Positions 1 to 64,000 of a stretch of 64,000 bases of DNA are shown in pieces. Both the position numbers and the translations under genes were made by a program. The DNA comes from Candidatus Omnitrophota bacterium (GTDB taxonomy: Bacteria; Omnitrophota; Gorgyraeia; Gygaellales; Profunditerraquicolaceae). The number at the start of each line of letters is the position of its first letter. Position 1 is the first letter of the stretch. The stretch covers positions 128,343 to 192,342 of the forward strand of contig JBAZTA010000004.1 of assembly GCA_041662125.1 (NCBI GenBank). The letters are read 5' to 3'. Below the pieces are notes generated by a model. That model worked only from the letters and a program-made list of their open reading frames with translations, had not been told where the DNA came from and ran no database searches.

Positions 1-1064
1 TCGATTCGGGCGCAGCGTATGTGGCTTCCTCAGACGATGAACAAGCGCAGAAACTCGTTAATAAAAAACAGGATGCTATTATTTTTAAGGTCACGCCTCA
101 GAAAATAAAGATCAATGACCTGATCAGGGGAGAGATCGAGTTTGACGCTGAAACGATCAAAGACCAGGTTTTGATCAAATCAGACGGCACGCCGACTTAT
201 AATTTCGCCTGTGTGGTTGATGACGCGGAAATGAAAATAACCCATGTCATCAGAGGCGATGACCATATTTCCAATACTCCCAAGCAAATACTGCTTTACC
301 GGGCGCTCGGATTTGCGCTGCCGGAATTCGCGCATCTGCCGTTAATATTATCAAAAGAAGGCGGCAGGCTTTCAAAGCGAAAAGGCGCGACTGCGATCTC
401 GGAATACCATGCAATGGGTTACCTTGCCGCGGCGCTGGATAATTATTTGCTGCTTTTGGGATGGTCTCCGGGAGGAAACCGCGAGATCGTCAGTATGGAT
501 GAAGCGATCAAGCTGTATGATCTAAAGAATATCAATAAAACCGCGGCGGTCCTTGACCTGGATAAGCTTGACTGGATGAATAACCAGTATCTAAAGAATG
601 AGGATCCAGAGAAGCTTACCGATGAAGTTATTCCTTCGTTAGTTGAGAAAAAATATATTGAAAAAGAGAATTTTGATAGAAATTATGTCGTTTCTTTGGT
701 AAAATTGTTTCAAGGCAGGCTTACCACGATCAGCGATTTTGCTGATTGGGCTGATTTCTTCTTTGTTCAAGACTTAGCGATTGACCCGGCGGCGCAGGAG
801 AAATTCTTAGCGAAAGACCTCTCAAAAGAATTCAGCCTTTTTATTAAAAGGCTTGAGAGTTTAGAGGTTTACGATATTGCCAATATTGAAGCCGCTTTCC
901 GCGAGATGGCAAAGGAACTGAATCTCGAAGCAAAAGTTTTGATTCATCCGATTAGAGTTGCCCTTACCGGAAAAACCATTGGCCCGGGCCTTTTTGAAGT
1001 TATCTATTATTTAGGTAAAGAGCGGACAAAAGCGCGGCTTGGTAAATTTATAAAAAAGGAGTAG
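1..1064 (+). CDS. gltX: Glutamyl-tRNA synthetase (GluRS), 5'-truncated by the window edge; C-terminal ~347 aa present
   Basis: The ORF is open to position 1. The translation contains class-I aaRS/GluRS hallmarks (HVIRGDDHISNTPKQILLYRALG, LSKRKGA KMSKS-like motif) and an anticodon-binding C-terminal domain. Confidence 0.93.
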   Translation, partial: DSGAAYVASSDDEQAQKLVNKKQDAIIFKVTPQKIKINDLIRGEIEFDAETIKDQVLIKSDGTPTYNFACVVDDAEMKITHVIRGDDHISNTPKQILLYRALGFALPEFAHLPLILSKEGGRLSKRKGATAISEYHAMGYLAAALDNYLLLLGWSPGGNREIVSMDEAIKLYDLKNINKTAAVLDLDKLDWMNNQYLKNEDPEKLTDEVIPSLVEKKYIEKENFDRNYVVSLVKLFQGRLTTISDFADWADFFFVQDLAIDPAAQEKFLAKDLSKEFSLFIKRLESLEVYDIANIEAAFREMAKELNLEAKVLIHPIRVALTGKTIGPGLFEVIYYLGKERTKARLGKFIKKE

Positions 1065-1066
1065 GG

Positions 1067-1246
1067 ATGAAAAAAAAGGGTATTTGCGTCGTTTTGGGCG
1101 TTTTTTACTGCCTGGTGTTGCTGAGCGGGTGTCATACGGTATGCAAGTCGACTAAGGGCGCGGTTGCAGGCGCGAAAGAAGGCGCAAAAGAAGATTGGAA
1201 AGCCACTCAGGAAGCAGACGTCTGGATGAAAAAGAATTTGTGGTAG
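1067..1246 (+). CDS. Small lipoprotein (59 aa), entericidin-like in size and composition
   Basis: ATG at 1067 overlaps the gltX stop. The N-terminal signal peptide ends in the lipobox LLSGC, followed by a short Gly/Ala/Lys-rich tail. It is below the ORF-track cutoff and was translated by hand. Confidence 0.4.
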   Translation: MKKKGICVVLGVFYCLVLLSGCHTVCKSTKGAVAGAKEGAKEDWKATQEADVWMKKNLW

Positions 1247-1614
1247 GGGTTTGAGATCCTGGAACTGACACGGATTATTCCTGTAAGCTATTATAAATGT
1301 TATACCTATGCAAGTTTTCTTCTGGTTGCATAGATTTCCTCGTATTATATCTACTTATATTAGAGTTTTATTTATTTTCATTATAACTGCACCATTTTTA
1401 GATTATATTCATTTTCACTGTTTCTTTCCTTCGGGCATAAGAATTTTGTTTAAATAATAGATTGGCTTTTTTGTTATGGTAGTTAAATGAGGTGTTCTTA
1501 GGCACTCCCATTTTTTCATTTGCAGATAAACTATCGTTTAATGCCTGAAAGCCTTGTTTTGTTTCCAGATGAGCATATAATATTATATATAATCATCGGT
1601 ATGGACAGAATGTT

Positions 1615-1655
1615 CCTACAAAAGAAGATGAATAAAGCTTTGCGAAACTCTCCAG
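1615..1655 (+). repeat. Partial copy of the island upstream module (AAGAAGATGAATAAAGC..GCGAAACTC) preceding ORF 1687
   Basis: Sequence identity to the 3' part of modules at 5001-5135 and 6131-6257. Confidence 0.6.
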
Positions 1656-1686
1656 AGAGCTGAAATAGTGAAGGAAAGAGTAAATT

Positions 1687-2538
1687 ATGAGATGTCCTTT
1701 AGCAAAGAGATGGATAAAAAGGCTATTTAGAGATATGTGTCGAAGTTTCTGTAAGCAAAATAAAATAGAGCGTGTTTATTGGATTGTTGTTTGTATCGCG
1801 ATAATAATATTTGGAATCAATATGGGGTTATTTTGGTTCTCGTTATTTATTAGTGTAGTGGTTATTTTGGGAGGAGCTCTCGCTACAAAAGATAATAAAA
1901 ATGTGGGTTTAATGGTAGCAACCCTTCTTTTTGCTATAGTGACATTCCAGAAACAAAACCAAAACTTTAGTAAGCAATTAGATATGCAATCACAAGCTCT
2001 AAAGAAGCAAATTGACAACTTTGAGCTGTCGAAGAAGAATAGCGAAATACAATATACTCCTGACCTTAGAGCGCTTGTAGAATGTAAAGAAATATATGCT
2101 GGCACTAGAGAGATTAATAAAGCTGGCAGAATGGATGATTCTATAGTAATACCCATAAAGATTTATAATAGAGCTTATGGATATGCCAAGGATGTTACTT
2201 TGGCTATGTGTTATAATCATGGGGGAGAAGATAAAATTCTTAAGATAGATGTTCCTTTTATGAAGGGTGGAGAAAGTTACCAGGTTAGCTTTGCTCCATC
2301 TGTTGACAACGGATTTCGCGAATTGTTTCTGAATAGCACGAAAACATTTAAAGTAAAAATAATACTAGATTGGAAAGATACGTCTGGCAAAAAATATAGG
2401 TCCGTTGAGAATTTTACTTTAACTCATGAAAAGCAGGGTTTAGACGCTTCAGAAAGCTTTATTTTTAAATCTTTAGGATTTTTTAGCAGTTTAGATAATG
2501 ATATCCAAACGATTAATAAGCAAGGCGATAACAGGTAA
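1687..2538 (+). CDS. Hypothetical membrane-anchored protein (283 aa; two N-terminal TM helices and a soluble C-terminal domain)
   Basis: Long ORF in the AT-rich island with a hydrophobic N-terminus; no recognisable catalytic motif. Confidence 0.5.
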   Translation: MRCPLAKRWIKRLFRDMCRSFCKQNKIERVYWIVVCIAIIIFGINMGLFWFSLFISVVVILGGALATKDNKNVGLMVATLLFAIVTFQKQNQNFSKQLDMQSQALKKQIDNFELSKKNSEIQYTPDLRALVECKEIYAGTREINKAGRMDDSIVIPIKIYNRAYGYAKDVTLAMCYNHGGEDKILKIDVPFMKGGESYQVSFAPSVDNGFRELFLNSTKTFKVKIILDWKDTSGKKYRSVENFTLTHEKQGLDASESFIFKSLGFFSSLDNDIQTINKQGDNR

Positions 2539-2610
2539 CAAGACGTTTTATATAACTATCTTAGGGTTAATGAGTTGCTAAATAAATATTTCGTTAGGGA
2601 GGGAAATTGT

Positions 2611-2665
2611 TTTGTAACTGTAGGATCTATGTGAAGATTAACAAATGGTCTAGAAAACTCTGAAG
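2611..2665 (+). repeat. Partial copy of the island upstream module (GAAATTGTTTTGTAACTGTA...TCTAGAAAACTCTGAAG) preceding ORF 2673
   Basis: Matches the central and 3' part of modules at 4771-4890, 5001-5135 and 6131-6257. Confidence 0.55.
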
Positions 2666-2672
2666 GGAAAAC

Positions 2673-3167
2673 ATGAAGAGAGTTGCCGTTTTATTGATAT
2701 TTATGGTATTAATTAGCGGGTGTGCGACTGGATATCATCAACAAGGTTTTACGGGTGGCTATACAGATATGAAATTGCAAGATGATATCTACAAGGTTGG
2801 ATTTAGAGGTAACGGTTATTGTCGTAGAGAGAGAGCGGATAATCTGGCTTTATTAAGGTGTGCTGAAGTCACTCTTAATAACGGTTATCAGTATTTTATA
2901 ATCATTGATGAAAAATCTTTAACACAGGCTAGTGCTTATACGGCTCCAGTGACAGCAAATACTCATGGAACAGTTAATACATATGGAAATCAAGCCATTT
3001 ATTCGGGCACAACTTTATATTCTGGTGGGCAAACCTATATTTATCATAAACCTTCAACAACAAATACAATAAAATGTTTTAAGGATAAACCAGAAAATAT
3101 TCCTGTTATTGTTTATGATGCAGATCAGATAAGGAACAATATTAAGGCTCAATACCATATAAAATAG
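2673..3167 (+). CDS. Hypothetical lipoprotein (164 aa)
   Basis: Signal peptide with lipobox LISGC; Tyr/Gly/Thr-rich mature part. Confidence 0.55.
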   Translation: MKRVAVLLIFMVLISGCATGYHQQGFTGGYTDMKLQDDIYKVGFRGNGYCRRERADNLALLRCAEVTLNNGYQYFIIIDEKSLTQASAYTAPVTANTHGTVNTYGNQAIYSGTTLYSGGQTYIYHKPSTTNTIKCFKDKPENIPVIVYDADQIRNNIKAQYHIK

Positions 3168-3267
3168 CTTCATCTGTATAAAAAGATAAATAGGGGACGT
3201 TCCCCCAGGGTGCGCCCTGTTGATTGGTAATGTGCTCGTAGGGTATGGGTTATGGTAAGGTTGTAAT

Positions 3268-3320
3268 TTAAAAAGATTGCTTCACCCGCCACTAAAGCGT
3301 TGGCGGGTTCGCAATGACAC
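3268..3320 (+). repeat. REP-like intergenic hairpin element, copy 1 (AAAAGATTGCTTC - CCGCCAC..GTTGGCGG stem-loop - GTTCGCAATGACAC)
   Basis: Inverted repeat CCGCCA/TGGCGG; the same flanking boxes recur at 3855-3934 and 3964-4028. Confidence 0.6.
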
Positions 3321-3470
3321 GTATTCGGTTAACAGTGGGAAACAGGTTAACAAGACGTTTTATCTAACCGTATAATTCACAATAAATTCTGAAACAATTC
3401 TTTTGATTGTTGGGGTTCAGGGGAAACGGTACTTTATTATCGATGCTTTAGGAGATAGGAGATTTTAACT

Positions 3471-3833
3471 ATGAGGAACGTGAAAGGATTTACCATGCTT
3501 CTTGGATGGATCGCTGTTGTATATTTTCCCATAATATGTTTATTAAGTATGGTAGGGGGCGCGGGAGGCACCCCGTTTAATATAATAATTTCTATTATCA
3601 TCCTTGAGTGCTCGGGTATCGGGCTTTTTATAACCGGGATTGGCATCATATTATTAAGAAAGTGGGCCTGGTGGTCTACCATGGTACTTGCTCCAGTATT
3701 TACACTTTCCGCGCTATATAGCTTATATGAGGGCATTGGGCTTGGACAATTTTTATTTTTTTATTCCTTCCCAAGCTTGCTTTTTATCCTTCTTTTATTT
3801 CCCGAAATTGAGGAGCAGTTTGTGAGGGAATAA
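3471..3833 (+). CDS. Small polytopic membrane protein (120 aa, about 4 TM helices)
   Basis: Hydrophobic segments throughout; RBS-like GGAGATAGGAG upstream. Confidence 0.45.
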   Translation: MRNVKGFTMLLGWIAVVYFPIICLLSMVGGAGGTPFNIIISIIILECSGIGLFITGIGIILLRKWAWWSTMVLAPVFTLSALYSLYEGIGLGQFLFFYSFPSLLFILLLFPEIEEQFVRE

Positions 3834-3854
3834 TTCAGGGTATACATCATTTAA

Positions 3855-3934
3855 CTTAAAAAGCAGATTCCCGCATAAACAGTAAGTAAACAAGGCCCGC
3901 CACAAAGCGTTGGCGGGCAAGCGGGAATGACAAC
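3855..3934 (+). repeat. REP-like hairpin element, copy 2 (GCCCGCCACAAAGCGTTGGCGGGC stem-loop + GGGAATGACAAC)
   Basis: Near-identical stem-loop to 3283-3305 with the shared GCGTTGGCGGG core. Confidence 0.6.
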
Positions 3935-3963
3935 TCTCAGGTTTTTGCCTTTTTGCTTTTTAC

Positions 3964-4028
3964 TTTAAAAGATTGCTTCCTGCCTACCGGCAGGCAGGCA
4001 CCCCTGCGGGGTTCGCAATGACACGGGG
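3964..4028 (+). repeat. REP-like hairpin element, copy 3 (TTTAAAAGATTGCTTC - CCTGCCTACCGGCAGGCAGG hairpin - GGTTCGCAATGACACG)
   Basis: Shares both flanking boxes with copy 1 but has a different GC-rich palindromic core. Confidence 0.55.
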
Positions 4029-4107
4029 GGAGGCTCCCGAAAGGCGAAGGGATTTTATAGAAGATGAATAAAACTTAATTAATAATTGCAGAACAAGAGG
4101 AGGCGAT

Positions 4108-4572
4108 ATGGCTAAAATAGCTAAATTAACAGTAATGGTTGCTATGTTTGTTTTGGTTTGTATTTATTGCAGTGTATCCGCCGAAACCATCACGAACGAA
4201 TTGCAGGAAGGTAGATACGTGTTAATTATGATGAACGGAAGAGCGATCGTTAATAATCGTGTCCCGGGAATGATATTAGATAGTTATAAAGGTATTGTTT
4301 GGACTTGTCAGAATCTGCAAGATGGCAAGCCTTTATGGGTTAAAACAGACCTTGGTCAAAACGGCGACAAGCAAATGACAAGAAAAAGATACATTGCCAA
4401 GATGCTTGAATGGCAAGATGCAGACTTAAGGATGCCCGCTGTTGTTTTAGATACCGATGATGGGATGGTTTGGAACTGTCCTAATATAGTTGATGGAAAA
4501 GCAACTTGGATTCAAAAAGACCTAAATGTAAATTTTCAAGAAGAGGTAAAAAAAGATGATAAGAAAAACTGA
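4108..4572 (+). CDS. Secreted hypothetical protein (154 aa) with an internal tandem duplication
   Basis: N-terminal signal peptide. Two homologous ~45-aa halves (IVWTCQNLQDGKPLWVKTDLGQNG and MVWNCPNIVDGKATWIQKDLNVNF), each with a conserved Cys. RBS AGGAGG. Confidence 0.5.
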   Translation: MAKIAKLTVMVAMFVLVCIYCSVSAETITNELQEGRYVLIMMNGRAIVNNRVPGMILDSYKGIVWTCQNLQDGKPLWVKTDLGQNGDKQMTRKRYIAKMLEWQDADLRMPAVVLDTDDGMVWNCPNIVDGKATWIQKDLNVNFQEEVKKDDKKN

Positions 4573-4770
4573 TTTGTTTTATTTAATAATGCTATTCTCA
4601 ATATCTATTCTGAACATGAGTTGCGCTTCATCTAATAAAAACTTTAGAGATGCTCCAGGTGTTTTAAAAACAGATACTCGTTCTACTTCTGGAGTTAATA
4701 AGTAAATAGCCTAATTAAATTAGGTGACAGCCACTTTGGGGACAGGCATTTGAGTGGGTTTTGTATCCTA

Positions 4771-4890
4771 GACGCTGTATGTAATTATCAGGGGTTGTTC
4801 GGGTTAAAAGCAATTAATTTGCTGAAGTAAGAAATAATTGTTTTGTAAGTCCAAGAACTATAGGGAGATGGATATAGCGTCTAGAAACTA
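4771..4890 (+). repeat. Island upstream module, copy E1 (~120 nt: ACGCTGTATGTAATTA...GAAATAATTGTTTTGTAA...)
   Basis: About 75-80% identical to 5001-5135 and 6131-6257; sits in tandem with E2 in the 600-nt spacer before ORF 5180. Confidence 0.65.
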
Positions 4891-5000
4891 CTTTGATGAA
4901 GCTAGTAAAATTACTGAAATCTTTGGTATATACTTAGAACATATATCTGGAAAACTCGCTTTCGTGTTTGGTGTACATATCCCGAAAGAAACTTTAGGAA

Positions 5001-5135
5001 TATCGTAAACGCTGTATGTAATTAATAGCGATTATTCGATTTATAAAACAATTACTTTGTTATAATAAAACTAAGAGTTTTGTAACTGTAATATCTATAA
5101 GAAGATGAATAAAGCGACTGCGAAATCTCAGAATT
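5001..5135 (+). repeat. Island upstream module, copy E2 (~135 nt), ending ~45 nt before the start of ORF 5180
   Basis: Collinear with copy F (6131-6257). Contains the mini-ORF ATGAATAAAGCGACTGCGAAATCTCAGAATTTTTAG, which is also present in copy A. Confidence 0.7.
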
Positions 5136-5179
5136 TTTAGAAAATAATAAATAGGCGTGGTTCCTGGTCTATAATTACT

Positions 5180-6112
5180 TTGAGTGGAGGGTCGATGAGC
5201 AAGGGAAAATGGGGGGAAAGTTTCTTAAAATCAGGTTTGCCGCTGGAGTATTTGACACTAATGACTTTTAGATCGCTTGGCTGGCATTGTGATACACATA
5301 TCGAATATGAAAGAAAAAATCGAGAGGGTAATAGTTCTTGGTTTGAGTTGGATTTGATGGCTTCTTATCACAAGAGAAATCAAGATACCGAATTGGCTTT
5401 CTTAGTTGAATGCAAATATCACGATTTAAGTAGGTTTTGGTTTTTTTTACCACATATAAAGTCAAGTTGGCATTTTGATGATAGAGTTCTTAACGTCGGC
5501 CCGTTACAAACATTAGCTAAGCCAAGAAACTCAACTTTTTTAGAGTTTGCTCCAACATCAAGTGGGGGTATAGTTGTGGCAGAAAATGGTTCAAAGCAAG
5601 ATAATGCAGTGTGTACGGCAATTCAGCAGCTTACAAATAGTTTCGTTCCAATCTGTATGTCCACGATGTTTAATTATAATATAGATTTTTACAATGTTAG
5701 AGAGGGGCACGACTTTCAGATATATTCTACGGCACTCATTCCCATGGTTGTTACAAATGCCAAAATTTACAGATTAAAATCCACAGTTACAGATATTGAT
5801 ATAATACGGAAAGCAGCGTCACCAAAAGAAATAGCTGATGAAATCCCGTGGACCTGGTGCTATTTTGATCTACCGATGTCTCAGCTTAACAGCAATTATG
5901 TTTCAATTAATGAGCATGAGAAAAAGGAGAAAGAGTTAATTTGTAGGTATGCTCAGATTAAAAATAGCTTATCAAGGTTTGAGAATCGTCCTAATTGGGT
6001 GCTAATTACAAGCATAATAAATTTACAAAATGTCATTGAGACTATTTCAAACAATTTTATGAAGTTGCCCACAATTGCAATTAATAGTGTTCTTAGAAAT
6101 CATAGACGTTGA
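5180..6112 (+). CDS. Hypothetical protein (310 aa) with an N-terminal PD-(D/E)xK (restriction-endonuclease-like) fold signature
   Basis: The motif ...SWFELDLMASY...(20 aa)...LAFLVECKYHD gives a D ... E-x-K arrangement with spacing typical of PD-(D/E)xK nucleases. The C-terminal ~200 aa are unassigned. Start could alternatively be the ATG at 5195, which has an RBS GGAGGG. Confidence 0.5.
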   Translation: MSGGSMSKGKWGESFLKSGLPLEYLTLMTFRSLGWHCDTHIEYERKNREGNSSWFELDLMASYHKRNQDTELAFLVECKYHDLSRFWFFLPHIKSSWHFDDRVLNVGPLQTLAKPRNSTFLEFAPTSSGGIVVAENGSKQDNAVCTAIQQLTNSFVPICMSTMFNYNIDFYNVREGHDFQIYSTALIPMVVTNAKIYRLKSTVTDIDIIRKAASPKEIADEIPWTWCYFDLPMSQLNSNYVSINEHEKKEKELICRYAQIKNSLSRFENRPNWVLITSIINLQNVIETISNNFMKLPTIAINSVLRNHRR

Positions 6113-6130
6113 AAACCCGGACGTTGAGGA

Positions 6131-6257
6131 TATCGTAGACGTTGCACGTAATTAACAGTGACTATTTGATTTATGAAACAATTACTTTGGTACGGTCAGA
6201 AATAATTGTTTTGTAACTGTATGAATTTTAGGAGATAAATAAAGCGTTTAGGAAACT
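6131..6257 (+). repeat. Island upstream module, copy F (~127 nt), immediately preceding ORF 6258
   Basis: Collinear with E2; the conserved AATAAAGCG...GAAACT box lies just before the ATG. Confidence 0.7.
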
Positions 6258-7661
6258 ATGAAAGCATCTGATTTAAAAGATTGGATAGAAATAATACAAA
6301 GAATAAAAAAGATATGGTCAAGTCCTGCAGGGCTGTTATTGTTGAATATCGTTATTTTATCTGCTTATTATGGCCCCCTAAAATGTTTAATCGGTGATTT
6401 TACTGACTTAATCATCCCAAAATACTCATTGCTCTTTATAAAGACTGCTCCTTTTGTTATTGTTATTTTATTGATAATTACATGGTTGTTAAATAGACGA
6501 TTGCCAAAATTTTCTAATAAAGAACTTGGAATTCTATTCTGTCCATTACTTGAAGAGAAAACAAGCGATGTTGTTGATAGATTAAAAAGAAGTTTACATA
6601 GGGAAATTAAGGAATTTGGTTTAGGCTTAAAGTTAAAAACTTTACCAGCTAATTATGAAATTAATGATACTCCTCGTTCATATCAGATAAGAGAAAAAAC
6701 TAATGCGTATCTTGTAATTTGGGGTAATTTTTGTAAGGGAAACATTAACGAACATAAATCAATAGGGTTTCCTAGGTTATCGTTTACTTTCAAGCAGCCA
6801 CCCATTTTAGTAAATTTAGTGCCACATTTTGGGGTAGATATTGGTCTTGGTATGTTTGGGAAGCATTGGTTTGTTCAGGAGAACAACGATTTTTGGGATA
6901 TTGAAAGTCTATCTAATAATATCACAGAAGCTTCCTTAAATATTCTAGGTAAAATACTTTTACTGGCCGAAGATTTTGATAGGGCAATTGTTATTCTTAC
7001 TCATCTTCTAAATAGCTACTTACTGCCCAAAATAGATTCTAATAAGCCTTTTTTGAAAGAATTTATATTTTCAGTTAAGAGAGCCTTGGGGTATTCTTAT
7101 CGTGGAAAGTCATTAAAAATTTATAGAGAAAACATATTCAATAAAATCGGAGATAAAGAACTGCCTTCTGAAGCAATTAAAAAATGCATGGCTTTAATAA
7201 AATCAGCGATAACGTTAGACTCTAAGAATGCTGACCATTATTTAAGCTCTGGTATCTTAAACTTTCTGTTAGGGAATATGAAAGATGCTATTGATGATAT
7301 AGCTAAAGCGAGAACGTATAATTTTAGAGAGGATGGTGTGTCGCATTTGTCTGGTGGTTTTCTTTATTTTTTCAATGGTAATATGAAAAAAGGCTTAGAA
7401 CAATATCGCCGAGCGTTTAAAAAGGAAATTCCCCCTGTTTCGCTAGTTGAGGTCCTTGTATTCATAAATAAGATTCTTGATAAGTATCCTGAAAAAATAC
7501 AATTGCATTTGGCCCTAGGTATAATTAATAAAGAAAGATATGACCAAAAAATTGCTAAACAGGAACTGAGGTTGTTTATAGAGAAGGCAAAGGCAGCTAA
7601 TGTTTTTAATGAATATATTCCAATTGTAGAAGTGATGCTTCGAGAGCTATCCCCTAATTAA
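6258..7661 (+). CDS. Hypothetical 2-TM membrane protein with a cytoplasmic TPR-like C-terminal region (467 aa)
   Basis: Two hydrophobic helices in the first 80 aa; helical-repeat-like sequence in the C-terminal half; no catalytic motif recognised. Confidence 0.5.
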   Translation: MKASDLKDWIEIIQRIKKIWSSPAGLLLLNIVILSAYYGPLKCLIGDFTDLIIPKYSLLFIKTAPFVIVILLIITWLLNRRLPKFSNKELGILFCPLLEEKTSDVVDRLKRSLHREIKEFGLGLKLKTLPANYEINDTPRSYQIREKTNAYLVIWGNFCKGNINEHKSIGFPRLSFTFKQPPILVNLVPHFGVDIGLGMFGKHWFVQENNDFWDIESLSNNITEASLNILGKILLLAEDFDRAIVILTHLLNSYLLPKIDSNKPFLKEFIFSVKRALGYSYRGKSLKIYRENIFNKIGDKELPSEAIKKCMALIKSAITLDSKNADHYLSSGILNFLLGNMKDAIDDIAKARTYNFREDGVSHLSGGFLYFFNGNMKKGLEQYRRAFKKEIPPVSLVEVLVFINKILDKYPEKIQLHLALGIINKERYDQKIAKQELRLFIEKAKAANVFNEYIPIVEVMLRELSPN

Positions 7662-7688
7662 AAGCTCTGATTCTTTAAGGGTAAAGTT

Positions 7689-7830
7689 TTAGAATTTTAA
7701 TAACTCGATAGGTTTAACTTTTAGAGCTTTGGCAAGTCTTTCAATAGTATTAATTTCTGAAGCGGGAAGAGTTTTTTCCCAGACTTTCTTAATAATACCC
7801 TGCAACCCCGGGGGTAAGTTACAATAGAAG
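7689..7830 (-). pseudogene. Truncated XRE-family HTH remnant (C-terminal helix region only)
   Basis: The minus-strand translation ...GLQGIIKKVWEKTLPASEINTIERLAKALKVKPIELLKF* resembles the C-terminal half of Cro/CI-type HTH_3 domains (L.KLAKAL.V..DELL). No intact N-terminal helix-turn-helix or start codon is present. Confidence 0.3.
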
Positions 7831-7990
7831 TAGATTGATATGTTTTTAGGGGATTGCTTTCAAATCTACCGTCTTCTAAAGTAAATTAGAGGTGGTTCTA
7901 AGAGCTACCTATCCGAATTTAAGAGCTATTAATTTCGCTCTATACCTTAGTAATCCCGGGGACACATCACTTAATTGTCACTGTTTTGGT

Positions 7991-8043
7991 TTAAGACCCG
8001 GTCTTGGCTGGTATTAAAAACTGCTTGTTAAGACCGGGTCTTA
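7991..8043. repeat. Two copies of a 13-15-bp perfect palindrome, TTAAGACCCGGTCTT and TTAAGACCGGGTCTTA
   Basis: The self-complementary GC-rich motif AAGACCSGGTCTT occurs twice within 40 nt; the same motif recurs at 52671-52710. Confidence 0.6.
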
Positions 8044-8148
8044 TTGCTTAGGAAATCATGCTTTACAGCACCCAGTAAATCAGGTATAATTAATTTTCGA
8101 TCCCACTATCACCGCTGCTTATTTACGTCTCAAAGTGTCATAGATTAT

Positions 8149-8220
8149 TGCCCTGTCGTCTAATTGGTAGGACTTCAGATTCTGGATCTGACTATCATGG
8201 TTCGATTCCATGCGGGGCAG
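8149..8220 (+). tRNA. tRNA-Gln (anticodon CUG)
   Basis: Hand-folded cloverleaf: acceptor TGCCCTG/CGGGGCA (U1-A72 as in bacterial tRNA-Gln), D-stem GTCT/GGAC, anticodon stem TCAGA/TCTGA with loop TTCTGGA, T-arm CATGG-TTCGATT-CCATG. Confidence 0.8.
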
Positions 8221-8242
8221 TTCTGCTTCGCCCATCAATAAG

Positions 8243-8340
8243 CAAAGCTGCGGTGGGGCTTCGCAGGAACAAGTTCTGTTCGTCGTTCAACATACAAAGC
8301 TGCGGTGGGGCTTCGCAGGAAGTGGGGGCTTCGCTTGGAA
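8243..8340 (+). repeat. tRNA-linked repeat: two direct copies of CAAAGCTGCGGTGGGGCTTCGCAGGAA plus a degenerate third
   Basis: Copies at 8243-8269 and 8295-8321. Each can form a CTGCG...CGCAG stem around the GTGGGGCTT core and is homologous to the elements after tRNA-Glu and at 43866. Confidence 0.6.
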
Positions 8341-8367
8341 GCGTTTTCTTGTTACCCTGTTTTACTA

Positions 8368-8396
8368 TTGACACCAGGCAAATAAAAAGTTATGCT
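8368..8396 (+). promoter_or_regulatory. Consensus-like sigma70 promoter for the S8 protease gene (TTGACA - 17 nt - TATGCT)
   Basis: -35 TTGACA at 8368-8373, a 17-nt spacer and -10 TATGCT at 8391-8396, about 105 nt upstream of the ATG at 8504. Confidence 0.5.
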
Positions 8397-8503
8397 TTGA
8401 TAGCACAATCCAGTCAATTGTGCGGCGTTTTAAGTTTAGTTAAAATTGGAGGTATGCGAGAAGTGTGTGCATACCTTTTTTTATTTTAAGGAGGATACAA
8501 ATT

Positions 8504-11500
8504 ATGGAGAATATAAAGAAGGCGGTATTATTAGCCGGTATTACGGCTGCGTGTTTTTTGTGTGCCCCCGCATTCGCTTTAGTTGACAATAGCCAAGCGA
8601 TAATCGAGCAGCAAACTGTTTCATCACAAGACATACAGCAACCATCCCAGCCCCAACAGCCTCAAGCCCCTGCGTTCGTCCCGGGCGAGCTTATCGTAAA
8701 GATCAAAGACGGCAAAACCATGGATGAACTCAGTGAGCTAAACACTAAATATGATGTTACTTCCACAGAAGGGATTTTCCAAAGCCCGGGTAGTCCCGAG
8801 GAAATGCTTAAGAGCCTTCAACAGAAATTAGCCGATCTTGGTTCTCAACACGACAGCTGGTATTGGCAGATGGATAAAGATTCTAAAGAATATAAGGACT
8901 ATGTCGCTAAGATAGAAGCGCAAAAAGAAACACTAAAAAGCCAAATCAGCGCCGAACAGGCACTTGTCGATCATTTAAACCAGAGACAATCCAGGGCTGA
9001 TAATACAGTAACTACTCCCAACTTAACAAACACCTATGTTTTTAAAACCAATAGCTCAATCAATATTGTCGCAATAGCAGAAGATTACTCTTCGCATCCC
9101 GCGGTAGAATACGCTGAGCCGAATTATGTGTGTAAAGTAGAGCAATCTGCTCCTATTCTTGGGCCTCCTCCTATTCCTGGCTGGCCATATGTCCTGCCTA
9201 ATGATTCGTATGTAGACCCTAACCATACTAATACCTGGACTAAAGGCGCCTGGGGACAGGCCTACGAAGACATGTGGGGCCTCAAGAAGATCCAGGCAGA
9301 TAAAGCTTGGCGATTATCGTTAGGTGAAGGGGTAATTGTGGCTGTAATTGATACCGGCGTTGACTATACCCATGAAGATATATCTGCTAATATCTGGATA
9401 AACACAAGAGAAATACCCGGCAATGGCATAGATGACGAAGGTAACGGTTATATGGATGATATAAGGGGCTGGGATTTTGTTAATGATAGTAACGACCCTA
9501 AGGATGGTTATGGCCATGGCACTCACTGCGCAGGTACTATAGCTGCCATAGGCAATAATAAAATTGGTATTATCGGGGTATCTCCCAAAGCAAAAATTAT
9601 GCCGGTAAAAGGGTTGGATGATTTTGGGTTCGGCAGTGACGCTGCATTAGCCAAAGGTATTTATTATGCCGCCAATAACGGCGCGGATATTCTAAGCAAC
9701 TCCTGGGGTGGGTCGGGAAGCAGCCAGTTAATAACAGATGCTGTTAATTATGCTTATGCTCAAGGATGCGCCGTGGTAGCATCGGCGGGTAATTCAAGCG
9801 CCGATGTTAAATATTTCTCCCCGGCTAATATTGATAAGGTTATAGCAGTCGCAGCTACCGGCCAAAATGATAAATTATGCGTTTTTTCTAACTTCGGTAA
9901 TAAAATTGATGTGACTGCGCCTGGAGGCGATGATATTCCGACGTATATTTACTCCAATTTCAATAATGTCCTTTCATTATTAGCCCCTAATTCATATCTG
10001 GCAAAAAATTATTCCGCGGATATCGTCGGGTATAAATACCTGAAATTAGCCGGCACATCCATGGCCTGCCCGCATGTTTCGGGCTTGGCGGCCCTGCTTA
10101 TAGCCAAATACCCCGCGGATACAAATAAACAGATCAGGGGCAGGATCATGGAGACCGCTGATGTATTGTCCCAGGAGCCTTTGTATTCACAGGGGCTCTT
10201 GGGGTCGGGAAGGATCAATTCTTATCGCGCCTTAAGCGAACCGTTTAAACCATACTTTAAATTTAAGGAACTGTTTCTTAAAGAGCTCACCGGAGACGGC
10301 GACCAGATACCGGAATCCAGGGAAAGAATAAAGCTCGTCATTAAACTGGAATCTATAGGCAAGGATACAAGTTCGGCGAAGTGCTCGATAAGTACAGACA
10401 GCCAGTATATTTCCTGCATAAACATTCCGGTTTCCTCGTTCTATAGGTCTCAAGACGGCACAATGGATAATTCAAACAGCCCATTTGTATTTACGATCGG
10501 CAAAGTAGAATACCAATCGCCGGTGAATATCAAGCTGACAATTAATGCCGGCGGATGTGTCCAGATGTTGAATCTAAAGATAAATTTGGGCATCAGGCAA
10601 CTGCCTATTGATTACAATACCTATAAGATTGGACGGTATTCCTTGTATAAGGATAAAATAACCTGGGATCGTACTACTGTGGATAGTCATGCCGGTTATG
10701 TGTATAGCGGAGAAATCTATCTGTATGACCTGAAGAGTAACCAGGTTAAACAAATATCCGAGAATGACGGCCGCATAAAAGCTTGGCCGGCAATGTATGA
10801 AAACAAAATCGTCTGTATGGACAAGAGCTCGCCCTATTCGAATTGGAACGTCTTCCTGTATGACCTTACCGCAAAAACAGCTACGTTCATAACCCAGGAT
10901 TCATTTAATCACCGGGATCCTTATATTTACAAAAATAAGATCGTATGGTCTGATGACCGTAACGGCAATAATGATATTTACCTGTATGATATCGATAAAA
11001 AGCAGGAGAGAAGGATCACAACGAATCCCGCCGGCCAGATCACTCCGAAAATTTACGGAAATAAGATCGCCTGGATAGATTTTCGCAATGGCCCGTATGA
11101 CTGGTATCGGTATGATATTTGTGTCTATGATTTGGATAAGAACGAAGAGAAGATGATCCCCAGGGGAGGGAGCAATGTCCTTTGGCCGATAGATATTTTC
11201 GGTAATAAGGTCGTATGGGCGGATGATAATAATATTTATCTTTACGACTTAGATAAGAATGAACAGAAACTTATCAGCTCCCGTAACTATCAGTATTATA
11301 TTACTTCTTTGCGGATCTACGGCAATAAAATAATCTGGGATGACAGCGTTTCCGGGAGTTCGCCCCAAGTATACCTTTATGATCTAAATACCAACCAAAA
11401 AAAGATGGTTACTAAAGATCAGTATGTGTTTTCACCGGTTGTTTATGCCAGGAATATTACCTGGCTTAACTGGAGCGATGATGTTTATAAGCCGCATATG

Positions 11501-11809
11501 TATATTACCGAAATTCCCGATATCACGCCTCCCATCGGCTCAATAAGAATAAATAACGGCGCTCTTTACACAAGGTCTCCCGTCGTCATGCTTAATTTAT
11601 ATGCCCAAGATGATGAAAGCGGCATGGGAAATGGCGCGCAGATGCAACTTTCTAATAACGGAACTCAATGGTCAGCTCCTGAACCATACATAGCAAGCAA
11701 ATTGTGGTGTTTGACGCCGGGGACCGGGCTAAAGATCGTATACGTTCGATTTAAAGATGTGGCGGGGAATTGGTCATGTTCCTATTTGGCATATATAAAG
11801 GTATATTAG
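8504..11809 (+). CDS. Secreted multidomain subtilisin-like serine protease (S8 family) with C-terminal beta-propeller repeats and an Ig-like domain (1101 aa)
   Basis: Signal peptide. Catalytic triad motifs VAVIDTGVD (Asp), GHGTHCAGTIAA (His) and GTSMACPHVSG (Ser). At least six repeats of type IYLYDLxxxxxxxIT/KIVWxD (PD40/TolB-like propeller blades). Terminal domain with INNGALYTRSPVVMLNL...NGTQWS (bacterial Ig-like/SbsA-like). RBS AAGGAGG before the ATG at 8504; the ORF-track start at 8465 is likely too early. Confidence 0.9.
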   Translation: MENIKKAVLLAGITAACFLCAPAFALVDNSQAIIEQQTVSSQDIQQPSQPQQPQAPAFVPGELIVKIKDGKTMDELSELNTKYDVTSTEGIFQSPGSPEEMLKSLQQKLADLGSQHDSWYWQMDKDSKEYKDYVAKIEAQKETLKSQISAEQALVDHLNQRQSRADNTVTTPNLTNTYVFKTNSSINIVAIAEDYSSHPAVEYAEPNYVCKVEQSAPILGPPPIPGWPYVLPNDSYVDPNHTNTWTKGAWGQAYEDMWGLKKIQADKAWRLSLGEGVIVAVIDTGVDYTHEDISANIWINTREIPGNGIDDEGNGYMDDIRGWDFVNDSNDPKDGYGHGTHCAGTIAAIGNNKIGIIGVSPKAKIMPVKGLDDFGFGSDAALAKGIYYAANNGADILSNSWGGSGSSQLITDAVNYAYAQGCAVVASAGNSSADVKYFSPANIDKVIAVAATGQNDKLCVFSNFGNKIDVTAPGGDDIPTYIYSNFNNVLSLLAPNSYLAKNYSADIVGYKYLKLAGTSMACPHVSGLAALLIAKYPADTNKQIRGRIMETADVLSQEPLYSQGLLGSGRINSYRALSEPFKPYFKFKELFLKELTGDGDQIPESRERIKLVIKLESIGKDTSSAKCSISTDSQYISCINIPVSSFYRSQDGTMDNSNSPFVFTIGKVEYQSPVNIKLTINAGGCVQMLNLKINLGIRQLPIDYNTYKIGRYSLYKDKITWDRTTVDSHAGYVYSGEIYLYDLKSNQVKQISENDGRIKAWPAMYENKIVCMDKSSPYSNWNVFLYDLTAKTATFITQDSFNHRDPYIYKNKIVWSDDRNGNNDIYLYDIDKKQERRITTNPAGQITPKIYGNKIAWIDFRNGPYDWYRYDICVYDLDKNEEKMIPRGGSNVLWPIDIFGNKVVWADDNNIYLYDLDKNEQKLISSRNYQYYITSLRIYGNKIIWDDSVSGSSPQVYLYDLNTNQKKMVTKDQYVFSPVVYARNITWLNWSDDVYKPHMYITEIPDITPPIGSIRINNGALYTRSPVVMLNLYAQDDESGMGNGAQMQLSNNGTQWSAPEPYIASKLWCLTPGTGLKIVYVRFKDVAGNWSCSYLAYIKVY

Positions 11810-11927
11810 TTATCGCCACTTAAATCTCTTCCTACCAATATTATAGAGATATATAGCTTTTCAAAGCCTAATTTCTTGATATTTGCTTAATTTCCTATAT
11901 AATGAGCTTGCTAGTCAAGGAGAAATT

Positions 11928-12437
11928 ATGCGTAAAATCATTTTAATGATTCTTTTCTTGTCTTTTTCATCGGCTTGTTTTGCCCAGCCTCAAGAACCTG
12001 CTTCCTTAACCAAAGGCAACGCTATTATTATGCGTATTTATGAAGAGATTCAAAAACTCAAAGGCAGCTATCACAAATTAGTTTCTTTCGAGCAGAATGC
12101 TGTCAAAGAGGGAGATTATGAAAGCAGCGTTCGACTTGTTTCAAGCAGGTCTGTCCAGGATAAGAAAACTTTAGCCATTAAATATGGGGAGCCGTGGAAA
12201 AAAGATCCTTACGCAAGAAATGATGGTGCTGTTTATGTTGAGGTTTATTTTACTTCAAACCCTTTTACTAAAGAATCAGCGTTGGTGCAGCAAACCAAGG
12301 ATTTCCAGCCAAAAGAAATATATGTGAGTGGCTCAGGTGTTTATTTGGAGTATTATATTGTTACTGATGAAGAACTGGGCGCTGTCTTGGAGGGTATTAT
12401 CAGGGGCGCGGTGGGAAAAATCGCAGATTTTAAATAA
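11928..12437 (+). CDS. Secreted hypothetical protein (169 aa)
   Basis: ATG at 11928 with RBS AAGGAGAAATT; signal peptide MRKIILMILFLSFSSACFA. Confidence 0.55.
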   Translation: MRKIILMILFLSFSSACFAQPQEPASLTKGNAIIMRIYEEIQKLKGSYHKLVSFEQNAVKEGDYESSVRLVSSRSVQDKKTLAIKYGEPWKKDPYARNDGAVYVEVYFTSNPFTKESALVQQTKDFQPKEIYVSGSGVYLEYYIVTDEELGAVLEGIIRGAVGKIADFK

Positions 12438-12479
12438 TCATGGCATACTTAAATATTCAATGAAATAAGAAAGGTTTTT

Positions 12480-12806
12480 ATGGTAAAAAAGAATTGTTGG
12501 GAAGTTAAAAAATGCGGAAGAGAGCCCGGTGGTGCCAAAGTGAAAGAATTGGGTGTCTGTCCTGCGGCGATTGAAGGCAGCGTCAACGGCGTTAATTGCG
12601 GCAAAAATGCCGGCAGGTGCTGTTGGGCAGTGGCGGGGACTTTTTGTGACGATAAAGTTTCTGGTTCTTTTGCTTCCAAAATAACATCGTGTGTTAATTG
12701 CGATTTCTTTAAAACGGTTGTTTTAGAAGAAGGGCAAGACTTAAAAACGACAAAGGATATTTTAGAAAAATTGTATAGCCAAAAGAAGAGTAACAAAAAA
12801 GATTGA
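12480..12806 (+). CDS. Small cysteine-rich protein with two CW motifs (two-CW-like domain), 108 aa
   Basis: Motifs NCWEVKKCG and RCCWAVAGTFC plus additional CxxC (CVNC). No signal peptide. Likely metal- or redox-binding. Confidence 0.5.
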   Translation: MVKKNCWEVKKCGREPGGAKVKELGVCPAAIEGSVNGVNCGKNAGRCCWAVAGTFCDDKVSGSFASKITSCVNCDFFKTVVLEEGQDLKTTKDILEKLYSQKKSNKKD

Positions 12807-12841
12807 TTCTTGATTTCTAAAAGGATATAATAACAACACTT

Positions 12842-12922
12842 GCGCGGGTGGTGGAATGGCAGACACGCAAGCATGAGGGGCTTGTGCCGAAAGGTATGGG
12901 GGTTCAACTCCCCCCCTGCGCA
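12842..12922 (+). tRNA. tRNA-Leu (anticodon GAG), type II with long variable arm
   Basis: Collinear with E. coli tRNA-Leu: acceptor GCGCGGG/CCTGCGC, anticodon stem CAAGC/GCTTG with loop ATGAGGG, variable arm CCGAAAGG, T-arm GGGGG-TTCAACT-CCCCC. Confidence 0.85.
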
Positions 12923-12934
12923 TAAAATATTCAG

Positions 12935-12980
12935 AAGGCTTACCAAGTCTTGTTTTAAGGCGGGGTAAGCCTTTTTTCTT
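12935..12980 (+). terminator. Rho-independent terminator after tRNA-Leu
   Basis: Stem AAGGCTTACC / GGTAAGCCTT followed by TTTTTTCTT. Confidence 0.7.
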
Positions 12981-12990
12981 CCTTTACTTT

Positions 12991-13217
12991 TAGCACCGTC
13001 TGCTCAGCTCATCTTGTACCGTCTGCAAACCTAATCTTGCACCTGTACCTGCACCTAGAGCACCTTGCCAGTAGTATCTTTAAATCTACCTTAAAGATCC
13101 CGTTTTCAAACGATTGTTGTATCAGAGGAATGGATAAGTATATCTCTTTGATACTTAGGGGACAGGTGCAATCTTGGAAAAAGGGCAGGTGCCCGATTAA
13201 CTTTGCACCTGGTGCTA
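12991..13217 (+). mobile_element. Non-autonomous miniature derivative (MITE-like, ~227 bp) of the IS200/IS605-like element at 17997-18665; lacks the transposase
   Basis: Left end TAGCACCGTCTGC...CTTGCACCTGT and right end CTTAGGGGACAGGTGCAATCTTGGAAAAAGGGCAGGTGCCCGATTAACTTTGCACCTGGTGCTA are about 90% identical to the ends of the full element. It has the same terminal inverted repeat TAGCACCG/CGGTGCTA. The internal segment corresponds to the tnpA 5'UTR. Confidence 0.7.
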
Positions 13218-13467
13218 TTGGTTATAGCTTTCTATTAGAAAACGCTTTCAAAATCCCGCAATATAGCATTGAAAAAAGCAATTTCTTAAGGCATAATTAT
13301 CATACTATATAATTAGTTTGCACAGTCCGGGTCAAGTTGTGCAAACGTCTCTAAAATTATACGATGGAGGTACTGGAGCGATCATTTCGTTCTTAGGTGC
13401 CTCTTTTTTGGTTTATGGGACATACGTAATGCAGATAAAATACAATTTCAATAAAAAGGAGAGATAC

Positions 13468-16400
13468 ATGTTTAGGAGAACAATTTCAATTTTTCTTGTT
13501 GCTTGTTTTTTATTCCAGCAGGTTGGTTTTGCGCAGGTGGCCTCCGAAATAAATATTGCCGGTTATTTAAGCCAGATCCGCACGAGTATCGCGCCGGACA
13601 AGTTTCGCCCTATGCACTTGCGGTATTTTTCCTATGACAACCAGAATAATAATTTTAAGCTTCTTGTTGATCGAGGCGACGCGAAAGATCTCAAAGGAGA
13701 TCAGCTGGAAACATCGAGCCGCCAGCTTTTAAGTTATTTTTTGGTGGGAGTAACCCTTCCGAATGAAAATTTTTGGGTAAACTTAAGGCCTGACAGGGAA
13801 GATCAGATCATTGATGACGCATTGGGCACAACCGATGTGGGAAAGATCATGCTGGAGGCAGACCTTCAGCTTAAAAAAGACACTGCGAAATTTACTTCAC
13901 CGGAAACCGCGGAAGGAAAAGAATATTGGGATAAGTTGTATCAGAAAGCTGGAGAGCTTTTTGGCGCGGATAATGTTACGATACCGACTCTCACTCGTCC
14001 CTGGATAGTCCCCAGCGAAGTCATTATACGGGAAGGTTCAGGAAGCGCATATGTTTATAAAGCTACGCTGAAAGTTATGTTGGAACAGGACCATATAAAA
14101 AACTCGGAGATGTATAATTTTAGCGATGAAAAAGCAAAGGCGTTAAATGAGTATTCTTCTGAGTTGATCCGCCAAATCATTATTCCTAAACTTACAAAAG
14201 AGGTCAATATTTCAAAACGTTACGCATCTCTGCGCCAGGTGTTTTATTCTTTAGTATTATCTCGGTGGTTTAAAGAACGCTTTAGCGGCCAATCCGGTCT
14301 TTATGCGTCTTTGATCGATCAAAAAAATCTCGCGGGATTGACTTCTCAGGAAAACTGGTCAAAATCCGTATACTTTCAGGCATATAAAAAGTCGTTTCAA
14401 GATGGTGAATATAATATTGCGAAGCAGGTGCATACTCCTACCGGGCAGGTCATAAGGACTTATTTTAGCGGAGGTATCGCATTGCAAGAGTCATTGCCCA
14501 ATGTTCAGACGGCAGGAAGTCCGATAGGGACATTTTCTTCTCCCAACGCAGAGCTGCCGAAATTATTGATAAACAGAGGCCAAATTGTGATCAGTGGTCA
14601 TGAAGGCCAGGGGAATGATCCGTTAGGCGGCGCTTATGCTGTTAATGATAATTCTGCTGGTTCTCCTGTGCGGATAGATGATCAAGAGAAAAAAGATATT
14701 CCTTCCGCTTCGCCGATTGACGCGCAGGTATCTACCGATAAGCTTACCTGGAAAGAGGCATTTAATATCGCGGGGTTCTACCGTCCTTTGACTGCCTGGA
14801 GACTGATGAAATTCGACAATCAAAGCGATGCGTTTTTAAATGATGATTTATTGTTTCAGGTCGCATACTTTTTAATGCCTAGGATAAATAAACCGGAAGC
14901 AGCCGCAGTATTGAAAAGATGGATTGAAAGAGGCGAGAGTATAAAATCATTGTTGGTGATACATAGGATTTCCGATTCCGAACAAATTGCCTATGAGCAA
15001 ATTGGAGCCGAGCCGTATCAGCGGATGCTTGTTGAAGCTGTGGAAAGCGGAAATGAAGTATTACAACGCAAAGCAGCTATAGATGTGTATCTTCCCGATG
15101 AGCTGAAACGGGCGCTGTTTGAAAAAGGGAAAGAATACCTTATTGGTAATAAATCCGGCCTGCCGATTGATCTCCAAGAAAAAATAGCCTTATCAGATAA
15201 TGCGAGCCTTAAGCAGCAGTTGGCTTATCAAGAATATACCCATCCCGATGTTTTAAGTTTGTTGGCAAAAGATGAAGATGAGGAAGTCTTACGGGCAGTG
15301 GCATTTCATGAAAAAACAAAGCCGGCAGATTTACAATCATTGGTGGGCAAGCACAGCAACAGGATCGCATCAGCGCTTATACATAATAAAGCGGTGGGGT
15401 ACTCGCTTTTTCAAGAGTGGCTTAAAGAGGAACAAGAAATCAGGCGTCAAAAAACTCTGGAAGAACGAGCAAAAATGCTTACCGCATACGAGGCAAAGAT
15501 AAAGGAACGCGGAGAGCCGTCTAGAGCAGAAATTACAGTGTATGCGGAAGGTGATTGGAGCGAATATAAGCAATTTGTGTTGCCGCTTGCCCCGTTGCAT
15601 AACATTGCGGGCATCGCAGGGTTGATACCGCATAAAAAAGCGGTAAAATTCGTGATAGAAGGAGCAAAGCCGGATATCGAAAACTTTGTAGAAGCGCTTA
15701 GAAAATGGGCAGTGATACAAGATATCGAAGTTAAATGGGGGGAGTATAAAAAAGAATTCTTTGTATTTGGCATCGTAGAAAAAAGCAGAAGGCAATATTA
15801 CTACAGCGATGAAAGCGGCTCCCGCGTTATCGATGATAGTTGGGGGTTAGGCGATTACGTATTGGCAGGGCTTGTGCTGTATACGTTATTTGGTCAAGAT
15901 AATGAGACAACCACGGAGAGCAATATTTCTCCTGCAGTGGGAGGTTTTGAATTCGATAGCCCTGAGGATAAACCTCAATCATCCGTTCATGAAACAGAAG
16001 AAACAAGCAGTTGGGAAGCTCCTGAGCCAAGCGGAAGTAATGACTCTAGTTCTCCCATTACCGCACATCAAGAAATAGCAAAAAGCCTGGAGCAGACAGG
16101 TATTACGTATAGTTATTTAGAGGGGATCACTCGATTTAAGGGGAGACCTCCTTTTGATCTCGGTAAGCCGATCGACGTAGGGGAAAGGCATTATTGGGTA
16201 AAGCTAAACCGTACGCTGTTGGGTGATTTCAAGATAGTCATTGAAGGGTTTAAAGAAGATTTTTTCAAAAACGGCATGCATCTTGAGAAATATTTGACTA
16301 TTAAAGTGACTGAAGATGGGATAAGCGTTACAGGCAGTCTTCAGCTGTCAATAAAAGAGTTAGACAAATTTGTGGCTGATATTAAGCAGTCGGTTAGCGT

Positions 16401-17925
16401 TATGGATACCCCTGTCGCTTCTACACGAGAATTGGAGGAAAGCCTGACGCAGGCAGGCCTTACTTACGGTTATCTGGATAAAATAAACAAGAATAAAGGA
16501 GCGCTTCCTGAGGGTGAGTACGGGAATGTAAAATTATTCAGCTGGGCCGGATATATTATGCCTTATTTAATAAGAGTAAAGGCTGGCGGCATTCTGAATA
16601 ATAATTTTGTAATTCGGGTTGGCCAAATGACTTCAAGCGCGGGTTGGATTATTGATATGTTTGATTTTGCTGAATGCTTCACGATTACCGTGCATCGAGA
16701 TGGCCGCTTGGTGGTCTCTGGTAATGTTCATCCACCAGATGCAGTTGATTTTGCAGCTGATATGATGAAGGTGTTAAAAGATTTTAATTCTTCCAGTTCG
16801 GCGATTGCAGCGAATCAAAAGTCCGGACAATCGTTCCTCAGTTCTGTAGGGACAAATCTAACGTATTATTGGCTGAGGGTGAAGCTGTTCAGGGAGTATC
16901 AAAGATTCGAAAAAGAGTATGGATTTAATAAGAACCAGTTAGAAACAATATTTACCCGTTTGGCTCAAAAGCCCAATGCAAAGGAAGTGGTTGCCCAACT
17001 TATGAGATTTGCGTATTACGCATCTGTGGCTGGGTTTTTAGATGAGCAGAGAATGTTATATTATACCGCGCTTGATGATTGGGATGCGGATGGTTATGCT
17101 GACGGCCCGCATTACGCTCTGGATAAAAATATTTTACATGCTATCGCCAATGAATTAACAGTAGCGCAAGATCAGGGATCAATAATACAAAGAATGATCG
17201 CTATTGATAATGAAAATAAAGAAGCCAAATTAAATGTTACAGAAAGGCAGAATTTAGTGCTGAATGTTTTGAAGCAACGAGTAACATATGAAGTGATCAA
17301 AGCCCGTCTTGAGAGCGTCCCGAGTAGTGAATTCTTTGCTGAAACTAATAAGCTGCGAGAGGAAGGTGTTTTGCCGAAAGACAGTGATGTAGAGAGTTGG
17401 AACGCGCTCAATGCATTGGCCTATGAAGATCCTACGCTTACCACTGCCATGGGCAGGTTTTTGGATGATAATAGACATAGCGCAGAACAAATAGCAAAAG
17501 AATCAAAAGGCGAAAGCGGTGTTTCTCCGGTCTCCGCTTCTTCTGCGATGAAAGAGGAAACTAAAGATGTTCCGGGAACTCCCGGCGGTATTGATTTCCG
17601 CGTTATGGATATCAAATACCAACCGTTGGGGCTTTTTAAAGGGCTCAATTATACGCTTCCTATATTGAATCAGGCAGAGCTCGATAAGATCAACCTTGAT
17701 GAGGAGATAAAACAGATACAAATAATGGTTGAAAGCGGTATTATTCCTTCTGGGCGGAGAATCAAAGAATTAGTGGCGGCGTCTTCTCAAAAGGGGGAAT
17801 TGAATAAAAGAATGAATGACCTCTTGTTATGCCTGGTAGATATTTGCAGGTTGGAAGAAGAGAATGTTTCTGAAAGCGCCCCTGAATTGAGAGAGGCGCT
17901 GGTTATTCTGGATACTGTTGGATAA
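13468..17925 (+). CDS. Giant secreted protein of unknown function (~1485 aa)
   Basis: Uninterrupted 4.6-kb ORF. The best start is the ATG at 13468 (RBS AAAAAGGAGAG), followed by a signal peptide MFRRTISIFLVACFLFQQVGFAQVA. No known catalytic motif recognised; Asp/Glu-rich internal segments; a terminator follows. Confidence 0.75.
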   Translation: MFRRTISIFLVACFLFQQVGFAQVASEINIAGYLSQIRTSIAPDKFRPMHLRYFSYDNQNNNFKLLVDRGDAKDLKGDQLETSSRQLLSYFLVGVTLPNENFWVNLRPDREDQIIDDALGTTDVGKIMLEADLQLKKDTAKFTSPETAEGKEYWDKLYQKAGELFGADNVTIPTLTRPWIVPSEVIIREGSGSAYVYKATLKVMLEQDHIKNSEMYNFSDEKAKALNEYSSELIRQIIIPKLTKEVNISKRYASLRQVFYSLVLSRWFKERFSGQSGLYASLIDQKNLAGLTSQENWSKSVYFQAYKKSFQDGEYNIAKQVHTPTGQVIRTYFSGGIALQESLPNVQTAGSPIGTFSSPNAELPKLLINRGQIVISGHEGQGNDPLGGAYAVNDNSAGSPVRIDDQEKKDIPSASPIDAQVSTDKLTWKEAFNIAGFYRPLTAWRLMKFDNQSDAFLNDDLLFQVAYFLMPRINKPEAAAVLKRWIERGESIKSLLVIHRISDSEQIAYEQIGAEPYQRMLVEAVESGNEVLQRKAAIDVYLPDELKRALFEKGKEYLIGNKSGLPIDLQEKIALSDNASLKQQLAYQEYTHPDVLSLLAKDEDEEVLRAVAFHEKTKPADLQSLVGKHSNRIASALIHNKAVGYSLFQEWLKEEQEIRRQKTLEERAKMLTAYEAKIKERGEPSRAEITVYAEGDWSEYKQFVLPLAPLHNIAGIAGLIPHKKAVKFVIEGAKPDIENFVEALRKWAVIQDIEVKWGEYKKEFFVFGIVEKSRRQYYYSDESGSRVIDDSWGLGDYVLAGLVLYTLFGQDNETTTESNISPAVGGFEFDSPEDKPQSSVHETEETSSWEAPEPSGSNDSSSPITAHQEIAKSLEQTGITYSYLEGITRFKGRPPFDLGKPIDVGERHYWVKLNRTLLGDFKIVIEGFKEDFFKNGMHLEKYLTIKVTEDGISVTGSLQLSIKELDKFVADIKQSVSVMDTPVASTRELEESLTQAGLTYGYLDKINKNKGALPEGEYGNVKLFSWAGYIMPYLIRVKAGGILNNNFVIRVGQMTSSAGWIIDMFDFAECFTITVHRDGRLVVSGNVHPPDAVDFAADMMKVLKDFNSSSSAIAANQKSGQSFLSSVGTNLTYYWLRVKLFREYQRFEKEYGFNKNQLETIFTRLAQKPNAKEVVAQLMRFAYYASVAGFLDEQRMLYYTALDDWDADGYADGPHYALDKNILHAIANELTVAQDQGSIIQRMIAIDNENKEAKLNVTERQNLVLNVLKQRVTYEVIKARLESVPSSEFFAETNKLREEGVLPKDSDVESWNALNALAYEDPTLTTAMGRFLDDNRHSAEQIAKESKGESGVSPVSASSAMKEETKDVPGTPGGIDFRVMDIKYQPLGLFKGLNYTLPILNQAELDKINLDEEIKQIQIMVESGIIPSGRRIKELVAASSQKGELNKRMNDLLLCLVDICRLEEENVSESAPELREALVILDTVG

Positions 17926-17952
17926 AAAAGTGCAGGATCTTGTTTAAAAAGG

Positions 17953-17990
17953 AAATCCCCGGTTCATAATACGAGCCGGGGATTTTTTTA
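17953..17990 (+). terminator. Rho-independent terminator after the giant gene
   Basis: AAATCCCCGGTTCATAATACGAGCCGGGGATTTTTTTATTT. Confidence 0.7.
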
Positions 17991-17996
17991 TTTCGT

Positions 17997-18665
17997 TAGC
18001 ACCGTCTGCAAACCTAATCTCGCACCTGTCCTCTACATAAGCTTTCTGTTATTTTAAAAAAATCTTGTTAGAAAATCGGTTTTCAATCGTCTATTGTATT
18101 AGGAGGTGATATTTATGGTTAATGTCAAAAGATTGCTATTAGATGGCTGCTGTTACCATATAATAACCAGGGGAAACCAAAAGCAAAAGGTTTTCAGATG
18201 TGATGAGGATAATTTGGAATATTTAAAGCTCTTAAAACGCTTTAAGCGAAAATACAAATTCCATTTATATGCGTATTGCCTTATGCCAAATCATGTTCAC
18301 CTGGTCGGAGAAATAAACGACACTCCTTTGATATCCAACTTCATGCATGATTTAAGCAGGACCTATACACTCTATTTTAACAGTAAATACGAACTAGTTG
18401 GCCATCTCTGGCAAGGCAGATTCAAAAGTAAGATCATTTGTAAAGATAGATATTTATTTGATTGTCTTAGATATATTGAATACAATCCTGTGAGAGCAAA
18501 CTTGGCACAGAACGTCTCAGAATACAAGTGGAGTAGTTATCAAGGAAGGGTATTAGACGAACAAAATGGGATAATTGATGAAATGCCACCTTTCTAAAAC
18601 TCTTAGGGGACAGGTGTAATCTTAGAAAAAGGGCAGGTGCCCGATTAGCTTTGCACCCGGTGCTA
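17997..18665 (+). mobile_element. IS200/IS605-family (RAYT-like) insertion element, ~670 bp, with 8-bp terminal inverted repeats TAGCACCG/CGGTGCTA
   Basis: Contains tnpA (18115-18597) and subterminal complementary boxes GCACCTGTCC / GGACAGGTG. The right end abuts the stop codon of the REC-GGDEF gene. Confidence 0.75.
18115..18597 (+). CDS. tnpA: IS200/IS605-family Y1 (HUH) transposase TnpA / REP-associated tyrosine transposase-like
   Basis: HUH motif PNHVHLV, conserved YxxxW/Q region (GHLWQGRF) and typical ~160-aa length. RBS AGGAGG 8 nt before the ATG at 18115. Confidence 0.85.
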   Translation: MVNVKRLLLDGCCYHIITRGNQKQKVFRCDEDNLEYLKLLKRFKRKYKFHLYAYCLMPNHVHLVGEINDTPLISNFMHDLSRTYTLYFNSKYELVGHLWQGRFKSKIICKDRYLFDCLRYIEYNPVRANLAQNVSEYKWSSYQGRVLDEQNGIIDEMPPF

Positions 18666-19595
18666 TTAAGAGACGCGTTTGTCTTTTACGTAGTTACTGC
18701 GTTCTAAATTCTTGGCGTAGGATTTGAGTTCCGCGCCGATCTCGCCTATTTGCGCGACGTGTTCTATGACGCGGAATTCGTTAGTTACTACCCCGATAGA
18801 GATTGATAAGAGTGATATGTTTTGTACCTTACCTTGGCGGTCTTTAGCGACAATAAATCCGCGGTTACGGTCGCTCTCGTTATAAAAAGAAGGGACCGTT
18901 TTATCGAAATCATCAATGATCTTTTTACAAATAGCGTCAGAAGTAGGTATTGAGGTAACGACAATATAATCGTCTCCTCCAATATGGCCGATAAAATCAT
19001 CGGGATTTCCCACGGTTTGGACTGCCCGGATCAGGATGCGGGCAGTTTCTCTGATCACTTCATCTCCGTGCTCAAATCCATAAATATCGTTATATGCCTT
19101 GAATTTATTCAGATCAATATAACAAACCGCAAATTGTGCTTTGTTTGCCAGCTTGAGAGAAAACTCGTTTAAAATGGAAACATTGCCCGGCAGGCGGGTG
19201 AGGGGATTGGCTTCTAAGTCGATGGAGGTGCGCCGTAAGATCATACGGATGTGCGCGAGCAATTCTTTTGGTTCGAAAGGTTTAACGATATAATCATCGG
19301 CACCCGCGTCTATGCCGTCTAATTTATCGGTAATGTCTCCTCTGCCCGTTACCATGATGATAGGCAGATGCCGCAGGAGCAGGTCTTTTTTGATCAGGCG
19401 GCAGACTTCCCTGCCGTCAAGGATAGGCATCTGGTAATCCAGTAAAACCAGGTCTGGGGATTTTGTGTGGATAGCTTTAAGGGCTTCTTCTCCATTTGCG
19501 GCTTCACTGACATCGTAATTTTCCTCTGAAAGCGTAAGTTTCAGCACATCCCGGATATCTGGGTCATCATCAACAATAAGGATTTTTATCGGCAT
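18666..19595 (-). CDS. Response regulator with REC and GGDEF-type domains (non-canonical GGDDY signature, no RxxD I-site)
   Basis: REC: ILIVDDDPDIRDVLK...LLDYQMPILDG...K. GGDEF fold: DPLTRLPGN, YIDLNKFKAYNDIYGFEHGDEVI, HIGGDDYIVV, SISIGVV. Confidence 0.85.
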   Translation of the reverse strand: MPIKILIVDDDPDIRDVLKLTLSEENYDVSEAANGEEALKAIHTKSPDLVLLDYQMPILDGREVCRLIKKDLLLRHLPIIMVTGRGDITDKLDGIDAGADDYIVKPFEPKELLAHIRMILRRTSIDLEANPLTRLPGNVSILNEFSLKLANKAQFAVCYIDLNKFKAYNDIYGFEHGDEVIRETARILIRAVQTVGNPDDFIGHIGGDDYIVVTSIPTSDAICKKIIDDFDKTVPSFYNESDRNRGFIVAKDRQGKVQNISLLSISIGVVTNEFRVIEHVAQIGEIGAELKSYAKNLERSNYVKDKRVS

Positions 19596-19623
19596 AATAT
19601 AAATATATCTTGTGGTTGAGTTG

Positions 19624-21123
19624 TTATGCTGGCTGCGGCAACGTAAAAGAAAAAGTCGATCCTGCTCCCAGCTTGCTGTTGACCCAAATCTTTCCTTTAT
19701 GCGCTTCGATAATATGTTTTACCAGGGCAAGGCCTAATCCGGTGCCTTTGACCTGTTGGTTGATCAAATTGTCGACGCGGTAAAATTCTTCGAATATCGC
19801 TTTTTGCGCTTCCAGGGGGATCCCGGAGCCGGTATCGGTAATGTCGACTTGAATATAGTTGTTTTCTATTTTATTGCAGGTAACGGTAATAGAGCCCTGT
19901 TGAGGGGTGAATTTGATGGCGTTGTTGATAATATTGATGAATACCCTTTGTAATTGGTTGCGGTCCGCTAAAACCGTGATGGTATCATCGGGTATTTTGT
20001 TAGAAAGGTCTATCTGTTTTTCTTTTGCCTGGACCCCGAGAAGATCAATGACTTCATCAGCAGTTTTCTTTAAAGTCTGTTCTACGAGCTTCATGGTGAC
20101 TTTTCCAGACTCGATTCGTGATATATCCAGAAGGTCATTAACGAGTTGCACTAATTCATCGCTGTGCCGGTTTATTTTTTCAAGGCGCAGGTGGACTTCT
20201 TGCGGCAGAGCCCCCAGTTTCCCCGCGAGTAAAATTGAGGCATATCCTTTGATCGAGGTTAACGGAGTCCTGAGTTCATGTGAAACGCTGGAAACAAAAT
20301 CGGTTTTTCTCTGGCTGATATTTTTTACTTCTTCTAAGACGCGGGATAATTCCCGTGTCCTTTCTTCTACCCGTTTTTCCAGTTCCTGATGGGCATGCCA
20401 GGTTTTCTCGAAGAGGCGCGCGTTTTCCAGCGATTGCCCGATTTGATTGGCTAATATCGAGATAGATTCTTGGTCCCCTTCGGTGATAAGGGTATTTTTA
20501 TTGTTAATTCCGACAAAAAGGAATCCTTGGCTTCCGTCTTTTGGCAAGAGAGGGGCAATGACAAATAGGTTTGCCTTGAAAGCAAGGTTGATTTGTTCTT
20601 TAAAAGCATTTGTTTCTGATGAAGAGAGGGAAGAGAGGATCCTTTCTTTTTTAATGAGTTCCGTAAATTCTCCTGTATGCGATGCCACCAAAGAACAAAC
20701 TGCTTGTGTTTCGGCTTCCTGGTATCCGAGGTTTAATTGTATCTCAAACCCTTTTTTTTCTTCATCCCAGAGGAATGCCAGCGCTTTTTCAAAACCGAGG
20801 TCCTCCAGGTAGGAGGAATCAATCCTTTGAAAAATCTGGCTTTCTTCCAGGGTAGTGCTTATTTCCCGTGAGAGCTGCTGCAGGGCATATAACCCGGTTA
20901 TTTTCTTGTCAAGCTCTTCCTGCGTCCTGTTTAATTCCAAGTCCGTGCGTACAACGAGCTTGGACTGTTCGTCCATTTCTTCCAATGATTTATTTAATTT
21001 TTCTACTTCTACCTGTAATTGTCCGGCCTTGTCGATTTTTAAAACCAGCATGATGCTGATCGTGACAATGACCAGGATGCTGATAAATCCACCGACATTC
21101 AACACTATTTCTGGGTTATACAT
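19624..21123 (-). CDS. Sensor histidine kinase (TM + coiled-coil + GAF-like + HisKA + HATPase_c)
   Basis: H-box VSHELRTPLTSIKGY; N, G1 and G2 boxes (NLINNAIKFT, DTGSGIP, GTGLGLALVK). Confidence 0.9.
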   Translation of the reverse strand: MYNPEIVLNVGGFISILVIVTISIMLVLKIDKAGQLQVEVEKLNKSLEEMDEQSKLVVRTDLELNRTQEELDKKITGLYALQQLSREISTTLEESQIFQRIDSSYLEDLGFEKALAFLWDEEKKGFEIQLNLGYQEAETQAVCSLVASHTGEFTELIKKERILSSLSSSETNAFKEQINLAFKANLFVIAPLLPKDGSQGFLFVGINNKNTLITEGDQESISILANQIGQSLENARLFEKTWHAHQELEKRVEERTRELSRVLEEVKNISQRKTDFVSSVSHELRTPLTSIKGYASILLAGKLGALPQEVHLRLEKINRHSDELVQLVNDLLDISRIESGKVTMKLVEQTLKKTADEVIDLLGVQAKEKQIDLSNKIPDDTITVLADRNQLQRVFINIINNAIKFTPQQGSITVTCNKIENNYIQVDITDTGSGIPLEAQKAIFEEFYRVDNLINQQVKGTGLGLALVKHIIEAHKGKIWVNSKLGAGSTFSFTLPQPA

Positions 21124-21124
21124 A

Positions 21125-22381
21125 TTAACCGCCGATATTTAAGATGGTAATGCTTTGATTGTGCAAATATACTTTTCCTAAATAATTTTCCGCTGTCAAT
21201 GGCGCAACTTCTCCGTGGGTGTAAAGGCCTAAAATAGGCGTGTTTTGCCCAAAGCCCTTTTTTATGATTTCCAACTCTTTTTCTGCCCCCCGCCTCAGCA
21301 GTAAATACCGCGACAATGAACTAAACGCAATAATAAAATTGTTTGCGTTTTTCTTATGGTGTTCTGTCATAGGATTATAGATGCTTTTTTTGGAATCGTC
21401 AATGGCCTGCTGGGTAGCCGCCAGGCAGGTCTCTTTGGTGCTGATCATGATGCGTACCATGCTTCCTTGAGGCACATCTCCCTGGAAACGTAAAGAGCCG
21501 TCGTTGTCTACTGAGAGTACGTTACGTAACAGGTATTCTTTTTCTCCGGGCAGGTAGATACCGATCGGATAAAAAATAGAAATGTGTTTTAATTCACGCT
21601 TTAATTTTAATAAATTATACCCCAGGTATGATTCGTAGAACTGCGCCGCCGGCCTATCGTCAATGGTGACGACAATATTGCCTTGCGAGAGGGTAACGGT
21701 ATGCGGTTTTCCTAACGGTTTCCAGCCATGTTTTATGCCCAACCCGAAATTCAATTTCCCTCCCCAGAGCATTCCGATGCAACCGTCGGAAAATGTTTCC
21801 TGGTTATAATAGAGGTTTGTTTTTATTTGGGTTAAATTATCTGCAGCCGAACCGCCGATAAAGGGGAAGCTTTTTCCCAGTTTTTCCTGAAGCCCTGAAA
21901 TAAGGTTTGCGCTTTCTTCAATGAGGGCGTCTGAAAGGATGATGCTGAAGGCTCGGCGCATATTCCCGAATCCCGCGAGTAATTGTTCTCCTAATTCCTG
22001 TCCCGCGGAAAACCCGGATTTGTTTTTTATGTTTTTGACGGCGGAAGTATAAAAATGCACCCCTTCGGGGAAGCTGATCAGCATAATTGCCAGCCCATGC
22101 TTTAAAATGCCCTGGTTTGTCATGATTGCTTCGCCGCTTGAGCCGATGAGGGTCACTCCCGGCAAGTGGTTGGAAATAGTTTTTAAAAGCGTGAAACAGG
22201 AAAGGTCTATTGAACTAAAGCAAATCGCTAAATCGATCTTATTTTTGTTTAAATGTAATGCCGCTTGCATGGTTGCTTCTTTTGCGGCATTCGCGGGATT
22301 TTTATCCAGACTTACGCCTAAGCCTATATTCATATATGTTCGTATCGTTGGTGTCGTTACTATCCTGCCTTTGTCAACCAA
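21125..22381 (-). CDS. Putative FIST-like sensory protein, first gene of the sensor-HK-RR operon (418 aa)
   Basis: Size and two-lobed composition are consistent with FIST_N/FIST_C sensors; the gene is translationally coupled to the downstream HK. No motif-level proof. Confidence 0.4.
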   Translation of the reverse strand: MVDKGRIVTTPTIRTYMNIGLGVSLDKNPANAAKEATMQAALHLNKNKIDLAICFSSIDLSCFTLLKTISNHLPGVTLIGSSGEAIMTNQGILKHGLAIMLISFPEGVHFYTSAVKNIKNKSGFSAGQELGEQLLAGFGNMRRAFSIILSDALIEESANLISGLQEKLGKSFPFIGGSAADNLTQIKTNLYYNQETFSDGCIGMLWGGKLNFGLGIKHGWKPLGKPHTVTLSQGNIVVTIDDRPAAQFYESYLGYNLLKLKRELKHISIFYPIGIYLPGEKEYLLRNVLSVDNDGSLRFQGDVPQGSMVRIMISTKETCLAATQQAIDDSKKSIYNPMTEHHKKNANNFIIAFSSLSRYLLLRRGAEKELEIIKKGFGQNTPILGLYTHGEVAPLTAENYLGKVYLHNQSITILNIGG

Positions 22382-22496
22382 GGAGGGTGAAGGCAGGTAA
22401 GGTGAATAATTATAAAACAGTATATACTACCATAACTTGAGGGTCAATAAATTTATTGACCGAATGAGATGTTTGTATTAAAATTATCACCATTGC

Positions 22497-22571
22497 GGCC
22501 CCATCGTCTAGCCTGGCCTAGGACGAATGGTTCTCAGCCATTAAACACCGGTTCAAATCCGGTTGGGGCTA
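22497..22571 (+). tRNA. tRNA-Glu (anticodon CUC)
   Basis: Collinear with E. coli tRNA-Glu (UCGUCUAG...AGGAC D-arm): acceptor GGCCCCA/TGGGGCT (G1-U72 wobble), anticodon stem AATGG/CCATT with loop TTCTCAG, T-arm ACCGG-TTCAAAT-CCGGT. Confidence 0.7.
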
Positions 22572-22798
22572 TTCTTCTTCGTTCTCTTACAAGTAAAATT
22601 CCGGTGGAACTTCGAAGGAATGGATTAGGTTCTGCGAAGCCGCACCGGAGTTTTCTGTGCTCAACGGCGTAGCAGGCCGGTTGGGGCTATTCTTCTTCGC
22701 CCTCTTGCAAGTAAAGTTGTGGTAGGGCTTCGAAGGAATGTTAATGGGTCCTGCGAAGCCGCAGAGGAGTATTTCTTCTTGGATTCGTGGCGATTGAT
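22572..22798 (+). repeat. Tandem duplication (2 x ~115 nt) of a tRNA-linked element; the second unit begins with a re-duplicated tRNA-Glu 3' end (GGCCGGTTGGGGCTATTCTTCTTCG)
   Basis: Unit 1 is 22561-22686 (starts inside the tRNA) and unit 2 is 22676-22798. Core GGCTATTCTTCTTCGCCCTCTTGCAAGTAAAGTTGTGGTAGGGCTTCGAAGGAATG...CTGCGAAGCCGCA, with nested palindromes. Confidence 0.7.
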
Positions 22799-24226
22799 TT
22801 AAGAATTGGTGTCTTGTCTTCCAGTTGCCTGCTTGATACGTTCGGCGGGCAAAAACGGTTTATCTTGATTTGGCAGCACCTGGTTCAGAATAACATTCGC
22901 TATGTTTTCCGCCATTAGTATATTCCCTCTTGCTGTGCAATGTCCGAATTCTCCACCGAAATTATCGATAAAATAGGCTTCATAAGAAGCGTTGGCGACG
23001 GCATTCTTGAAGACTTCCTCGTTATCAATAAAATAAACGTTCTTTTGCGATTGCATCATTTTTTTAAGAGGCTCAATGCTTTTCATGGGATAATTCATAC
23101 ATATCAGTTTTACGCCTTTCGCTGCGGTTAGTTGAGCAATGCTTCGATAGTTGTTAAACAAGGATATTTTATAATAATTATCGCTTAGCCTCTCGGCCCG
23201 ACAATGATACCATTGCGCCATTTTAGGCTCACCCTGTTGTTGATAGCAGGCAACTAACTTAGTATACAATCTATCATTCAAGGGGTCACGTGAAATTCCT
23301 TCCTTTAAGATTGCCTCTGCCTGCGCAAACTTGCCCTGCTTCATATACATCGACCCTAGGCGAAAATATGGTCCAGCGGTCCAAACTGTCTTTCCCCTTA
23401 TTTGTATCGCCTTTTTAAACATCTTCTCAGCCATAGCAAAATCTTGCTGGGAATCTAAATAAAACTGTCCCAATCTTGAATAAGTTATATTCCCTAATAT
23501 GCCATCCACGCCAATGTCCCCGGCTTTCTTAAACATTTCTGTCGCCAAAGGAAATTTGTTCTCGGGGTACATCCTCAAATAAAGCAACCCTAACATCGCA
23601 AGCGACTTACTGTCCCCCGGGTTCTTTTCTATTGCCTCCTTGAATATTTTTTCTTGTTTCTTGAATTGCTCAGGATTTAAAAATGTATTTGTTCTCTCTA
23701 TGGATTTCTTTATCGCTGTTTCTCTGCCATCGCTGTCTGAATAGAGTCGCCTCTGGGTTGTCAATAGGCCCCAAAGTATCTTTACCAATTTGTATGTTTT
23801 TAGCGCAGTCGTTTCCTCCAGGGGGATATTGCCATAAGGGGCAAATTCACTTATATCGTTTATTCCCGTCATAACAATTACCATATCGGGTTTGTATCTA
23901 TCCAGGCATGCACGTAAAGCCGAAGCTATATACGTTGACGATGACAATACCTTCCCCTTGTCTATTACTTCAAATATTTCCCCTGCAGCTTTCTCATTTA
24001 ATATGTTTTGGAGTACTTTTGGGTATTGATTTGCAGTCATGGATTCTCCGAAACATAGAATTCTATGCGTTTTATTCTGGTTCAGAGATATTTTATTGTT
24101 TGTTTCCTGTATCAATGAAAATGTTAAGACGCTTATCCGTAGCGCCAGCTCAAGGATAGCTATGCTCAATAGTATGCCAAAAATAGTAAAAAGGAGTTTT
24201 GATGGTAAGGTTTTTGCTTTCTTCAT
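22799..24226 (-). CDS. Membrane-anchored SGNH/GDSL-like hydrolase family protein with TPR repeats (475 aa)
   Basis: N-terminal TM; block I ILCFGESMT (GDS-like), block III MVIVMTGINDI (GxND); central TPR-like helical repeats. Confidence 0.6.
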   Translation of the reverse strand: MKKAKTLPSKLLFTIFGILLSIAILELALRISVLTFSLIQETNNKISLNQNKTHRILCFGESMTANQYPKVLQNILNEKAAGEIFEVIDKGKVLSSSTYIASALRACLDRYKPDMVIVMTGINDISEFAPYGNIPLEETTALKTYKLVKILWGLLTTQRRLYSDSDGRETAIKKSIERTNTFLNPEQFKKQEKIFKEAIEKNPGDSKSLAMLGLLYLRMYPENKFPLATEMFKKAGDIGVDGILGNITYSRLGQFYLDSQQDFAMAEKMFKKAIQIRGKTVWTAGPYFRLGSMYMKQGKFAQAEAILKEGISRDPLNDRLYTKLVACYQQQGEPKMAQWYHCRAERLSDNYYKISLFNNYRSIAQLTAAKGVKLICMNYPMKSIEPLKKMMQSQKNVYFIDNEEVFKNAVANASYEAYFIDNFGGEFGHCTARGNILMAENIANVILNQVLPNQDKPFLPAERIKQATGRQDTNS

Positions 24227-24273
24227 TAAATATTCATGGCTTATTGTTGTTTATCAAAAAATATGCCTTAACG

Positions 24274-24504
24274 TTAAATTCCGGCGTAGATAAATGAAAG
24301 TATGACAGTAGGGCCTGCATAATAAGCCAGGAGCGCCAAAATCACTATCATGATGAGCAGGGGCGCGATAAAATAAAATCTATGCTCCTTGATTAAATAT
24401 GCGGCCTCCTTAAATAAATACACTATTTTTTTCATACGTCTTACTATATTTAGGATTCCTTTGATCTCGCATTGATATCGGGCCTGTGTTCCGGCAACAC
24501 GCAT
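24274..24504 (-). CDS. Small membrane protein (54-76 aa) downstream of hemL
   Basis: Single TM helix (FIAPLLIMIVILALLAYYAG). The start is ambiguous between 24504 and 24435 (MKKIVYLF...). Confidence 0.4.
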   Translation of the reverse strand: MRVAGTQARYQCEIKGILNIVRRMKKIVYLFKEAAYLIKEHRFYFIAPLLIMIVILALLAYYAGPTVILSFIYAGI

Positions 24505-24507
24505 TTC

Positions 24508-25806
24508 TTACAAAGTTCCATCATTCTCCTTAAAAACAGCTTTTTTATGTGCCGCCAGAGTTTTTTTGACATCATTATCCTGATGCGCAAAAGATACGAA
24601 ATTAGCTTCAAATTGCGAAGGAGCAAGATTAATTCCCTCTTTTAGCATATTCCAGAAATAACGTGCATATTTCTTGGTATCGGATGATTGAGCAGAGCTG
24701 AAATTATCCACCTTGTGTTTGGTGAAAAAGAGAGTAAACATTGATCCAGCGCGATTAAGTTTAAAATCCACTTTCTTTACCAGTAAAATATCTTCTAAGC
24801 CCCGGCATAGTTTTTCAGCGTTGCGGTTAAGCATAGTATAATCTAAACCGGAAAGCAGCTCAAGGGTTTCTAGTCCTGCGCTCACTGCTATGGGATTTCC
24901 AGATAGAGTGCCTGCCTGATATACGCGGCCCAAAGGTGAAACGCATTCCATAATTTCTCTTCTGCCTCCGTAAGCTCCGATAGGAAGGCCTCCGCCTATG
25001 ATTTTGCCCAAACAGGTCAAATCCGGCTCTATTCCGTAGAGTTTCTGAGCGCCGCCAAAAGTAAGGCGAAAACCGCTTACCACCTCATCAAAGATAAGAA
25101 TGATTTTATGTCTAGCAGTGAGTTCTCTCAGGTCTGATAAGAAATTGTTCTTAGGCAACACTATCCCCATATTCGCACAAACCGGTTCAACAATCACACA
25201 GGCTATTTCTTTGTGTTTGCGCTTAATTAACTCTCCAATGCCGTCGATATTATTAAAAGGCACAACTATCGTATCTTTACTGAGGCTACGCGTTACTCCT
25301 AAGCTGTCTGGAATGCCGAAAGTAGCGCAGCCAGAGCCGCTTTTTACTAAAAGGCTGTCAACGTGGCCGTGATAAGAACCCTCGAATTTGATAATCTTAT
25401 TTTTTCCGGTAAAACCTCGGGCCAGACGTATCGCGCTCATTGTTGCCTCTGTTCCCGAGTTTACGAGCCTCAACATTTCTATGGACGGTATTGTATTACA
25501 GATAACTCTGGCAAGCTTTGTTTCATTTTCTGTAGGTGCCCCGAAACCGGTTCCTGATCCCAAAGCCGCCCTTGCCGCGCTTATAACTTTGGGATGAAGG
25601 TGGCCTAAAATCAACGCCCCCCAACTCATAACATAATCGATGTAAGAGTTGCTATCTTCATCATAGACCCGGCAGCCCTGAGCTCTTTTTATGAAAAGAG
25701 GTGTTCCTCCTACTGCCATAAATGAACGCACGGGACTATTTACTCCGCCGACTAAATACTTTGACGCTTGCTTAAACAATACCGAAGACCTCGTAGTTTT
25801 CTTCAT
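24508..25806 (-). CDS. hemL: Glutamate-1-semialdehyde 2,1-aminomutase
   Basis: Class-III aminotransferase/GSA-AT sequence throughout (NSPVRSFMAVGGTPLFI, PLP-lysine region DEVVSGFRL...). Confidence 0.95.
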   Translation of the reverse strand: MKKTTRSSVLFKQASKYLVGGVNSPVRSFMAVGGTPLFIKRAQGCRVYDEDSNSYIDYVMSWGALILGHLHPKVISAARAALGSGTGFGAPTENETKLARVICNTIPSIEMLRLVNSGTEATMSAIRLARGFTGKNKIIKFEGSYHGHVDSLLVKSGSGCATFGIPDSLGVTRSLSKDTIVVPFNNIDGIGELIKRKHKEIACVIVEPVCANMGIVLPKNNFLSDLRELTARHKIILIFDEVVSGFRLTFGGAQKLYGIEPDLTCLGKIIGGGLPIGAYGGRREIMECVSPLGRVYQAGTLSGNPIAVSAGLETLELLSGLDYTMLNRNAEKLCRGLEDILLVKKVDFKLNRAGSMFTLFFTKHKVDNFSSAQSSDTKKYARYFWNMLKEGINLAPSQFEANFVSFAHQDNDVKKTLAAHKKAVFKENDGTL

Positions 25807-25807
25807 T

Positions 25808-26839
25808 TTACCTTCTTTTTAACGATACGGCAGCGACGCGCTGCATATACTGGTCGATCATCTGTTCGGCCTTTTTTGTTTCCTTCAGCCTTTTTTTCAT
25901 ATGCTCATCGCGCACTTTTGCCAGATCATCGATATTGTAAAGCCGCACATTCTTAATTTTGCCTGTATCAGGTTCGACATTACGCGGAACTCCCAAATCA
26001 ATAATACACAAGGGCCGGCCATGTTTTCTATCCATTATTCTTTTTATTTGTCTTTTCTTTAAGATGAAGCCTGATAAGCTAAGGCAGCTTATAATAATAT
26101 CCGCATCGATTACACTCTCAAGAAAATCTTCAAACTTGACCGCTTTGCCTTTGAGCAGGCAGGCTAACTCTCGGGCTTTCTGAAAGTCGCGGTTTGTTAC
26201 TGCAATGGATTGTATCCCTTGCGCATACAGGATCCTCGCCGTTAGTTCTCCAATTTTTCCCGCTCCCATTATTAGTACTCTTTTACCTTGCATGCTTCCT
26301 AGGGAATTTTTTATCAATTCCACTGTTACTGAACTTATAGAAACAGCGCCCCTGCCTATTTGAGTGCGACGGCGTATTATCCCGCCTGTTTTTATTGCTT
26401 CCGTAAAAATGTTTGACAGTTCTTTTCCCGCTGCCCCGTATTCATTGGCCTTAAGATACGCTTGCTTTACCTGTCCCAGGATTTGAGGTTCGCCTATAAT
26501 CATGGAATCTAAAGAAGCTGCTACCCGGAATAAGTGCCTGATTGCTTTTATGCCATTGAATTGATACGCATAGCGGATAAACTCATTTTGCTTGACTCCG
26601 TGAAAATCGCGGATAAACTTCTTTATTGAAGAGAAACCGGAAACGGTATCGCTTGCCACCGTATAAATCTCCACTCGGTTACAGGTAGATAAAATAAGGC
26701 TTTCCTTGATGGAATCATATTCCTTAAGCGACGATAGGGCTTCACGAATCCTTTCCGGGGAGAAACAAAGCCTTTCTCTTGTTCGTAAAGAAGCAGTCCT
26801 ATGATTTAACCCTACAATTTGCATGTTCATGTAATTCAC
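25808..26839 (-). CDS. hemA: Glutamyl-tRNA reductase
   Basis: Conserved active-site region LILSTCNRVEIY, an NAD(P)-binding GAGKIGE and a dimerisation C-terminus. Confidence 0.95.
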   Translation of the reverse strand: MNYMNMQIVGLNHRTASLRTRERLCFSPERIREALSSLKEYDSIKESLILSTCNRVEIYTVASDTVSGFSSIKKFIRDFHGVKQNEFIRYAYQFNGIKAIRHLFRVAASLDSMIIGEPQILGQVKQAYLKANEYGAAGKELSNIFTEAIKTGGIIRRRTQIGRGAVSISSVTVELIKNSLGSMQGKRVLIMGAGKIGELTARILYAQGIQSIAVTNRDFQKARELACLLKGKAVKFEDFLESVIDADIIISCLSLSGFILKKRQIKRIMDRKHGRPLCIIDLGVPRNVEPDTGKIKNVRLYNIDDLAKVRDEHMKKRLKETKKAEQMIDQYMQRVAAVSLKRR

Positions 26840-28150
26840 CTAATAATCCCATTCTCTGTATTTTTTCCTTAGTTGATAGCAAAAGGAAAACCAGTAAGTT
26901 AGGCTCACCAGCGTGTCTTTGAAGAAGAATTTAAAATAATTATCGCATTCTATTTTCTTTCTCCCGGAGAAATATACTGCGTAATAGTGTTTAAGCATTT
27001 CAGAAATGCCCGGCAACCGTCTAGTTTTTCTGGAACGTAACGCCCATCGTTTAAACGCCGCTTTCGGCAGAGAAAACAAATATAAAATAAATACAAAAAT
27101 GTCCTGCATAGGATAAACGAAGATAACATTCGTCTCGTCTACGGCTTCCGGCACTTCCACCGCGGTATTACGGAAAAGAGACAGCGATATCAACGGCCTG
27201 TTAACGCCCATTCTCATTTCTGTCCAGGTACCCCTGCCGATACGCACGTTTATTTCCATCAATTTGTGTGCGCCGCAGCGCGAGTCAATTTTGAACTGGG
27301 CATGAGCATACCCAAAGTAATTCTTATCTCGCAGAAGCGAAACAACTTTTTCATAACAGGGGGGGAACCCTGCCTTGGTATGCACTATCCCGCAGCTCTG
27401 ATGAATAATCAGTTGCGGCCTTCGGCATCCGGAACAGGAAGCAAATAATACGGTGCCGTCCCGTTTCATATAGACACGCAAGTTCACGATTGTATCCCCG
27501 GGGATGTATTCCTGCACCACGAACTTATGTAAATTACTCCTGTTGGCCTCCAGCCATCTTTTCCATCCGCTTTCCTCGTTAACGAAGAAAACGCCCCGGG
27601 AAGCGTTTCCGAACCGCGGTTTAATTATGGCGACAGGCTCAGTGCTGTTTTCTTCTCGCAAGGGCAGTTCTTTTATTTCGGATGCAAGGAAAGTCTTAGG
27701 ATGCGGGATACCTTTTGACTCTGCCAACCGTATTACCTCGAACTTATCCGCAACAGTTTTCAATATTTCGAATTCATTGATAGGAATAAAAACGCCTTTT
27801 TCGGCGAATGCCTTCTTGTGTTTAGATAGAAGGAAGACCTGGTCGTCATCAGTGGGGTAAATCAGATCTATACGCTCGCGCTCGCAGATGTCCATAATTT
27901 CATCTATATATTCTTTCTCCGGGCCAGCCTGGTAACTTTTGCCCAGGATCATTTCCAGGGCTCCGGAAGGCCTGGCGGATTTCAATTGGTAGGTTTTCGT
28001 AACCAACCTTGAATGCGCGGCAGGCGAAAAAAGCGAAGGCAACCTTCCCATCCGCGGGACAGTAATAATAATTTTTCCACAGAGATCATGCAGGGCTCGT
28101 ATAATGTCGTAGGACTGCGGAGTGTAAGGGTCGGTTATTAACAGTCTCAT
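26840..28150 (-). CDS. ATP-grasp domain protein (carboxylate-amine ligase-like)
   Basis: Pre-ATP-grasp plus ATP-grasp layout (VAIIKPRFGNASRGVFFV, QEYIPGD). Translationally coupled to the flippase (upstream) and hemA (downstream). Confidence 0.7.
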   Translation of the reverse strand: MRLLITDPYTPQSYDIIRALHDLCGKIIITVPRMGRLPSLFSPAAHSRLVTKTYQLKSARPSGALEMILGKSYQAGPEKEYIDEIMDICERERIDLIYPTDDDQVFLLSKHKKAFAEKGVFIPINEFEILKTVADKFEVIRLAESKGIPHPKTFLASEIKELPLREENSTEPVAIIKPRFGNASRGVFFVNEESGWKRWLEANRSNLHKFVVQEYIPGDTIVNLRVYMKRDGTVLFASCSGCRRPQLIIHQSCGIVHTKAGFPPCYEKVVSLLRDKNYFGYAHAQFKIDSRCGAHKLMEINVRIGRGTWTEMRMGVNRPLISLSLFRNTAVEVPEAVDETNVIFVYPMQDIFVFILYLFSLPKAAFKRWALRSRKTRRLPGISEMLKHYYAVYFSGRKKIECDNYFKFFFKDTLVSLTYWFSFCYQLRKKYREWDY

Positions 28151-29586
28151 GTATTCTGCGCGAGTTTATAGAAAACTTTCGCTTTCTCCCACATATTTAT
28201 ACCCATTATTTTTAACCCCAAGATATATATTACAGTTACGCTTACCATCTTTAATACTAAATATTCCATTTTCTCCGGAAATAACGTATTCAAGGATACA
28301 AGCAGTAATACCATTATTGTTGTGGCGGCAACAATTGGCATAATATTCTTAAGGTAAGTTTTTGGGGCAATTCCAATCAGCCCGCCGGTTTTCAATATTA
28401 TAATTGGGGAGCAAATGATTTCGCTGATAGTAACCGCTGCCGCAACTCCGACGATACCGTAACGCAACCCTAACAATATAAAGATACAATTCACGATACA
28501 ATAAGAAACCGCCCACTGAAAAGATATATCGGGCCTGCCTTTAGCATATACCACCGCCTTAGTTACGCCACGATAAAGAGACTTCAACAGCCCTCGTATA
28601 CAGAGTATTTGCAATAGCAATACGGTAGTAAGCCATTTTTCACCAAAAATAAGGTAAACAAACTCTTTAGCGTTAATACAGATCACAAGATATAACGGGA
28701 AACTCAACAAGGCCGCACTCTGCACAGTTTTTAAATAAATTTCTTTTAATAAATTATCTTCATTATGGATGCGGCTTAAAAAAGGGAAAAGTACTTTAAA
28801 AAATATCGGAGCAATATAATCGTTAAAATAATGGGTTATGGAAAAAGCAAGGAAGTAATATCCTAGGGAAAGGGCCCCCAAAAATTTGCCGATAACCAGA
28901 TAATCCAGGTTTTCATTGATATAATAAAATAGTCCGGTGCCAAAAGTATTTTTCCCGAACGAAACCATTTTTTTTAGTTCGTCGATTTTAAAAGAGAAAA
29001 ACGGCTTCCAATGGCAAAGACGCAAGCCCGCGAAACATCTTATCAGGCTCTTAAATAATAGTGCCCAAACCAGGCTCCAAACTCCGCAATTAAGAAATGC
29101 TAGTATTACGCCAACCAAGCCATATGCGATAATGCCTCCTAATTGCGGAATTGCCGCCCGTTTATATTCTAATTTTTTATTAATAAGTGCTTCAAAAATG
29201 TAGCTCAGCGAATCGATAAGAAAGATGGGAGAAAGAACTCGCAGGATAAGAGACAGCAAATGATTATGGAAAAAAGCGGCAACGAGCGGGGCAAGGATAA
29301 TGGTAATAACGCTGAGCAGTAGTCCCGCGGCAGCATATGTCAAAAAAGCGGTAGAGATGTCGTCTTCCCCTGTATCTAGCTGTACTATTGCCTCCGACAA
29401 TCCGAGGCTTTGATGAATGGTCTGCATGAGTTTTATATAGATATATGCTGTGGCGATAGTTCCAAAATTTTCCGGCAGCAATATTCTTGCCAGAATAATT
29501 GTAGATAATAACTGCAATGCGTGAGAAAATAATTCTCCCAATGTTATCCAGGTAAATCCTTGAACGATTTTCTGCCGTAATTTCAT
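28147..29586 (-). CDS. Polysaccharide/oligosaccharide flippase (Wzx-like, MOP superfamily)
   Basis: Twelve to fourteen predicted TM helices; ATGA overlap with the downstream gene. Confidence 0.8.
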   Translation of the reverse strand: MKLRQKIVQGFTWITLGELFSHALQLLSTIILARILLPENFGTIATAYIYIKLMQTIHQSLGLSEAIVQLDTGEDDISTAFLTYAAAGLLLSVITIILAPLVAAFFHNHLLSLILRVLSPIFLIDSLSYIFEALINKKLEYKRAAIPQLGGIIAYGLVGVILAFLNCGVWSLVWALLFKSLIRCFAGLRLCHWKPFFSFKIDELKKMVSFGKNTFGTGLFYYINENLDYLVIGKFLGALSLGYYFLAFSITHYFNDYIAPIFFKVLFPFLSRIHNEDNLLKEIYLKTVQSAALLSFPLYLVICINAKEFVYLIFGEKWLTTVLLLQILCIRGLLKSLYRGVTKAVVYAKGRPDISFQWAVSYCIVNCIFILLGLRYGIVGVAAAVTISEIICSPIIILKTGGLIGIAPKTYLKNIMPIVAATTIMVLLLVSLNTLFPEKMEYLVLKMVSVTVIYILGLKIMGINMWEKAKVFYKLAQNT

Positions 29587-29607
29587 AGGAATAGAGTAAT
29601 TATAGAT

Positions 29608-30576
29608 TTAACGTTTAAAAATGGCTGCAAGTATTCTTCCCGACACTCTTTCTCTTGTTCGAAGGTGGATGTCTAAAATGTTTTTTAAACCGAACCAAAA
29701 TAAACCAGCTATTATCCCGAGCCAGTAAAAAAAAGCTATTGAGGTTAGAAACACTAAAGCAACAATGCGTAGAGATATTCCAACATCTAACTGTCTTATG
29801 ATTTGTAACCCCCAAGTTTTTTCTTGGCCCGTGGAATTCTTGACAATGCTGTTTTTAATTAATGAATAGGCTTGTCCAGCACCCTGAAGAAATGACCCTT
29901 GCAGGTAAGATAAGGCTGTTTTGTCCTGGGGCATATGCGATACCGAAAGTTCAGAAATAAAATAAAGTTTCCCTCCATGCTTTATTATCCGGTCGTTTAA
30001 TTCTGTCTCGGAACTTCCATAAGAAAGCCGGTCATCGAAATAGCCATACTTCAGGAATACTTCTTTTCGATAACCGCTTGCTCCTCCCACAAGGGCAGCC
30101 GTTCGATTATCGCCGATCATATTCTGTCTAAGGTAAAAATTATCCAGCTCATTGCGACAGATAACAAAAATATTGTATTTTTTGGTCAAGATGTATCCTC
30201 CACCTAAAGCCATCGCTTCGATATGCAATTGAAAGGCCTTATAAGCTCTCATTAACCAATACTTGTCAGGCAATGCGCAGTCATCATCAAGAAAAAATAG
30301 TATTTCTCCCTTTGCAATCTTTATCCCGGCATTCCTTGTGGCGTTCGCTCCCGGAGAACCGTCCCGGGCAGAAATTACCCGGACCCTTTCTGAATACGTT
30401 TTCTGCCTGAGCCATTTCTCTGTGCGTGCGTCGCATTTATCCACGCTGACTATAATTTCGAACCCCCGTTGCTGTAACTCAATCTCTTGATTTAGGATTG
30501 AATCAAGACAGCATTTAAGCATCGCCGGCCTGTTGCAGGTAGGGATAATAATGGATATATATGGTTGACTGTTCAT
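29608..30576 (-). CDS. Glycosyltransferase family 2
   Basis: ISIIIPTCNRPAMLKCCLDSILNQ ... FFLDDDC (DxD); C-terminal TM. Confidence 0.85.
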   Translation of the reverse strand: MNSQPYISIIIPTCNRPAMLKCCLDSILNQEIELQQRGFEIIVSVDKCDARTEKWLRQKTYSERVRVISARDGSPGANATRNAGIKIAKGEILFFLDDDCALPDKYWLMRAYKAFQLHIEAMALGGGYILTKKYNIFVICRNELDNFYLRQNMIGDNRTAALVGGASGYRKEVFLKYGYFDDRLSYGSSETELNDRIIKHGGKLYFISELSVSHMPQDKTALSYLQGSFLQGAGQAYSLIKNSIVKNSTGQEKTWGLQIIRQLDVGISLRIVALVFLTSIAFFYWLGIIAGLFWFGLKNILDIHLRTRERVSGRILAAIFKR

Positions 30577-30582
30577 TCTACG

Positions 30583-31515
30583 CTACACAAAAATATCTGG
30601 CTTCATGCGTTTATTCGCTGCCAGGTATATTGTTTTATTCCTTAGCCATTCTCCTCTGATAATTAATGTGACATTTAAAATAAACTGTCGGGTATACTCC
30701 CATGATTGTAAACATCTAAAAAAGACCAATATGATCCGGGGAGAGAACAGGTTTAATATGGGCCGCTTAATAAGCAAAGTTCCCCAATTACCAAATACCC
30801 TGTGGCCGCCCTTGAGAAATCCCAATGCATAACGTTTTTGGCAGAAGTAAAAGTTTTCTCTGCGGAAATAATCTTTACCCCGATAATGCGTGATTCTTAT
30901 TTTGGGATTAAAAATAATAGTTTTTCCTGCTCTGATAATAGTATAATTAAATAGGCTGTCTTCAAACCCGATTTCTTTATAGTCTTCCGGGAATAAGTAA
31001 TTTACAACCTCGCATTTTTTATAAGCAATATTACAGGCGGGAATATTATTTACCCGTCGCGCCTTTCCCGCCGGGAACCACGAGGAAAATTCCAAGATAT
31101 ATGATGCCCAGGCAAGGCCCGAATCTGTTCCGTTAATAATGCTTCCGCCTACGGCAGTGGCGTCCGGATATCGTTTGAACGTCCGCGCTATTTCCTTTAG
31201 CCAGTTGTTGTCGGGGCAGCAATCGTCGTCTATAAATGCCAGATATTCTCCATTTGCCGACTGAATACCGGTATTTCTTGCCGCCGCTTGTCCAAGATTT
31301 ACACGCTGTCTTATATAATGCACTCGCGGACTAGAAGAACGCAGGTAACCTTCGCAAACGTATTCCGCGCCGTCCGTAGAGCAATCGTCAATAATAATAA
31401 TTTCGTAAATATTTTTCGGGTAATCCAAGCGTATAAGCGCGTCAAGACACCTGCTTAACAGCTCCTTGCGGTTAAAGGTGGGAATTACAATGCTTATCGT
31501 CGGCCAGTTTAACAT
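30583..31515 (-). CDS. Glycosyltransferase family 2
   Basis: ISIVIPTFNRKELLSRCLDAL ... AFIDDDC. Confidence 0.85.
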   Translation of the reverse strand: MLNWPTISIVIPTFNRKELLSRCLDALIRLDYPKNIYEIIIIDDCSTDGAEYVCEGYLRSSSPRVHYIRQRVNLGQAAARNTGIQSANGEYLAFIDDDCCPDNNWLKEIARTFKRYPDATAVGGSIINGTDSGLAWASYILEFSSWFPAGKARRVNNIPACNIAYKKCEVVNYLFPEDYKEIGFEDSLFNYTIIRAGKTIIFNPKIRITHYRGKDYFRRENFYFCQKRYALGFLKGGHRVFGNWGTLLIKRPILNLFSPRIILVFFRCLQSWEYTRQFILNVTLIIRGEWLRNKTIYLAANKRMKPDIFV

Positions 31516-31516
31516 A

Positions 31517-32929
31517 TTACATCATCTTTCTGATTTCTTTCTGTATCAGATGTTGCCTTAAGGAAGAAAGGACTGTCTGAATATGCATAATAAGAATACT
31601 TTTTAAAACCGATATAATGTCAGAAATGGATGAGGTTCTTAAACAGAAATTAAGCGTTAAGCGTATGAGCCTGCGCTGTACACGAAGCAGCCCTTTTCTT
31701 CCCTCCTTGCGATAAATATATTTCGGGGCAGGCCAAGGCGTAAGCCAGAAACCGTCATTAATAATCCCTTCCGCTTTGGCTTGTTCATAAATGTTTGTTC
31801 CTGGAAAAATAACTAATGTATATATTCTGATTTGATTGGGCCGCATATCATGAATTATCCCCATTGTATCATTAATATCATTTTTCGTCTCTTCCGGCCA
31901 ACCGATAATAATATTAATCCTCGTTTTTATCTCCAGTTTCTTTGAATAATTTACCGCCTTTTTTAATATCTCCAGAGACGGATTACGTCCGGCATTTTTC
32001 AGGATATTCAGCGAGCCGGATTCCATGCCGAATGTAATTCCTCTTAAACCGGCCATCTTCAGTTTCTTTAAAATACCGTAATTTACATATTCCGCTCTTG
32101 TTTGGAAAGCAAAACTCATCTTCAAGTCTTCCTTGAGTATCTTTTCACAAAACTCATCTGCCAGGGCAGGATCAGAACCAAAGGCAGCGTCGCTGAAATA
32201 GATGGCCCGGGCATTAAACCTGTATTTTAAATACTTTAATTCTTCAATTATATTATCCACTCTTCGGCTGCGGGTTCGGTACCCATGAAAATTAGCTCCG
32301 CTGCAGTAGGAACATTTAAAAACGCATCCCCGCGAAGCCATTACAGAAAAATAGTTTGCTTTCCTTAGAAGCGTAATCGGGATATCATCATAGCAGGGGA
32401 AAGGGAGCGAATCAAGGTCTTGGATTATTTCTCCCGGAACGCCTTCCAGAACTTTTCCGCGGGAATCCCTGCAAACAAGTCCGGGTATTTTATTTGTTGC
32501 CTCGCCGCACTTTAGTGTTTCAAGAAGTTTCAGCAATGTTAGCTCGCCCTCGCCCCTCACGATATAATCAATAAAGGGGTAATTTTCCATTAACTGCCGG
32601 TACATAAAGGTAGGGTGATATCCGCCCAAGATTACTTTTATCAGGGGATTGTATTGTTTTATTAAGGATGTGATTGCTAAAGCCTGAATCCTGTCCGCAG
32701 TCAGACTGCTGATGCCTACAATGTCTGGCTTTAAGTCGGAGAGGGCCGAAAATACCTCTTTTTTATCAAAAGCTGAAAACCGCCTTAAAAAAGTACGCGG
32801 ATAGCCGTTTTGTTTAAGATATGCCTGCAGATACATTAAACCCAACGGAACAGGGTAACTGCTTTTTCTATACCAAGCATGCTTGCTGAAATCAAAGGGA
32901 TCAACCAGTAAAACTTTTAAATCGCTCAT
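31517..32929 (-). CDS. B12-binding domain radical SAM protein (class B rSAM)
   Basis: N-terminal cobalamin-binding Rossmann region (KVLLVDP..., GGYHPT) and radical-SAM CxxxCxxC (RGCVFKCSYCSG). Start chosen at MSDLKVLLVDP (32929); the ORF-track start at 33013 would overlap the upstream GT2. Confidence 0.85.
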   Translation of the reverse strand: MSDLKVLLVDPFDFSKHAWYRKSSYPVPLGLMYLQAYLKQNGYPRTFLRRFSAFDKKEVFSALSDLKPDIVGISSLTADRIQALAITSLIKQYNPLIKVILGGYHPTFMYRQLMENYPFIDYIVRGEGELTLLKLLETLKCGEATNKIPGLVCRDSRGKVLEGVPGEIIQDLDSLPFPCYDDIPITLLRKANYFSVMASRGCVFKCSYCSGANFHGYRTRSRRVDNIIEELKYLKYRFNARAIYFSDAAFGSDPALADEFCEKILKEDLKMSFAFQTRAEYVNYGILKKLKMAGLRGITFGMESGSLNILKNAGRNPSLEILKKAVNYSKKLEIKTRINIIIGWPEETKNDINDTMGIIHDMRPNQIRIYTLVIFPGTNIYEQAKAEGIINDGFWLTPWPAPKYIYRKEGRKGLLRVQRRLIRLTLNFCLRTSSISDIISVLKSILIMHIQTVLSSLRQHLIQKEIRKMM

Positions 32930-32981
32930 AATAAGCGTTTGCCTATAATTTTGGTTTTCATGTAATTTTCGTTCATCCTGC

Positions 32982-34007
32982 CTAGGCACCTTTTTGCGCA
33001 AGGATAGAAACATTCCTTGTCCAGCCGAACAGCGGTTTGATAAGCTCTATAACGAATCCTGCTCCATACATCAGGTGGATTGTTGGGAATAATATAAGGG
33101 ATATGGGTAATAATCTTATTTTTCTTTCTAACCATGTATATTTTAAAGAATTATATGCGCAAGGCAGCAGATATATGAAAAGAGTGACCTGTAAATATAG
33201 CGGACGGTATAGGAGAAGGGAGAGTAGATAAATAAGGAAAATGGCCGGCATAAAGTAGATAATGCTATAGGCGCCTGGATAATTCCGTATTGTTTGGTAT
33301 CTCCCCGCTCCGTAAGTAAAAATCTGGCGACAAAATTCGATATAACTTTTTCTGCGTTCATGATAGATAATTAAATCCGGAATATACATAGCTCTGTGGC
33401 CTTTAGCCATCAATTTTCTCAGTAGCAGATTCTCTTCACCGGCAATAACCGAACTATCAAATAAATTGTCTCCATGTTTAAAAATGCTTCTACGGAAAAT
33501 AAGGTTGCAAAGAATCAGCGTTCGCTCATCAGCGGATACTGCCTTGGGGAACTTGTAATAACGCCTGCTCATCCATAATGTAGCAAAGAAAGAACCCAAA
33601 ACGTACCCTTGAGCGGTTTTAAACAGATTACTTCCAGGTGGAGTCAGATTTGGGCCGCCTAAGATATCGACCTGAGGATACCTGTCAATGTTTTCCAAGG
33701 CTACGGACAATGTATCTAAGGGTAGTATTATGTCATCATCCAGGAAATAGACGAACTCGGACTGTGACTCTTGCAAGAGGGTATTTCGAGCCTGCCCGCG
33801 CCCAAGCCTTGCCGATTTTATAAAGTTGATATTATTATATTTTGTGTGGTAGAACTCGAGGATCTTTTCAGTACTATGACTGGCGTCATTCGCCAAAATT
33901 AACGCCTGTACGTCTGCAAAATACCTGCAGGAAACCAGGTTTTTTAAATAACTCTCCAGGGTTTCTTCTCTCCCACAGGTTACGGTTAGAATGGTCAGCT
34001 TATTCAT
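32982..34007 (-). CDS. Glycosyltransferase family 2 with C-terminal TM anchor
   Basis: LTILTVTCGREETLESYL ... FLDDDI. ATG at 34007 forms an ATGA overlap with the upstream rSAM stop. Confidence 0.85.
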   Translation of the reverse strand: MNKLTILTVTCGREETLESYLKNLVSCRYFADVQALILANDASHSTEKILEFYHTKYNNINFIKSARLGRGQARNTLLQESQSEFVYFLDDDIILPLDTLSVALENIDRYPQVDILGGPNLTPPGSNLFKTAQGYVLGSFFATLWMSRRYYKFPKAVSADERTLILCNLIFRRSIFKHGDNLFDSSVIAGEENLLLRKLMAKGHRAMYIPDLIIYHERRKSYIEFCRQIFTYGAGRYQTIRNYPGAYSIIYFMPAIFLIYLLSLLLYRPLYLQVTLFIYLLPCAYNSLKYTWLERKIRLLPISLILFPTIHLMYGAGFVIELIKPLFGWTRNVSILAQKGA

Positions 34008-35542
34008 AACGCACAAGAATCCCTATTTTGGGTGAGCAGGCGTTTAGCCGCAACTGAATGTTGCTGGAAAGCGCCATAAAAATACTGGTCTCTTTCAAAA
34101 CGTTCTTTGTGACGGCTAAAGATTCCGATAAATTTAATACCGCACATAAGCAGGACGCATTGGACCAGCCAGGATTTAAAAAAAAGGAAGGAAACATTGT
34201 ATTCATGGTAATTGAGGCCAAAAACTTTCTTTTCCTGCACTTTGGCGGTCCCGTAATATGACTTATAGTCGTGGTTTTCAGTTAGGCGGTCTATTCTTGA
34301 AAGGAGAAAGCGGGCCGCTCCCGCGCTTTTGAAAAGATTCCGATGTTTCGCTATAAAAGACAATAATTTTATTATATCTCTTGGGGTTTCGCCGGGATGG
34401 CCGATCATAAACATTAAATGATTCCATATCCCTGCTTTGTGGGATGCGTGTAAGGCATGTAAAGTTGAATCAAGCTCGACCTGTTTATTCATTTTACGCA
34501 GCCCTGCTTCGCTTAAAGTTTCAATGCCCCAGCGTAATTGGATGCACCCGGCTTCTTTTAGCAGTTGAAAGTAATCTGGGGGAGCGTCTTCCGGTATAAA
34601 ATAAGCGGACCAAAAAATGCCGAGTTTGCGGCGTATGAACTCTTCGCAAAGCTGGATGGAGAATTTTCTGTCAATATTGATTGCGTTATCCACAAATAAG
34701 AAGCAAGAGGTTTTATGTCGTATTTTGAAGCGTTCAATTTCGTCAGCGATAATTTTAGGTTCCTTGAAATATAACGGTTTTCTGCCGGTAATACAGAAAG
34801 AACAGTTGTTCCTGCATCCCTTGCTGGTTTCATACGGTAGTATTATATTGCTTTCCCTGCGGTAAAGATGAAAAGGCAAATCTTTGAAATCAGGCTCCAT
34901 ACTATCCGCATAATGAGTGGCCGGTGGGTTAATATTTATGCAGTCTCCCGTTCTATATAAAAGGTTTTCTATATTTTGCAACGGTTCACCGCCAATAAGC
35001 TTATCCAAGGGTATTTCCCCCTCGCCTGCGATTATGTAATCAATAAAAGGGTAACGCTTTAGAAGTGAATCCATCCGGAGCGTTAAGAAATTACCTCCTA
35101 GGAGGGTGAACAATCCGTATTTTTCTTTAAGGTATTTGGCAAAACAGAGGCTGGTAGCCAGCTGGCTTTCGCTCATTACGGAAAAGCCTACATGCGTAAA
35201 AGTGGAAGGAGGTTCTACTGTTAACTCTTCCCACTCAGAGAGGATTTTCTGCATACGGCTTTTCAGTATATTAGACTCAAGGTAAGCGCTTACGAGTGGA
35301 GTATCGAGAAATATGCTTTTGGGGTTATTGTAGCGTAGGGGCAATCTCTTTACCAACGGCCTTAGAATCGCCATTGCGGGTTTGTTTCTATCCCAGTATT
35401 TTATTTCAATATCATCAATTCGTATTTCCTTGCCCGCGCGCCTTAGATATCCGGCAAGCACCGTGATTCCCAGAGGGGGAAAAGGTAACATCTTCTGATT
35501 AGCGGTAGGAAGGTATAAAACAAGAATGCGGTTAGCTGCCAT
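34004..35542 (-). CDS. B12-binding domain radical SAM protein (class B rSAM), second copy
   Basis: N-terminal B12-binding region (RILVLYLP...) and CxxxCxxC (KGCRNNCSFCITG). Confidence 0.85.
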   Translation of the reverse strand: MAANRILVLYLPTANQKMLPFPPLGITVLAGYLRRAGKEIRIDDIEIKYWDRNKPAMAILRPLVKRLPLRYNNPKSIFLDTPLVSAYLESNILKSRMQKILSEWEELTVEPPSTFTHVGFSVMSESQLATSLCFAKYLKEKYGLFTLLGGNFLTLRMDSLLKRYPFIDYIIAGEGEIPLDKLIGGEPLQNIENLLYRTGDCININPPATHYADSMEPDFKDLPFHLYRRESNIILPYETSKGCRNNCSFCITGRKPLYFKEPKIIADEIERFKIRHKTSCFLFVDNAINIDRKFSIQLCEEFIRRKLGIFWSAYFIPEDAPPDYFQLLKEAGCIQLRWGIETLSEAGLRKMNKQVELDSTLHALHASHKAGIWNHLMFMIGHPGETPRDIIKLLSFIAKHRNLFKSAGAARFLLSRIDRLTENHDYKSYYGTAKVQEKKVFGLNYHEYNVSFLFFKSWLVQCVLLMCGIKFIGIFSRHKERFERDQYFYGAFQQHSVAAKRLLTQNRDSCAL

Positions 35543-36956
35543 TTTGTATCTTTACAAGCCCACAAACGCTGTCGTTTGTCGCATGTACTTTAAAAAACTT
35601 TCTAAAAAAAGCGAGAATATCAATAAGCTCGACGCTTTTTCCGTCCGGGGACGCCAAATAATAGGGTCGATACAACGTATACATATTATCCGAACGCATT
35701 TTATTATCTGTGGTATCGAGAAAACTTATCTTTTTCTTTTGCGATATATCTTTTTGAATTATCCAGGGTTCTCTGTGCTTTTTATATGAGCCTATTGCCC
35801 GGGTAAAAATCCGTCTGGCGCTTTGCCTCGAGAGGTTTTTAAGCCGATAGACTCTTTGGCCCCCCCAATTTACTTGTAGGTCTAGGCCGGCATATTTTAC
35901 GATAAATTCGCGCTGACGGCGCGGCATGTCGATAATATTATCAATGCTATACTGTGCCCCGTCGAATTCATAGGTCGAATTGTCTTCAATAATATATGAT
36001 TCAGGGAATATCGTTCGCTCCTCTTGCGTAAAATATTCTCTATACTGCGCGTGCCAGAGAAGGGCCATTATGACTTTTTGTTCAAAAAAAATATTTGGTG
36101 CAGGTTCTATGTCAACGGTGCCATTTTTATACCTTTGTATGATTTCAAACCAACTGTTGTAGATAATTTTCTGAAGAAAGGGGGTCCACTTAAATGATAT
36201 TTTGCAAGCGCTGCCCCGATGCCAGAACATTCTTCTGGGGGATATAAGCAGCAGGGTAAAGGAGGAAAGGTCCTGGAGATTCTGCGGCTTGCGATTATGT
36301 ATAATTCCCGGGGAAAAGTATCTTCTGATTTTTATTAATGAATTACCAAAAAGTTCTTTCAACAGATAGTCTATTTCAGGCGCGCAAGTGTAGCCTTTCT
36401 CATCAACACATACAGCCGCCGGTTTCGGCAGCATCCTGTTTTTAAAACAAGACAAATGATTATGCAGGTTTTCAAAAGAGAACGTGCTGCAAGGGGGATG
36501 TGTCTTTTCCATTGTTTTCCTGAAGGCCCACAAATACCCTAATCCCCGTAACCCCGCATGGAATTCGCTGAATTGAACTGAGTCCGGGGAATCTCCCCGG
36601 AAGATAATTGGCAAACAGCGTCTTCCGGAGCAAATTAATTCCCGGTGAAAATCGCGGATTTCCGGGATACGTAAAATCCCGGTTTCCAAAAGTTCGGTAA
36701 GCTGGTTACTTCCTTTAGAAACCGCGCGGCTATAGAGCGTATTTACTTTATTGAGTATATTATAAAGCAGAAATCCTGAACGCGTAATTTTATCGACTGT
36801 TTCTTTTTTTAACGGGTGATACCCCGCTAAGAGGTTCATCCCTATGCGCCGCGGGTCCTTATATCCCAGGTTTAATTTATTTAACTCATCCTTTGGTAAT
36901 TTGATGCCAGCTACGTCGGTTTCGCTTACCATCGTTTGTTGTACGCAGTTTTCCAT
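35532..36956 (-). CDS. Hypothetical protein (474 aa) conserved within the glycan cluster; no recognised motif
   Basis: Long ORF translationally coupled to the downstream rSAM gene; Cys-rich central part. Confidence 0.55.
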   Translation of the reverse strand: MENCVQQTMVSETDVAGIKLPKDELNKLNLGYKDPRRIGMNLLAGYHPLKKETVDKITRSGFLLYNILNKVNTLYSRAVSKGSNQLTELLETGILRIPEIRDFHRELICSGRRCLPIIFRGDSPDSVQFSEFHAGLRGLGYLWAFRKTMEKTHPPCSTFSFENLHNHLSCFKNRMLPKPAAVCVDEKGYTCAPEIDYLLKELFGNSLIKIRRYFSPGIIHNRKPQNLQDLSSFTLLLISPRRMFWHRGSACKISFKWTPFLQKIIYNSWFEIIQRYKNGTVDIEPAPNIFFEQKVIMALLWHAQYREYFTQEERTIFPESYIIEDNSTYEFDGAQYSIDNIIDMPRRQREFIVKYAGLDLQVNWGGQRVYRLKNLSRQSARRIFTRAIGSYKKHREPWIIQKDISQKKKISFLDTTDNKMRSDNMYTLYRPYYLASPDGKSVELIDILAFFRKFFKVHATNDSVCGLVKIQNGS

Positions 36957-36990
36957 AATAGAATGTTTATATAAGGCAAGGAGCGTCTTT

Positions 36991-37986
36991 TTATTTTAAT
37001 TCCGAAGCTATTTCTTTTGCATGGTAGGTGATAATAATATCAGCGCCTGCGCGTTTAATAGCGAGCAAAATCTCCCGCACAATCTTTTTCTCATCTATCC
37101 AGCCCAACTTTCCTGCAGCTTTAACCATAGAATATTCTCCGCTCACGTTATAGGCGGCCAAGGGGAATTTAAATTCCTGTTTTATCCTGCTTATTATGTC
37201 TAAGCAGGCAAGCGCCGGTTTAACCATCACGATATCCGCGCCTTCCCGGATATCCAGCGCTACTTCTCTTAACGCCTCGTCAGAGTTTCCGCTGTCCATC
37301 TGATATGAACTTCTGTCGTCAAATTTGGGAGATGATTTTGCCGCCTGGCGGAAGGGAGAGTAGAAAGCGGACGCGTATTTTGCGCTGTAGGCCATAATGG
37401 GTATATTTGTATAATTGGAGCCATCCAGGGCCTTGCGTATTGCGCTTACCTGGCCGTCCATCATTCCGGAAGGAGCAACCATATCGGCTCCTGCTTCTGC
37501 GTGAGAAAGAGAGATCTTCGTCAAAAGGCCCAGGGTTATATCGTTATCAACACTGTGCGAAGGGAAAGCGCTTCTTCCATAATTCTTAACTACTCCGCAG
37601 TGCCCATGGCTCGTATGTTCGCAAAGACAAACATTTGTAATGACCAGTATATCAGAAATCTTTTCTTTCAGGGTAGCTACAGCTCTTTGCATAATCCCTT
37701 CTTTGGCATAAGCTTGGCGCGCCGAGTCATCCTTTTTGGCGGGCACATCAAAAAGCAGAACCGCCGGAATACCTAATTCCTTAGCTTCTTTTACTTCCTT
37801 AACAAGGTTATCTACTGACAACTGTGACTGCCCGGGCATCGAAGGAATGGGGTTTCTTGTATTTTTCCCTTCTGTAACAAAGAAGGGCATGATCAGATTA
37901 TTCACGCTCAAGGTGTTCTCGCGTATCAAGCGCCGAAAATTATTATTCTGTCTTAACCTTCGTGGTCTATAAATAGGGTAATGCAT
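36991..37986 (-). CDS. hemB: Porphobilinogen synthase (delta-aminolevulinic acid dehydratase)
   Basis: HYPIYRPRRLR N-terminus, active-site Lys region IVMVKPA and Cys-rich metal site (CLCEHTSHGHCG). Confidence 0.95.
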   Translation of the reverse strand: MHYPIYRPRRLRQNNNFRRLIRENTLSVNNLIMPFFVTEGKNTRNPIPSMPGQSQLSVDNLVKEVKEAKELGIPAVLLFDVPAKKDDSARQAYAKEGIMQRAVATLKEKISDILVITNVCLCEHTSHGHCGVVKNYGRSAFPSHSVDNDITLGLLTKISLSHAEAGADMVAPSGMMDGQVSAIRKALDGSNYTNIPIMAYSAKYASAFYSPFRQAAKSSPKFDDRSSYQMDSGNSDEALREVALDIREGADIVMVKPALACLDIISRIKQEFKFPLAAYNVSGEYSMVKAAGKLGWIDEKKIVREILLAIKRAGADIIITYHAKEIASELK

Positions 37987-38231
37987 TTTTCACTTTTTTA
38001 TTTTAGGTATTTCGTATTGAAAGATTATTCGTGGCTTAACTGGGGGCTCTTCAACGCCATATAATCAGCCAAAGCGCAAAATACAACCACGTCTTTCCCG
38101 GATAATTTTAGCCAAGATTAATTTAAAGTATATACCAATCACTTTGAGATGGGAAGGGAAATCTTATTGCAAGAAAACCGTATTTGTAATTACCTTGACA
38201 CCGTTGCCGTGCGTAAAGTAAAATATAGTTT

Positions 38232-39884
38232 ATGAGAAGAAAAATCCTGATAAATATAACCTTGGTTTCAGTAATATTGATAACAGCAGCTGTTGTCAGG
38301 TTCGGCGGAATAGATAAATACGACCTATGGTTTGATGAATTAATAACCGACAATTTTTCTTATCAAAATTTAAATAGTATGGCTCGTTGGTCAAAAATGA
38401 CACCTTTAAACTGTTTCTTGGAAGCACTCCAGAATGATAAGCATCCTCCTTTATATTACGGCCTTGTCTATGGCTATAGCGTTTTTGGGGGAAACGGAAA
38501 GTCTTTGAGAGTCTTATCTGCAATATTTAGCTTTTTTTCTTTAGTCATCATTTATTTTTGTGCATGCCTTTTATTTGGCAGAAAAGCCGGCCTTTACGCA
38601 CTAATTATCATGGCTTTAAGCCCATTTCAGATTTGGTATGCTCAAGAAGCGCGCCCCTATGCGTTATCATGCTTCTTTTCTTTACTTTTAATTTTCTTTT
38701 TCTTGAAAGCCTTAAAGACCGGCAAGACAAAATTTTGGTTTTATTTTATACTATCAGCAATTCTTGCAATTTATACAAGCTATTATAATCTTTTTTTAAT
38801 TGTATTCTCCGGACTCAGTTTATTTTTTAAAGTGAATCGGCAACACTTGAAAAGGTGGTTTTTATCAATCACTGCAGTAGGCGTAGCCTTTTTGCCTTTG
38901 CTGCCTCTTTTAAAAATTCAAATGGGATCTCTGGGGGGGAGTTTCTGGCTGCCCCCCTCTGCCGCGCATTCGATGATATTAACTTTTGCTGTTTTTAACC
39001 TTGGATATTCGGCCTCGTTTTTAGAACTAAACGGTGCCCTGAGCTTATCGTGCCTCTTATTTTCTTTAGGAGCATTTGCATATTATCGCTCAAATAAAGA
39101 GGATGCTCTTTTTCTTGTTTCATGGTTTTTGTTGCCGGTTCTGACAATCTATTTAATTTCTCGCGAATTTGTGCCTGTTTTTATCACCAGGCAGCTAATT
39201 ATCTTTACTCCTTTCTGGTATTTATTTATAGCACAGGGAATTGTTTCACTTAAGAATAGAATGTTAAGACAGCTTTCGATTATAGGTATTTGTTTATTAA
39301 TGGTATCTTCACTTGCAGGCTATTATCGCGGCTTTATGTTTATATCTAAATCCAACCTGGAATTCTACGCGGGAGTTCATAAGAAAAAAAATTACAGAAA
39401 TTTATTAGGGAGTGTTTTTAATGCGTATAAGCAAAGAGATGCCATCGTCGTTTCTGACATTCAGTCGCTTGTTCTTACAAGCCCTCTACGCAGGCAGTAT
39501 AAATATTCTATTGATCGGGATTCCTGCGCCTTCATTTTTTATCCGCACGCACTTAGTAACTATGAAAGAAAAATTTTACAAATAGACGGGGTTATCAAGA
39601 ATCTGCCCAAAAAAGAGCAAAAAGATTTATATATTCTTAAACTGCCGAACCGTAGCGCGATACGCCAGATAGACAAGTTTGAAGCTAATAAGGAATATTT
39701 TGACCGGCTATGGCTGATTTCATCGTCGTGGGGAACCGGTTTATCTCTCTCTTGTAATTCTCAGAAGGCGAGAGCATACATGTTGAGAAACTATGAAAAA
39801 ATTGAAGAGTTGCAACATGATGGGATCATCGCGGAACTTTTTAATATTTCAAAAAAGAAGGTTACACAGCCCTGGTCGCATTAA
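38232..39884 (+). CDS. GT-C family glycosyltransferase (ArnT/PMT-like, GT39/GT83-type) with periplasmic C-terminal domain
   Basis: Polytopic membrane protein with a DE motif in the first periplasmic loop (LWFDELITD); about 11 TM helices followed by a soluble C-terminal domain. Confidence 0.7.
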   Translation: MRRKILINITLVSVILITAAVVRFGGIDKYDLWFDELITDNFSYQNLNSMARWSKMTPLNCFLEALQNDKHPPLYYGLVYGYSVFGGNGKSLRVLSAIFSFFSLVIIYFCACLLFGRKAGLYALIIMALSPFQIWYAQEARPYALSCFFSLLLIFFFLKALKTGKTKFWFYFILSAILAIYTSYYNLFLIVFSGLSLFFKVNRQHLKRWFLSITAVGVAFLPLLPLLKIQMGSLGGSFWLPPSAAHSMILTFAVFNLGYSASFLELNGALSLSCLLFSLGAFAYYRSNKEDALFLVSWFLLPVLTIYLISREFVPVFITRQLIIFTPFWYLFIAQGIVSLKNRMLRQLSIIGICLLMVSSLAGYYRGFMFISKSNLEFYAGVHKKKNYRNLLGSVFNAYKQRDAIVVSDIQSLVLTSPLRRQYKYSIDRDSCAFIFYPHALSNYERKILQIDGVIKNLPKKEQKDLYILKLPNRSAIRQIDKFEANKEYFDRLWLISSSWGTGLSLSCNSQKARAYMLRNYEKIEELQHDGIIAELFNISKKKVTQPWSH

Positions 39885-41577
39885 AAACACGGTCTTCGGG
39901 TTGTGGAACAAAATCAGCCAGGGGAACCTCCAGGCTCTCCCTGCACAACCTGCTATCATATTTTCCGCTAACAAAGAGTTCATTAAATAAATATAAATAA
40001 ACCAATTGTAGGATAGGCTCAGAATAAGCTTCGGGTTTTTTACAAATCGTCCGGACATAAGCCTTTCCTACGATTTTCTCAATAAATGTTGTTTGAATGA
40101 TAGCTAATACAGATTTCAAGTCCTCAAACATAAGATATTCTGTATCGGTGCTGCCGCCGTGTTTCCGATGCGCGAAAACACCAGCTACCCTAGGCAAAAC
40201 TAATCGTTCCACAGATTTCTTAAAAAACATTTTCTTTGAATTTAGTTTTCCCAGCTTTTTACTTATCGCTTGCGTAGTTTTATTGATGTAGACATAAAGG
40301 CCCTGCGTACCAAAGCTATTAAGCATAATCCCATTTTTTTTGAGGATAAAGTCGAAATTCGTATCATATGTTGCTTTTACATTCGGTCGTACCCTGGCGA
40401 TTACTTTTCTATGGATCGGTTCATTTTTTTTCTTAATCAAGTAATACACATCGCCAATAATTGATAATTGAACCAGTAGTTTTATTTTCTCTTTAAGCCT
40501 GTCGAATATTGAAATCCGGTTCTGATCCAATATTTGATCAGCGCACTCTCCCAAAAAAACAGCCAGTGCGTTTTTTTCACATAAAACTTTACCCAACGCA
40601 TACTGCAAGAATATGCCCTTTTCAAATACATACCCTTCAAGCCGCCACAAAATATCCGGTAACGCCTGAATAAGCGCGGGGGAGATTATGTGAACTGCGC
40701 TATCAACTGTGCTATAGAACTTAAGAATCTCTTTAACCTGAGGAATCTCATTTTCTTTCTGGCCGCCAATAGTTACGGCGCAAATTTTATCTGCCCCCGA
40801 ATCCTTTAGAGTATGTAAAATAAAATTCGAATCATATCCAGAACTGAGGGCTAAGAAGCGGGTTTTTTGAACCAATGCGCTACACAATATCCTGGCATTA
40901 TCTTGAATTGAGGCTATTAGATTTTCCTTTGCATCAGATAGAGATGGTTGCTCAATTAATGGCTGGCATTTACAAACATTACAAGCGGACCTTTCTACTT
41001 CAAACGAGATGAATGTGTTAGGAACCAACTTTTTTACATGCTTTATGAGGGTTGATTCTCCCGGAACGGTATTTCCGTTAGACAAAAAAGCAAATATAGA
41101 CGTATAATCTAGCTCGCGGATAAATTTTGAGTTATTTAAGAGCAATTTTAAACTCGTGCTAAACGCGAACCCATCCTCGTTATTTAGATAATACAATGGC
41201 AAATTTGACCCGTGGTTATCCTGAAAACACAACCCCTTGCGAAGCTTATTATCAAAAATTATGACCGTGAATATTCCATCTAGCTTGTCAATGAATTTGA
41301 TCCCTTCCAAACGGTATAACTCTTCAACAACAGCCACATCATCACAAAGGTCAATTTTTATCTGTTTCTTAATCTTACTTAAATTCGAAATATAGCCGAT
41401 GAGAGCGCATAGAATATCAGTTTTTTCATTATAAAAAAAAGGATTTTTACCATGCTTAAGCGCAACAATCCGATTGATGTATAAGTCTATCCAGGTGTTT
41501 CTAAAATGATTACATTCCCGTATTTCTTGACCAACATCCGCTTTTGCCCAGTTTACTTTGCCATAAATGTAATTCAT
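39862..41577 (-). CDS. Asparagine synthetase-like PP-loop amidotransferase (AsnB family; N-terminus lacks the canonical Cys2)
   Basis: PP-loop SGGxDS variant (LALSSGYDSNF) in the central synthetase domain. The N-terminus MNYIYGKV has no MCG nucleophile. Confidence 0.65.
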   Translation of the reverse strand: MNYIYGKVNWAKADVGQEIRECNHFRNTWIDLYINRIVALKHGKNPFFYNEKTDILCALIGYISNLSKIKKQIKIDLCDDVAVVEELYRLEGIKFIDKLDGIFTVIIFDNKLRKGLCFQDNHGSNLPLYYLNNEDGFAFSTSLKLLLNNSKFIRELDYTSIFAFLSNGNTVPGESTLIKHVKKLVPNTFISFEVERSACNVCKCQPLIEQPSLSDAKENLIASIQDNARILCSALVQKTRFLALSSGYDSNFILHTLKDSGADKICAVTIGGQKENEIPQVKEILKFYSTVDSAVHIISPALIQALPDILWRLEGYVFEKGIFLQYALGKVLCEKNALAVFLGECADQILDQNRISIFDRLKEKIKLLVQLSIIGDVYYLIKKKNEPIHRKVIARVRPNVKATYDTNFDFILKKNGIMLNSFGTQGLYVYINKTTQAISKKLGKLNSKKMFFKKSVERLVLPRVAGVFAHRKHGGSTDTEYLMFEDLKSVLAIIQTTFIEKIVGKAYVRTICKKPEAYSEPILQLVYLYLFNELFVSGKYDSRLCRESLEVPLADFVPQPEDRVFNATRAV

Positions 41578-41836
41578 AAAACCTCTATGTTTTTTGGCAA
41601 CAACTCTGTCTTAAGCTTTTTCAGATTGGGGTACCGTTAATGCCTTACACCTATCCGTGCTCATAGCGCGAAGAAATAATACTATAAACACATTAACAAT
41701 AAGAATAATGAGTAAACAAATAAAAAATATGCCCATGCCATTTACTTAAATCTAAACAATCTCTTGCTAAAGAATTGCTAGAACCAAAAAATCCGTATGC
41801 ACCCATTACTGCTATAATTATAAATATTCTTTATTA

Positions 41837-42946
41837 TTAATATTTCAGGGTTTTAAAGAATGAATATAATTCTTGCGCAATCCAGCTATGCCCTTCTGGA
41901 CTCAAGTGAAATTCCTCCGGAATAAATATTCTTAATGGATTGTCCTCTTTCTGTAAATTCGAAAACAAATCTAAAAATTTTATATCATATTCAAGCGCAA
42001 TACGTTTTACATAATTTGACGCGTTCCCTGGTTGATACAAATCATTTCTCAATTCATGATTAAATTCCATTTTCGTGGGCATTACAGTTAAAATCAACTT
42101 ACATTTCTTTTGAATACATAAATTGTTTATTTCTAACAAGGTTGCTTTAAACAGGTCGTAGGATTTTTTAACTTCATCAGGAACCTCTTTCAAAAACAAG
42201 GGGGCATCGATTGAGGGTGCTCCAGCTATATGCCAGAAAACGGTAAAATGGGAAAAGATATTATCAAAATTACCAAAGGTTGTTTTTAACATTTCTTTCT
42301 GTAAGAATTGATAAAATGAAGACCGATTAGAAAGAAACCAGCAAAAACGTTCTTTCCAGGACACAGAAGGAAATTTATTACGCTTCAATGAATTGTTCGC
42401 GCCTAAAACAAAAAAACCTTTTACGTATGTCGCCCTAATATCATTGGGTGCTATTATTAAAAATATATAATCCGGCCTATACTTCGTCCCTTCATTCTGC
42501 AAAAATAATAATTCCTGATCAGTAGCCCATGCAGAGCACGAAATATTCATCACGTCATATTCGTTGCGAACATTAATCTTTTGTGCAAAAAGCTTAGTGA
42601 ATATCTCTTCATCCGATACAAAATCTCCCGCAGTATAAGAATCGCCCAAGAACATTATTCTTTTTATAGCTTCGTCTTTTTTAATAGAGTGCTCTTTATC
42701 TCTAAAGCCGATGCTATTAGTAGAAAAACTAATGGTTTTCTTGCGCGCCATTGAATATCGTCTAACACGAAGACCCTTTACAAATCGCCATCCTAAGTTT
42801 TTGTCATACGCTATTCCAGAAGGTTTGTATTGCGAGTTGATCCTGAATAGGACTTCTGCTGCCAGAAGAATTGAGAATATATAAAAGGCAGATACAATGA
42901 GTATAGTGGTAATTTTAAGAATTTTCGATGAATTCATAAAAAACAT
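41837..42946 (-). CDS. Membrane-anchored SGNH/GDSL hydrolase family protein
   Basis: N-terminal TM helix; block I MFLGDSYTAGDF. Confidence 0.7.
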   Translation of the reverse strand: MFFMNSSKILKITTILIVSAFYIFSILLAAEVLFRINSQYKPSGIAYDKNLGWRFVKGLRVRRYSMARKKTISFSTNSIGFRDKEHSIKKDEAIKRIMFLGDSYTAGDFVSDEEIFTKLFAQKINVRNEYDVMNISCSAWATDQELLFLQNEGTKYRPDYIFLIIAPNDIRATYVKGFFVLGANNSLKRNKFPSVSWKERFCWFLSNRSSFYQFLQKEMLKTTFGNFDNIFSHFTVFWHIAGAPSIDAPLFLKEVPDEVKKSYDLFKATLLEINNLCIQKKCKLILTVMPTKMEFNHELRNDLYQPGNASNYVKRIALEYDIKFLDLFSNLQKEDNPLRIFIPEEFHLSPEGHSWIAQELYSFFKTLKY

Positions 42947-43191
42947 CCTTGTGAAAGTAAAACAGCGCAGCGCCTAAGAAGTTTTACCAAAAGAAGCGAT
43001 AAGCAAAAGAGAAGATGCTTCCCGGGATTTTCGCATTATAAAAACAGTTTCAGTATAGCACTAGCCTTGAAAAATGCCAGGGAACTTAGCGGGAGATACT
43101 ATAATAAACTCTAATTGGCTTGACTATCGGGATATGTGCAGTAAAATAAAATTGGTGTTTGGTGTAAAATAAAGCTTAAAAGGAGGGTGCC

Positions 43192-43677
43192 ATGCTGAAA
43201 AATAAATTATTATTAATTTTATTTCCTTGCCTACTTTTAAGTTTATGTTTCAATTCTGTTTTTGCACAGCAAAACAATGATACTCAAGAGATACAAGAGG
43301 TTATTGAAAGATTTCTTATGGCTTTTGCAAATAATGACCTTGAATATCTAATGCAGCAATTTTCGCCAAATTATTTGGGTGAATCTGAAAATAAACCCAT
43401 GGATTTCGAAGGACTTAAATCTTTTTATAAAGATTTAATGGCCAAGTTCTTTGAGAATAATGAAGGTTATACGTATAGTGATGTGAAGATAAGCAATCTT
43501 GACATAAAAGACGATAAAGCGACTCTAGAATTAGAATCTAAACATAAGATATTGATCTTGGGGACCGCAAAAGCAGAAGTTTCTGTAAAACACAGGAAAA
43601 TAAGCCTGGTTAAAGAAAATGGCTCGTGGAAGATTGTAAATATTGTAACTTTAAAAATTTCAACGCCATCGTCTTAA
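43192..43677 (+). CDS. Secreted NTF2-like (SnoaL/DUF4440-like) protein
   Basis: Signal peptide; EVIERFLMAFANNDLEYLMQQFSPNY is typical of NTF2-fold proteins. Confidence 0.5.
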   Translation: MLKNKLLLILFPCLLLSLCFNSVFAQQNNDTQEIQEVIERFLMAFANNDLEYLMQQFSPNYLGESENKPMDFEGLKSFYKDLMAKFFENNEGYTYSDVKISNLDIKDDKATLELESKHKILILGTAKAEVSVKHRKISLVKENGSWKIVNIVTLKISTPSS

Positions 43678-43865
43678 GAAAGGCTTCGATAATTATCTTT
43701 TTAGTTTTTTTGTCCGCCTTGTTTTTCTCCGCTTATTACTCAAAAACGATTGCTTACTATTCCAAAAATCACCGAGGGATTCTATCTCTAATCTAGAAAA
43801 TTTCTTGATATGAGAAGGTATTACGGATATAATACACTTTGTAAATAAGAGATAACTTGCCGTAG

Positions 43866-43930
43866 TGTTACGGGCAAGGGCTATTCTTCTGCGCCCTCCT
43901 GTAAGTAAAGTTGTGGTAGGGCTTCGAAGA
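43866..43930 (+). repeat. Solitary copy of the tRNA-linked element (GGCTATTCTTCTGCGCCCTCCTGTAAGTAAAGTTGTGGTAGGGCTTCGAAGAAATG)
   Basis: About 90% identical to the unit at 22687-22745; preceded by a hairpin CTTGCCG-TAGTGTTA-CGGGCAAG. Confidence 0.65.
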
Positions 43931-43975
43931 AATGGCAGTAGTCTTAATTTGAGAAGGGGGCCTTTTCAATAGGAT

Positions 43976-44371
43976 ATGAAATTCCAGAAAGGGATAATTC
44001 TTTTCGGCATTATTGAAATCTGTATCGGTATGTTCATGTTCTGTGATACTTTTGTATACATGCTTGCCGGCAAACCCGCCAGGCCTCCCGAAGTTGTCAC
44101 GTTCATTTTAACCACTTCTTTAATCTCCGCTGGCCTTGGTGTCGGGATATTACGTTACCATATCCATAGCTACCATCTCCTTTTGTTCTTTTCTTGCGTC
44201 ATCATATTGAGTAAGATCCTTATTTTCGGGCATATTATTAGTTTAAACGACGCGTTAGAAACGCAGTTCCCGTTTACGCCCAGGAATATTGTCTCTATTA
44301 TGTATCATGGGATCCTGATCGCCTATTTTATTCACCCTGTAATTAAAAAACGATTTAAGGAAATAGTATGA
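43976..44371 (+). CDS. Hypothetical polytopic membrane protein (131 aa)
   Basis: Four hydrophobic helices; overlaps the start of the next gene. Confidence 0.45.
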   Translation: MKFQKGIILFGIIEICIGMFMFCDTFVYMLAGKPARPPEVVTFILTTSLISAGLGVGILRYHIHSYHLLLFFSCVIILSKILIFGHIISLNDALETQFPFTPRNIVSIMYHGILIAYFIHPVIKKRFKEIV

Positions 44372-46638
44372 TGCGGTGGCTACCCGGAAAAAATTTTTGG
44401 TTGCGTTTAGATGGCATCCTTGAAAAAGCAGTGATTTTCGGCTTGTTTTGTTTGATCTTTCTTTTAGTCCACAAAGCGGTTTTTGACCTGGATATATGGC
44501 TGCATTTGAAAGCGGGCGAATTGATCGTCCAGCAAGGGAGAGTCCCGCATAGTGATGTTTTTTCATTCCCGCTTAATGGCAAGCCCTGGCTTGACCATGA
44601 GTGGCTTTTCCAGGTCGCAGTATATTTTGTATATACGAAGTGGCAGGCTGATGGGCTGGTCTTAATGCAATCGTGCTTGATCATGCTCTCGTTTTGGGTG
44701 TTATTTTTAATAGGCCGCCGGTCAGCGAAGTCGTATCTGGAGATCGTTTTCTTGATTTTTATGGTAGCGTATGCCTCTTACACGCGCTACAATATCCGGC
44801 CTGATATGATCAGCCTGCTTTTCTTTGTTCTGTTCTATTATGCCCTGATGTTCTACAGAAACAAAAAAACAATTTGGCTGCTTTTGCCTCTGCAGGTTAT
44901 TTGGGTGAATTGCCATGGATATTTTTTCCTGGGACCGCTCCTGATCTTTTTCTTCATTTTTGCCGAATTTGTCCGGCGAAACAGCCCTTGGCTTCCTTTC
45001 CATTGGAAAGAAGAAGGTGCCGTATCCAATAAAACTTATGATCGGTTAAAGAAGTTGTTATGCTTGGCGGTAGTGTTTTGTTTAGTTAACCCCTATGGCG
45101 TACGCGGCGCGTTATACCCGTTTTTTGTGGTTAAAGAGCTTTTGTTGGGCAAGGTGGGAATTTTCTTAAAGCATATTCATGAGCTGTATCCGACATGGAC
45201 AAGGGGTAACGTGTTGGCGAACTTTCTTTACTTTAAGGTTTTAACGGTGTTTTGTGTCGTTACTGTAGCGGCTCATTTTCGGCGGTTAAAAATTATCGAA
45301 GCTATACTTATTGTTTTCTTTTTCCTGTTTGCGCTTTCGATGCGCAATATCCCGTTCTTCGCGGTTATCTGCTATTGTATCATTATTACTTATATCAGCG
45401 GCAGTATGACGTTGGTATTGACTAAACTTCAGAGGCGGTTTCGTTTGAAAAGCAGCGTTTTCGTGATCGCCCGCGTCTTGATTGCCTGCGCATTTATTCT
45501 CTTAGTTTGGCAGCGTATTCAGGGGATCCTTGACCAGAGCTACTATGATTTTGACAGCTATGAGTTTAAGAGTTTTCTTTCAGGGGTCGATACCCGTCAA
45601 TATCCCGAGAAAGCGGTTACATTTGTATTGGAAAATAATTTTCCCGCGCGAATGTTCAATGATTTTAATTCGGGCGCATATTTTATCGGGAAGACGTTCC
45701 CCCGCCGCAAAGTTTTTATTGACGGCCGCACCGAACTTTACGGCCCGGAATTCTTTAAGCAATATGTGAATATGCTTGATAATGAGGGGGCTGCTTTTGA
45801 TACCGCGGAAAAAACATATCGTTTGGAGGCAGCCTTCATAGAAATTTTAGCAGGCAATTTCCCGGCATTGATTAAACGTTTGTATAAAAGCCCGCAATGG
45901 AAATTGGTGTATTTTGATGACCGGGCAGTTGTTTTTCTGAAAGACACATCATCTAACCGCGTGTTGTTGCAGAAGTTTGGCATTGATCTGCGCGGGTATT
46001 CTTTCCCCCAAGCCGATGTGCGTAAGGTAGGCGCAAAACAGTTATATCCTACGGTACAAATGCAGCTGGCAGCATTATTTAACTTCCTTGAAATCGATGA
46101 TTTGGTGGTGGCCGGTGCCCGTGAGGCTTTGCGCATTATGCCTCATTGCGCTGAAGCGTATACCTTGTTAGGTAAAGTCAATATGCGTAAAAAGCAATAC
46201 GCCCAAGCGTATGAAAATTTTCGCATAGCCGCGGTATATTTGCCAAGGGTTCCCGGGATATTAGTTGATTTGGGCGAAAGTTTGTGTGAGTTAGATGATA
46301 CGAAAAGCGCGCTTACTTATTTTGAACGCGCCCTTAAAGGAAACGCCCTGTATGCTCCGGCGTATCATGGTTTGGGTTGTGTGTATTTGAAGCAGGATAA
46401 CGTGGAAAAGGCCTTGAAAGTTTTGCGCCGGGCAGTACAGCTTGAAGCGAAAGAGCCAAAATATTATCTTAAGCTTGGCGAAGCTTTGTTTGAAAAAGCC
46501 CGAAAAACCGGCGGCGCCGCCATTTTCTTGGAAGCTAAAAAGCAGCTTGATAAAGCGTTAGAGCTGTCCGTCGATAAAGAAGAATTAAAAAAAGACATCT
46601 TGGCCGCGCAAGAAAAGGTGAAAGCGGCCGGCTTTTAA
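44368..46638 (+). CDS. Large polytopic membrane protein with C-terminal TPR repeats (756 aa); possible GT-C-type glycosyltransferase or polymerase
   Basis: At least ten TM helices in the N-terminal 400 aa (loop motif LDHEWLF); C-terminal soluble region with at least four TPR repeats. Confidence 0.6.
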   Translation: MMRWLPGKNFWLRLDGILEKAVIFGLFCLIFLLVHKAVFDLDIWLHLKAGELIVQQGRVPHSDVFSFPLNGKPWLDHEWLFQVAVYFVYTKWQADGLVLMQSCLIMLSFWVLFLIGRRSAKSYLEIVFLIFMVAYASYTRYNIRPDMISLLFFVLFYYALMFYRNKKTIWLLLPLQVIWVNCHGYFFLGPLLIFFFIFAEFVRRNSPWLPFHWKEEGAVSNKTYDRLKKLLCLAVVFCLVNPYGVRGALYPFFVVKELLLGKVGIFLKHIHELYPTWTRGNVLANFLYFKVLTVFCVVTVAAHFRRLKIIEAILIVFFFLFALSMRNIPFFAVICYCIIITYISGSMTLVLTKLQRRFRLKSSVFVIARVLIACAFILLVWQRIQGILDQSYYDFDSYEFKSFLSGVDTRQYPEKAVTFVLENNFPARMFNDFNSGAYFIGKTFPRRKVFIDGRTELYGPEFFKQYVNMLDNEGAAFDTAEKTYRLEAAFIEILAGNFPALIKRLYKSPQWKLVYFDDRAVVFLKDTSSNRVLLQKFGIDLRGYSFPQADVRKVGAKQLYPTVQMQLAALFNFLEIDDLVVAGAREALRIMPHCAEAYTLLGKVNMRKKQYAQAYENFRIAAVYLPRVPGILVDLGESLCELDDTKSALTYFERALKGNALYAPAYHGLGCVYLKQDNVEKALKVLRRAVQLEAKEPKYYLKLGEALFEKARKTGGAAIFLEAKKQLDKALELSVDKEELKKDILAAQEKVKAAGF

Positions 46639-46666
46639 AGATTTCTCTTGCCTTTTAAGAAAAAGT

Positions 46667-46945
46667 ATGGTACAAAATGAAAAAATAGAGAGAGGATTCA
46701 TGCGGAAATATATAGGATTTTTTACCATATCCAGCATAGTTATAAAAATACTTGCCTGGATTTTTTTATGCCTTGGTATTTTGGCAGGCGTTGCAGTGTT
46801 CTATCGGCCGGTGCCGGGATATACCTGGATATCAGGGGCATTTGTTTTGGGTATCTACGGTTTTATCGCTTTTTTATTGTATTTGCTGGGGCTTCTCTCA
46901 GGTGTAGCAGCCAAAATTATTGATAAGATCGAAAAAAGTGAATAA
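46667..46945 (+). CDS. Small membrane protein (92 aa)
   Basis: Two TM helices. Confidence 0.4.
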   Translation: MVQNEKIERGFMRKYIGFFTISSIVIKILAWIFLCLGILAGVAVFYRPVPGYTWISGAFVLGIYGFIAFLLYLLGLLSGVAAKIIDKIEKSE

Positions 46946-46961
46946 TCAGAAGGAGGATAGT

Positions 46962-47879
46962 ATGCGATTCTGGAGTGTCGTGTTAGTAGGAGTTGTCTTT
47001 ATGTTCTCAGGGATTATTGGGTGCGATAAAATAAGCGATATGATGAAGCCTAAGAAGAAAGAAGTTGTATCGGCTCTCGTTGTTACCCCGGCAGTAAAGG
47101 GTACGGTCATTGCCAAGGTAAATAATCTGCCGCTTACATTGGAAGAATTGAACCAGGAAGTTGACGCGGAAAATTCCATGGTTAATAAAGACAGGCCTGA
47201 AGATAAGATAACGACGCGTGACCAGAAGATTAAATATTTGAAGGAGCGTTTGATCCGCCGCGTGCTTCTTTTCCAGGAGGCAAAGAACCGGGGGTTAGAG
47301 AGAAAAGAAGAGATCCTTCAGGCGTTGGAGAAAACCAAGCAGGATCTTTTAGTGGTGGAACTGGTGCGCCAGGAAGCAGAGAAGGTTGATGTGGCATCAT
47401 CTGAAATAGAGGAATATTACAATACGTATCAAGCGCAGTTGAAAGATCCTGAAGAAAGGCGTATCCGGGAAATAGGCGTTAGCTCTGAGCAGGAAGCTAA
47501 AGAAGTATTGATCCAGTCATTGCAGGGAACTGATTTTGCCGCAATGGCCCGTGAGAGGTCAAAATTAGCCAGCGCAAAAGACGGCGGCGACCTGGGTTAT
47601 CTTAAACCAAATGTTAAATCTGCCCAATTTAACGCGATGGCGTTCTCAAGTTCGCTTGAAAAAGGACAGACAAGCAATATTTTTAAGAATTCAGACGGGT
47701 ACTATTATATAGTTAAAATAGAAGATATCCGCGGCGGGGCACAGAAGACCTTGACTGAAATGTGGGAGGATATTAAACGGGGGCTAACTTTTTTAAAGCA
47801 GGAGAGAAAGATCGAAGACCTGATCAGTAAGCTTTCCGGCTCCGCAAAAATAGAGATTTACGAAGGGGAAGTTAAATAG
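46962..47879 (+). CDS. Lipoprotein peptidyl-prolyl cis-trans isomerase (parvulin-type, SurA/PrsA-like)
   Basis: RBS AGGAGG; lipobox FSGIIGC; SurA-like helical N-domain; PpiC domain (GGDLGYLKPN..., GYYYIVKIEDIRGG). Confidence 0.75.
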   Translation: MRFWSVVLVGVVFMFSGIIGCDKISDMMKPKKKEVVSALVVTPAVKGTVIAKVNNLPLTLEELNQEVDAENSMVNKDRPEDKITTRDQKIKYLKERLIRRVLLFQEAKNRGLERKEEILQALEKTKQDLLVVELVRQEAEKVDVASSEIEEYYNTYQAQLKDPEERRIREIGVSSEQEAKEVLIQSLQGTDFAAMARERSKLASAKDGGDLGYLKPNVKSAQFNAMAFSSSLEKGQTSNIFKNSDGYYYIVKIEDIRGGAQKTLTEMWEDIKRGLTFLKQERKIEDLISKLSGSAKIEIYEGEVK

Positions 47880-47924
47880 GTCTTTTTATTGAGTGATACG
47901 CGGTTAATCAAAAAGGCTCCTTAG

Positions 47925-48812
47925 ATGCAAAGACAGAAAATCATGCTTATTGCAGGTATCGTGTTATGCGGTTTGACAGCGTTCATGGTCAAGGTATTCA
48001 TTGACCAGCAGAAACAGGAAGTTATTGAAAAAGCCAAAAAGCAATTGCAGGAAATCCAGGCAAATTCTTCTACGGTATTAGTGGCAAGTGTTGATATTCC
48101 CCGGGGATCGCCTATCAACGCGGACTCTCTGGAAACAACTATTATCCCGAATCAATTTATTCAGCCGAATGCGGTGAACGCGTTAAGCAGGATAGAGGGG
48201 ATGATCACTATGGCGCCGATCGCAAGAGGAGAGCAGGTTACCTTAAGTAAGCTTATGCAGTCCCGCCAAGCTGATGGCCTGGCAGACACCACTCCGATAG
48301 GCAAAAGGGCGATTACTATTACCGTGGATAATATTTCTTCTTTAGCGGGCATGCTGAAACCAGGTGATTATGTGGATGTTATTGCCGCTTTAGCCTTGCC
48401 CATGCAGGGCCCTAATGGAACCGTTGCTTCGCAGCCAGCGGTAATTCCTCTTTTCCAAAATATCCAAGTTCTGGCTGTAGGTCAGGAATTAACCTCAAAG
48501 ACCAAAGGGGAATCGCGGTACAAAAAAGAAGAAACTAAAGAAGCATCGCCCTTGATCACGCTTGCGCTTACTCCGCAGGAATCAAATCTTATTGCTTTTG
48601 TGCAGGAACAGGGCAAGATCCGTTTGGTAGTTCGGTCTCCCGCGGATTCTCAGGTACAGCCGTTTCAGCCGGTCGGCTGGGACGCGCTTATGCAATATAT
48701 TATGCCGCAGCTGGGAGAGCCAAAAGTGGAGGAAGTGAAAGTCCCGGATGAGTATGTAGAGATATACCGCGGTTTAAATAAAGAAACAGTAATTTTGCCT
48801 AAAGAAAATTAA
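47925..48812 (+). CDS. cpaB: Flp pilus assembly protein CpaB/RcpC
   Basis: N-terminal TM anchor; SAF-like domain; position at the head of the tad operon. Confidence 0.75.
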   Translation: MQRQKIMLIAGIVLCGLTAFMVKVFIDQQKQEVIEKAKKQLQEIQANSSTVLVASVDIPRGSPINADSLETTIIPNQFIQPNAVNALSRIEGMITMAPIARGEQVTLSKLMQSRQADGLADTTPIGKRAITITVDNISSLAGMLKPGDYVDVIAALALPMQGPNGTVASQPAVIPLFQNIQVLAVGQELTSKTKGESRYKKEETKEASPLITLALTPQESNLIAFVQEQGKIRLVVRSPADSQVQPFQPVGWDALMQYIMPQLGEPKVEEVKVPDEYVEIYRGLNKETVILPKEN

Positions 48813-48817
48813 AACAT

Positions 48818-50458
48818 ATGAAAAAATATCTTGCTGTATTGCTGGTTGCCGGGGGATTTTTGTTATTCGCGCGGGCTCACGCGTTAAGCGCGAGAGACTC
48901 TGAGCTTCGTATGTATGTGGGGGAGGTCCAGATCATTCAGGTTAATAATCCAACCCGTGTTATGATCGGTAATCCGAATGTGATCGATGTCAGCAATGTG
49001 GGCAGAAAAGAAATGACAGTCAGCGCCAAAGCTCCCGGTAAAACAACGCTTGTGTATTGGGATACCCTCGGGGAACAGTCATTGAATATAAAAGTACTCG
49101 CGGAGGATTTAGACGCAATTAAAGCCCGGGTTGATAATTTGATCGCGACACTGGGGTATCAGGAAGTCGTCAGCCAGGCTGAAGAAGAAGAAGGGAAAGT
49201 TTACCTTTTGGGGAGATTAAAAACATCTGCTGAGAGAGAAAGGCTTCTGAGCGGGTTAGGTTCTTTGAAGGATAAGGTCAATGACCTCATTGTTGTCCTG
49301 GAAGAATCTGCGGTCGTTGAGATCGATGTTCAGGTGCTTGAATTGAACAAGGATGCCAGTAAAAGCCTCGGCTTTACCTGGCCGAGCGCCATCAATCTTC
49401 TTGAACAGGGCTCGCCTGGGTTGAACGATAGCGGCACAAAATTCTCGACGCTCTTTAAGGTTTTAAATTTACAGAGAGGTACTGTTGATGGCGCGGACCC
49501 GTTTACTTTTAAATTATCAGCATTAGTTCAGGAAGGAAAAGCCCGTATTCTTTCCCGCCCAAAGCTTTCTTGTCAAAGCGGCAAAGAAGCAGAAATGCTT
49601 GTCGGAGGGGAAAAGCCGGTGTTTAGTAGTTCAGTTGTATCCGGAGGAGGGACCAGCACGAGTGTTTCCTATAAGGAATACGGGATCAGGTTAAACATTA
49701 AACCTACGGTAACAGCAAAAGAGCAGATCAAGGTCGGCCTCAAGGTGGAGGTAAGTGAAGTTGGGACAGCTGAGACGATCGGCGCTGAGAATGCTCCTTC
49801 GGCAAAAGCCTATCCGCTCCTTAAACGCACTGCTTCAACTGAGCTTTTTCTTGATAACGGCCAGACACTTGCTATCGGAGGATTGATCAAGCAAAAGACC
49901 GAAACAGATGTAAGGAAAGTTGCCGGACTTGGGGATATTCCTGTCTTAGGGATGTTTTTCCGTAATAAAAGTTATAAAGAAGGCGGCGGGCAGGGGGAGC
50001 GGGGTGATTCGGAATTATTCATTACTTTAACGCCTACTATTGTTTCCCGGGATATGGGGGTAGCGCCAGTAATTAAGCACGTTGAAGCTCCATCGGCAGG
50101 GAAGGTAATAGATCTTGAAGCAGAAAAGCCTTCTGCTGAAACGCCGGTACGGGTAGAAAAAGCGCCTGACCCGTTAGATCATTACGCTCGTGTTGTTAAA
50201 GAGCGTATTATGAGCAGCCTGACATATCCGGAAGTGGCCAAATCCGCTGGTTTTCAGGGTACGGTAAAATTAAGCCTGAAACTTACTTATACAGGGCAGC
50301 TTTTAGAGGCGGTACTCAAGAAGTCTTCGGGTTATCAGGTCCTTGATGATCATGCTTTATCGGTGGCAAAAACTATCGCGTATTATCCGCCTTTTCCTCC
50401 CTCGATTGGCCTGCAGGAAATTTGGATAGACGTCCCAATCGGCTATCATTTAGAGTAA
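48818..50458 (+). CDS. cpaC: Tad secretin CpaC/RcpA with a C-terminal TonB_C-like domain fusion
   Basis: Signal peptide and secretin domain (...RPKLSCQSGKEAEMLVGGEKPV..., GDIPVLGMFFRN). The C-terminal ~90 aa (YPEVAKSAGFQGTVKLSLKLTYTGQLLEAVLKKSSGYQVLDDHALSVAKTIAYYPPFPP) match the TonB C-terminal domain consensus. Confidence 0.85.
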   Translation: MKKYLAVLLVAGGFLLFARAHALSARDSELRMYVGEVQIIQVNNPTRVMIGNPNVIDVSNVGRKEMTVSAKAPGKTTLVYWDTLGEQSLNIKVLAEDLDAIKARVDNLIATLGYQEVVSQAEEEEGKVYLLGRLKTSAERERLLSGLGSLKDKVNDLIVVLEESAVVEIDVQVLELNKDASKSLGFTWPSAINLLEQGSPGLNDSGTKFSTLFKVLNLQRGTVDGADPFTFKLSALVQEGKARILSRPKLSCQSGKEAEMLVGGEKPVFSSSVVSGGGTSTSVSYKEYGIRLNIKPTVTAKEQIKVGLKVEVSEVGTAETIGAENAPSAKAYPLLKRTASTELFLDNGQTLAIGGLIKQKTETDVRKVAGLGDIPVLGMFFRNKSYKEGGGQGERGDSELFITLTPTIVSRDMGVAPVIKHVEAPSAGKVIDLEAEKPSAETPVRVEKAPDPLDHYARVVKERIMSSLTYPEVAKSAGFQGTVKLSLKLTYTGQLLEAVLKKSSGYQVLDDHALSVAKTIAYYPPFPPSIGLQEIWIDVPIGYHLE

Positions 50459-50472
50459 GATGATACGATATT

Positions 50473-52635
<2,163 letters not shown>

Positions 52636-52670
52636 GTATAATCAATATATAGTAAGATTCAAGAGTAATA

Positions 52671-52710
52671 TTCAAGACCCGGCCTTATCTGTACAAGACC
52701 GGGTCTTGAA
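52671..52710. repeat. 12-bp perfect inverted repeat TTCAAGACCCGG / CCGGGTCTTGAA containing the recurring AAGACCGGGTCTT palindrome
   Basis: Located right after the cpaEF stop; same motif as at 7991-8043; no U-tract follows. Confidence 0.6.
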
Positions 52711-52721
52711 ATATAACATAA

Positions 52722-53090
52722 ATGCTGATAAAGAACGAAACAAAAAATACGGTCTTAGCTGATAAAGCGGTTATAGCTAATACGCTTTTAAAGCGTATGA
52801 AAGGCTTGCTTGGTGAAAAAGAATTAGCAAGAGGGAAAGCGCTTGTTTTAGAGCCCTGTAATGCAATACATTGTTTTTTTATGCGTTTTACCATAGATGT
52901 TTTGTTTCTTGGGAAAGATAATCGTGTGGTAAAGGCCCTTCCTGAAATAAAACCGTTTCAGTTCTCTAAGATTTATTGGGGAGCTGTTAAAGTAATTGAA
53001 TTGCCTGCCAATACAATCAAGTCTACTCAAACTTCCGATGGTGATATTATCACCTTTGTAAATGTCCAATCTGGTTCTACCCCTTTCTAA
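52722..53090 (+). CDS. DUF192 (COG1430) family protein
   Basis: ...KGLLGEKELARGKALVLEPCNAIHCFFMRFTIDVLFLGKDNRVV matches the DUF192 GLM-R...GMLF...FWMKNT..LDIIF pattern. Confidence 0.55.
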   Translation: MLIKNETKNTVLADKAVIANTLLKRMKGLLGEKELARGKALVLEPCNAIHCFFMRFTIDVLFLGKDNRVVKALPEIKPFQFSKIYWGAVKVIELPANTIKSTQTSDGDIITFVNVQSGSTPF

Positions 53091-53186
53091 TCATTAGGAT
53101 TTGACAAATCAAATTCGCTATGGTATATTATTAATGAGCTTAATAATGTCCAATCTGGTTAATCATTAGTATTCTTAGGAGATAAA

Positions 53187-54767
53187 ATGGGAGTAATTTA
53201 TAAATTACATCAGGATGTGACCGATTATATTTTTGTTATTAAGAAAAAAGACCCATTATTGAGTTGTCGCAAGATTTCTGTGATCATTTCTGAGAAATTT
53301 AAAAGTAAGGTTTCAAAATCAAGTATTAATGCGGTGCTCAAACAAGCTCGTTTGAGTATGCCGGTTGGAAGAAGGCGCAAGCAAAAAAGAAACATTTTTG
53401 AGGCTGTTGGCCTTGGGGCATTTTTCCTCAAAGCCGCTGATTGCCTTACCAATGTCAGCGTCGGGTTCAATGAAATAGTGGCTCAAAAATTGGGTGTTTC
53501 GCTGCAAGATATCGCAGGTAAGACCGACTTTTTGCTTTATAAACAGCTTTTTAGCGATCCACAAAGCCGGGAAACCTTGAATCAGGTCTCTGGTTTAAAA
53601 GCCTTTGTTGGCAGTCGAATTGAAGTGAAGGAAATGGATTCTTATCTTGAAGAAATAAAACAGGTTATGACCTTACCTGCTGTTCTTTGCCAATTAATAA
53701 CGAAATCTTTTCAAGAAATCCGTTGTGTTAAGATCAGATTGATAGATGGTACGTACTTTTTGCTTGATGGCAGGTTATCTACTATTTGGCAATCGGCTGA
53801 GAATATACCTTTCGATTTCTCTGTAACATATAATGAGATAAAGAGTTATATAAAAAATATTATTGCAGGAAAACCGGTCGTTCTATTTATGGGCCCTGAA
53901 AAAAAGCAAGCAATGGGAGAGTTTTTCCGGTTTCTTATGAATTTATATTCGCAAGGTAAAAATATCTCGAATTTAGCTCTTTGTAATAATAGCTCTCAGG
54001 AGCTAGAGGTTATTGATTTTGCTGGTTTGCATGATAAAAAAATGCAGGTTATTTTTGGATTATGGCCTTGGCAATACGGGCAATACCGTAAGATCACATA
54101 TCTTGAAAAATTTAAATTTTATCGTTTCGAACAAATTAAGAAAGATTTTTATATTGCGGATGTTAATGTTGAATTTACGCAACCGATTGTAAACAATAGC
54201 CTTATATTAAGAGGTTGCGCTTTGAAAAACAGTTTAAATGAAAAGGTCAGGCTGGTGATCTTAACTAATGCGTCTGTTTCAGAGTTATCTTCCTCTGATC
54301 TTGTGGCTGCTTACTTGGAACGTTGGCCGAATTTAGAAGAAACGTATGAAGATTATAACCGCAAGAATGAGCTCTTTTTTTATACTGATGCGGCAAAATC
54401 CACCTTTTCTTTAGGGCTTTTAAATGTTAATTTAGAGCCTTCCTTGGGGCTGGATATGCTTTTTAGTTACTATTTGCAGGCGCTTGATTTATACGCGAAA
54501 TGGCGTTTTTTCCCGCAGGGATATAGAAAAAAAGATTTCTCGACGATGAATGAACTGTTTTATCAGTTGCCTTGCCAATTGAAAATAACCAAAAATAAGC
54601 TTTTATTAACATTTATTGTGCCTGCCGAGTACCCTTTTTTGAAAGATCTTTCCTATGCTTGCTGCCGCGTCAATGAAAGGGGCATAGTCTTAAAAAACGC
54701 CTACCGGCTTTTTATGGAAGTATTGCCGCGTTTAATTGATAACCCTATCGCCCTAAATAAATTATAA
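53187..54767 (+). CDS. Hypothetical protein (526 aa) embedded in the tad locus
   Basis: Long ORF with no recognised motif and no signal peptide. Confidence 0.5.
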   Translation: MGVIYKLHQDVTDYIFVIKKKDPLLSCRKISVIISEKFKSKVSKSSINAVLKQARLSMPVGRRRKQKRNIFEAVGLGAFFLKAADCLTNVSVGFNEIVAQKLGVSLQDIAGKTDFLLYKQLFSDPQSRETLNQVSGLKAFVGSRIEVKEMDSYLEEIKQVMTLPAVLCQLITKSFQEIRCVKIRLIDGTYFLLDGRLSTIWQSAENIPFDFSVTYNEIKSYIKNIIAGKPVVLFMGPEKKQAMGEFFRFLMNLYSQGKNISNLALCNNSSQELEVIDFAGLHDKKMQVIFGLWPWQYGQYRKITYLEKFKFYRFEQIKKDFYIADVNVEFTQPIVNNSLILRGCALKNSLNEKVRLVILTNASVSELSSSDLVAAYLERWPNLEETYEDYNRKNELFFYTDAAKSTFSLGLLNVNLEPSLGLDMLFSYYLQALDLYAKWRFFPQGYRKKDFSTMNELFYQLPCQLKITKNKLLLTFIVPAEYPFLKDLSYACCRVNERGIVLKNAYRLFMEVLPRLIDNPIALNKL

Positions 54768-54801
54768 ATCGAAAACGCTTGCAAAATTACCGCAAATCCC
54801 C

Positions 54802-54830
54802 TTGACATTGCTATGGGTAAATGCTATATT
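54802..54830 (+). promoter_or_regulatory. Perfect-consensus sigma70 promoter (TTGACA - 17 nt - TATATT) driving the pilin gene array
   Basis: TTGACA at 54802-54807 and TATATT at 54825-54830, followed by a ~200-nt leader before the first pilin ATG at 55037. Confidence 0.55.
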
Positions 54831-55036
54831 TTGAGTGTCACAGCTACGGCAGCGAAAAGGCAATTCTGCTAGGAGGTAGCAGATGCGCAAAGCCACGGGA
54901 CGAAGTAATGCTCGCCGGAAATATGTGTTTTTTTCCTTTGTTTATTGCATCGGGTCACATGCGAGTACGTTAACCGGGTTACCGAAAGCCGTTAGGGATA
55001 TTTGGTAATGCGGTTTTTTTATTTATGGAGTTTATA

Positions 55037-55240
55037 ATGAGTTTTGAAAAGACTTTTAGAAGTAAGAAGGCACAGGCAGTCGTCGAATATATTGTTATAT
55101 TTGTTGTTTTAACGTTCGCGATCCTTTTGGCTTTTGGAGGGCTTAATTTAGGCGACTCCCGCGGTAATAATTCTAAGGTGAATATGAAATCTACATTTGA
55201 CACGGTAGTGGATAATGCCGTGGCGCAAATAAAGGATTAA
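55037..55240 (+). CDS. flp: Flp-family prepilin (class III signal peptide)
   Basis: KKAQAVVEYIVIFVVLTF matches the Flp motif G/A-xxxx-EY followed by a hydrophobic helix. Confidence 0.65.
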   Translation: MSFEKTFRSKKAQAVVEYIVIFVVLTFAILLAFGGLNLGDSRGNNSKVNMKSTFDTVVDNAVAQIKD

Positions 55241-55241
55241 G

Positions 55242-55553
55242 ATGAATAAAAAAGGAGTTATAACGATCGAGTTTTGTATGTTGATTATCCTGTGCGCGGT
55301 ATCAGGCATTTGTATGATGGGGTATTTAAAAGGCGCTATCGCAGGCGGCTGGCATGCCAACGCGGATAGCTTTTCTGATGACCAATATGATGATGCAAGC
55401 AGCACGCTTAATTATACTAAAACTGAAGGGCCGACTGTCACTATTACTGATGTTATGACGGCTAAGACAGCAGGTGGAACTTCTCTCTCTGAAGGCGCGA
55501 ATGATGATGGGATGATTATTTACAGCAATTGGGGGAGCGCAGGTGCTTACTAA
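55242..55553 (+). CDS. TadE-like pseudopilin (103 aa)
   Basis: KKGVITIEFCMLIILCAV TadE-like N-terminal motif. Confidence 0.6.
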   Translation: MNKKGVITIEFCMLIILCAVSGICMMGYLKGAIAGGWHANADSFSDDQYDDASSTLNYTKTEGPTVTITDVMTAKTAGGTSLSEGANDDGMIIYSNWGSAGAY

Positions 55554-55734
55554 AAGAAAAAAAATTATTTTTAACAAAACTTTTTTCCGAGGGCAAAGTG
55601 TGTTAGAATATGCTTTGTTGATCATTACTGTTGCAGCTGTATTTATCGCCATGAACCTGTATATTCGCAGGTCTGTAAATGCCAGGCTGCATAATATGGA
55701 AATTGAGATCAGTCCGCCTATAGCGGTTAATTAA
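55543..55734 (+). CDS. flp: Flp-family prepilin (63 aa)
   Basis: FFRGQSVLEYALLIITVAAVFIA. Confidence 0.7.
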   Translation: MLTKRKKIIFNKTFFRGQSVLEYALLIITVAAVFIAMNLYIRRSVNARLHNMEIEISPPIAVN

Positions 55735-55772
55735 CCGGGGCGGATTTAACAAAAAACGAGGAGGTGAGAAAG

Positions 55773-55958
55773 ATGATGGTGAGCAAGAAAAAAGGTCAGT
55801 CAACCTTGGAGTATGTATTGATTTTAACAGCGGTTATCGCGGGGATAATATTTGCGACTACTCAGTTTATTCAGCCGCGGGTGCAGTCTTCCGTGAACCA
55901 TGTTACGAATCAGATGAACGCTATGGTAAGCAGGATTTCTTTTCCTAATGGGACCTAA
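55773..55958 (+). CDS. flp: Flp-family prepilin (61 aa)
   Basis: RBS GAGGAGGTG; KKKGQSTLEYVLILTAVIAGIIFA. Confidence 0.75.
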   Translation: MMVSKKKGQSTLEYVLILTAVIAGIIFATTQFIQPRVQSSVNHVTNQMNAMVSRISFPNGT

Positions 55959-55997
55959 GATCGACGCAGGTGTATATTTTATAAGGAGGTGGAAGCA

Positions 55998-56333
55998 ATG
56001 ACTCGAAAATGGAGGAAGAGGGCGCAAACAACTGCCGAGTACGCGATATTGATCGCGCTGGTTATCGGCGCAGTGGTTGCGATGCAAATTTATGTAAAAA
56101 GAGGGATACAGGGCCGGATTAAAGAAACGGTGGATTTTGTCGGGACAAACGGTACTGTAGGCAATAGTAATTTTAGTTTTACGACCAATCAGTATGAGCC
56201 TTATTATATTTGTTCGACATCCAATAGTAATCAGAATATGGTTGAGAACCAAAATTATCAAGCAAACGGCAATGTTGCTAGAAATACAACGGCAAATTCT
56301 AGAGTTAATCGTACGCAAACGATGGGATGGTAA
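55998..56333 (+). CDS. flp: Flp-family prepilin with long Asn/Thr/Ser-rich C-terminal tail (111 aa), type A
   Basis: RBS AAGGAGG; KRAQTTAEYAILIALVIGAVVAMQIYVKRG. Paralog of 56742-57080. Confidence 0.75.
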   Translation: MTRKWRKRAQTTAEYAILIALVIGAVVAMQIYVKRGIQGRIKETVDFVGTNGTVGNSNFSFTTNQYEPYYICSTSNSNQNMVENQNYQANGNVARNTTANSRVNRTQTMGW

Positions 56334-56357
56334 TCTGAAAGCGAGGTGAATAAGACA

Positions 56358-56705
56358 ATGTTTATTCGTTTAACGAAACGAGCTCAAAGCACCTTGGAAT
56401 ACGCGGTGATCATCGCGGTTGTGGTAGGGGCGCTCATTGCGATGCAGGTATATGTAAAAAGGGGTTTACAGGGAAGGCTGCGTCAGGCAAGCGATGATAT
56501 CGGCGACCAATTCTCTCCCGGTGTTACAACAACCAGCTATACTACGGTAAGTAATGTCACTACTCGTGAATGGGTTAATAAGGCTATAAGCGGCGCGACT
56601 AACATGACGGGGACAAAAACAGACAGTACTCAGAATCAAAGACGAAACGGTACTGAAAACGTCGCTGCTCAAAATAGTGAATGGTGGTTTACAAACGGTT
56701 CATAA
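56358..56705 (+). CDS. flp: Flp-family prepilin with long C-terminal tail (115 aa), type B
   Basis: TKRAQSTLEYAVIIAVVVGALIAMQVYVKRG. Paralog of 57103-57444 and 57467-57796. Confidence 0.75.
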   Translation: MFIRLTKRAQSTLEYAVIIAVVVGALIAMQVYVKRGLQGRLRQASDDIGDQFSPGVTTTSYTTVSNVTTREWVNKAISGATNMTGTKTDSTQNQRRNGTENVAAQNSEWWFTNGS

Positions 56706-56741
56706 GTGCGTTTTGGCAGAAGACATAAGGAGGTGGAAGCA

Positions 56742-57080
56742 ATGACGCGAAAATGGAAGAAGAAAGCACAAACAACTGCTGAATACGCGGTATTGATCGC
56801 GTTGGTTATCGGAGCAGTGGTTACGATGCAAATTTATGTAAAAAGAGGCATGCAAAACAGGATAAAAAATGTGGTTGACCATACTGGAGCGGGTAGTTTA
56901 CTGGTTGGCAATCGGACTTTTACTCTTTCCGGCAATCAGTATGAGCCTTATTATGCTAATACTCATGCTAATACTCAGCAAAGGTCGGGAGAAGACGCTC
57001 GAATGCAGTATGGAGGCGCTGTTAATAGGATATCGAATTCACAGTCCAACGCAATAAGAAATGGTACGACGGGTTTTTAA
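56742..57080 (+). CDS. flp: Flp-family prepilin, type A paralog (112 aa)
   Basis: The first ~45 codons are near-identical at nucleotide level to 55998-56130; the C-terminal tail diverges. Confidence 0.75.
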   Translation: MTRKWKKKAQTTAEYAVLIALVIGAVVTMQIYVKRGMQNRIKNVVDHTGAGSLLVGNRTFTLSGNQYEPYYANTHANTQQRSGEDARMQYGGAVNRISNSQSNAIRNGTTGF

Positions 57081-57102
57081 TGTAAAGGGGGTGAATAAGA
57101 CC

Positions 57103-57444
57103 ATGTTTATCCGTTTAACGAAACGAGCTCAAAGCACCTTGGAATACGCGGTGATCATCGCGGTTGTGGTAGGGGCGCTCATTGCGATGCAGGTATATGT
57201 AAAAAGGGGTTTACAGGGAAGGCTGCGTCAGGCAACTGATGATGTTGGAGATCAATTTTCTCCGGGTAACACCAATTACCATTATGTAACAAATAGTTAT
57301 GTTGACAGTGATGAAAGATCTGCCGGCGGGAGTTATTTTTCTAATACGATCCCTACAGCAACGACCATAAGCAACCAAAGCCAGAACCGCACGGGCAATG
57401 AAAGAGTTTTGAATCAAACTAATGAACACTGGATAGCGCCTTAA
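57103..57444 (+). CDS. flp: Flp-family prepilin, type B paralog (113 aa)
   Basis: The first ~55 codons are identical to 56358-56520 at nucleotide level; the tail diverges. Confidence 0.75.
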   Translation: MFIRLTKRAQSTLEYAVIIAVVVGALIAMQVYVKRGLQGRLRQATDDVGDQFSPGNTNYHYVTNSYVDSDERSAGGSYFSNTIPTATTISNQSQNRTGNERVLNQTNEHWIAP

Positions 57445-57466
57445 TAATGGCTGACTCGAAGGGAAT

Positions 57467-57796
57467 ATGCTGATACAATTACGCAACACCAGAGGACAGA
57501 GTATAATGGAATATGCGGTCCTTTTAAGCATTGTGGTCGGGGCTTTAGTTGCCATGCAGGTTTACGTTAAGCGCGGCTTGCAGGGAAGAGTCAGGGATTT
57601 AGCTGACCAGATCAGTCCCACGCAGTACGAAGCAGGCCAGACCGAATCACAATATATGACAGTCCAGAGCGGGACCGTTTCGGAAAGTTATAACCAGGGT
57701 ATTTCCCGCCGCTATCAAGACGGAACGAATAATTCGACCGCGGAAACGATGGTGAAAAATGGATCTGAAACAACATATCCAGAAGAAGCGGATTAA
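57467..57796 (+). CDS. flp: Flp-family prepilin, type B-like (109 aa)
   Basis: NTRGQSIMEYAVLLSIVVGALVAMQVYVKRGLQGR. Confidence 0.7.
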   Translation: MLIQLRNTRGQSIMEYAVLLSIVVGALVAMQVYVKRGLQGRVRDLADQISPTQYEAGQTESQYMTVQSGTVSESYNQGISRRYQDGTNNSTAETMVKNGSETTYPEEAD

Positions 57797-58535
57797 AGGG
57801 CAGGCAACAACAGAACTGGCGGTTGCCGGCGTCATCATTATTATGATGCTGGGGTATTTGATGCAGCAGGGGTTTGTGTATAACAGCCGCCAGGCGCTTG
57901 AGATGTATACGTTCCGCCGCGCCCTGCAGTTAACTAAGAGTTCGGAACGGGGAGTAAACCTTACCGTAACCCGCGACCTGATCGTCCCTTCGTTTTTCTC
58001 AAGCATTGGCCGCCAGCGTATTCAAGCCGCCAGTTCCGTGGAAATAAACCCCTGGATCATCTGGATGGCAAAAGAAGATGAGCCGCAGGATATCGGCACC
58101 TACCAGGTCCTTCAACTCGATGAAAAAATGATCAGGGATAACCAGTATGTATTGATCCCTCCTACATTAGCCAAAATCAAACAGGCAGATGACGAAGAAG
58201 ACCCTGAATGGATGTGGGTCCCTTCGCCGGTACGCGAAATTGACCCGCAAACAGCCCTTACCTTACCGGCTAAAACCGCGGCTTATTCTTATACAACAAA
58301 CATTAGTGAAAACAGGACTACTAAAGAGAAAGAAACTACTAAGACATTGACCAGCCAGGATATTATGCAGAGAGGGATAACGTTTCAAACTGCTGCTAAA
58401 ATGAAAGCGGATTATCTCAAAGACCCTGATATTGCTAGCGCGGAGGTGAATGGAGGGAGTATTCCGGACTCTGCGATTATTACGATCGATGAAACAGTGA
58501 CAAAAACAAAGAACGTAAGGACACCGTATGATTAA
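57759..58535 (+). CDS. TadE/TadG-like pseudopilin (258 aa)
   Basis: KRIKGQATTELAVAGVIIIMMLGY N-terminus followed by a large soluble domain. Confidence 0.65.
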   Translation: MDLKQHIQKKRIKGQATTELAVAGVIIIMMLGYLMQQGFVYNSRQALEMYTFRRALQLTKSSERGVNLTVTRDLIVPSFFSSIGRQRIQAASSVEINPWIIWMAKEDEPQDIGTYQVLQLDEKMIRDNQYVLIPPTLAKIKQADDEEDPEWMWVPSPVREIDPQTALTLPAKTAAYSYTTNISENRTTKEKETTKTLTSQDIMQRGITFQTAAKMKADYLKDPDIASAEVNGGSIPDSAIITIDETVTKTKNVRTPYD

Positions 58536-58547
58536 TAAATTAAAGGA

Positions 58548-60077
58548 GTGTCTATGAACCGCAAGAATAAATCACAGGTGATATTAGAATTTGTGCTGGT
58601 GATTGTAACGCTGGCAATTCTTGCGGTTGCCTCAATGCGTCTTTTTTCAAACTTTAATCTTAATATGATTAATCGTATCGATAAATTCAAGGAAAGCCGG
58701 GTTATCGCGGTCAATACCCCCGGCGCAGCCCCTATTTCTCCGGTTGCTTTCCTTGATTACTCTCCGTATAGAGATATTACTGTGCCCGGAGCGGGGACGA
58801 TCCTTCCACCTTTTATCCCGGGAGAATATGATGATGCGCGCTTTGATGAAGCTAACCGTTTGTTTGAAGAGTCAAATGACCTTATACTCGTAACCATCCC
58901 TTATTTTGCAAGCCGGGCGTATGCATCTTTAGGGGGGGCTAATAATTCTGCCGCCTATATTGAGGCTAATATAACTGAAAGCGTTATGCGCTCAGCTTTA
59001 GCCGATTGCCAAGCTATGGAATCACCCCGGCAACAGGCATATGATGACTTCTTTGAAGATATGAGTGGCGTTGACGCTGACCATGATACTTTTGTTGGAG
59101 GGATCGGTTTATTACAGCAGGTTTTGAGCAATCCTAAAATACCCGGTTTATATGACCCGAATCCGGAGAATAATCCGGCGAAATATGGGTATACTGCCGC
59201 AGACACGGCAGCTTTAGCCGCGCTTAAGGCTAAGAATATTGAAAATCGTGAACAACTTCAAGACATCATTACGAGCATTAAAAGTACTAAGTCTGCTATG
59301 GATAATTTATTGGTTACTACAACAAAACCGTATGGCCTTATACGGCCGGAAATAAATCAATCTATATCGCATCTTGATAATGCTACTACTGATGATGCGA
59401 TAGATCAATGGCAGCGTTGGCAATTCGCGATAAATACGGTTCGTCCACAATGTTTTTGTGGACCACCTCCGGGGACAAGTTGTCATGAGTGTTGTGATGG
59501 TGAATATTGTGTCGGTTGTTCGTATGACAATTGCTATCAAGAGTATGATGATCCTGATACCAAGGTTCATGAGGCCGAGATAATTTATGCTTCAGCGGCA
59601 GCGGTTGAAAGTGGGTATTTAGCGTCGTTTGTTGGGCATATTCAAAGAACAAGTAATTACAGCGATATTTGGCTCGATGCGACTTCTGCAAAAAACGCCT
59701 TAAAACGTATTATTGATTATGCCGGGGAAATCAGCGTTGTGCCTGCGGAAATGGAAAATAATTTGCGTAATAAAGTTGATGAATTAGACGGTTTTGTTAC
59801 CAGTGCTCCTTCCAGGAATGATATTATCCGCGCGGTTACTGCTTGCGATGATATGCTTGTTATTATAAAGCAAGTTGAGATAGAAGATGCAAAAATAATA
59901 TATACGCCCCCGGCTAAAGCCCCGGACTATACCTATTTAAAGAACCTTATCACTCAAATTAAAACCGCGCTTTCCAGTGCCCTGATCAATTGGGAAGATG
60001 CTTCATCGCGCGATACGTATATTGCCAGCGCGCGGAAAAAGATAGATCGTTTGGTAGAGATAATAGCATTACGGTAA
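58548..60077 (+). CDS. Large TadE/G-like pseudopilin (509 aa) with Cys-rich motif; candidate tip adhesin
   Basis: Pilin-like N-terminus NKSQVILEFVLVIVTLAILAVA; central FCGPPPGTSCHECCDGEYCVGCSYDNCY (8 Cys in 28 aa). Confidence 0.6.
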   Translation: MSMNRKNKSQVILEFVLVIVTLAILAVASMRLFSNFNLNMINRIDKFKESRVIAVNTPGAAPISPVAFLDYSPYRDITVPGAGTILPPFIPGEYDDARFDEANRLFEESNDLILVTIPYFASRAYASLGGANNSAAYIEANITESVMRSALADCQAMESPRQQAYDDFFEDMSGVDADHDTFVGGIGLLQQVLSNPKIPGLYDPNPENNPAKYGYTAADTAALAALKAKNIENREQLQDIITSIKSTKSAMDNLLVTTTKPYGLIRPEINQSISHLDNATTDDAIDQWQRWQFAINTVRPQCFCGPPPGTSCHECCDGEYCVGCSYDNCYQEYDDPDTKVHEAEIIYASAAAVESGYLASFVGHIQRTSNYSDIWLDATSAKNALKRIIDYAGEISVVPAEMENNLRNKVDELDGFVTSAPSRNDIIRAVTACDDMLVIIKQVEIEDAKIIYTPPAKAPDYTYLKNLITQIKTALSSALINWEDASSRDTYIASARKKIDRLVEIIALR

Positions 60078-60090
60078 AGGGGAAAAAAGT

Positions 60091-61146
60091 ATGATGCGAT
60101 TTTTGAGGAAGGAAAATGGCCAGGTGTTCCCCTTTATGATCATCATCGTGGTTATCATTATACTGGCCATTGTTGCGACCATGCTCCTGGGAGAAGTGGG
60201 GTTTAATCGTATCCGTTTAAGCAATGTTATTGATTCGGCTGTCCTTTCTCCGACATCAGGGTTTTGCCGCTCGCTTAATCAGATAGTCAAGATCAGTTTC
60301 GGCGATGGAGGGTTACTTCAGAAATATATCGCCCTGCAGGTTTTTTTCCTGAAGCCTTTTAAGCCGGCAATTTGCCCTTGCGACGGGATTCCCTATCCGT
60401 TTACCTGGCAGTTCATTTGGAGTCCGTTTATTATGCCTTTTTACATACAAACTTTAATTGAGATCTTTCAGCTTTATGAATCAGCTGAAGATATTGCGGA
60501 AAAAGCCCCTGAAGATCTACGCAAAGGTATTCTTGACCGCGCAATGGGAGGGGCTTTGATCGATGAGGCTAAGCCTTTTAGATCGAGCGAAGTGACCCGT
60601 GATTCTAACGGCAAGATCACTGCTTTAGATTATAATGCGTATTTGGATCGCGATTCTCATTTTGATGAAGTATACCGTACACAGAAATCAAGCCTCTGGT
60701 CGGGGGATCGTGCGACCTATGCCTGGAATAAAAAATACTGGAAGAATAAATCAGCGGGCACATTCTATAAACCCGGGGTTTTAGAGACGAGCTGTGGGTC
60801 GTGCAGCGATAGCGACTACGGCAGTTATTTAGATGTTAATTTCGTTAATGTTCCTCGCAACGTATCAATTAGCGCGCAGTTCATGCCGTTGTTTTATCTT
60901 TGGCAAAAAGTTATCCCCGGATATCCGAAATGTTATTGTATTGTTTTACCCGGGTTTGCTTTTGATCCCTATGCCTGGATCAGTAACATAAATATCGATA
61001 GCAAATCGTATGGCCTTAACGTGCGTAAGAAACTTGATTATCAGGATTTGACTTTTTTTGGCAGGCAGCCGATTATTACCCACAAGAACCAGGTAAGAAT
61101 TCACGGCTCGGTACAAACAGGGTATGATTTTGGATTGGAGAGTTAA
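60091..61146 (+). CDS. TadG-like pilus assembly protein/pseudopilin (351 aa)
   Basis: KENGQVFPFMIIIVVIIILAIVATMLL Tad_N-like N-terminus; Cys pairs in the C-terminal domain. Confidence 0.6.
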   Translation: MMRFLRKENGQVFPFMIIIVVIIILAIVATMLLGEVGFNRIRLSNVIDSAVLSPTSGFCRSLNQIVKISFGDGGLLQKYIALQVFFLKPFKPAICPCDGIPYPFTWQFIWSPFIMPFYIQTLIEIFQLYESAEDIAEKAPEDLRKGILDRAMGGALIDEAKPFRSSEVTRDSNGKITALDYNAYLDRDSHFDEVYRTQKSSLWSGDRATYAWNKKYWKNKSAGTFYKPGVLETSCGSCSDSDYGSYLDVNFVNVPRNVSISAQFMPLFYLWQKVIPGYPKCYCIVLPGFAFDPYAWISNINIDSKSYGLNVRKKLDYQDLTFFGRQPIITHKNQVRIHGSVQTGYDFGLES

Positions 61147-61149
61147 GAT

Positions 61150-61938
61150 ATGGGAAGGTTTTTGGCAGTAACCATAGTAATGTTTTTTTTCTTGGCGCGC
61201 CACGCTTGCGCGGAAAACCGTGAACTGCGTAATATCCCTTTACCGGACAACTCTGAGGTTGTCGCGCTGGATACGCCGTTCCAGCTTAATGACCGTCAGG
61301 GAAATTTGAGCCGGCTGCGTTCATTTAAAAAACCGCAGGAAATCATTGATTTTTATCAGGGCTATTTTGTAAAGAATGGGTGGGAGTTTGTTTCCTATAA
61401 AGAGGAATGGCGGACACTTTTTTTGAAGAAAGGCGATGAGAATTTGTATGTGCAGGTCAATGATCATGGGGATGCGCTGCCTGCGGATGTGTATATCGCG
61501 ATGAGCCGCCAGGACCTGGCGGTTTGCCCGCAGATGAAAGATGTTTATGCGCAGGAACAGATCGCTCCTGATGTCCTGGGGAAAGACTTTCCCGATATCA
61601 TGCGTTATCCCGGAAGCAAGCGCCGAGTCAATATGTTCCCGGATGCCAATAAAGGAATGGTGGTTTATGAGGCGCAGGCTGAGGTTGCCGAGGCAGCCGC
61701 GTTTTTTTATAATACCCTGAAGGCGCAAGGATGGGATGATAATCCGGCGTTTACTAAAGGTTTCCAGAAGCAGAAGAATCCTGATCTCAAAGATACCAAG
61801 ATCATGTTTTTTGAAAAAAATCTGGAAACGGTGATCATTAATATTTATCGCGTCTCTGAATCGAAAGGGAAGGCGCGCGTCTTAATCTCTATTTTAAAGA
61901 ATATGACCGGAGATGTTGCTATGCCGGCAATGCAGTAA
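61150..61938 (+). CDS. Secreted hypothetical protein (262 aa) within the tad locus
   Basis: Signal peptide MGRFLAVTIVMFFFLARHACA. Confidence 0.5.
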   Translation: MGRFLAVTIVMFFFLARHACAENRELRNIPLPDNSEVVALDTPFQLNDRQGNLSRLRSFKKPQEIIDFYQGYFVKNGWEFVSYKEEWRTLFLKKGDENLYVQVNDHGDALPADVYIAMSRQDLAVCPQMKDVYAQEQIAPDVLGKDFPDIMRYPGSKRRVNMFPDANKGMVVYEAQAEVAEAAAFFYNTLKAQGWDDNPAFTKGFQKQKNPDLKDTKIMFFEKNLETVIINIYRVSESKGKARVLISILKNMTGDVAMPAMQ

Positions 61939-61951
61939 GGAGGAGTAGGAA

Positions 61952-62800
61952 ATGTTTTTTCTTATTATTCTTTTAATCATCGCTTCGATCATGCTGATCA
62001 TTTTCGGGACCATGCCGACATTCTTCGATAAGATGAAGATCTGGAGTGAGAACAAAGAAAAGAATATGGAAATAGAAATGGACCGTCTTTTTTATTATGA
62101 TAAGAGCCCTAAACAGATCATGCGCCTTTATTTTATCCTGCCGCCTATTTTAGGGGCAGCGGGTTTTATCTTCACCCAGAATATGATTTTTGCCGGTATA
62201 GGGGTTTTCTTAGGTTTATTGATCCCCAATGTCGTCTTAAAATTCAGGGATTCGCTGCGCCGGATGAAATTCAACAGCCAGATACTTGACTCGATCCTGA
62301 TCCTTTCCTCTTCTTTAAAAGGAGGGTTGTCTCTTTTACAGGCATTTGAAGTTTTAGTGGATGAGATCCCGCCGCCGATGAGCCAGGAGATGGGGCTGGT
62401 CGTGCGCGAGAATAAGATGGGTGTTTCTATGGAAGAGAGCCTGAGGCGTTTAAGTAAACGAATGACGATGGATGAATTGACCCTTGTCGTTAACTCTATC
62501 CTGGTGGCCCGGGAGACCGGCGGTGACTTGACCAAAGTCTTTAGCCGCCTGACGACCACGATACGGGATAACAATAAATTGAAAGATAATGTCAGGACAT
62601 TAACGCTTCAGGGAAGGCTGCAGGGTATTATCATGTCGGTTATCCCTTTTGTGTTTATCTGGTGGGTTATTACCTTTAACCGCGAGCATTTTAATATTAT
62701 GCTTCAGAGCGATACCGGCAGAGGCCTCTTGGTGCTGGCACTTGTTTTGCAGTCCATTGGCATGGTGTTGATAAAAAGATTTAGCAGCGTAAAGATTTAG
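61952..62800 (+). CDS. tadB: Flp pilus assembly inner-membrane platform protein TadB (T2SSF domain)
   Basis: N-terminal TM helix, T2SSF domain (LLQAFEVLVDEIPPP...LTLVVNSILVARETGGDL) and C-terminal TM helices. Confidence 0.85.
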   Translation: MFFLIILLIIASIMLIIFGTMPTFFDKMKIWSENKEKNMEIEMDRLFYYDKSPKQIMRLYFILPPILGAAGFIFTQNMIFAGIGVFLGLLIPNVVLKFRDSLRRMKFNSQILDSILILSSSLKGGLSLLQAFEVLVDEIPPPMSQEMGLVVRENKMGVSMEESLRRLSKRMTMDELTLVVNSILVARETGGDLTKVFSRLTTTIRDNNKLKDNVRTLTLQGRLQGIIMSVIPFVFIWWVITFNREHFNIMLQSDTGRGLLVLALVLQSIGMVLIKRFSSVKI

Positions 62801-62808
62801 GAGCCGCA

Positions 62809-63687
62809 ATGATCGAAATGATCTATATATGTGTTATCGCAGGGATGGGCCTTATATTCTTTGGTATATTCGGGGTGCCCAGTACAACGATCAGAAGGGT
62901 CAGGCTTCCTGAGGCGGCCAATAAGGAAAAATCCATTAGAATGCACTCTTTCCTTTATTATGTTTTTCCTTTTACCAAGAAATTATTAGAGAGGCTCAGG
63001 CTTCAGGAAAAGACCAAGAATAGGGTGGATGCTGCTCACGTCAAGCTTTTAGCGGAAGAATTCTTTAATCTCAAGATCCTTTCGGCGATTTTGTTCGGAT
63101 CATTGAGTTTTTTCTTTACGAATAAATTCGAGCCGGGAATGGTTACAATTTCTGCTGCGATTGGGTTTATCATTCCGGATATATGGCTTAATAAGAAGAT
63201 CCACCAGCGTAAGAATAGTATTGTCCGGCTTTTGCCTGAAACCGTTGACCTGCTGGGCCTCTGCGTTGAGGCAGGCCTTGATTTTGCCACGGCAGTCAAA
63301 TGGATCATTGAGAAAACCGCGATGAACCCGATGGTGGAAGAGTTAGCCTTTGTTTTAGAGGAGATAAAGTGGGGTAAGCCCCGCAGCCAGGCATTAAAAG
63401 ATATGTCTAAACGGCTGAATATTATGGAAGTCAGTTCTTTTGTGCATACGCTGGTGCAGGCTGAGCGTATGGGAACTCCGGTTGCTGAGGCCTTTGCCAT
63501 ACTTTCTGAAGATGTCAGGCTGCAGCGTTTCAGGAGAGGCGAACGTATTGCTTTGCAGGCTCCGATGAAGATACTTATTCCGCTTATTTTTTGTATTCTG
63601 CCGGTTATTGCCATTATTATCGGCGGGCCTATATACTTGCAGTTTATGGATGGCGGATTACTTAACAGTGTAGGGGTAGGCAAATAA
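62809..63687 (+). CDS. tadC: Flp pilus assembly platform protein TadC (T2SSF domain)
   Basis: T2SSF domain (LPETVDLLGLCVEAGLDFATAV...FVHTLVQAERMGTPVAEAF) with flanking TM helices. Confidence 0.85.
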   Translation: MIEMIYICVIAGMGLIFFGIFGVPSTTIRRVRLPEAANKEKSIRMHSFLYYVFPFTKKLLERLRLQEKTKNRVDAAHVKLLAEEFFNLKILSAILFGSLSFFFTNKFEPGMVTISAAIGFIIPDIWLNKKIHQRKNSIVRLLPETVDLLGLCVEAGLDFATAVKWIIEKTAMNPMVEELAFVLEEIKWGKPRSQALKDMSKRLNIMEVSSFVHTLVQAERMGTPVAEAFAILSEDVRLQRFRRGERIALQAPMKILIPLIFCILPVIAIIIGGPIYLQFMDGGLLNSVGVGK

Positions 63688-63688
63688 A

Positions 63689-64000
63689 ATGAAGAAAATC
63701 GTTTATAGGATAATCAGCTTGGTCTTGGTCTTCACGCTTTGTTTCCAGCCATGCGTACAGCTGGACGCGCGCGCGGAAAAGATCGACTTGCGGGAAGAGT
63801 CCAGCGGCAGCGCGTTCGGGTATTGCGCGGCGATCTTGAGCGGTTTATTGGCCAGCATGTCTACCACCAGCAGTTTTAATGTTATCCAACTGTTTGTACG
63901 GTGTTATTTGGTTCCGACGCTGGTTAAGTATATCGTGCAGGCAATCGGGATTAAAGATTCTAAATTAGCGGCGATCGCCTGTGTGTTTATTTCTACGCTG
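63689..64000 (+). CDS. Secreted hypothetical protein, 3'-truncated by the window edge
   Basis: ATG at 63689; signal peptide MKKIVYRIISLVLVFTLCFQPCVQLDA; the ORF is open to the window end. Confidence 0.45.
   Translation, partial: MKKIVYRIISLVLVFTLCFQPCVQLDARAEKIDLREESSGSAFGYCAAILSGLLASMSTTSSFNVIQLFVRCYLVPTLVKYIVQAIGIKDSKLAAIACVFISTL

Follow-up and report, generated by a model that had tools for sequence, protein, structure and literature searches.

A palindromic repeat family at the gene junctions of a hypervariable islet between gltX and tRNA-Gln in a Candidatus Omnitrophota chromosome

Described systems closest to the locus

Clusters of attC sites without an integron-integrase (CALINs) and sedentary chromosomal integrons carry arrays of attC repeats, which in the latter measure ~120 nt, as in the Vibrio cholerae repeats. 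The locus analyzed here, contained in a window of 64 kb (the whole 64,000-nt stretch of DNA under analysis), is a hypervariable islet of accessory genes on the chromosome of a Candidatus Omnitrophota bacterium, situated between a gltX-lipoprotein operon and tRNA-Gln. Like integron arrays, it lines up units of unrelated function on one strand, most of them with a single ORF and each followed by an imperfect palindrome of ~125 nt related to the others in the array; its base composition is atypical, its content is entirely different at the same position in close relatives, and its type-1 elements begin TAAC-AA, as attCs do. Unlike integrons, it yields no match to an attC model, the window copies lack the AAC/GTT invariants and have a continuous stem, intI and attI are absent beside the array and in all sequence examined, at least one cargo gene comes with an upstream region of its own, and homology breaks at the 5′ edge of the element, not at the 3′ G|TT point. 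The island looks like an integron-style gene-swapping site without the hallmark sites and enzyme of the integron.

ERIC/IRU (~127 bp) and Neisseria Correia elements are dispersed chromosome-wide, in both orientations and with TA duplications. The modules described here share their size, their AT-rich, non-coding sequence, terminal inverted repeats of ~20-26 nt, a location in transcribed intergenic spacers just past stop codons and the frequency of truncated copies, but all copies seen here lie in one variable locus and in one orientation, with no duplication evident, and indels coincide with element edges. Acinetobacter plasmids carry dif modules, in which XerC/XerD pdif sites flank the genes. 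These modules resemble the islet in consisting of small gene modules with short conserved sites in alternating (inverted) orientation at their bounds, and in having no linked recombinase gene, the enzyme being presumed to act in trans; by inspection, however, the 11-6-11 dyad characteristic of dif-like sites is not seen in the boxes, which lie within a 125-nt palindrome and are chromosomal. REPs are GC-rich hairpins of 20-40 nt, forming REP/BIME systems with a RAYT transposase. The island is likewise a mosaic of several small extragenic repeats, and a REP-associated tyrosine transposase-like (RAYT-like) gene lies 10 kb away, at 18106-18597; the 125-nt AT-rich modules do not answer to the REP description, but the separate elements at 3277-3320 and 3895-4024 do.

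The island and its module family

The organism is an uncultivated Candidatus Omnitrophota bacterium represented by a MAG, and the GltX encoded in the window is 100% identical to a Candidatus Omnitrophota MAG protein (NCBI). The features of the island and its anchors are listed in Table 1. The GC drop that had drawn attention to the locus is real, the stretch at 1250-7700 being the lowest among all 6,451-nt windows, with a value of 0.346 (~0.35, not ~0.30) against 0.419 in the rest of the window (~0.42, not ~0.45). Another low-GC stretch lies at ~38-44 kb. GC3 ranges from 0.20 to 0.42 in island ORFs and from 0.41 to 0.48 in flanking genes.

Table 1. Coordinates of anchors, modules, cargo and further repeats
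Feature	Position	Strand	Remarks
Left anchor, conserved	21-1246	+	3′ part of gltX (21-1064) and 59-aa lipoprotein gene (1067-1246)
Variable low-GC island	1350-8049	+	GC 0.348 vs 0.419 elsewhere in window
Module A, partial	1560-1652	+	3′ box 1623-1648; 5′ half degenerate
Cargo ORF, 283 aa, membrane-anchored	1687-2538	+	No family assigned
Module B, full	2536-2662	+	Type-1 5′ box TAACAAGACGTTTTATATAAC; covariance model 104.8 bits
Cargo ORF, 164 aa, CC0125/CC1285-family lipoprotein	2673-3167	+	NF047637, 93 bits vs cutoff 40
Non-coding segment common with L083 6086-6146	3217-3276	+	93-100% identity; directly before a box in L083
REP-like hairpin, GC-rich (...TTCGCAATGACA)	3277-3320	+	Inserted between L083-shared segment and module F
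Module F, diverged	3348-3468	+	Type-1 5′ box at 3348; has TTAACA-18-TATAAT
Cargo ORF, 120 aa, polytopic membrane protein	3471-3833	+	
Two more REP-like hairpins, GC-rich	3895-4024	+	
Module G, remnant	4058-4077	+	3′ box only, at 4059
Two overlapping cargo ORFs, 154 aa (signal peptide) and 49 aa	4108-4705	+	
Repeat element GGTGACAG...GGGACAGGCATT	4699-4765	+	Separate family
Module C, full	4765-4890	+	Type-2 box; covariance model 132.6 bits (4762-4893)
47-codon ORF	4868-5008	+	Start inside module C, stop inside module D
Module D, full	5002-5133	+	Type-2 box; covariance model 126.8 bits (4999-5130)
Cargo unit, PD-(D/E)XK nuclease-fold gene (ATG at 5195)	5132-6112	+	With own ~60-nt upstream region
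Module E, full	6132-6257	+	Type-2 box; covariance model 130.3 bits (6129-6260); adjoins next start codon
Cargo ORF, 467 aa, N-terminal membrane segments	6258-7661	+	TPR-like repeats (sub-threshold matches)
HTH gene remnant, Cro/C1-type, 38 codons	7689-7805	-	PF13443, E = 0.0099, below cutoff
Right anchor, conserved	8050-8221	+	tRNA-Gln(CTG) at 8148-8221

A single module family occupies the intergenic junctions of the island, in four full and three partial copies, and is absent from the rest of the window. Box patterns place the copies where the preliminary description had put them; the three that it took to be full are so, the copy at 2536-2662 is full as well, and A, F and G are partial or diverged. 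Each module is an imperfect palindrome of ~125 nt, in which the 3′ box and the 5′ box (TAACAAGACGTTTTATNTAAC or ATCNTAGACGCTGTATGTAATTA) are inverted partners. Family members measure ~116-136 nt, are AT-rich, have TAAC...GTTA termini and 21-nt inverted end boxes, and enclose an inner hairpin. The three box patterns gave 4, 4 and 3 matches, all within 1623-6255, against 0.14, 0.47 and 0.00 expected from shuffles. When a covariance model was built from the aligned window copies, as had been proposed, and searched over the 64 kb, only the four full copies scored on the + strand (105-133 bits); neither this model nor the box patterns detected a copy in the remaining ~57 kb of the window, and in unrelated control DNA (575 kb) the model had zero matches at E<0.1. 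A model based on window sequence alone finds complete copies on other contigs (L099, 47.8 bits; L095/L107, 41.9 bits), for which the terminal inverted repeats were also aligned. One of these metagenome contigs, L107, carries a run of five same-strand ORFs, with one palindrome of 123-136 nt after each and no palindromes in the next 5 kb beyond the array.

Copies within the window are 63-81% identical to one another. Paired cells make up 82.6% of the stem alignment and 40-45% after sliding of the partner columns, and nine pairs have changed on both sides between box types, in support of a palindrome under constraint. Module C is the best palindrome of the window (13-bp outer stem, fold z = -4.8); the other three full copies fold no better than shuffles (B +0.15, D -1.07, E -0.51). 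The 5′ parts begin at or right after the preceding stop codon, the TAA stop in module B providing the first three bases of the box; this position and the inverted repeats at the module ends had gone unremarked before. Between module end and start codon lie 0-65 nt, a wider range than the 30-60 nt first reported.

Gene-content turnover and its possible explanations

Two relatives whose GltX is 93% identical to that of the window, L081 and L083, keep gltX, the 59-aa lipoprotein gene and the downstream markers (S8 protease and tRNA-Gln in L081; tRNA-Gln and the 11919-12682 region in L083), while the genes between are completely different. Gene-content turnover between these close relatives is total: L081 and L083 have flanks that are 85-90% identical at the nucleotide level, and zero island ORFs in common. 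The left anchor aligns at 85-87% nucleotide identity both to L081, up to 1248, and to L083, up to 1348; homology to L083 halts there and restarts at 8050, with only short non-coding matches between. Variable content between conserved gltX and tRNA-Gln anchors supports the earlier proposal of a recombination hot spot with cassette-like content. In relatives at ~80% GltX identity the island is absent altogether.

The island pieces that the relatives have in common are non-coding boxes only, up to 99% identical against 85-90% for flanking genes; window positions 3348-3427 match L083 6739-6818 at 99% identity with different ORFs on either side. A census of 243 kb (the window, L081, L083-L087 and L109-L119) located ten 5′ boxes, all gene-sense and all within the island that lies between gltX and tRNA-Gln/S8 in the three close relatives. 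Sequence coverage is a few dozen kb per genome, and within the three genomes the ten boxes fall in ~17 kb of island, against zero in ~80 kb of non-island sequence.

Indels and homology breaks coincide with box edges. Between two direct boxes L083 carries an additional box-plus-ORF unit of 592 nt, as against 71 nt in the window, and L090 exceeds L098 by 1.38 kb with three ORFs, a stretch whose end falls exactly at the box. Among 17 pairs of distinct instances, 14 are homologous for 0-2 nt on the 5′ side of TAAC but for 24-89 nt on its 3′ side. Such a sharp 5′ edge is expected at the terminus of any repeated element and is thus no proof of recombination by itself; a clean site-to-site excision product is seen at neither indel, the window side bearing a REP insertion plus 25 nt. 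The pairing of 5′ and 3′ module halves favours neither a "same module" nor a "same cassette" origin. Boxes occur at only four of seven junctions in L083 and ~1/4 in L081, and are therefore not obligatory at every junction.

Our preferred explanation, held tentatively and with somewhat less than even confidence, is that the modules are repeats at junctions where single-gene units enter and leave by means of a putative trans-acting recombinase. The island would consist of single-gene units separated by a lineage-restricted palindrome family, with the palindromes as the junction sites of gain and loss. Recombination between directly oriented boxes, the proposed substrate, would excise or insert a gene-sized segment, in an exchange resembling that of integrons, attC by attC, but using other sites and a presumed dedicated enzyme encoded elsewhere. 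The island holds no recombinase or transposase gene.

A serious rival, which we nevertheless regard as rather unlikely, is that the modules are passive MITE-like or ERIC/Correia-like non-autonomous palindromes, piled up with REP-like hairpins in an insertion-tolerant acquired island that is a horizontal-transfer hot spot, gene turnover being ordinary island flux and not the modules' doing. Their build (116-136 nt, non-coding, AT-rich, 21-nt terminal inverted repeats, sharp termini) is that of such elements, truncated "solo" halves are common, and the RAYT-like gene, the boxless junctions of L081 and L083 and the cargo homologues without modules are all in keeping with it; with three other small repeat families in the same spacers, general repeat build-up in a tolerant region would be an equally good explanation. 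Confinement to the island and the single orientation of all ten boxes relative to genes speak against passive spread, as do the absence of evident target-site duplication at the flanks of complete copies, the failure to find a transposase with matching ends, the abutment of indels on box edges, and the contrast between window copies that are old by their mutual identity and one that is 99% identical across genomes.

Alternatively, and in our judgment improbably, the modules could be cis-acting expression signals between independently transcribed genes (a terminator or insulator formed by a hairpin, a site of RNase processing, or a promoter/operator for a dedicated factor), conserved for that function and not for recombination. 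Orientation relative to genes is fixed, the 5′ box lies at or ≤130 nt past a same-strand stop codon in at least nine independent loci, and the inner motif TAYAAAACAATT is conserved after the box in many loci. The compensatory stem changes fit such a role, and the sense strand folds more stably than the antisense in five of six copies, although this gap reflects base composition, shuffled sense strands folding equally well, and the fold scores of B, D and E are unremarkable. The F-type box followed by ATAATTC matches 11 of 12 promoter positions, but the shared promoter or leader proposed in the preliminary description is not supported: only the F-type copy has a good sigma-70-like match, the 30 promoter-like sites counted are no enrichment over the 28.7 expected, and in most box copies a -10 element is missing. 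An Rfam search returned no family matching the module, and no T-tract follows its hairpin. The mini-ORF (MNKA...) noted earlier is present in A (1629-1664) and D (5106-5141) but is not conserved, B and E lacking an ATG and that of C opening the 47-codon ORF. A purely regulatory element should also sit at other genes, and none does in the 57 kb.

Very unlikely, finally, is a genuine CALIN whose attCs are too divergent and AT-rich for our tests and whose IntI gene lies at another place in the genome. The one-way row of single-ORF units with a ~125-nt imperfect palindrome after each of them, and strain-specific content, would agree with it, as would the nnnTAAC-AA start of type-1 elements, as in real attCs, and the GTTA end of complete copies; a homologue of the nuclease cargo also lies in an array, on L110, with gene-sense intergenic attC-model matches at 128-195, 1011-1042 and 5716-5795. 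Yet a covariance model of 7 class 1 attCs, which recovered held-out attCs at 60-65 bits, had no match at all in L083, L107 or L099, and its scores over positions 1-9000 of the window, searched with filters off, did not exceed 9.5 bits (E ~1). GTTA is absent from the R′ position in all five window 3′ boxes, AAC is absent from three of five 5′ boxes, and the stem has no unpaired central spacer. A canonical integron is rejected, as the poor fit noted at the outset had suggested, since the validated attC model and a validated IntI1 probe were both without match, the latter in the window and in any of 108 loci.

Cargo genes and additional repeats

Plausible island ORFs number seven to eight, not six, and every one is on the + strand, as first described. 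They had been called unrelated orphans, but two have families: the CC0125-family lipoprotein (2673-3167), with 73 homologues, and the nuclease-fold protein (5195-6112), with 188. For two cargo genes, close homologues lie elsewhere unaccompanied by modules. Identity of the nuclease gene to L109 (85% at the nucleotide level) is confined to 5132-6096, a span that begins where module D ends and stops shortly before module E, and the ~60-nt upstream region is also conserved in a module-less homologue. The 47-codon ORF is possibly no gene, but an "empty" spacer. Overall, the cargo resembles the usual accessory or defence genes, with lipoproteins, membrane proteins, TPR proteins and a protein of restriction-endonuclease fold.

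Three further families of small repeats, unrelated to the modules, also lie within the island. In the right anchor, a promoter-like site (TTTACA-17-TATAAT) accompanies the tRNA gene at 8062-8090.

Gene content of the gltX island and its turnover among relatives

The window opens within gltX, which is followed by a gene for a 59-aa lipoprotein; beyond it, GC content drops from ~0.42 to 0.35, and the stretch at 1250-7700 has the lowest GC among all 6.45-kb windows of the 64 kb. The sharp AT-rich drop given in the preliminary description is thus confirmed, at 0.35 versus ~0.42 instead of ~30% versus ~45%. GC3 is 0.20-0.42 in the ORFs of the island, as compared to 0.41-0.48 in neighbouring genes. 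Seven to eight ORFs, all on the + strand, occupy the island as far as tRNA-Gln(CTG). They had been counted as six orphans, a label that has to be withdrawn for a CC0125-family lipoprotein and for a nuclease-like ORF with 188 homologues across several phyla and no Pfam domain; the remaining ORFs map to no family in Pfam, NCBIfam or PADLOC, and PADLOC returns no match for any protein encoded between the repeats (the cargo). With these corrections, the observation of a repeat-bounded low-GC island stands.

Two genomes with 93% identical GltX, one on a 370-kb contig (L081) and one on a shorter contig (L083), were used for comparison. The former retains gltX, the lipoprotein gene, an S8 protease and tRNA-Gln, and the latter retains gltX, the lipoprotein gene, tRNA-Gln and the 11919-12682 region. 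The flanks they have in common with the window are 78-96% identical at the nucleotide level, and the genes between those flanks are wholly different in the three genomes, comprising a HEAT-like gene, a 110-aa ORF and an HTH-plus-M78 peptidase gene in L081, and PEP-CTERM, AIPR and sigma70_r4 genes, among others, in L083. The pieces common to the islands are short and exclusively non-coding: the 5′ boxes of the repeat described below, a 60-nt segment and an 80-nt stretch at 99% identity. Comparison of the locus across related genomes, as advocated in the preliminary description, hence reveals differing cassette content at a fixed position. The island is absent from relatives at ~80% GltX identity, one of which runs from gltX almost directly to tRNA-Gln. 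An exact-sequence look-up of the 59-aa anchor protein returned, besides its source, only one 564-nt contig.

Several further features of the region were recorded. In L087, a relative with ~80% GltX identity, the span from gltX to a GGDEF response regulator has shrunk to ~1 kb containing tRNA-Gln and tRNA-Leu, and the comparison (window 8465-18600) shows the island, the S8 protease, a 1535-aa ORF and a RAYT-like gene to be missing. tRNA-Gln follows the S8 protease in L081 and precedes it in the window, and this change of order, together with the collapse in L087, indicates that a wider region has been rearranged within the lineage. A 43-nt tandem pair (86% identical, 52-nt period) lies just past tRNA-Gln in the window, and in L083 the tRNA-Gln 3′ end plus ~55 nt is present twice, resembling the ends of an integrated element. 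A further, milder low-GC stretch (0.32-0.40) encodes a PMT_2 glycosyltransferase and asparagine-synthase-like, GDSL-lipase and SnoaL-like proteins; module copies are absent there.

Structure and distribution of the palindromic module

The repeat of the island is a non-coding module of 116-136 nt with 21-nt inverted ends. Searches with three box patterns gave 4, 4 and 3 matches where 0.14, 0.47 and 0.00 were expected, every match lying between 1623 and 6255. With a covariance model built on the four full copies, these copies reach 105-133 bits, and no other match appears on the + strand of the window; a broader module model, run on 575 kb of unrelated control DNA, yields no match at E<0.1. The conserved module reported upstream of the genes is therefore real, with four full copies (B, C, D and E), A, F and G being partial or diverged. 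Its distance to the next start codon had been put at 30-60 nt and measures 0-65 nt.

The start of the module coincides with the stop codon of the ORF before it or follows immediately (the box of B contains the TAA stop), and the two module ends are mutual inverted repeats. The 5′ box is of type 1 (TAACAAGACGTTTTATNTAAC) in B and F and of type 2 (ATCNTAGACGCTGTATGTAATTA) in C, D and E, the 3′ box (...ATAAAGCGTCTAGAAAC) is an imperfect complement of both, and an inner hairpin (AAACAATTA / TAATTGTTT) lies between the ends. Across six family members, 82.6% of the cells in the proposed stems are paired, versus 40-45% when the partner columns are slid, and nine stem pairs have changed on both sides, some of these swaps separating the two box types. 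Folding is clearly stable only for C (z = -4.8) and for the palindromes of two metagenome loci (L107 and L099); B, D and E, with z from +0.15 to -1.07, are no more stable than their shuffled versions. A seeming folding advantage of the sense over the antisense strand was rejected as a real signal, since shuffles attribute the bias to G+U-rich composition. Short partial TAACAAG copies are stacked immediately upstream of boxes in L098, L102 and the window.

A metagenome scan for the type-1 box yielded 21 loci, several of which contain complete palindromes with inverted ends of 21 nt, measuring 127-136 nt in L095 and L107 and 116 nt in L099 and L106. The metagenome palindromes score 42-48 bits with the window-only model, and in at least nine loci the box lies 1-130 nt after a same-strand stop codon. 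L107 holds an array of its own, in which five + strand ORFs follow one another with one palindrome after each, four palindromes belonging to a second, 123-nt family and one to the module family of the window; the following 5 kb of that locus are free of palindromes. A scan of genome contigs with the core pattern GTTTTGTAACTGTA-N8-14-RAGAT gave 79 single matches in unrelated phyla, which were rejected as chance because the module model finds nothing there at E<0.1. The viral scan had no type-1 match and two identical type-2 matches, which lie in GC-rich, coding-like context with no module and were treated as chance, and modules C and D have no BLASTN match among plasmids and phages.

Repeats and other located features of the window and related loci
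Feature	Locus	Position	Strand	Remark
Module B	window	2536-2662	+	full copy
Module C	window	4765-4890	+	full copy
Module D	window	5002-5133	+	full copy
Module E	window	6132-6257	+	full copy
Modules A, F, G	window			partial or diverged
Lipoprotein cargo ORF	window	2673-3167	+	CC0125 family
Nuclease cargo ORF	window	5195-6112	+	188 homologues
tRNA-Gln(CTG)	window	8148-8221		
43-nt tandem pair	window	8227-8321		
tRNA-Gln 3′ end plus ~55 nt	L083	9766-9840, 9940-10010		
RAYT-like ORF	window	18106-18597	+	163 aa
Milder low-GC stretch	window	~38000-44000		
c-di-GMP-I riboswitch	window	54849-54986	+	
GC-rich REP-like hairpins	window	3277-3320, 3895-3935, 3966-4024		common GATTGCTTC...TTCGCAATGACA; island-only within window
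Related REP-like hairpins	L081 island	~11700-11780, 15000-15030		
Related REP-like hairpins	L083 island	~3020-3090, 9320-9350		
Small repeat GGTGACAGYCAC..GGGACAGGCATTT	window	4723-4750		variable region
Small repeat GGTGACAGYCAC..GGGACAGGCATTT	L081	15097, 18613, 19172		variable region
Small repeat GGTGACAGYCAC..GGGACAGGCATTT	L083	7647, 9368		variable region
Motif TTCCGGGGACACAT..TAATT	window	~7955		
Motif TTCCGGGGACACAT..TAATT	L081	~14968		
Motif TTCCGGGGACACAT..TAATT	L083	~6845		
Second 123-nt palindromic repeat, ends GTGTCARAACTC...GAGTTCTGACAC	L107	866-988, 1630-1752, 2847-2969, 4657-4779		one ORF before each

Junction evidence and candidate mechanisms

Pairwise comparison of loci locates gene-sized differences at the boxes. 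Relative to the window, L083 carries an additional 592-nt unit (a box plus an ORF) between two direct boxes, and L090 has, compared to L098, 1.38 kb of additional sequence, which contains three ORFs and terminates precisely at the box. In 14 of 17 distinct-instance pairs, homology stops 0-2 nt 5′ of TAAC and runs 24-89 nt downstream; a sharp edge is expected at the end of any repeated element, so that this result defines the terminus and is not proof of exchange. Homology breaks off at the TAAC margin of the 5′ box (GTTA when read on the opposite strand) rather than at the 3′ terminus of the module. Between the window and L109, which has no module, the nuclease cargo is 85% identical in nucleotide sequence over 5132-6096 only; this stretch opens where module D ends, takes in ~60 nt of upstream sequence belonging to the gene itself, and closes shortly before module E. 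No pattern emerged as to whether the 3′ box upstream of an ORF pairs best with the 5′ box downstream of that ORF, the arrangement for a crossover in mid-module, or with the 5′ box of its own module.

Content turnover at a fixed site and breaks at box edges support in outline the cassette array or recombination hot spot originally proposed, with a family of elements that appears to sit at the recombination junctions of the island. The most likely mechanism, which we advance tentatively, is that gene-sized units would be gained and lost through recombination at lineage-specific palindromic junction elements, by an enzyme presumably encoded elsewhere than in the array.

MITEs are short and non-coding, with terminal inverted repeats, target-site duplications, dispersed copies and a cognate autonomous IS. 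The size, inverted ends and truncated copies of the module fit this description, and three other small repeat families occupy the same spacers, making repeats of MITE type, passively present at a hot spot of horizontal transfer, a serious if less likely explanation. Against it, modules are confined to one locus in the sequence sampled from the three related genomes, with no copies in ~80 kb outside the islands versus 10 in the ~17 kb inside them, and all ten 5′ boxes present in the 243 kb fetched lie within the three islands in a single, gene-sense orientation. A target duplication is not visible: the flanks of C, B and the L107 and L099 palindromes carry no direct repeat, but a TA duplication would be indistinguishable from the TAAC...GTTA termini. 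No autonomous IS sharing the module ends was found in the fetched loci. The sole transposase-like gene found in the window is the RAYT-like ORF, which scores 78.8 bits (cutoff 80) for the REP-associated tyrosine transposase NF047646, matches Pfam Y1_Tnp (E = 1e-16) and sits in a small low-GC pocket (0.34). The REP-like hairpins are possible substrates of this gene.

To our knowledge, the integron is the sole well-understood system in which individual promoterless genes are accumulated and shuffled at one fixed place in the chromosome. Integron attC sites comprise R″ (RYYYAAC), R′ (GTTRRRY) and L″/L′ boxes with an unpaired spacer, the cassette boundary being the G|TT of R′; intI and attI next to the array are needed for a complete integron, not for a CALIN. 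The window array and L107 resemble such systems in their co-oriented, mostly single-ORF units with a palindrome after each, as does the window island in varying among related genomes at a fixed chromosomal position, but the window array fails both the attC model and the IntI probe. Our attC covariance model (R3), trained on seven class 1 integron attCs from plasmids, recovers held-out attCs of aadA16 (64.8 bits) and aac(6′)-29b (60.7 bits). Run on window 1-9000 with filters off, its best match is off-module at 9.5 bits (E ~1), and L083, L107 and L099 give none; the training set holds GC-rich mobile-integron attCs only, so that this negative leaves room for very divergent attCs. Every real attC collected opens with TAAC and closes with GTTA; the window 3′ boxes lack GTTA at that position, and three of the five window 5′ boxes lack AAC. 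By tblastn, an IntI1 probe 100% identical to annotated intI1 found nothing better than E = 6 in the window or 108 loci. A Pfam scan of 20 window ORFs detected no recombinase, other long ORFs being checked with the IntI1 probe only. An attC detector written by hand, which combined a regular expression with complementarity, recovered only one of six real attCs, and its negative for the island was discarded. Xer/dif sites span ~28 bp, with two 11-bp arms in dyad symmetry around a 6-bp centre; the window boxes differ in having no dyad arrangement, inspection of the box sequences revealing no dif-type layout.

At a fairly low probability, the palindromes may represent the recombination sites of an undescribed integron-like capture system of Omnitrophota and neighbouring uncultivated lineages, in which single-gene cassettes, including defence-type nucleases, would be exchanged at non-attC sites (termini TAACAAGACG...CGTCTTGTTA) by a non-IntI recombinase encoded away from the array. 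The array combines an integron-like layout and strain turnover, yet failed both the attC and IntI tests. Possibly, cassette-type capture arose more than once, or relies on unrecognised sites or enzymes, and IntegronFinder-based surveys would miss such systems; integron detection reaches only as far as its attC and IntI models, for which Proteobacteria supplied the training data, and we know the phylum Omnitrophota from metagenomes alone. Alternatively, palindromic repeats may gather at hot spots and mimic cassette arrays, which would call for caution in reading such architectures.

A regulatory role for the modules, such as the promoter or leader with a mini-ORF initially suggested, is improbable: promoter-like sites are not enriched, a good -35/-10 pair (TTAACA-18-TATAAT) occurs in the F-type copy only, and the MNKA mini-ORF is present in just two of seven copies (A and D) and is no feature of the module. 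At gathering threshold, Rfam identifies only three tRNAs and one c-di-GMP-I riboswitch in the 64 kb and leaves the modules unmatched; the riboswitch scores 37.3 bits against a gathering score of 35. For a novel structured cis-regulatory RNA the signals are mixed, covariation and pairing being above the controls and clearly stable folding being limited to C and the L107 and L099 palindromes. Least probable is a divergent true integron, given the negative outcome of both the validated attC model and the IntI1 probe.

Cargo genes and related arrays

The nuclease cargo belongs to an uncharacterised PD-(D/E)XK family with invariant residues D53, E72 and K74, which the analysis places among defence-island and cassette cargo. 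Its homologue in L109 adjoins type I R-M genes and a ubiquitin-like (E2/ThiF) cluster, and that in L110 adjoins SduA_C and TIR genes. Close homologues of the cargo also occur without modules, both for the nuclease (L109-L112) and for the lipoprotein (L116-L119). L110 is a 12-kb metagenome contig with 17 same-strand ORFs, including, besides these genes, a GIY-YIG ORF. The attC model has three intergenic matches on it in gene sense (128-195, 1011-1042 and 5716-5795; E = 0.001-0.02), one with perfect ATCTAAC...GTTAGAT ends, and the contig may represent a true integron cassette array.

Follow-up and report, generated by a model that had tools for sequence, protein, structure and literature searches.

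Genes for a predicted PD-(D/E)xK-like nuclease and a predicted membrane-anchored TPR protein, probably independent neighbours in a low-GC island of a Candidatus Omnitrophota genome

The PD-(D/E)xK superfamily, in its Hjc, YraN and Mrr-catalytic-domain style (E...D...ExK), presents a glutamate on a helix, an aspartate on a strand and an E-x-K motif on a further strand. The protein encoded by the first gene studied here, ORF1, has the same order of elements, with the proposed core in its N-terminal part followed by about 215 conserved residues that have no relative, and gave no profile match to the known families of the superfamily (Mrr_cat, NERD, DUF4263/SduA, DUF1837/HamA, Cap4, NucS and RecB-like). 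Small PD-(D/E)xK-type proteins located in defence islands are represented by Shedu SduA (DUF4263) and Hachiman HamA (DUF1837; PMC12278908), and members of the ORF1 family, which are predicted nucleases, share these traits with them; however, neither ORF1 nor its relatives gave a match to the SduA or HamA models, and HamA structures were neither found by the ORF1 family profile in the PDB nor present among the best 50 Foldseek matches. The product of the second gene, ORF2, resembles LapB/YciM and MamA in its predicted combination of an N-terminal membrane anchor with a cytoplasmic TPR superhelix, and both MamA and LapB were among its Foldseek matches. On the other hand, it differs from these proteins and from CBASS-type 2TM effectors in having two transmembrane (TM) helices plus an extra, unassigned alpha/beta domain and no rubredoxin domain; neither a cyclase nor another signalling partner is encoded nearby, and its relatives adjoin recombinases. 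Finally, CALIN elements, which are integrase-less integron cassette arrays (PMC4889954), show the same layout as the region carrying both genes, with co-oriented single ORFs and imperfect palindromes of ~125 nt abutting stop and start codons, but they differ from it with regard to the ends of the palindromes, the support for hairpin folding and the fact that no integrase was seen.

Both genes belong to a metagenome-assembled genome of Candidatus Omnitrophota, from which a stretch of 64 kb was analysed as a whole (the window). The reading frames at 5180-6112 and 6258-7661, both on the + strand, are real, as the original prediction had stated. ATG 5195 is the most likely start of ORF1, with TTG 5180 as the alternative, since a GGAGG ribosome-binding site is located 6 nt upstream of this ATG and 188 homologues likewise start at MSKGKWGE; residues are numbered from this codon. 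A compositionally foreign island had been claimed for this region, and its low GC content was borne out, with values of 31-39% across 1-8 kb vs about 40-47% in the adjacent flanks. The island contains six ORFs of at least 120 aa, all of them co-oriented, along with small ORFs, and is most likely a horizontally acquired mosaic. A tRNA-targeted integrative element was considered and rejected, as tRNA-Gln has the island on its 5′ side and no integrase was seen. The features of the region are collected in Table 1. In our view, the best explanation, which we hold to be probable, is that ORF1 encodes a stand-alone PD-(D/E)xK nuclease, that ORF2 encodes a membrane-anchored TPR protein, and that the two are independent accessory genes that became neighbours by chance.

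Table 1. Coordinates of the features of the island in the window
Feature	Coordinates	Strand	Description
Low-GC accessory stretch	1247..8147	.	flanked by gltX with a small lipoprotein gene on one side and by tRNA-Gln on the other
Repeat unit Ua	2537..2661	+	86.7 bits; overlaps stop of ORF 1687-2538, ends 11 nt before ORF 2673-3167
Repeat unit Ub	3348..3466	+	58.4 bits; divergent copy upstream of ORF 3471-3833
Repeat unit Uc	4765..4891	+	93.3 bits; end-to-end hairpin CTAGACGCT/AGCGTCTAG, z = -2.85
Repeat unit Ud	5002..5128	+	87.4 bits; upstream of ORF1, overlaps stop of small ORF 4868-5008
ORF1	5195..6112	+	305 aa from ATG; unannotated stand-alone PD-(D/E)xK-like family
ORF1 N-terminal region, proposed PD-(D/E)xK core	5195..5464	+	about 90 aa; DSSP of AlphaFold model
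ORF1 E8 codon	5216..5218	+	invariant Glu, first helix (6-12)
ORF1 D53 codon (FELD)	5351..5353	+	invariant; strand 47-62
ORF1 E72-C73-K74 codons (VECKY)	5408..5416	+	E72 and K74 invariant; end of strand 65-74
ORF1 C-terminal region	5465..6109	+	about 215 aa; confidently modelled
Repeat unit Ue	6132..6257	+	94.1 bits; fills ORF1-ORF2 spacer, ends at ORF2 start codon
ORF2	6258..7661	+	467 aa; 2TM + alpha/beta domain + TPR; large unannotated family
ORF2 transmembrane hairpin	6324..6497	+	TM1 aa 23-45, TM2 aa 55-80
ORF2 alpha/beta domain	6519..6878	+	aa 88-207, 120 aa; GILFxP ... LIIWG ... FT
ORF2 TPR superhelix	6879..7649	+	aa 208-464
Truncated XRE-type HTH remnant (QGIIKKVWEKTLPASEINTIERLAKALKVKPIELLKF)	7689..7805	-	island right end; putative family, assigned by eye

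A palindromic repeat of ~125 nt occurs in the island as five units (119-127 nt), which share one orientation and are found in the window only between 2.5 and 6.3 kb, and the repeat that separates ORF1 from ORF2 also precedes three other, unrelated island ORFs. This arrangement raises the possibility, which we regard as tentative, that the stretch is a decayed integron-type cassette array, that is, an attC-like cluster without integrase in which ORF1 and ORF2 are separate cassettes, each gene having been delivered by site-specific recombination at the palindromic unit. Such a reading does not conflict with the best explanation and would account, in addition, for the way in which the genes arrived. 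In its favour, the ORFs are co-oriented, each unit occupies roughly the interval between the stop of an ORF and the start of the following one, and all five show an attribute of attC sites, namely an imperfect palindrome of 57-141 nt placed directly after an ORF in a single orientation. In addition, the units are self-complementary (matches of the model on the opposite strand had E values from 5e-8 to 9e-5), and their consensus fold consists of an outer stem and a central stem with compensatory change in 8 of 32 pairs. On the contigs of the closest ORF1 homologues, single genes likewise form co-oriented arrays that have their own intergenic repeats. Compact genes for defence against phage are known from integron cassettes (bioRxiv 10.1101/2024.07.02.601719). 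On the contrary, the conserved R″/R′ ends with paired R and L boxes that characterize attC sites were not found in the five units: the end triplets (AAC in R″, GTT in R′) are not conserved, and GTT is present at the 3′ end of just one of them. Uc is the only unit that folds better than shuffled sequence and the only one with intact outer-stem pairing, hairpin support being weak in the other four, and the covariation term was unfavourable. Furthermore, a crude search for the recombinase motif H-x-[LFMIV]-R-H-[STAG] in any frame of the window gave no match, Rfam contains no family for the repeat, and the unit was not found at the other loci and had 0 hits in a metagenome scan.

The original prediction had read a PD-(D/E)xK active site in the N-terminal part of ORF1, in which FELD is followed after 18 residues by VECKY, with a spacing of 19 residues from D53 to E72. 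Alignment of 33 homologues from many phyla (42-82% identity) revealed that D53, E72 and K74, together with E8, are invariant in 33 of 33, and thus the arrangement is more than chance. The lack of conservation that the original prediction had named as grounds for rejecting it was accordingly not observed. The AlphaFold model of the protein (pLDDT 91.4, pTM 0.90) has a predicted core order of helix 6-12, helix 15-27 and strands 31-41, 47-62, 65-74 and 80-86, which fits the helix-strand-strand-strand order of the superfamily, and the helix-1 glutamate, the conserved acidic residue on strand 2 and the (D/E)-x-K on strand 3 are all present. The register of the hairpin suggests that K74 faces D53, and that D53, E72 and K74 would cluster in space. 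Comparison of this model with the PDB and BFVD by Foldseek gave no significant structural match, with best E values of 0.058 (PDB) and 0.035 (BFVD, probability 0.95) and TM-scores of 0.23 or below. The weak local matches, covering 46-84 columns, included the restriction-like endonuclease domain of the R2 retrotransposon (R2 RLE), MspJI, AddB, Exo5, endonuclease I, VRR-NUC, DUF1064 and DUF2726, and the named ones were mostly PD-(D/E)xK nucleases in two independent libraries. Because no structure match is significant, the assignment of the fold rests on the motif, the topology and the enrichment among weak hits, and these support the presence of a nuclease core in ORF1.

The C-terminal region of ORF1 is strongly conserved, with VTNA, WTW and RPNW motifs. 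Pfam, NCBIfam, PHROGs, PDB profiles and Foldseek searches of PDB and BFVD gave no match to it, be it in sequence or in structure, in agreement with its earlier description as about 200 residues of no assignment. The family as a whole comprises at least 188 clusters from many phyla (at least nine), all without annotation. Searches of Pfam, NCBIfam, PHROGs and PADLOC with the protein and with family alignments gave no match; those of Pfam with 33 members gave only chance-level hits at E <= 1, and the PDB sequence-profile search was also at chance level (best, uL23, E 0.1, residues 245-305). Likewise, no match was obtained by tblastn against plasmids and phages. PADLOC-DB 2.0.0 had no hit at E <= 1 for ORF1 or ORF2, consistent with the previous remark that the two match no recognised system. 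Altogether, ORF1 is probably a PD-(D/E)xK endonuclease that acts alone and is likely to depend on metal, from a family that had not been annotated before. Its first ~90 residues would form the catalytic core, to which helix 1 contributes E8, strand 2 D53 and strand 3 E72-x-K74, and the remaining ~215 a conserved domain that might select the substrate or gate the nuclease.

With respect to ORF2 (pLDDT of the AlphaFold model, 94.5), the two N-terminal TM helices that had been proposed were recovered as Kyte-Doolittle maxima of 1.68 and 2.41, respectively, and as helices in the model. TM2 is followed by NRRLPKF, so that, according to the positive-inside rule, the large domain is probably cytoplasmic. 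The helical-repeat domain of the original prediction turned out to be a TPR domain, with Foldseek matches to consensus TPR, MamA, OGT and PEX5 (E 5.7e-5 to 1e-3, probability 1.0), whereas the alpha/beta domain that precedes it had been overlooked. TPR matches dominated this Foldseek search, which was made with the model of the whole protein, and TPR_2 was detected in 18 of 54 family members (best E 9e-9); apart from TPR hits, which for ORF2 itself were generic and sub-threshold, neither the protein nor alignments of its family gave a match in Pfam, NCBIfam, PHROGs or PADLOC. For the alpha/beta domain, a PDB sequence-profile search had no hits and an hhalign comparison with a TIR_2 protein gave nothing. 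The protein would be anchored in the membrane by the two-TM hairpin and expose to the cytoplasm the small alpha/beta domain and the TPR superhelix, the presumed binding site of a protein ligand at the membrane.

The ORF2 family, which like that of ORF1 lacks annotation, numbers about 1,400 representatives at 50% identity, and its genomic contexts were studied in 6 independent loci. Homologues at 41-47% identity were flanked by Amidohydro_2/PNP_UDP_1, RecO and a serine recombinase, and a recombinase was found within about 2 kb of the ORF2 relative in loci L004, L027 and L028-30. The sole common neighbour revealed by all-against-all BLAST was a tyrosine integrase; tblastn of ORF2 against plasmids gave no match. 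ORF2 relatives seem to travel beside recombinases as mobile-element cargo, presumably as single genes, which makes the family a candidate for a screen of such cargo.

Regarding the role of ORF1, its closest homologues are found among defence genes. One of them (72% identity) follows a Shedu SduA gene at a distance of 25 nt, and the same array includes a GIY-YIG gene and codes for a ThsB-like TIR protein. Another one (83%) lies downstream of type I R-M genes, between a caspase-HamB-like helicase, placed 148 nt upstream of it, and an E1/E2/BubE cluster. A third (76%) adjoins a Dev_Cell_Death+NucS_C protein, not far from a Fic gene, and a further homologue is placed between AbiU2 and Fic on an IMG/VR contig with TerL. 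In a plain tally, an enrichment in known defence genes was clear at four loci (L005, L031, L033 and L024) and the remaining loci were mixed or housekeeping; at most of the more distant loci the adjacent genes were ordinary ones (tRNA synthetase, LpxB, Cpn60 and ketoacyl synthase, for example). The defence context is clear only for the closest homologues, and all-against-all BLAST of the neighbours at ORF1 loci revealed no common family. A function of ORF1 as a HamA-like partner of the helicase was discarded, since a helicase neighbour was found in only one of 21 loci. Comparison of the family by hhalign with the neighbouring SduA_C and NucS_C proteins found nothing. On the basis of the neighbourhoods of the closest homologues, the proposed role in defence is plausible for ORF1 alone, as a stand-alone defence nuclease, whereas for ORF2 it is only a guess. 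ORF1 would most likely act by itself, as a restriction-like or abortive-infection nuclease on invading or damaged nucleic acid.

A further-reaching reading, which we consider tentative, is that ORF1 founds a new family of single-gene antiphage nucleases, in which an infection-sensing C-terminal domain of unprecedented fold would control a minimal N-terminal PD-(D/E)xK core, and that ORF2 independently represents a large and so far unrecognised family of TPR proteins, anchored in the membrane and carried by integrative elements for exclusion or abortive infection. If ORF1 alone protected against phage, a compact defence nuclease of ~300 aa would be added to those described, its regulatory half having no structural precedent, from a family that is invisible to current annotation in spite of its spread over phyla, as no Pfam, NCBIfam or PADLOC model covers it.

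It is unlikely, in our estimation, that ORF1 is instead a nuclease of a mobile element or of DNA repair, resolvase-like or target-nicking, which would be found in defence islands merely because such islands gather mobile DNA. The best PDB matches (the R2 domain and the repair nucleases AddB and Exo5), the BFVD matches to endonuclease I and VRR-NUC, the abundance of transposases at several loci of the family and the location of most of the distant members outside defence islands would be in line with this role. However, the family lacks a conserved recombinase, transposase or repair partner next to it, and its rare and patchy distribution, with 45-59% identity across many phyla, is unlike that of a housekeeping repair enzyme; in addition, some copies are interrupted, as expected for dispensable genes.

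The reading of ORF1 and ORF2 as independent genes is based on the comparison of their loci. A relative of ORF2 was found in none of the 20 other ORF1-family loci, within the fetched flanks, and a relative of ORF1 in none of the 6 independent ORF2-family loci. When every ORF of the fetched loci was searched with profiles of both families, the two coincided in this window only, and this non-co-occurrence includes the closest homologues (72-83% identity for ORF1 and 41-47% for ORF2). The family sizes are also far apart, as that of ORF1 has 188 clusters and that of ORF2 about 1,442 representatives at 50% identity. Given that the families meet in this genome only, ORF1 and ORF2 most likely do not constitute a two-part antiphage system but are two separately acquired genes, and the two-gene pair of the original prediction was not sustained; nor does the sequence bear a mark of a unit, the 145-nt gap being filled by a repeat that also precedes unrelated ORFs. 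That both form a genuine lineage-specific defence or abortive-infection system, with the nuclease controlled by, or signalling to, the membrane TPR protein, is very improbable. The genes are adjacent on the same strand, 145 nt apart, in a foreign-looking island, and neither matches a known system; however, adjacency inside such an island was the sole argument for two genes acting together, and it is removed by the comparative context. Co-occurrence is 0/20 and 0/6, one family is about ten times as large as the other, and the spacer is a repeat unit also bounding unrelated ORFs. It has to be noted that there is no terminator-like site between the two genes, and hence ORF1 and ORF2 may be co-transcribed here; promoter-like sites appeared at chance rate (29 found vs 26.6 expected).

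ORF1, the candidate nuclease gene, and ORF2, the next gene, come from a 250-kb contig of a Candidatus Omnitrophota MAG, in whose annotation their products appear as hypothetical proteins WDL87_07700 and WDL87_07705. The stretch that holds them has a GC content of 31-39% vs about 40-47% in the adjoining flanks. The start of ORF1 is more likely the ATG at 5195 than position 5180, since a GGAGG lies 6 nt upstream of this ATG and the same start is common to the homologues; the product, numbered here from this ATG, has 305 aa. Short remnants of HTH proteins were observed at both island ends, namely the C-terminal half of an XRE-like protein at 7689-7805 (-) on the right and a possible HTH fragment (MGVPKNTSFNYHNKK) at 1398-1560 (-) on the left, and they look like decayed mobile-element genes. 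Two small ORFs situated between larger cassettes, for which no family match was found, encode a 49-aa lipoprotein-like peptide overlapping the end of ORF 4108-4572 (4556-4705) and a 46-aa product between repeat units Uc and Ud (4868-5008).

Features of the island and its borders (Ua-Ue, repeat units of about 125 nt)
Feature	Position	Strand	Remark
gltX	21-1064		left of island
Small lipoprotein gene			left of island, with gltX
Ua	2537-2661	+	sequence model
Ub	3348-3466	+	sequence model
Uc	4765-4891	+	sequence model
Ud	5002-5128	+	sequence model
ORF1	5180-6112	+	ORF present in window
Ue	6132-6257	+	sequence model
ORF2	6258-7661	+	ORF present in window
tRNA-Gln	8148-8221		right of island

The original prediction regarded ORF1 and ORF2 as a candidate two-gene defence or abortive-infection system. 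HMMs of both families were run over every ORF of every locus fetched from other genomes or contigs around relatives of either protein (L001-L033, own coordinates), and the two families were found together only in the window. An ORF2 relative was present in none of 20 other ORF1-family loci, for each of which the flanks covered at most 10 kb (loci compared: L005-L008, L010-L024, L031 and L033), and an ORF1 relative in none of six independent ORF2-family loci (L001, L003, L004, L025, L027 and L028). This lack of co-occurrence extends to the closest homologues (72-83% identity for ORF1, 41-47% for ORF2). All-against-all BLAST revealed no conserved partner among the neighbours of the ORF1 family, and a tyrosine integrase as the only neighbour shared among ORF2-family loci. 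ORF1 and ORF2 are not a pair, and the two-gene system on which the prediction centred finds no support; the observation was otherwise largely correct, its nuclease reading being supported. The outcome is two unannotated families, that of ORF1 and that of ORF2.

The 145-nt gap between both genes is filled by one repeat unit, Ue. Searched over the 64 kb, a sequence model derived from these units found exactly the same five copies, all on the + strand; each bridges two unrelated ORFs, roughly from the stop of the first to the start of the second. The unit also lies 5′ of a CC0125-family lipoprotein gene, a small membrane-protein gene and a 46-aa ORF, and, whatever its origin, this speaks for ORF1 and ORF2 being separate modules. 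The copies match the model on the opposite strand as well and are therefore imperfect palindromes, whose consensus folds into an outer stem (CTAGACGCT/AGCGTCTAG) and a long central stem. This layout resembles an integron cassette array without integrase, but the five units do not conserve the canonical AAC/GTT ends, a single one of them folds better than shuffled sequence, and the window contains no recombinase motif. Neither the other loci nor a metagenome scan yielded the unit. "Cassette-like modules" describes the island, integron membership being unproven. The 3′ half of the unit alone (AGAAGATGAATAAAGC) was observed at 1623 and 4059, upstream of two more ORFs, and a distinct family of GC-rich hairpin repeats (e.g., AAAAGATTGCTTC...GGGTTCGCAATGACACG and GCCCGCCAACGCTTTGTGGCGGGC) in two intergenic gaps (3261-3321, 3895-3918 and 3957-4026).

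At least 188 full-length proteins of about 300-320 aa are homologous to ORF1, and not one of them carries a Pfam domain or an informative name. According to genome records, the hosts include Desulfobacterota-type Deltaproteobacteria, NC10, Cyanobacteria, Nitrospirota, Acidobacteriota, Actinomycetes, Chloroflexia, Nitrosomonas and others, and the identity of 35-59% between phyla suggests that the family spread horizontally. Across 33 aligned members, W6, E8, D53, E72, K74, Y75 and D77 were among the invariant residues and the N-terminal KWGESFLKSGLPLEHL was nearly constant throughout, so that the proposed motif (D53, E72, K74) survived the test for non-conservation. The AlphaFold model was confident (pLDDT 91.4, pTM 0.90), with N-terminal helices at 6-12 and 15-27 followed by strands 31-41, 47-62, 65-74 and 80-86. 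D53 lies on the second strand and E72-x-K74 on the third, and a turn at 63-64 joins both strands into a hairpin in which residue 53 is expected to pair with residue 74; this register would place D53, E72 and K74 on one face.

Foldseek returned no significant match for the model in PDB (best E 0.058) or BFVD (best E 0.035). The majority of the short, non-significant local matches (46-84 columns) were PD-(D/E)xK nucleases, including the R2 restriction-like endonuclease domain, MspJI, AddB and Exo5 in PDB, and endonuclease I, a "restriction enzyme", VRR-NUC, DUF1064, DUF2726 and several proteins named PD-(D/E)XK in BFVD. None of the profile libraries (Pfam, NCBIfam, PHROG and PADLOC) recognised the family. 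A predicted PD-(D/E)xK core is well supported by motif and topology, fold comparison falling short of proof, and is followed by about 215 conserved residues without known relative. Within these, residues 245-305 (5927-6109) gave repeated sub-threshold PDB profile matches to ribosomal protein uL23 (E 0.1-0.4), which are probably due to chance; the family profile gave nothing else in PDB.

All of the closest ORF1 homologues have defence genes as neighbours. In L005 (83% identity), type I HsdM/HsdS comes first, then a PD-Lambda-5_B-like methyltransferase, a caspase with a HamB-like helicase (E 2.5e-29), the ORF1 homologue and finally Prok-E2/ThiF/TCAD9/BubE. The 1,008-aa fusion, with N-terminal caspase (Peptidase_C14), is encoded at 4827-7853, directly upstream of the homologue; no recognisable HamA was found in this locus, and the fusion could represent a Hachiman variant that uses another effector. 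L031 (72%) holds a co-oriented array with genes for ThsB-like TIR and Mom-like proteins, in which the homologue comes 25 nt after a Shedu SduA gene and is itself followed by a GIY-YIG gene. This array has an intergenic repeat of its own, about 150 nt long (1072-1260, 2202-2390, 4069-4220 and 7865-7953), two copies of which bound a tight block of five genes (Mom-like, unknown, SduA, ORF1 homologue, GIY-YIG). Neighbours in L033 (76%) include a Dev_Cell_Death+NucS_C protein and Fic; two 67-nt hairpin elements of attC-like shape, 96% identical (ACCCCGGC...GTCAAAATT...AATTTTGAC...GCCGGGGT), were observed there just downstream of ORFs (3931-3997 and 7196-7262). One further homologue lies between AbiU2 and Fic on an IMG/VR contig with a terminase. 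More distant loci have mixed surroundings, some plainly housekeeping. In L016 (9953-10949) and L023 (10001-10941) the homologue is broken into two frames, whether through a frameshift, pseudogenisation or an assembly error, and interrupted copies are expected of dispensable genes.

The most likely role of ORF1 is that of a metal-dependent endonuclease working on its own, in restriction or abortive infection or in a similar way. The novel C-terminal domain would direct or gate the catalytic core (E8, D53, E72 and K74). We consider it quite probable that ORF1 is an active PD-(D/E)xK nuclease, and the chances of a role in defence evenly balanced. Neither ORF1 nor ORF2 could be assigned to SduA, HamA, Mrr, Cap4 or the CBASS 2TM effectors, and a new stand-alone nuclease with a novel domain is a credible reading of ORF1.

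For ORF2, a word-indexed search gave only three relatives, and a full HMM scan gave 1,442 cluster representatives at E <= 1e-3 (528 at E <= 1e-10); the majority of the matches listed had about 440-500 aa and aligned over most of their length. The confident model (pLDDT 94.5) starts with an N-terminal helix, followed by two hydrophobic helices (23-45 and 55-80) in agreement with hydropathy, an alpha/beta domain (88-207) and a TPR helical-repeat domain (208-464), which most likely would bind a protein partner at the inner membrane face. The alpha/beta domain keeps GILFxP, LIIWG and FT motifs and matched no Pfam or PDB sequence; by eye it resembles the first half of a TIR- or flavodoxin-like fold, but profile comparison with a real TIR_2 protein came out empty, and the domain is left unassigned. 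Recombinases lie within about 2 kb of ORF2 relatives (a serine recombinase in L004, tyrosine integrases in L027 and L028-30), accompanied by Rep and excisionase-like genes, and these relatives look like cargo of integrative elements.

Elsewhere in the window, two direct 43-nt copies, 86% identical (...AAAGCTGCGGTGGGGCTTCGCAGGAA), immediately follow tRNA-Gln (8227-8269 and 8279-8321). A cysteine-rich 108-aa ORF (NCWEVKKCG...CP...CG...CCW...C...C..C) at 12480-12806 (+) adjoins tRNA-Leu. Further low-GC stretches (33-38%) at 38000-44000 and 53000-55000 may be other acquired regions.

What the first reader, a model, noticed from the sequence alone, without database searches (positions are those of the whole stretch)
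12842..18665. Giant (~1485 aa) secreted protein gene bracketed by two direct-orientation copies of one IS200/IS605-like element (a MITE and a full copy), downstream of tRNA-Leu
Immediately after tRNA-Leu and its terminator sits a 227-bp transposase-less derivative (12991-13217). It shares both ends, the 8-bp terminal inverted repeat TAGCACCG/CGGTGCTA and the tnpA 5'UTR with the complete element at 17997-18665. The full copy carries a Y1 HUH transposase (PNHVHLV). The two copies have the same orientation and flank a single 4.4-kb ORF for a signal-peptide-bearing protein with no recognisable domains.

This composite-transposon-like layout suggests the giant gene is mobile or recently acquired cargo, or that recombination between the copies could delete or invert it. 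The full copy also abuts the stop codon of the REC-GGDEF gene.
Basis: seen in the sequence. Interest (0 to 1): 0.62.

Follow-up and report, generated by a model that had tools for sequence, protein, structure and literature searches.

The report
Gene inserted between two REP-transposase elements
In an uncultured Omnitrophota bacterium, a large lineage-specific gene lies between a small single-strand transposase element and a gene-less miniature copy of it, in a spot beside a tRNA gene that often collects insertions; the layout is real, but nothing shows the three parts move together.

Summary
A 227-bp copy without a gene (12991-13217) and a 669-bp copy with a Y1 HUH gene (17997-18665) share both ends, lie in the same orientation and bracket a 1485-aa ORF. 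An independent assembly has the same layout.

The element is not a classic IS200/IS605. The protein matches REP-associated tyrosine transposases (RAYT). Its ends are 40-60-nt inverted pairs of REP-like units, and the short copy is a REPIN/MITE-like derivative.

In 80 related loci the tRNA-Leu(GAG)/REC-GGDEF spacer is 200 bp or less in 37. None carries this gene. Others hold unrelated insertions, including LAGLIDADG genes and other Y1 elements.

Its GC and codon usage are native. It belongs to a family of about 7,500 clusters, so far seen only in Omnitrophota, with fixed N- and C-terminal modules. Five other family loci have no REP or RAYT nearby. No second copy of the composite, no target duplication and no circle junction was found, so "composite transposon" is unproven.

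The mobile-element part is a new member of a known kind. The protein family, whose members often embed complete glycolytic enzymes, is the more surprising by-product.

The parts
12841..12923 (+). tRNA-Leu(GAG), one edge of the conserved backbone
   Evidence: ARAGORN and Rfam tRNA at 46.3 bits. In 37 of 80 related loci it lies convergent, 200 bp or less from the REC-GGDEF stop.
12935..12973 (+). Terminator-like hairpin plus T-run after the tRNA; a remnant of the original spacer
   Evidence: Inverted repeat I11 and terminator scan at 12957-12973.
12991..13217 (+). Short ORF-less copy (REPIN/MITE-like). Left end 12991-13046 has two REP-like units (the long form). A 5'UTR remnant lies at about 13085-13140. 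Right end is 13154-13217.
   Evidence: Repeat families D1 and D2; alignments. As single-stranded DNA it folds into a long hairpin, -33.7 kcal/mol, z = -3.4. REP-profile nhmmer E = 3.8e-21.
13269..13297 (+). Promoter-like site of the giant gene, outside the short copy
   Evidence: Sigma-70 scan, 10 of 12 matches. Consensus match only.
13468..17925 (+). 1485-aa ORF of the N/C-cassette family, so far seen only in Omnitrophota. Leader plus N-module is aa 1-345 (13468-14502). The middle has one partial relative. The GGIDFR motif is at aa 1373. The C-terminal helical bundle is aa ~1402-1485.
   Evidence: Translation. Identical to NCBI MAG protein WDL87_07735. N- and C-modules are 44-69% identical to homologs. 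7518 representatives. AF2 models. A search with aa 401-1340 found only the protein itself; P0002 shares part of the middle, 46% identity over aa 1-767.
17949..17989 (+). Intrinsic terminator of the giant gene
   Evidence: 17-pair stem followed by a T-run; inverted repeat I2.
17997..18665 (+). Full RAYT-type element. Left end 17997-18035 (short form, 23 bp missing), 5'UTR with RBS 18036-18114, Y1 ORF, right end 18602-18665.
18115..18597 (+). RAYT-like Y1 HUH transposase gene (160 aa). HUH motif = HVH. The catalytic Tyr in RYIEYNPV aligns with Y115 of 4ER8.
   Evidence: Pfam Y1_Tnp 1e-16. NCBIfam REP_Tyr_transpos 78.9 bits (cutoff 80) against IS200 21.8. PDB 4ER8 alignment. No other sequence at 90% identity or more in the database.
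18666..22381 (-). Conserved FIST-like / histidine kinase / REC-GGDEF operon, the other edge of the backbone (REC-GGDEF 18666-19595, HK 19624-21123, FIST-like 21125-22381)
   Evidence: Pfam. The gene order is conserved in every related locus long enough to show the upstream genes. FIST domains appear in the L014 ortholog.

Best explanation
The window comes from an Omnitrophota metagenome-assembled genome. Its conserved backbone is tRNA-Leu(GAG), convergent with a FIST/HK/REC-GGDEF operon. The spacer between them is an insertion hotspot.

In this lineage the spacer holds three things.
1. A REP/RAYT-type unit: a single-copy Y1 HUH gene of the REP-associated tyrosine transposase kind, flanked by inverted pairs of REP-like units.
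2. A 227-bp derivative of the same repeat family that has lost the ORF. It resembles a REPIN or MITE, and its ends track those of the resident RAYT.
3. Between them, a 4.46-kb gene with its own promoter and terminator. It encodes one member of a very large, native protein family, so far seen only in Omnitrophota.

Shown:
- The parts and their homology.
- The empty site in relatives.
- The RAYT-only state in L014. L020 also has the RAYT element next to REC-GGDEF, but its contig ends 164 bp beyond the RAYT start, so what lies upstream there cannot be seen.
- The native composition of the giant gene.

Inferred:
- The RAYT element arrived first, and the giant gene arrived later in this lineage.
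- The most likely route is recombination at REP sequences. A DNA segment carrying the gene plus one REP element from elsewhere in the genome, possibly as a circle, integrates into the resident element. That automatically leaves the gene bracketed by two same-orientation copies.
- The alternative, given as rival 3, is separate insertions into the hotspot.

The bracket is therefore a footprint of how the gene got there. It is not a demonstrated composite transposon. Recombination between the 29-nt and 66-nt homologies could delete the gene.
For: - Repeat anatomy.
- RAYT identity.
- Single copy at 90% identity or more.
- Short copy folds as a hairpin.
- Independent assembly is identical.
- 80 related loci: the spacer is 200 bp or less in 37. 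No N-module hit anywhere in up to 10 kb of flank, and no REP remnants in the empty sites.
- L014 has tRNA-Leu, then the RAYT element, then REC-GGDEF, with nothing else. The closest relative, L020 (90% over HK+REC-GGDEF), has the RAYT element next to REC-GGDEF, and a different sequence upstream of its left end.
- Hotspot contents in relatives: LAGLIDADG genes, another Y1_Tnp, a nucleotidyltransferase/HTH gene.
- Native GC and codon usage of the giant gene.
- Own promoter and terminator.
- Family size and fixed architecture.
- The two window copies share derived substitutions in both ends relative to L020.
Against: - The rest of the source genome could not be searched, so neither a donor locus nor a dispersed REP population is shown.
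- The L020 contig ends 164 bp beyond the RAYT start, so whether the nearest relative has the giant gene is not strictly known.
- The homologies available for recombination are short; the longest perfect runs are about 20-22 nt.
- The RAYT score is 1.1 bits below NCBI's curated cutoff.
- L014 is not sister to the window lineage. The shared RAYT position may therefore reflect independent insertions rather than an ancestral state.
- RAYTs at 64-71% identity sit at unrelated loci in L018 and L019. This RAYT lineage therefore looks more mobile than textbook domesticated RAYTs.
Confidence: 0.6

Rival explanations
1. Functional composite transposon. The RAYT acts on the outer left end (12991) and outer right end (18665), excises the whole 5.7-kb block as a single-stranded circle and reinserts it, so the giant gene is true mobile cargo.
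For: - Both outer ends are intact and correctly oriented. The outer left end is the complete long form.
- The RAYT has the HUH motif and the catalytic Tyr.
- The block fills the spacer exactly, from the tRNA terminator to the REC-GGDEF stop.
- The gene is absent from this site in all relatives.
- From my own knowledge, not checked here: IS200/IS605 enzymes need only a left and a right end on one strand.
Against: - No second instance exists. The protein occurs only on this contig and an identical re-assembly.
- There is no target-site signature.
- Five other family members have no REP or RAYT within 10 kb.
- From my own knowledge: single-strand transposition efficiency falls steeply with length, and in-vivo transposition by RAYTs has not been demonstrated.
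- L014 shows that the RAYT element exists at this site on its own.
Confidence: 0.12
2. The giant gene is ancestral at this locus and was deleted in relatives by recombination between the two direct copies. L014 and L020, with one element each, would be the deletion products.
For: - A crossover between direct repeats would leave exactly one hybrid element between tRNA-Leu and REC-GGDEF, as seen in L014.
- What lies upstream of the element in L020 cannot be seen.
Against: - 37 relatives spread over the whole clade have a spacer of 200 bp or less with no REP remnant.
- L014 is not sister to the window lineage.
- No relative anywhere has a family member within 10 kb of this operon.
- No ortholog of the whole middle region is known; only P0002 shares part of it.
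Confidence: 0.08
3. Coincidental stacking. The RAYT element, the miniature copy and the giant gene arrived by three unrelated events in a hotspot, and the repeats played no role in bringing the gene. For example, the miniature copy was inserted later at the preferred site just downstream of the tRNA.
For: - The spacer has been hit many times independently by different elements.
- Three different Y1 elements each start 22-67 nt after the tRNA 3' end in non-sister lineages, which suggests a target preference.
- The interior of the short copy is much more diverged than its ends, so it is not a fresh duplicate.
Against: - It needs a 4.8-kb gene to land exactly between two adjacent elements, or a third event to rebuild the bracket.
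- It offers no mechanism for how the gene arrived.
Confidence: 0.2

Closest known systems
E. coli TnpA-REP / REP-BIME system (RAYT; PDB 4ER8; PMC3479197, PMC8266576)
   Same: - A Y1 HUH protein of about 160 aa, with the HUH motif and the catalytic Tyr in a YIxxNPV context.
- 4ER8 is the only solved structure hit by sequence.
- The gene is flanked by inverted palindromic REP-like units.
- The gene is single-copy.
   Different: - Sequence similarity is weak: E = 2e-3 to 4ER8, and 1.1 bits below the NCBIfam cutoff.
- No GTAG tag; the termini read TAGCACC...GGTGCTA, with a CGTC in the left end.
- A high-copy dispersed REP population is not shown for this genome.
- Homologs sit at different loci in different genomes, which is more like an insertion sequence.
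REPINs of Pseudomonas fluorescens SBW25 (PMC3116915, PMC3337134)
   Same: A non-autonomous element made of two inverted REP-bearing arms that fold into a hairpin. Its ends match those flanking the genome's RAYT.
   Different: The copy here is 227 bp and still carries a remnant of the transposase 5'UTR, so it is a MITE-style internal-deletion derivative rather than a minimal REP doublet. A minimal 87-bp doublet of the family does exist in another Omnitrophota MAG, L009. Copy number is unknown.
IS200/IS605 family (IS608, ISDra2; PMC6006769)
   Same: - Pfam Y1_Tnp domain.
- A small element of about 0.7 kb.
- No target-site duplication visible.
- By inference, single-strand hairpin-guided chemistry.
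   Different: - The IS200 equivalog model scores only 21.8 bits against a cutoff of 55.
- The ends are long imperfect inverted repeats, not distinct left-end and right-end subterminal hairpins.
- There is no tnpB.
- The transposase gene is single-copy.
MITE- or IS-bracketed composite units (for example Tn10-type composites and integron mobilisation units flanked by two MITEs; from my own knowledge)
   Same: Two same-family elements in direct orientation bracket a passenger gene that has its own promoter and terminator.
   Different: Those use DDE transposases and show target-site duplications around the whole unit and repeated occurrence. Here the enzyme is a Y1 HUH protein, there is no duplication, and only one occurrence is known.

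Membership tests
IS200/IS605 insertion sequence | Encodes a Y1 HUH transposase (Pfam Y1_Tnp) | tested here: met
   PF01797, E = 1e-16, 61.6 bits against a cutoff of 23.
IS200/IS605 insertion sequence | The transposase is of the IS200 TnpA type (NCBIfam NF033573 equivalog) | tested here: not met
   21.8 bits against a cutoff of 55. The RAYT model scores 78.9.
IS200/IS605 insertion sequence | Distinct subterminal hairpins at the left and right ends, without terminal inverted repeats | tested here: not met
   - The ends are mutually inverted over about 40-60 nt.
- Of the six end segments folded on their own (two on both strands), only the short copy's right end folds better than shuffles (z = -2.3).
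- The others have z between -1.4 and +0.2.
IS200/IS605 insertion sequence | Several near-identical copies per genome | tested here: inconclusive
   No other protein at 90% identity or more in a database of 5.8 billion sequences that includes this MAG. Only 64 kb of DNA could be scanned.
REP/RAYT system | RAYT-type protein (NCBIfam NF047646; HUH plus Tyr in YIxxNPV) | tested here: inconclusive
   - 78.9 bits against a cutoff of 80.
- The only PDB sequence hit is TnpA-REP 4ER8.
- HVH is present, and the Tyr aligns to Y115.
REP/RAYT system | The gene is flanked by REP sequences in inverted orientation | tested here: met
   Two units on each side in canonical copies. Seen in the window, L014, L018, L019 and L020.
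REP/RAYT system | Dispersed extragenic REP/REPIN population in the same genome | not testable with these tools
   - The source genome is not in genome contigs.
- In the 64-kb window there is only the one extra copy.
- Solo intergenic copies exist in other Omnitrophota MAGs: L019 (two), L009 and L005.
REP/RAYT system | Single copy, vertically inherited (domesticated behaviour) | tested here: inconclusive
   - Single copy.
- RAYT divergence tracks that of its neighbours in L020: RAYT 86%, HK 87%, REC-GGDEF 95%.
- But L014 is not sister, and similar RAYTs sit at other loci.
REPIN / MITE (non-autonomous partner) | No ORF; two inverted ends that match an autonomous partner and fold into a hairpin | tested here: met
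   - Ends are 94-97% identical to the full copy.
- A 5'UTR remnant is present.
- Single-stranded DNA fold of -33.7 kcal/mol, z = -3.4, matched or beaten by 0 of 200 shuffles.
Composite transposon | Two same-family elements with intact outer ends bracket the cargo | tested here: met
   Outer left end at 12991 (long form) and outer right end at 18665.
Composite transposon | Evidence of movement as a unit: a second occurrence, a target duplication around the unit, or a circle junction | tested here: not met
   - The protein is found only on this contig and an identical re-assembly.
- The flanks CTTTACTTT and TTAAGAG show no duplication.
- Reads were not available to look for junctions.
tRNA-linked integrative island | An integrase gene and a direct repeat of the tRNA 3' end at the far border | tested here: not met
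   No other ORF of 100 aa or more apart from the giant gene and the RAYT in 12.9-18.7 kb, except overlapping frames. The only tRNA-derived repeat is a 19-nt match at 79% inside the giant ORF (D10).

The most novel reading that the evidence does not exclude
The bracket could be a working or recently working REP/RAYT-driven gene-capture unit. In that case a RAYT and its REPIN-like partner, a class usually regarded as domesticated and not known to carry passengers, moved a host gene into a tRNA-adjacent hotspot. Such REP-mediated shuffling might then be one engine behind the diversification of the N/C-cassette protein family. That family has about 7,500 clusters, and its members often embed whole glycolytic enzymes between a conserved leader/N-module and a C-terminal helical bundle.
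Probability: 0.1. Interest if true: 0.75.

Novelty: new member of a known kind. Interest (0 to 1): 0.42.

Why it matters
For mobile-element biology:
- This extends REP/RAYT-type Y1 elements, and a MITE/REPIN-like derivative, to Omnitrophota.
- It gives a clean natural example of a host gene sitting between an autonomous copy and a miniature copy, with many empty-site relatives for comparison.
- The locus suits a test of whether REP elements can translocate genes.

For Omnitrophota biology:
- The locus documents a recurrent insertion hotspot between tRNA-Leu(GAG) and a conserved signalling operon.
- It draws attention to a protein family I could not find described anywhere. The family is very large, has invariant N- and C-terminal modules and carries variable, often enzymatic, inserts.

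Tried and rejected
- Scan of genome contigs with the end motif. The source genome is not in the collection. Of 12 hits, 10 were single matches in non-Omnitrophota genomes: nine look like chance, and L002, a Planctomycetales-labelled MAG, later matched the right-end profile at E = 2e-9. The other two were small solo elements in other Omnitrophota MAGs.
- Same motif in viral contigs: five single matches, not followed up.
- N-module in viral contigs: one UViG-labelled contig, probably cellular. I did not examine its genes.
- Look-up of the same-MAG paralog P0029, and of genes at the window edges, to reach more of the source genome. These were not on record or returned only a 1.8-kb contig.
- Search with the middle of the giant protein (aa 401-1340): no homolog but itself.
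- Rfam on 12400-19000: only the tRNA, so no riboswitch or known sRNA lies in the 250-nt leader or in the element UTR.
- Pfam and NCBIfam on the giant protein: only a sub-threshold acylphosphatase-like stretch at aa 700-769. I did not rely on it.
- PDB sequence search with the giant protein: nothing meaningful.
- tRNA-island reading (integrase plus att repeat): rejected.
- Assembly chimera: rejected.
- Literature: no paper found on the N/C-cassette family or on enzyme fusions in Omnitrophota.

Full report
**1. Observation.**
- ARAGORN and Rfam place tRNA-Leu(gag) at 12841-12923. A terminator-like hairpin and T-run follow at 12935-12973.
- The repeat finder reports two direct families linking 12991-13219 with 17997-18667. 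One is a 29-nt left-end stretch at 97% identity. The other is a 66-nt right end at 94% (alignment).
- A degenerate 21-nt motif taken from the ends (GCAAASYTAATCNNGCACCTG) occurs four times in the 64-kb window, only at the four ends. 0.04 are expected by chance.
- The ORF 18115-18597 (160 aa, PNHVHLV) is a Pfam Y1_Tnp protein (1e-16).
- The ORF 13468-17925 (1485 aa) has a GGAG ribosome-binding site, a promoter-like site at 13269-13297 and a strong terminator at 17949-17989. It has no Pfam family above threshold.
- The right end of the full copy stops at 18665, and the TAA stop of the convergent REC-GGDEF gene is 18666-18668.
- A contig assembled independently from SRR18595301 (Logan) is 100% identical to 12865-19659. 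The tRNA, short copy, gene, full copy and REC-GGDEF order is therefore not a chimera.

**2. What the repeated element is.**
The protein is not an IS200-type TnpA.
- NCBIfam's REP-associated tyrosine transposase model scores 78.9 bits (cutoff 80). The IS200/IS605 model scores 21.8 (cutoff 55).
- The only solved structure hit by sequence is E. coli TnpA-REP, 4ER8. The HUH motif is conserved, and the Tyr of RYIEYNPV aligns to Y115.

The ends are not an 8-bp inverted repeat.
- The reverse complement of the right end aligns with the left end over about 40 nt: TAGCACCG..TGCAAA.CTAATC..GCACCTG.CC.
- Canonical copies carry two such REP-like units on each side. This is seen in the short copy here and in L018 and L020. 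L019 also has REP-type ends on both sides.
- The window's full copy lacks 23 bp of the left end, lying between two ACCGTCTGC repeats.

The 227-bp copy keeps a recognisable remnant of the transposase 5'UTR and start region. As single-stranded DNA it folds into one long hairpin (-33.7 kcal/mol, z = -3.4). It is therefore an ORF-deleted, REPIN/MITE-like partner.

A profile of right ends was searched over 934 kb, comprising the window and 99 loci.
- It finds the family at RAYT flanks and as solo intergenic copies in other Omnitrophota MAGs. These include an 87-bp doublet between two genes in L009, two sites in L019 and one in L005.
- It also finds one copy in L002, a Planctomycetales-labelled MAG, at E = 2e-9.
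- It finds no other copy in the window.

The RAYT has 1,953 database homologs. Every source-given name among the top 120 is Omnitrophota, and most of these are about 160 aa. None is 90% or more identical to it.

**3. Comparative test of the "cargo" idea.**
I used the REC-GGDEF protein to fetch 80 related loci from metagenomes, at 69-95% amino-acid identity.
- The FIST-like/HK/REC-GGDEF gene order is conserved in every locus long enough to show the upstream genes.
- tRNA-Leu(gag) lies convergent within 200 bp of the REC-GGDEF stop in 37 loci. It lies at 201-1000 bp in 9, and at 1.2-2.8 kb in 3.
- Twelve loci have a different arrangement, and 19 have too little flank.
- No locus has any hit to the giant protein's N-, middle or C-parts within up to 10 kb.
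- No empty site contains REP remnants.

The larger spacers hold unrelated things. These are LAGLIDADG endonuclease genes in three loci, a different Y1_Tnp with its own inverted ends (L085), a nucleotidyltransferase/HTH gene, small lipoprotein-like ORFs and others. The spacer is an insertion hotspot.

Two relatives have a homologous RAYT element there.
- L014: tRNA-Leu, 28 nt, the element, then REC-GGDEF, whose stop codon lies in the element's terminal CTA.
- L020, the closest relative: 90% identity over HK+REC-GGDEF, RAYT 86%. Its contig ends 164 bp beyond the RAYT start. The 20 nt upstream of its left end are not the giant-gene terminator.

In a neighbour-joining tree, the window and L020 are sisters, but L014 is not. 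RAYTs at 64-71% identity sit at unrelated loci in L018 and L019. The element lineage is therefore mobile over long times and may prefer this site.

**4. Is the giant gene foreign?**
No.
- Its GC is 0.426 and its GC3 is 0.406. The window medians are 0.428 and 0.442. Its codon usage is among the closest to the pooled window genes.
- The RAYT gene itself is AT-richer, at 0.35.

The protein is identical to the NCBI MAG protein WDL87_07735 (Candidatus Omnitrophota). It has hundreds of homologs, and every source-given name among them is Omnitrophota.
- All share an N-terminal leader (M..RKI.SL.LSF.LLFQQ.GFAQ) and a module of about 340 aa at 56-70% identity.
- All but a few also share a C-terminal module that begins with GGIDFR about 113 aa from the end.
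- The middles vary in length and content.
- An exhaustive search finds 7,518 representatives of 50%-identity clusters, with the N-module at the N-terminus in all 150 listed hits.

In many members the middle contains complete enzyme domains.
- PGK in P0070 (residues 393-808) and in P0056, which also carries enolase.
- GAPDH in P0039.
- FBPase and TIM in P0119.
- GPI in P0006.
- Guanylate kinase in P0013.

The window's member has a largely orphan middle. A search with aa 401-1340 found only the protein itself. P0002 is 46% identical over aa 1-767, so it shares part of the middle.

AlphaFold models are confident for the N-module (pLDDT 78.7) and for a C-terminal helical bundle (above 90). Neither has a Foldseek match in the PDB.

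Five other family loci, about 90 kb in total, have no REP-profile hit, no RAYT and no tRNA. The four of them checked for flanking direct repeats have none. One sits among housekeeping genes. The association with REP elements is specific to this locus.

**5. Mechanism.**
Shown:
- A RAYT/REP unit and a matching miniature copy, in direct orientation.
- A self-contained gene between them.
- An otherwise short spacer in relatives.
- A RAYT-only state in L014. L020 has the element next to REC-GGDEF, but its upstream side is unseen.

Inferred, about 0.6 for the overall reading: the RAYT element was resident first. The gene then arrived in this lineage from within an Omnitrophota genome.

My preferred route is recombination at REP sequences. 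A segment or circle carrying the gene and one REP element integrates into the resident element. That yields the observed bracket in a single step.

The ends of the two window copies share derived substitutions relative to L020, although their interiors are much more diverged. This fits ends that co-evolve with, or are converted against, the resident RAYT.

The main rival is independent stacking in a hotspot (0.2). A true RAYT-driven composite gets 0.12, and ancestral presence with deletion elsewhere gets 0.08.

The direct orientation permits deletion of the gene by recombination, but not inversion. The longest perfect homologies are only about 20-22 nt.

**6. Comparison with known systems and verdict.**
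The element works like, and most resembles, REP/RAYT systems (E. coli TnpA-REP; Pseudomonas REPINs; PMC3116915, PMC5581495, PMC3479197).
- Membership is not fully established. The score is borderline, and the genome-wide REP population could not be tested.
- It fails two defining features of IS200/IS605 proper.
- It meets the structural definition of a composite transposon but not the behavioural one.

I rate it a new member of a known kind, of moderate interest.

The protein family uncovered on the way is, as far as I could find, undescribed. It deserves separate study.

Noticed in passing
window 13468-17925, and proteins P0006, P0013, P0039, P0056, P0070, P0119: - A huge protein family, so far seen only in Omnitrophota, with 7,518 representatives of 50%-identity clusters.
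- It has an invariant leader plus an N-module of about 340 aa, and a GGIDFR motif plus a helical-bundle C-module.
- Many members embed complete PGK, GAPDH, enolase, TIM, FBPase, GPI or guanylate kinase domains between the two modules.
- Neither module has a PDB fold match, and I found no paper describing the family.
   Followed up: partly
window 8148-12840: - The stretch between tRNA-Gln(ctg) at 8148-8221 and tRNA-Leu holds a 1114-aa subtilase and two small ORFs (184 and 108 aa).
- None of these has a homolog in any of the 80 related loci.
- In those loci tRNA-Gln lies roughly 10 bp to 5.7 kb beyond tRNA-Leu.
- This is a second variable spacer in the same backbone.
   Followed up: partly
L057, L072 and L088 (spacer after REC-GGDEF): LAGLIDADG-type endonuclease ORFs (215-224 aa) occupy the same tRNA-Leu/REC-GGDEF spacer in three relatives. 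In L072 a second copy of the tRNA 3' end (GGTGAGGGTTCAACTCC...GCGCACCA) follows the ORF. This suggests an intron-like or homing insertion at the tRNA.
   Followed up: partly
L085 (819-bp spacer after REC-GGDEF): A different Y1_Tnp/RAYT-like gene (230 aa, 40% identity to the window's) with its own inverted ends (GGGGTCAGAATTATT / AATAATTCTGACCCC) sits in the same spacer, about 25 nt after the tRNA-Leu 3' end. Y1 elements may prefer this site.
   Followed up: no
L020 4156-4169 and 3421-3434: The last 14 nt of the contig, beyond the RAYT left end, exactly repeat the REC-GGDEF 3' coding end that also follows the right end. This could be a tandem or circular form, a long target duplication or an assembly artefact.
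   Followed up: no
L009 4891-4977; L019 14725-14782 and 19642-19747; L005 7131-7165; L002 5523-5582: Solo intergenic REP/REPIN-like copies of the same end family occur in other Omnitrophota MAGs. L009 has an 87-bp doublet in the 96-bp gap between two adjacent same-strand genes. One copy is in a MAG labelled Planctomycetales.
   Followed up: partly
window 1001-8000, 38001-44000 and 53001-55000: Stretches of clearly lower GC (0.31-0.39, against about 0.43 elsewhere), with genes of GC3 0.26-0.38. These may be islands or lineage-specific gene blocks.
   Followed up: no
L109 9635-9713: Two tandem 35-nt palindromic repeats (TGGCTGCGCCCTTTCTGCGCAGCACCCCAGCTTAA) lie upstream of another family member. 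They look like a different REP-like family.
   Followed up: no
L019 2058-2534 and 10001-10483: One Omnitrophota contig (GCA_028717245.1) carries two diverged RAYT-like genes 8 kb apart, at 51% and 64% identity to the window's. This points to several RAYT lineages in one genome.
   Followed up: no
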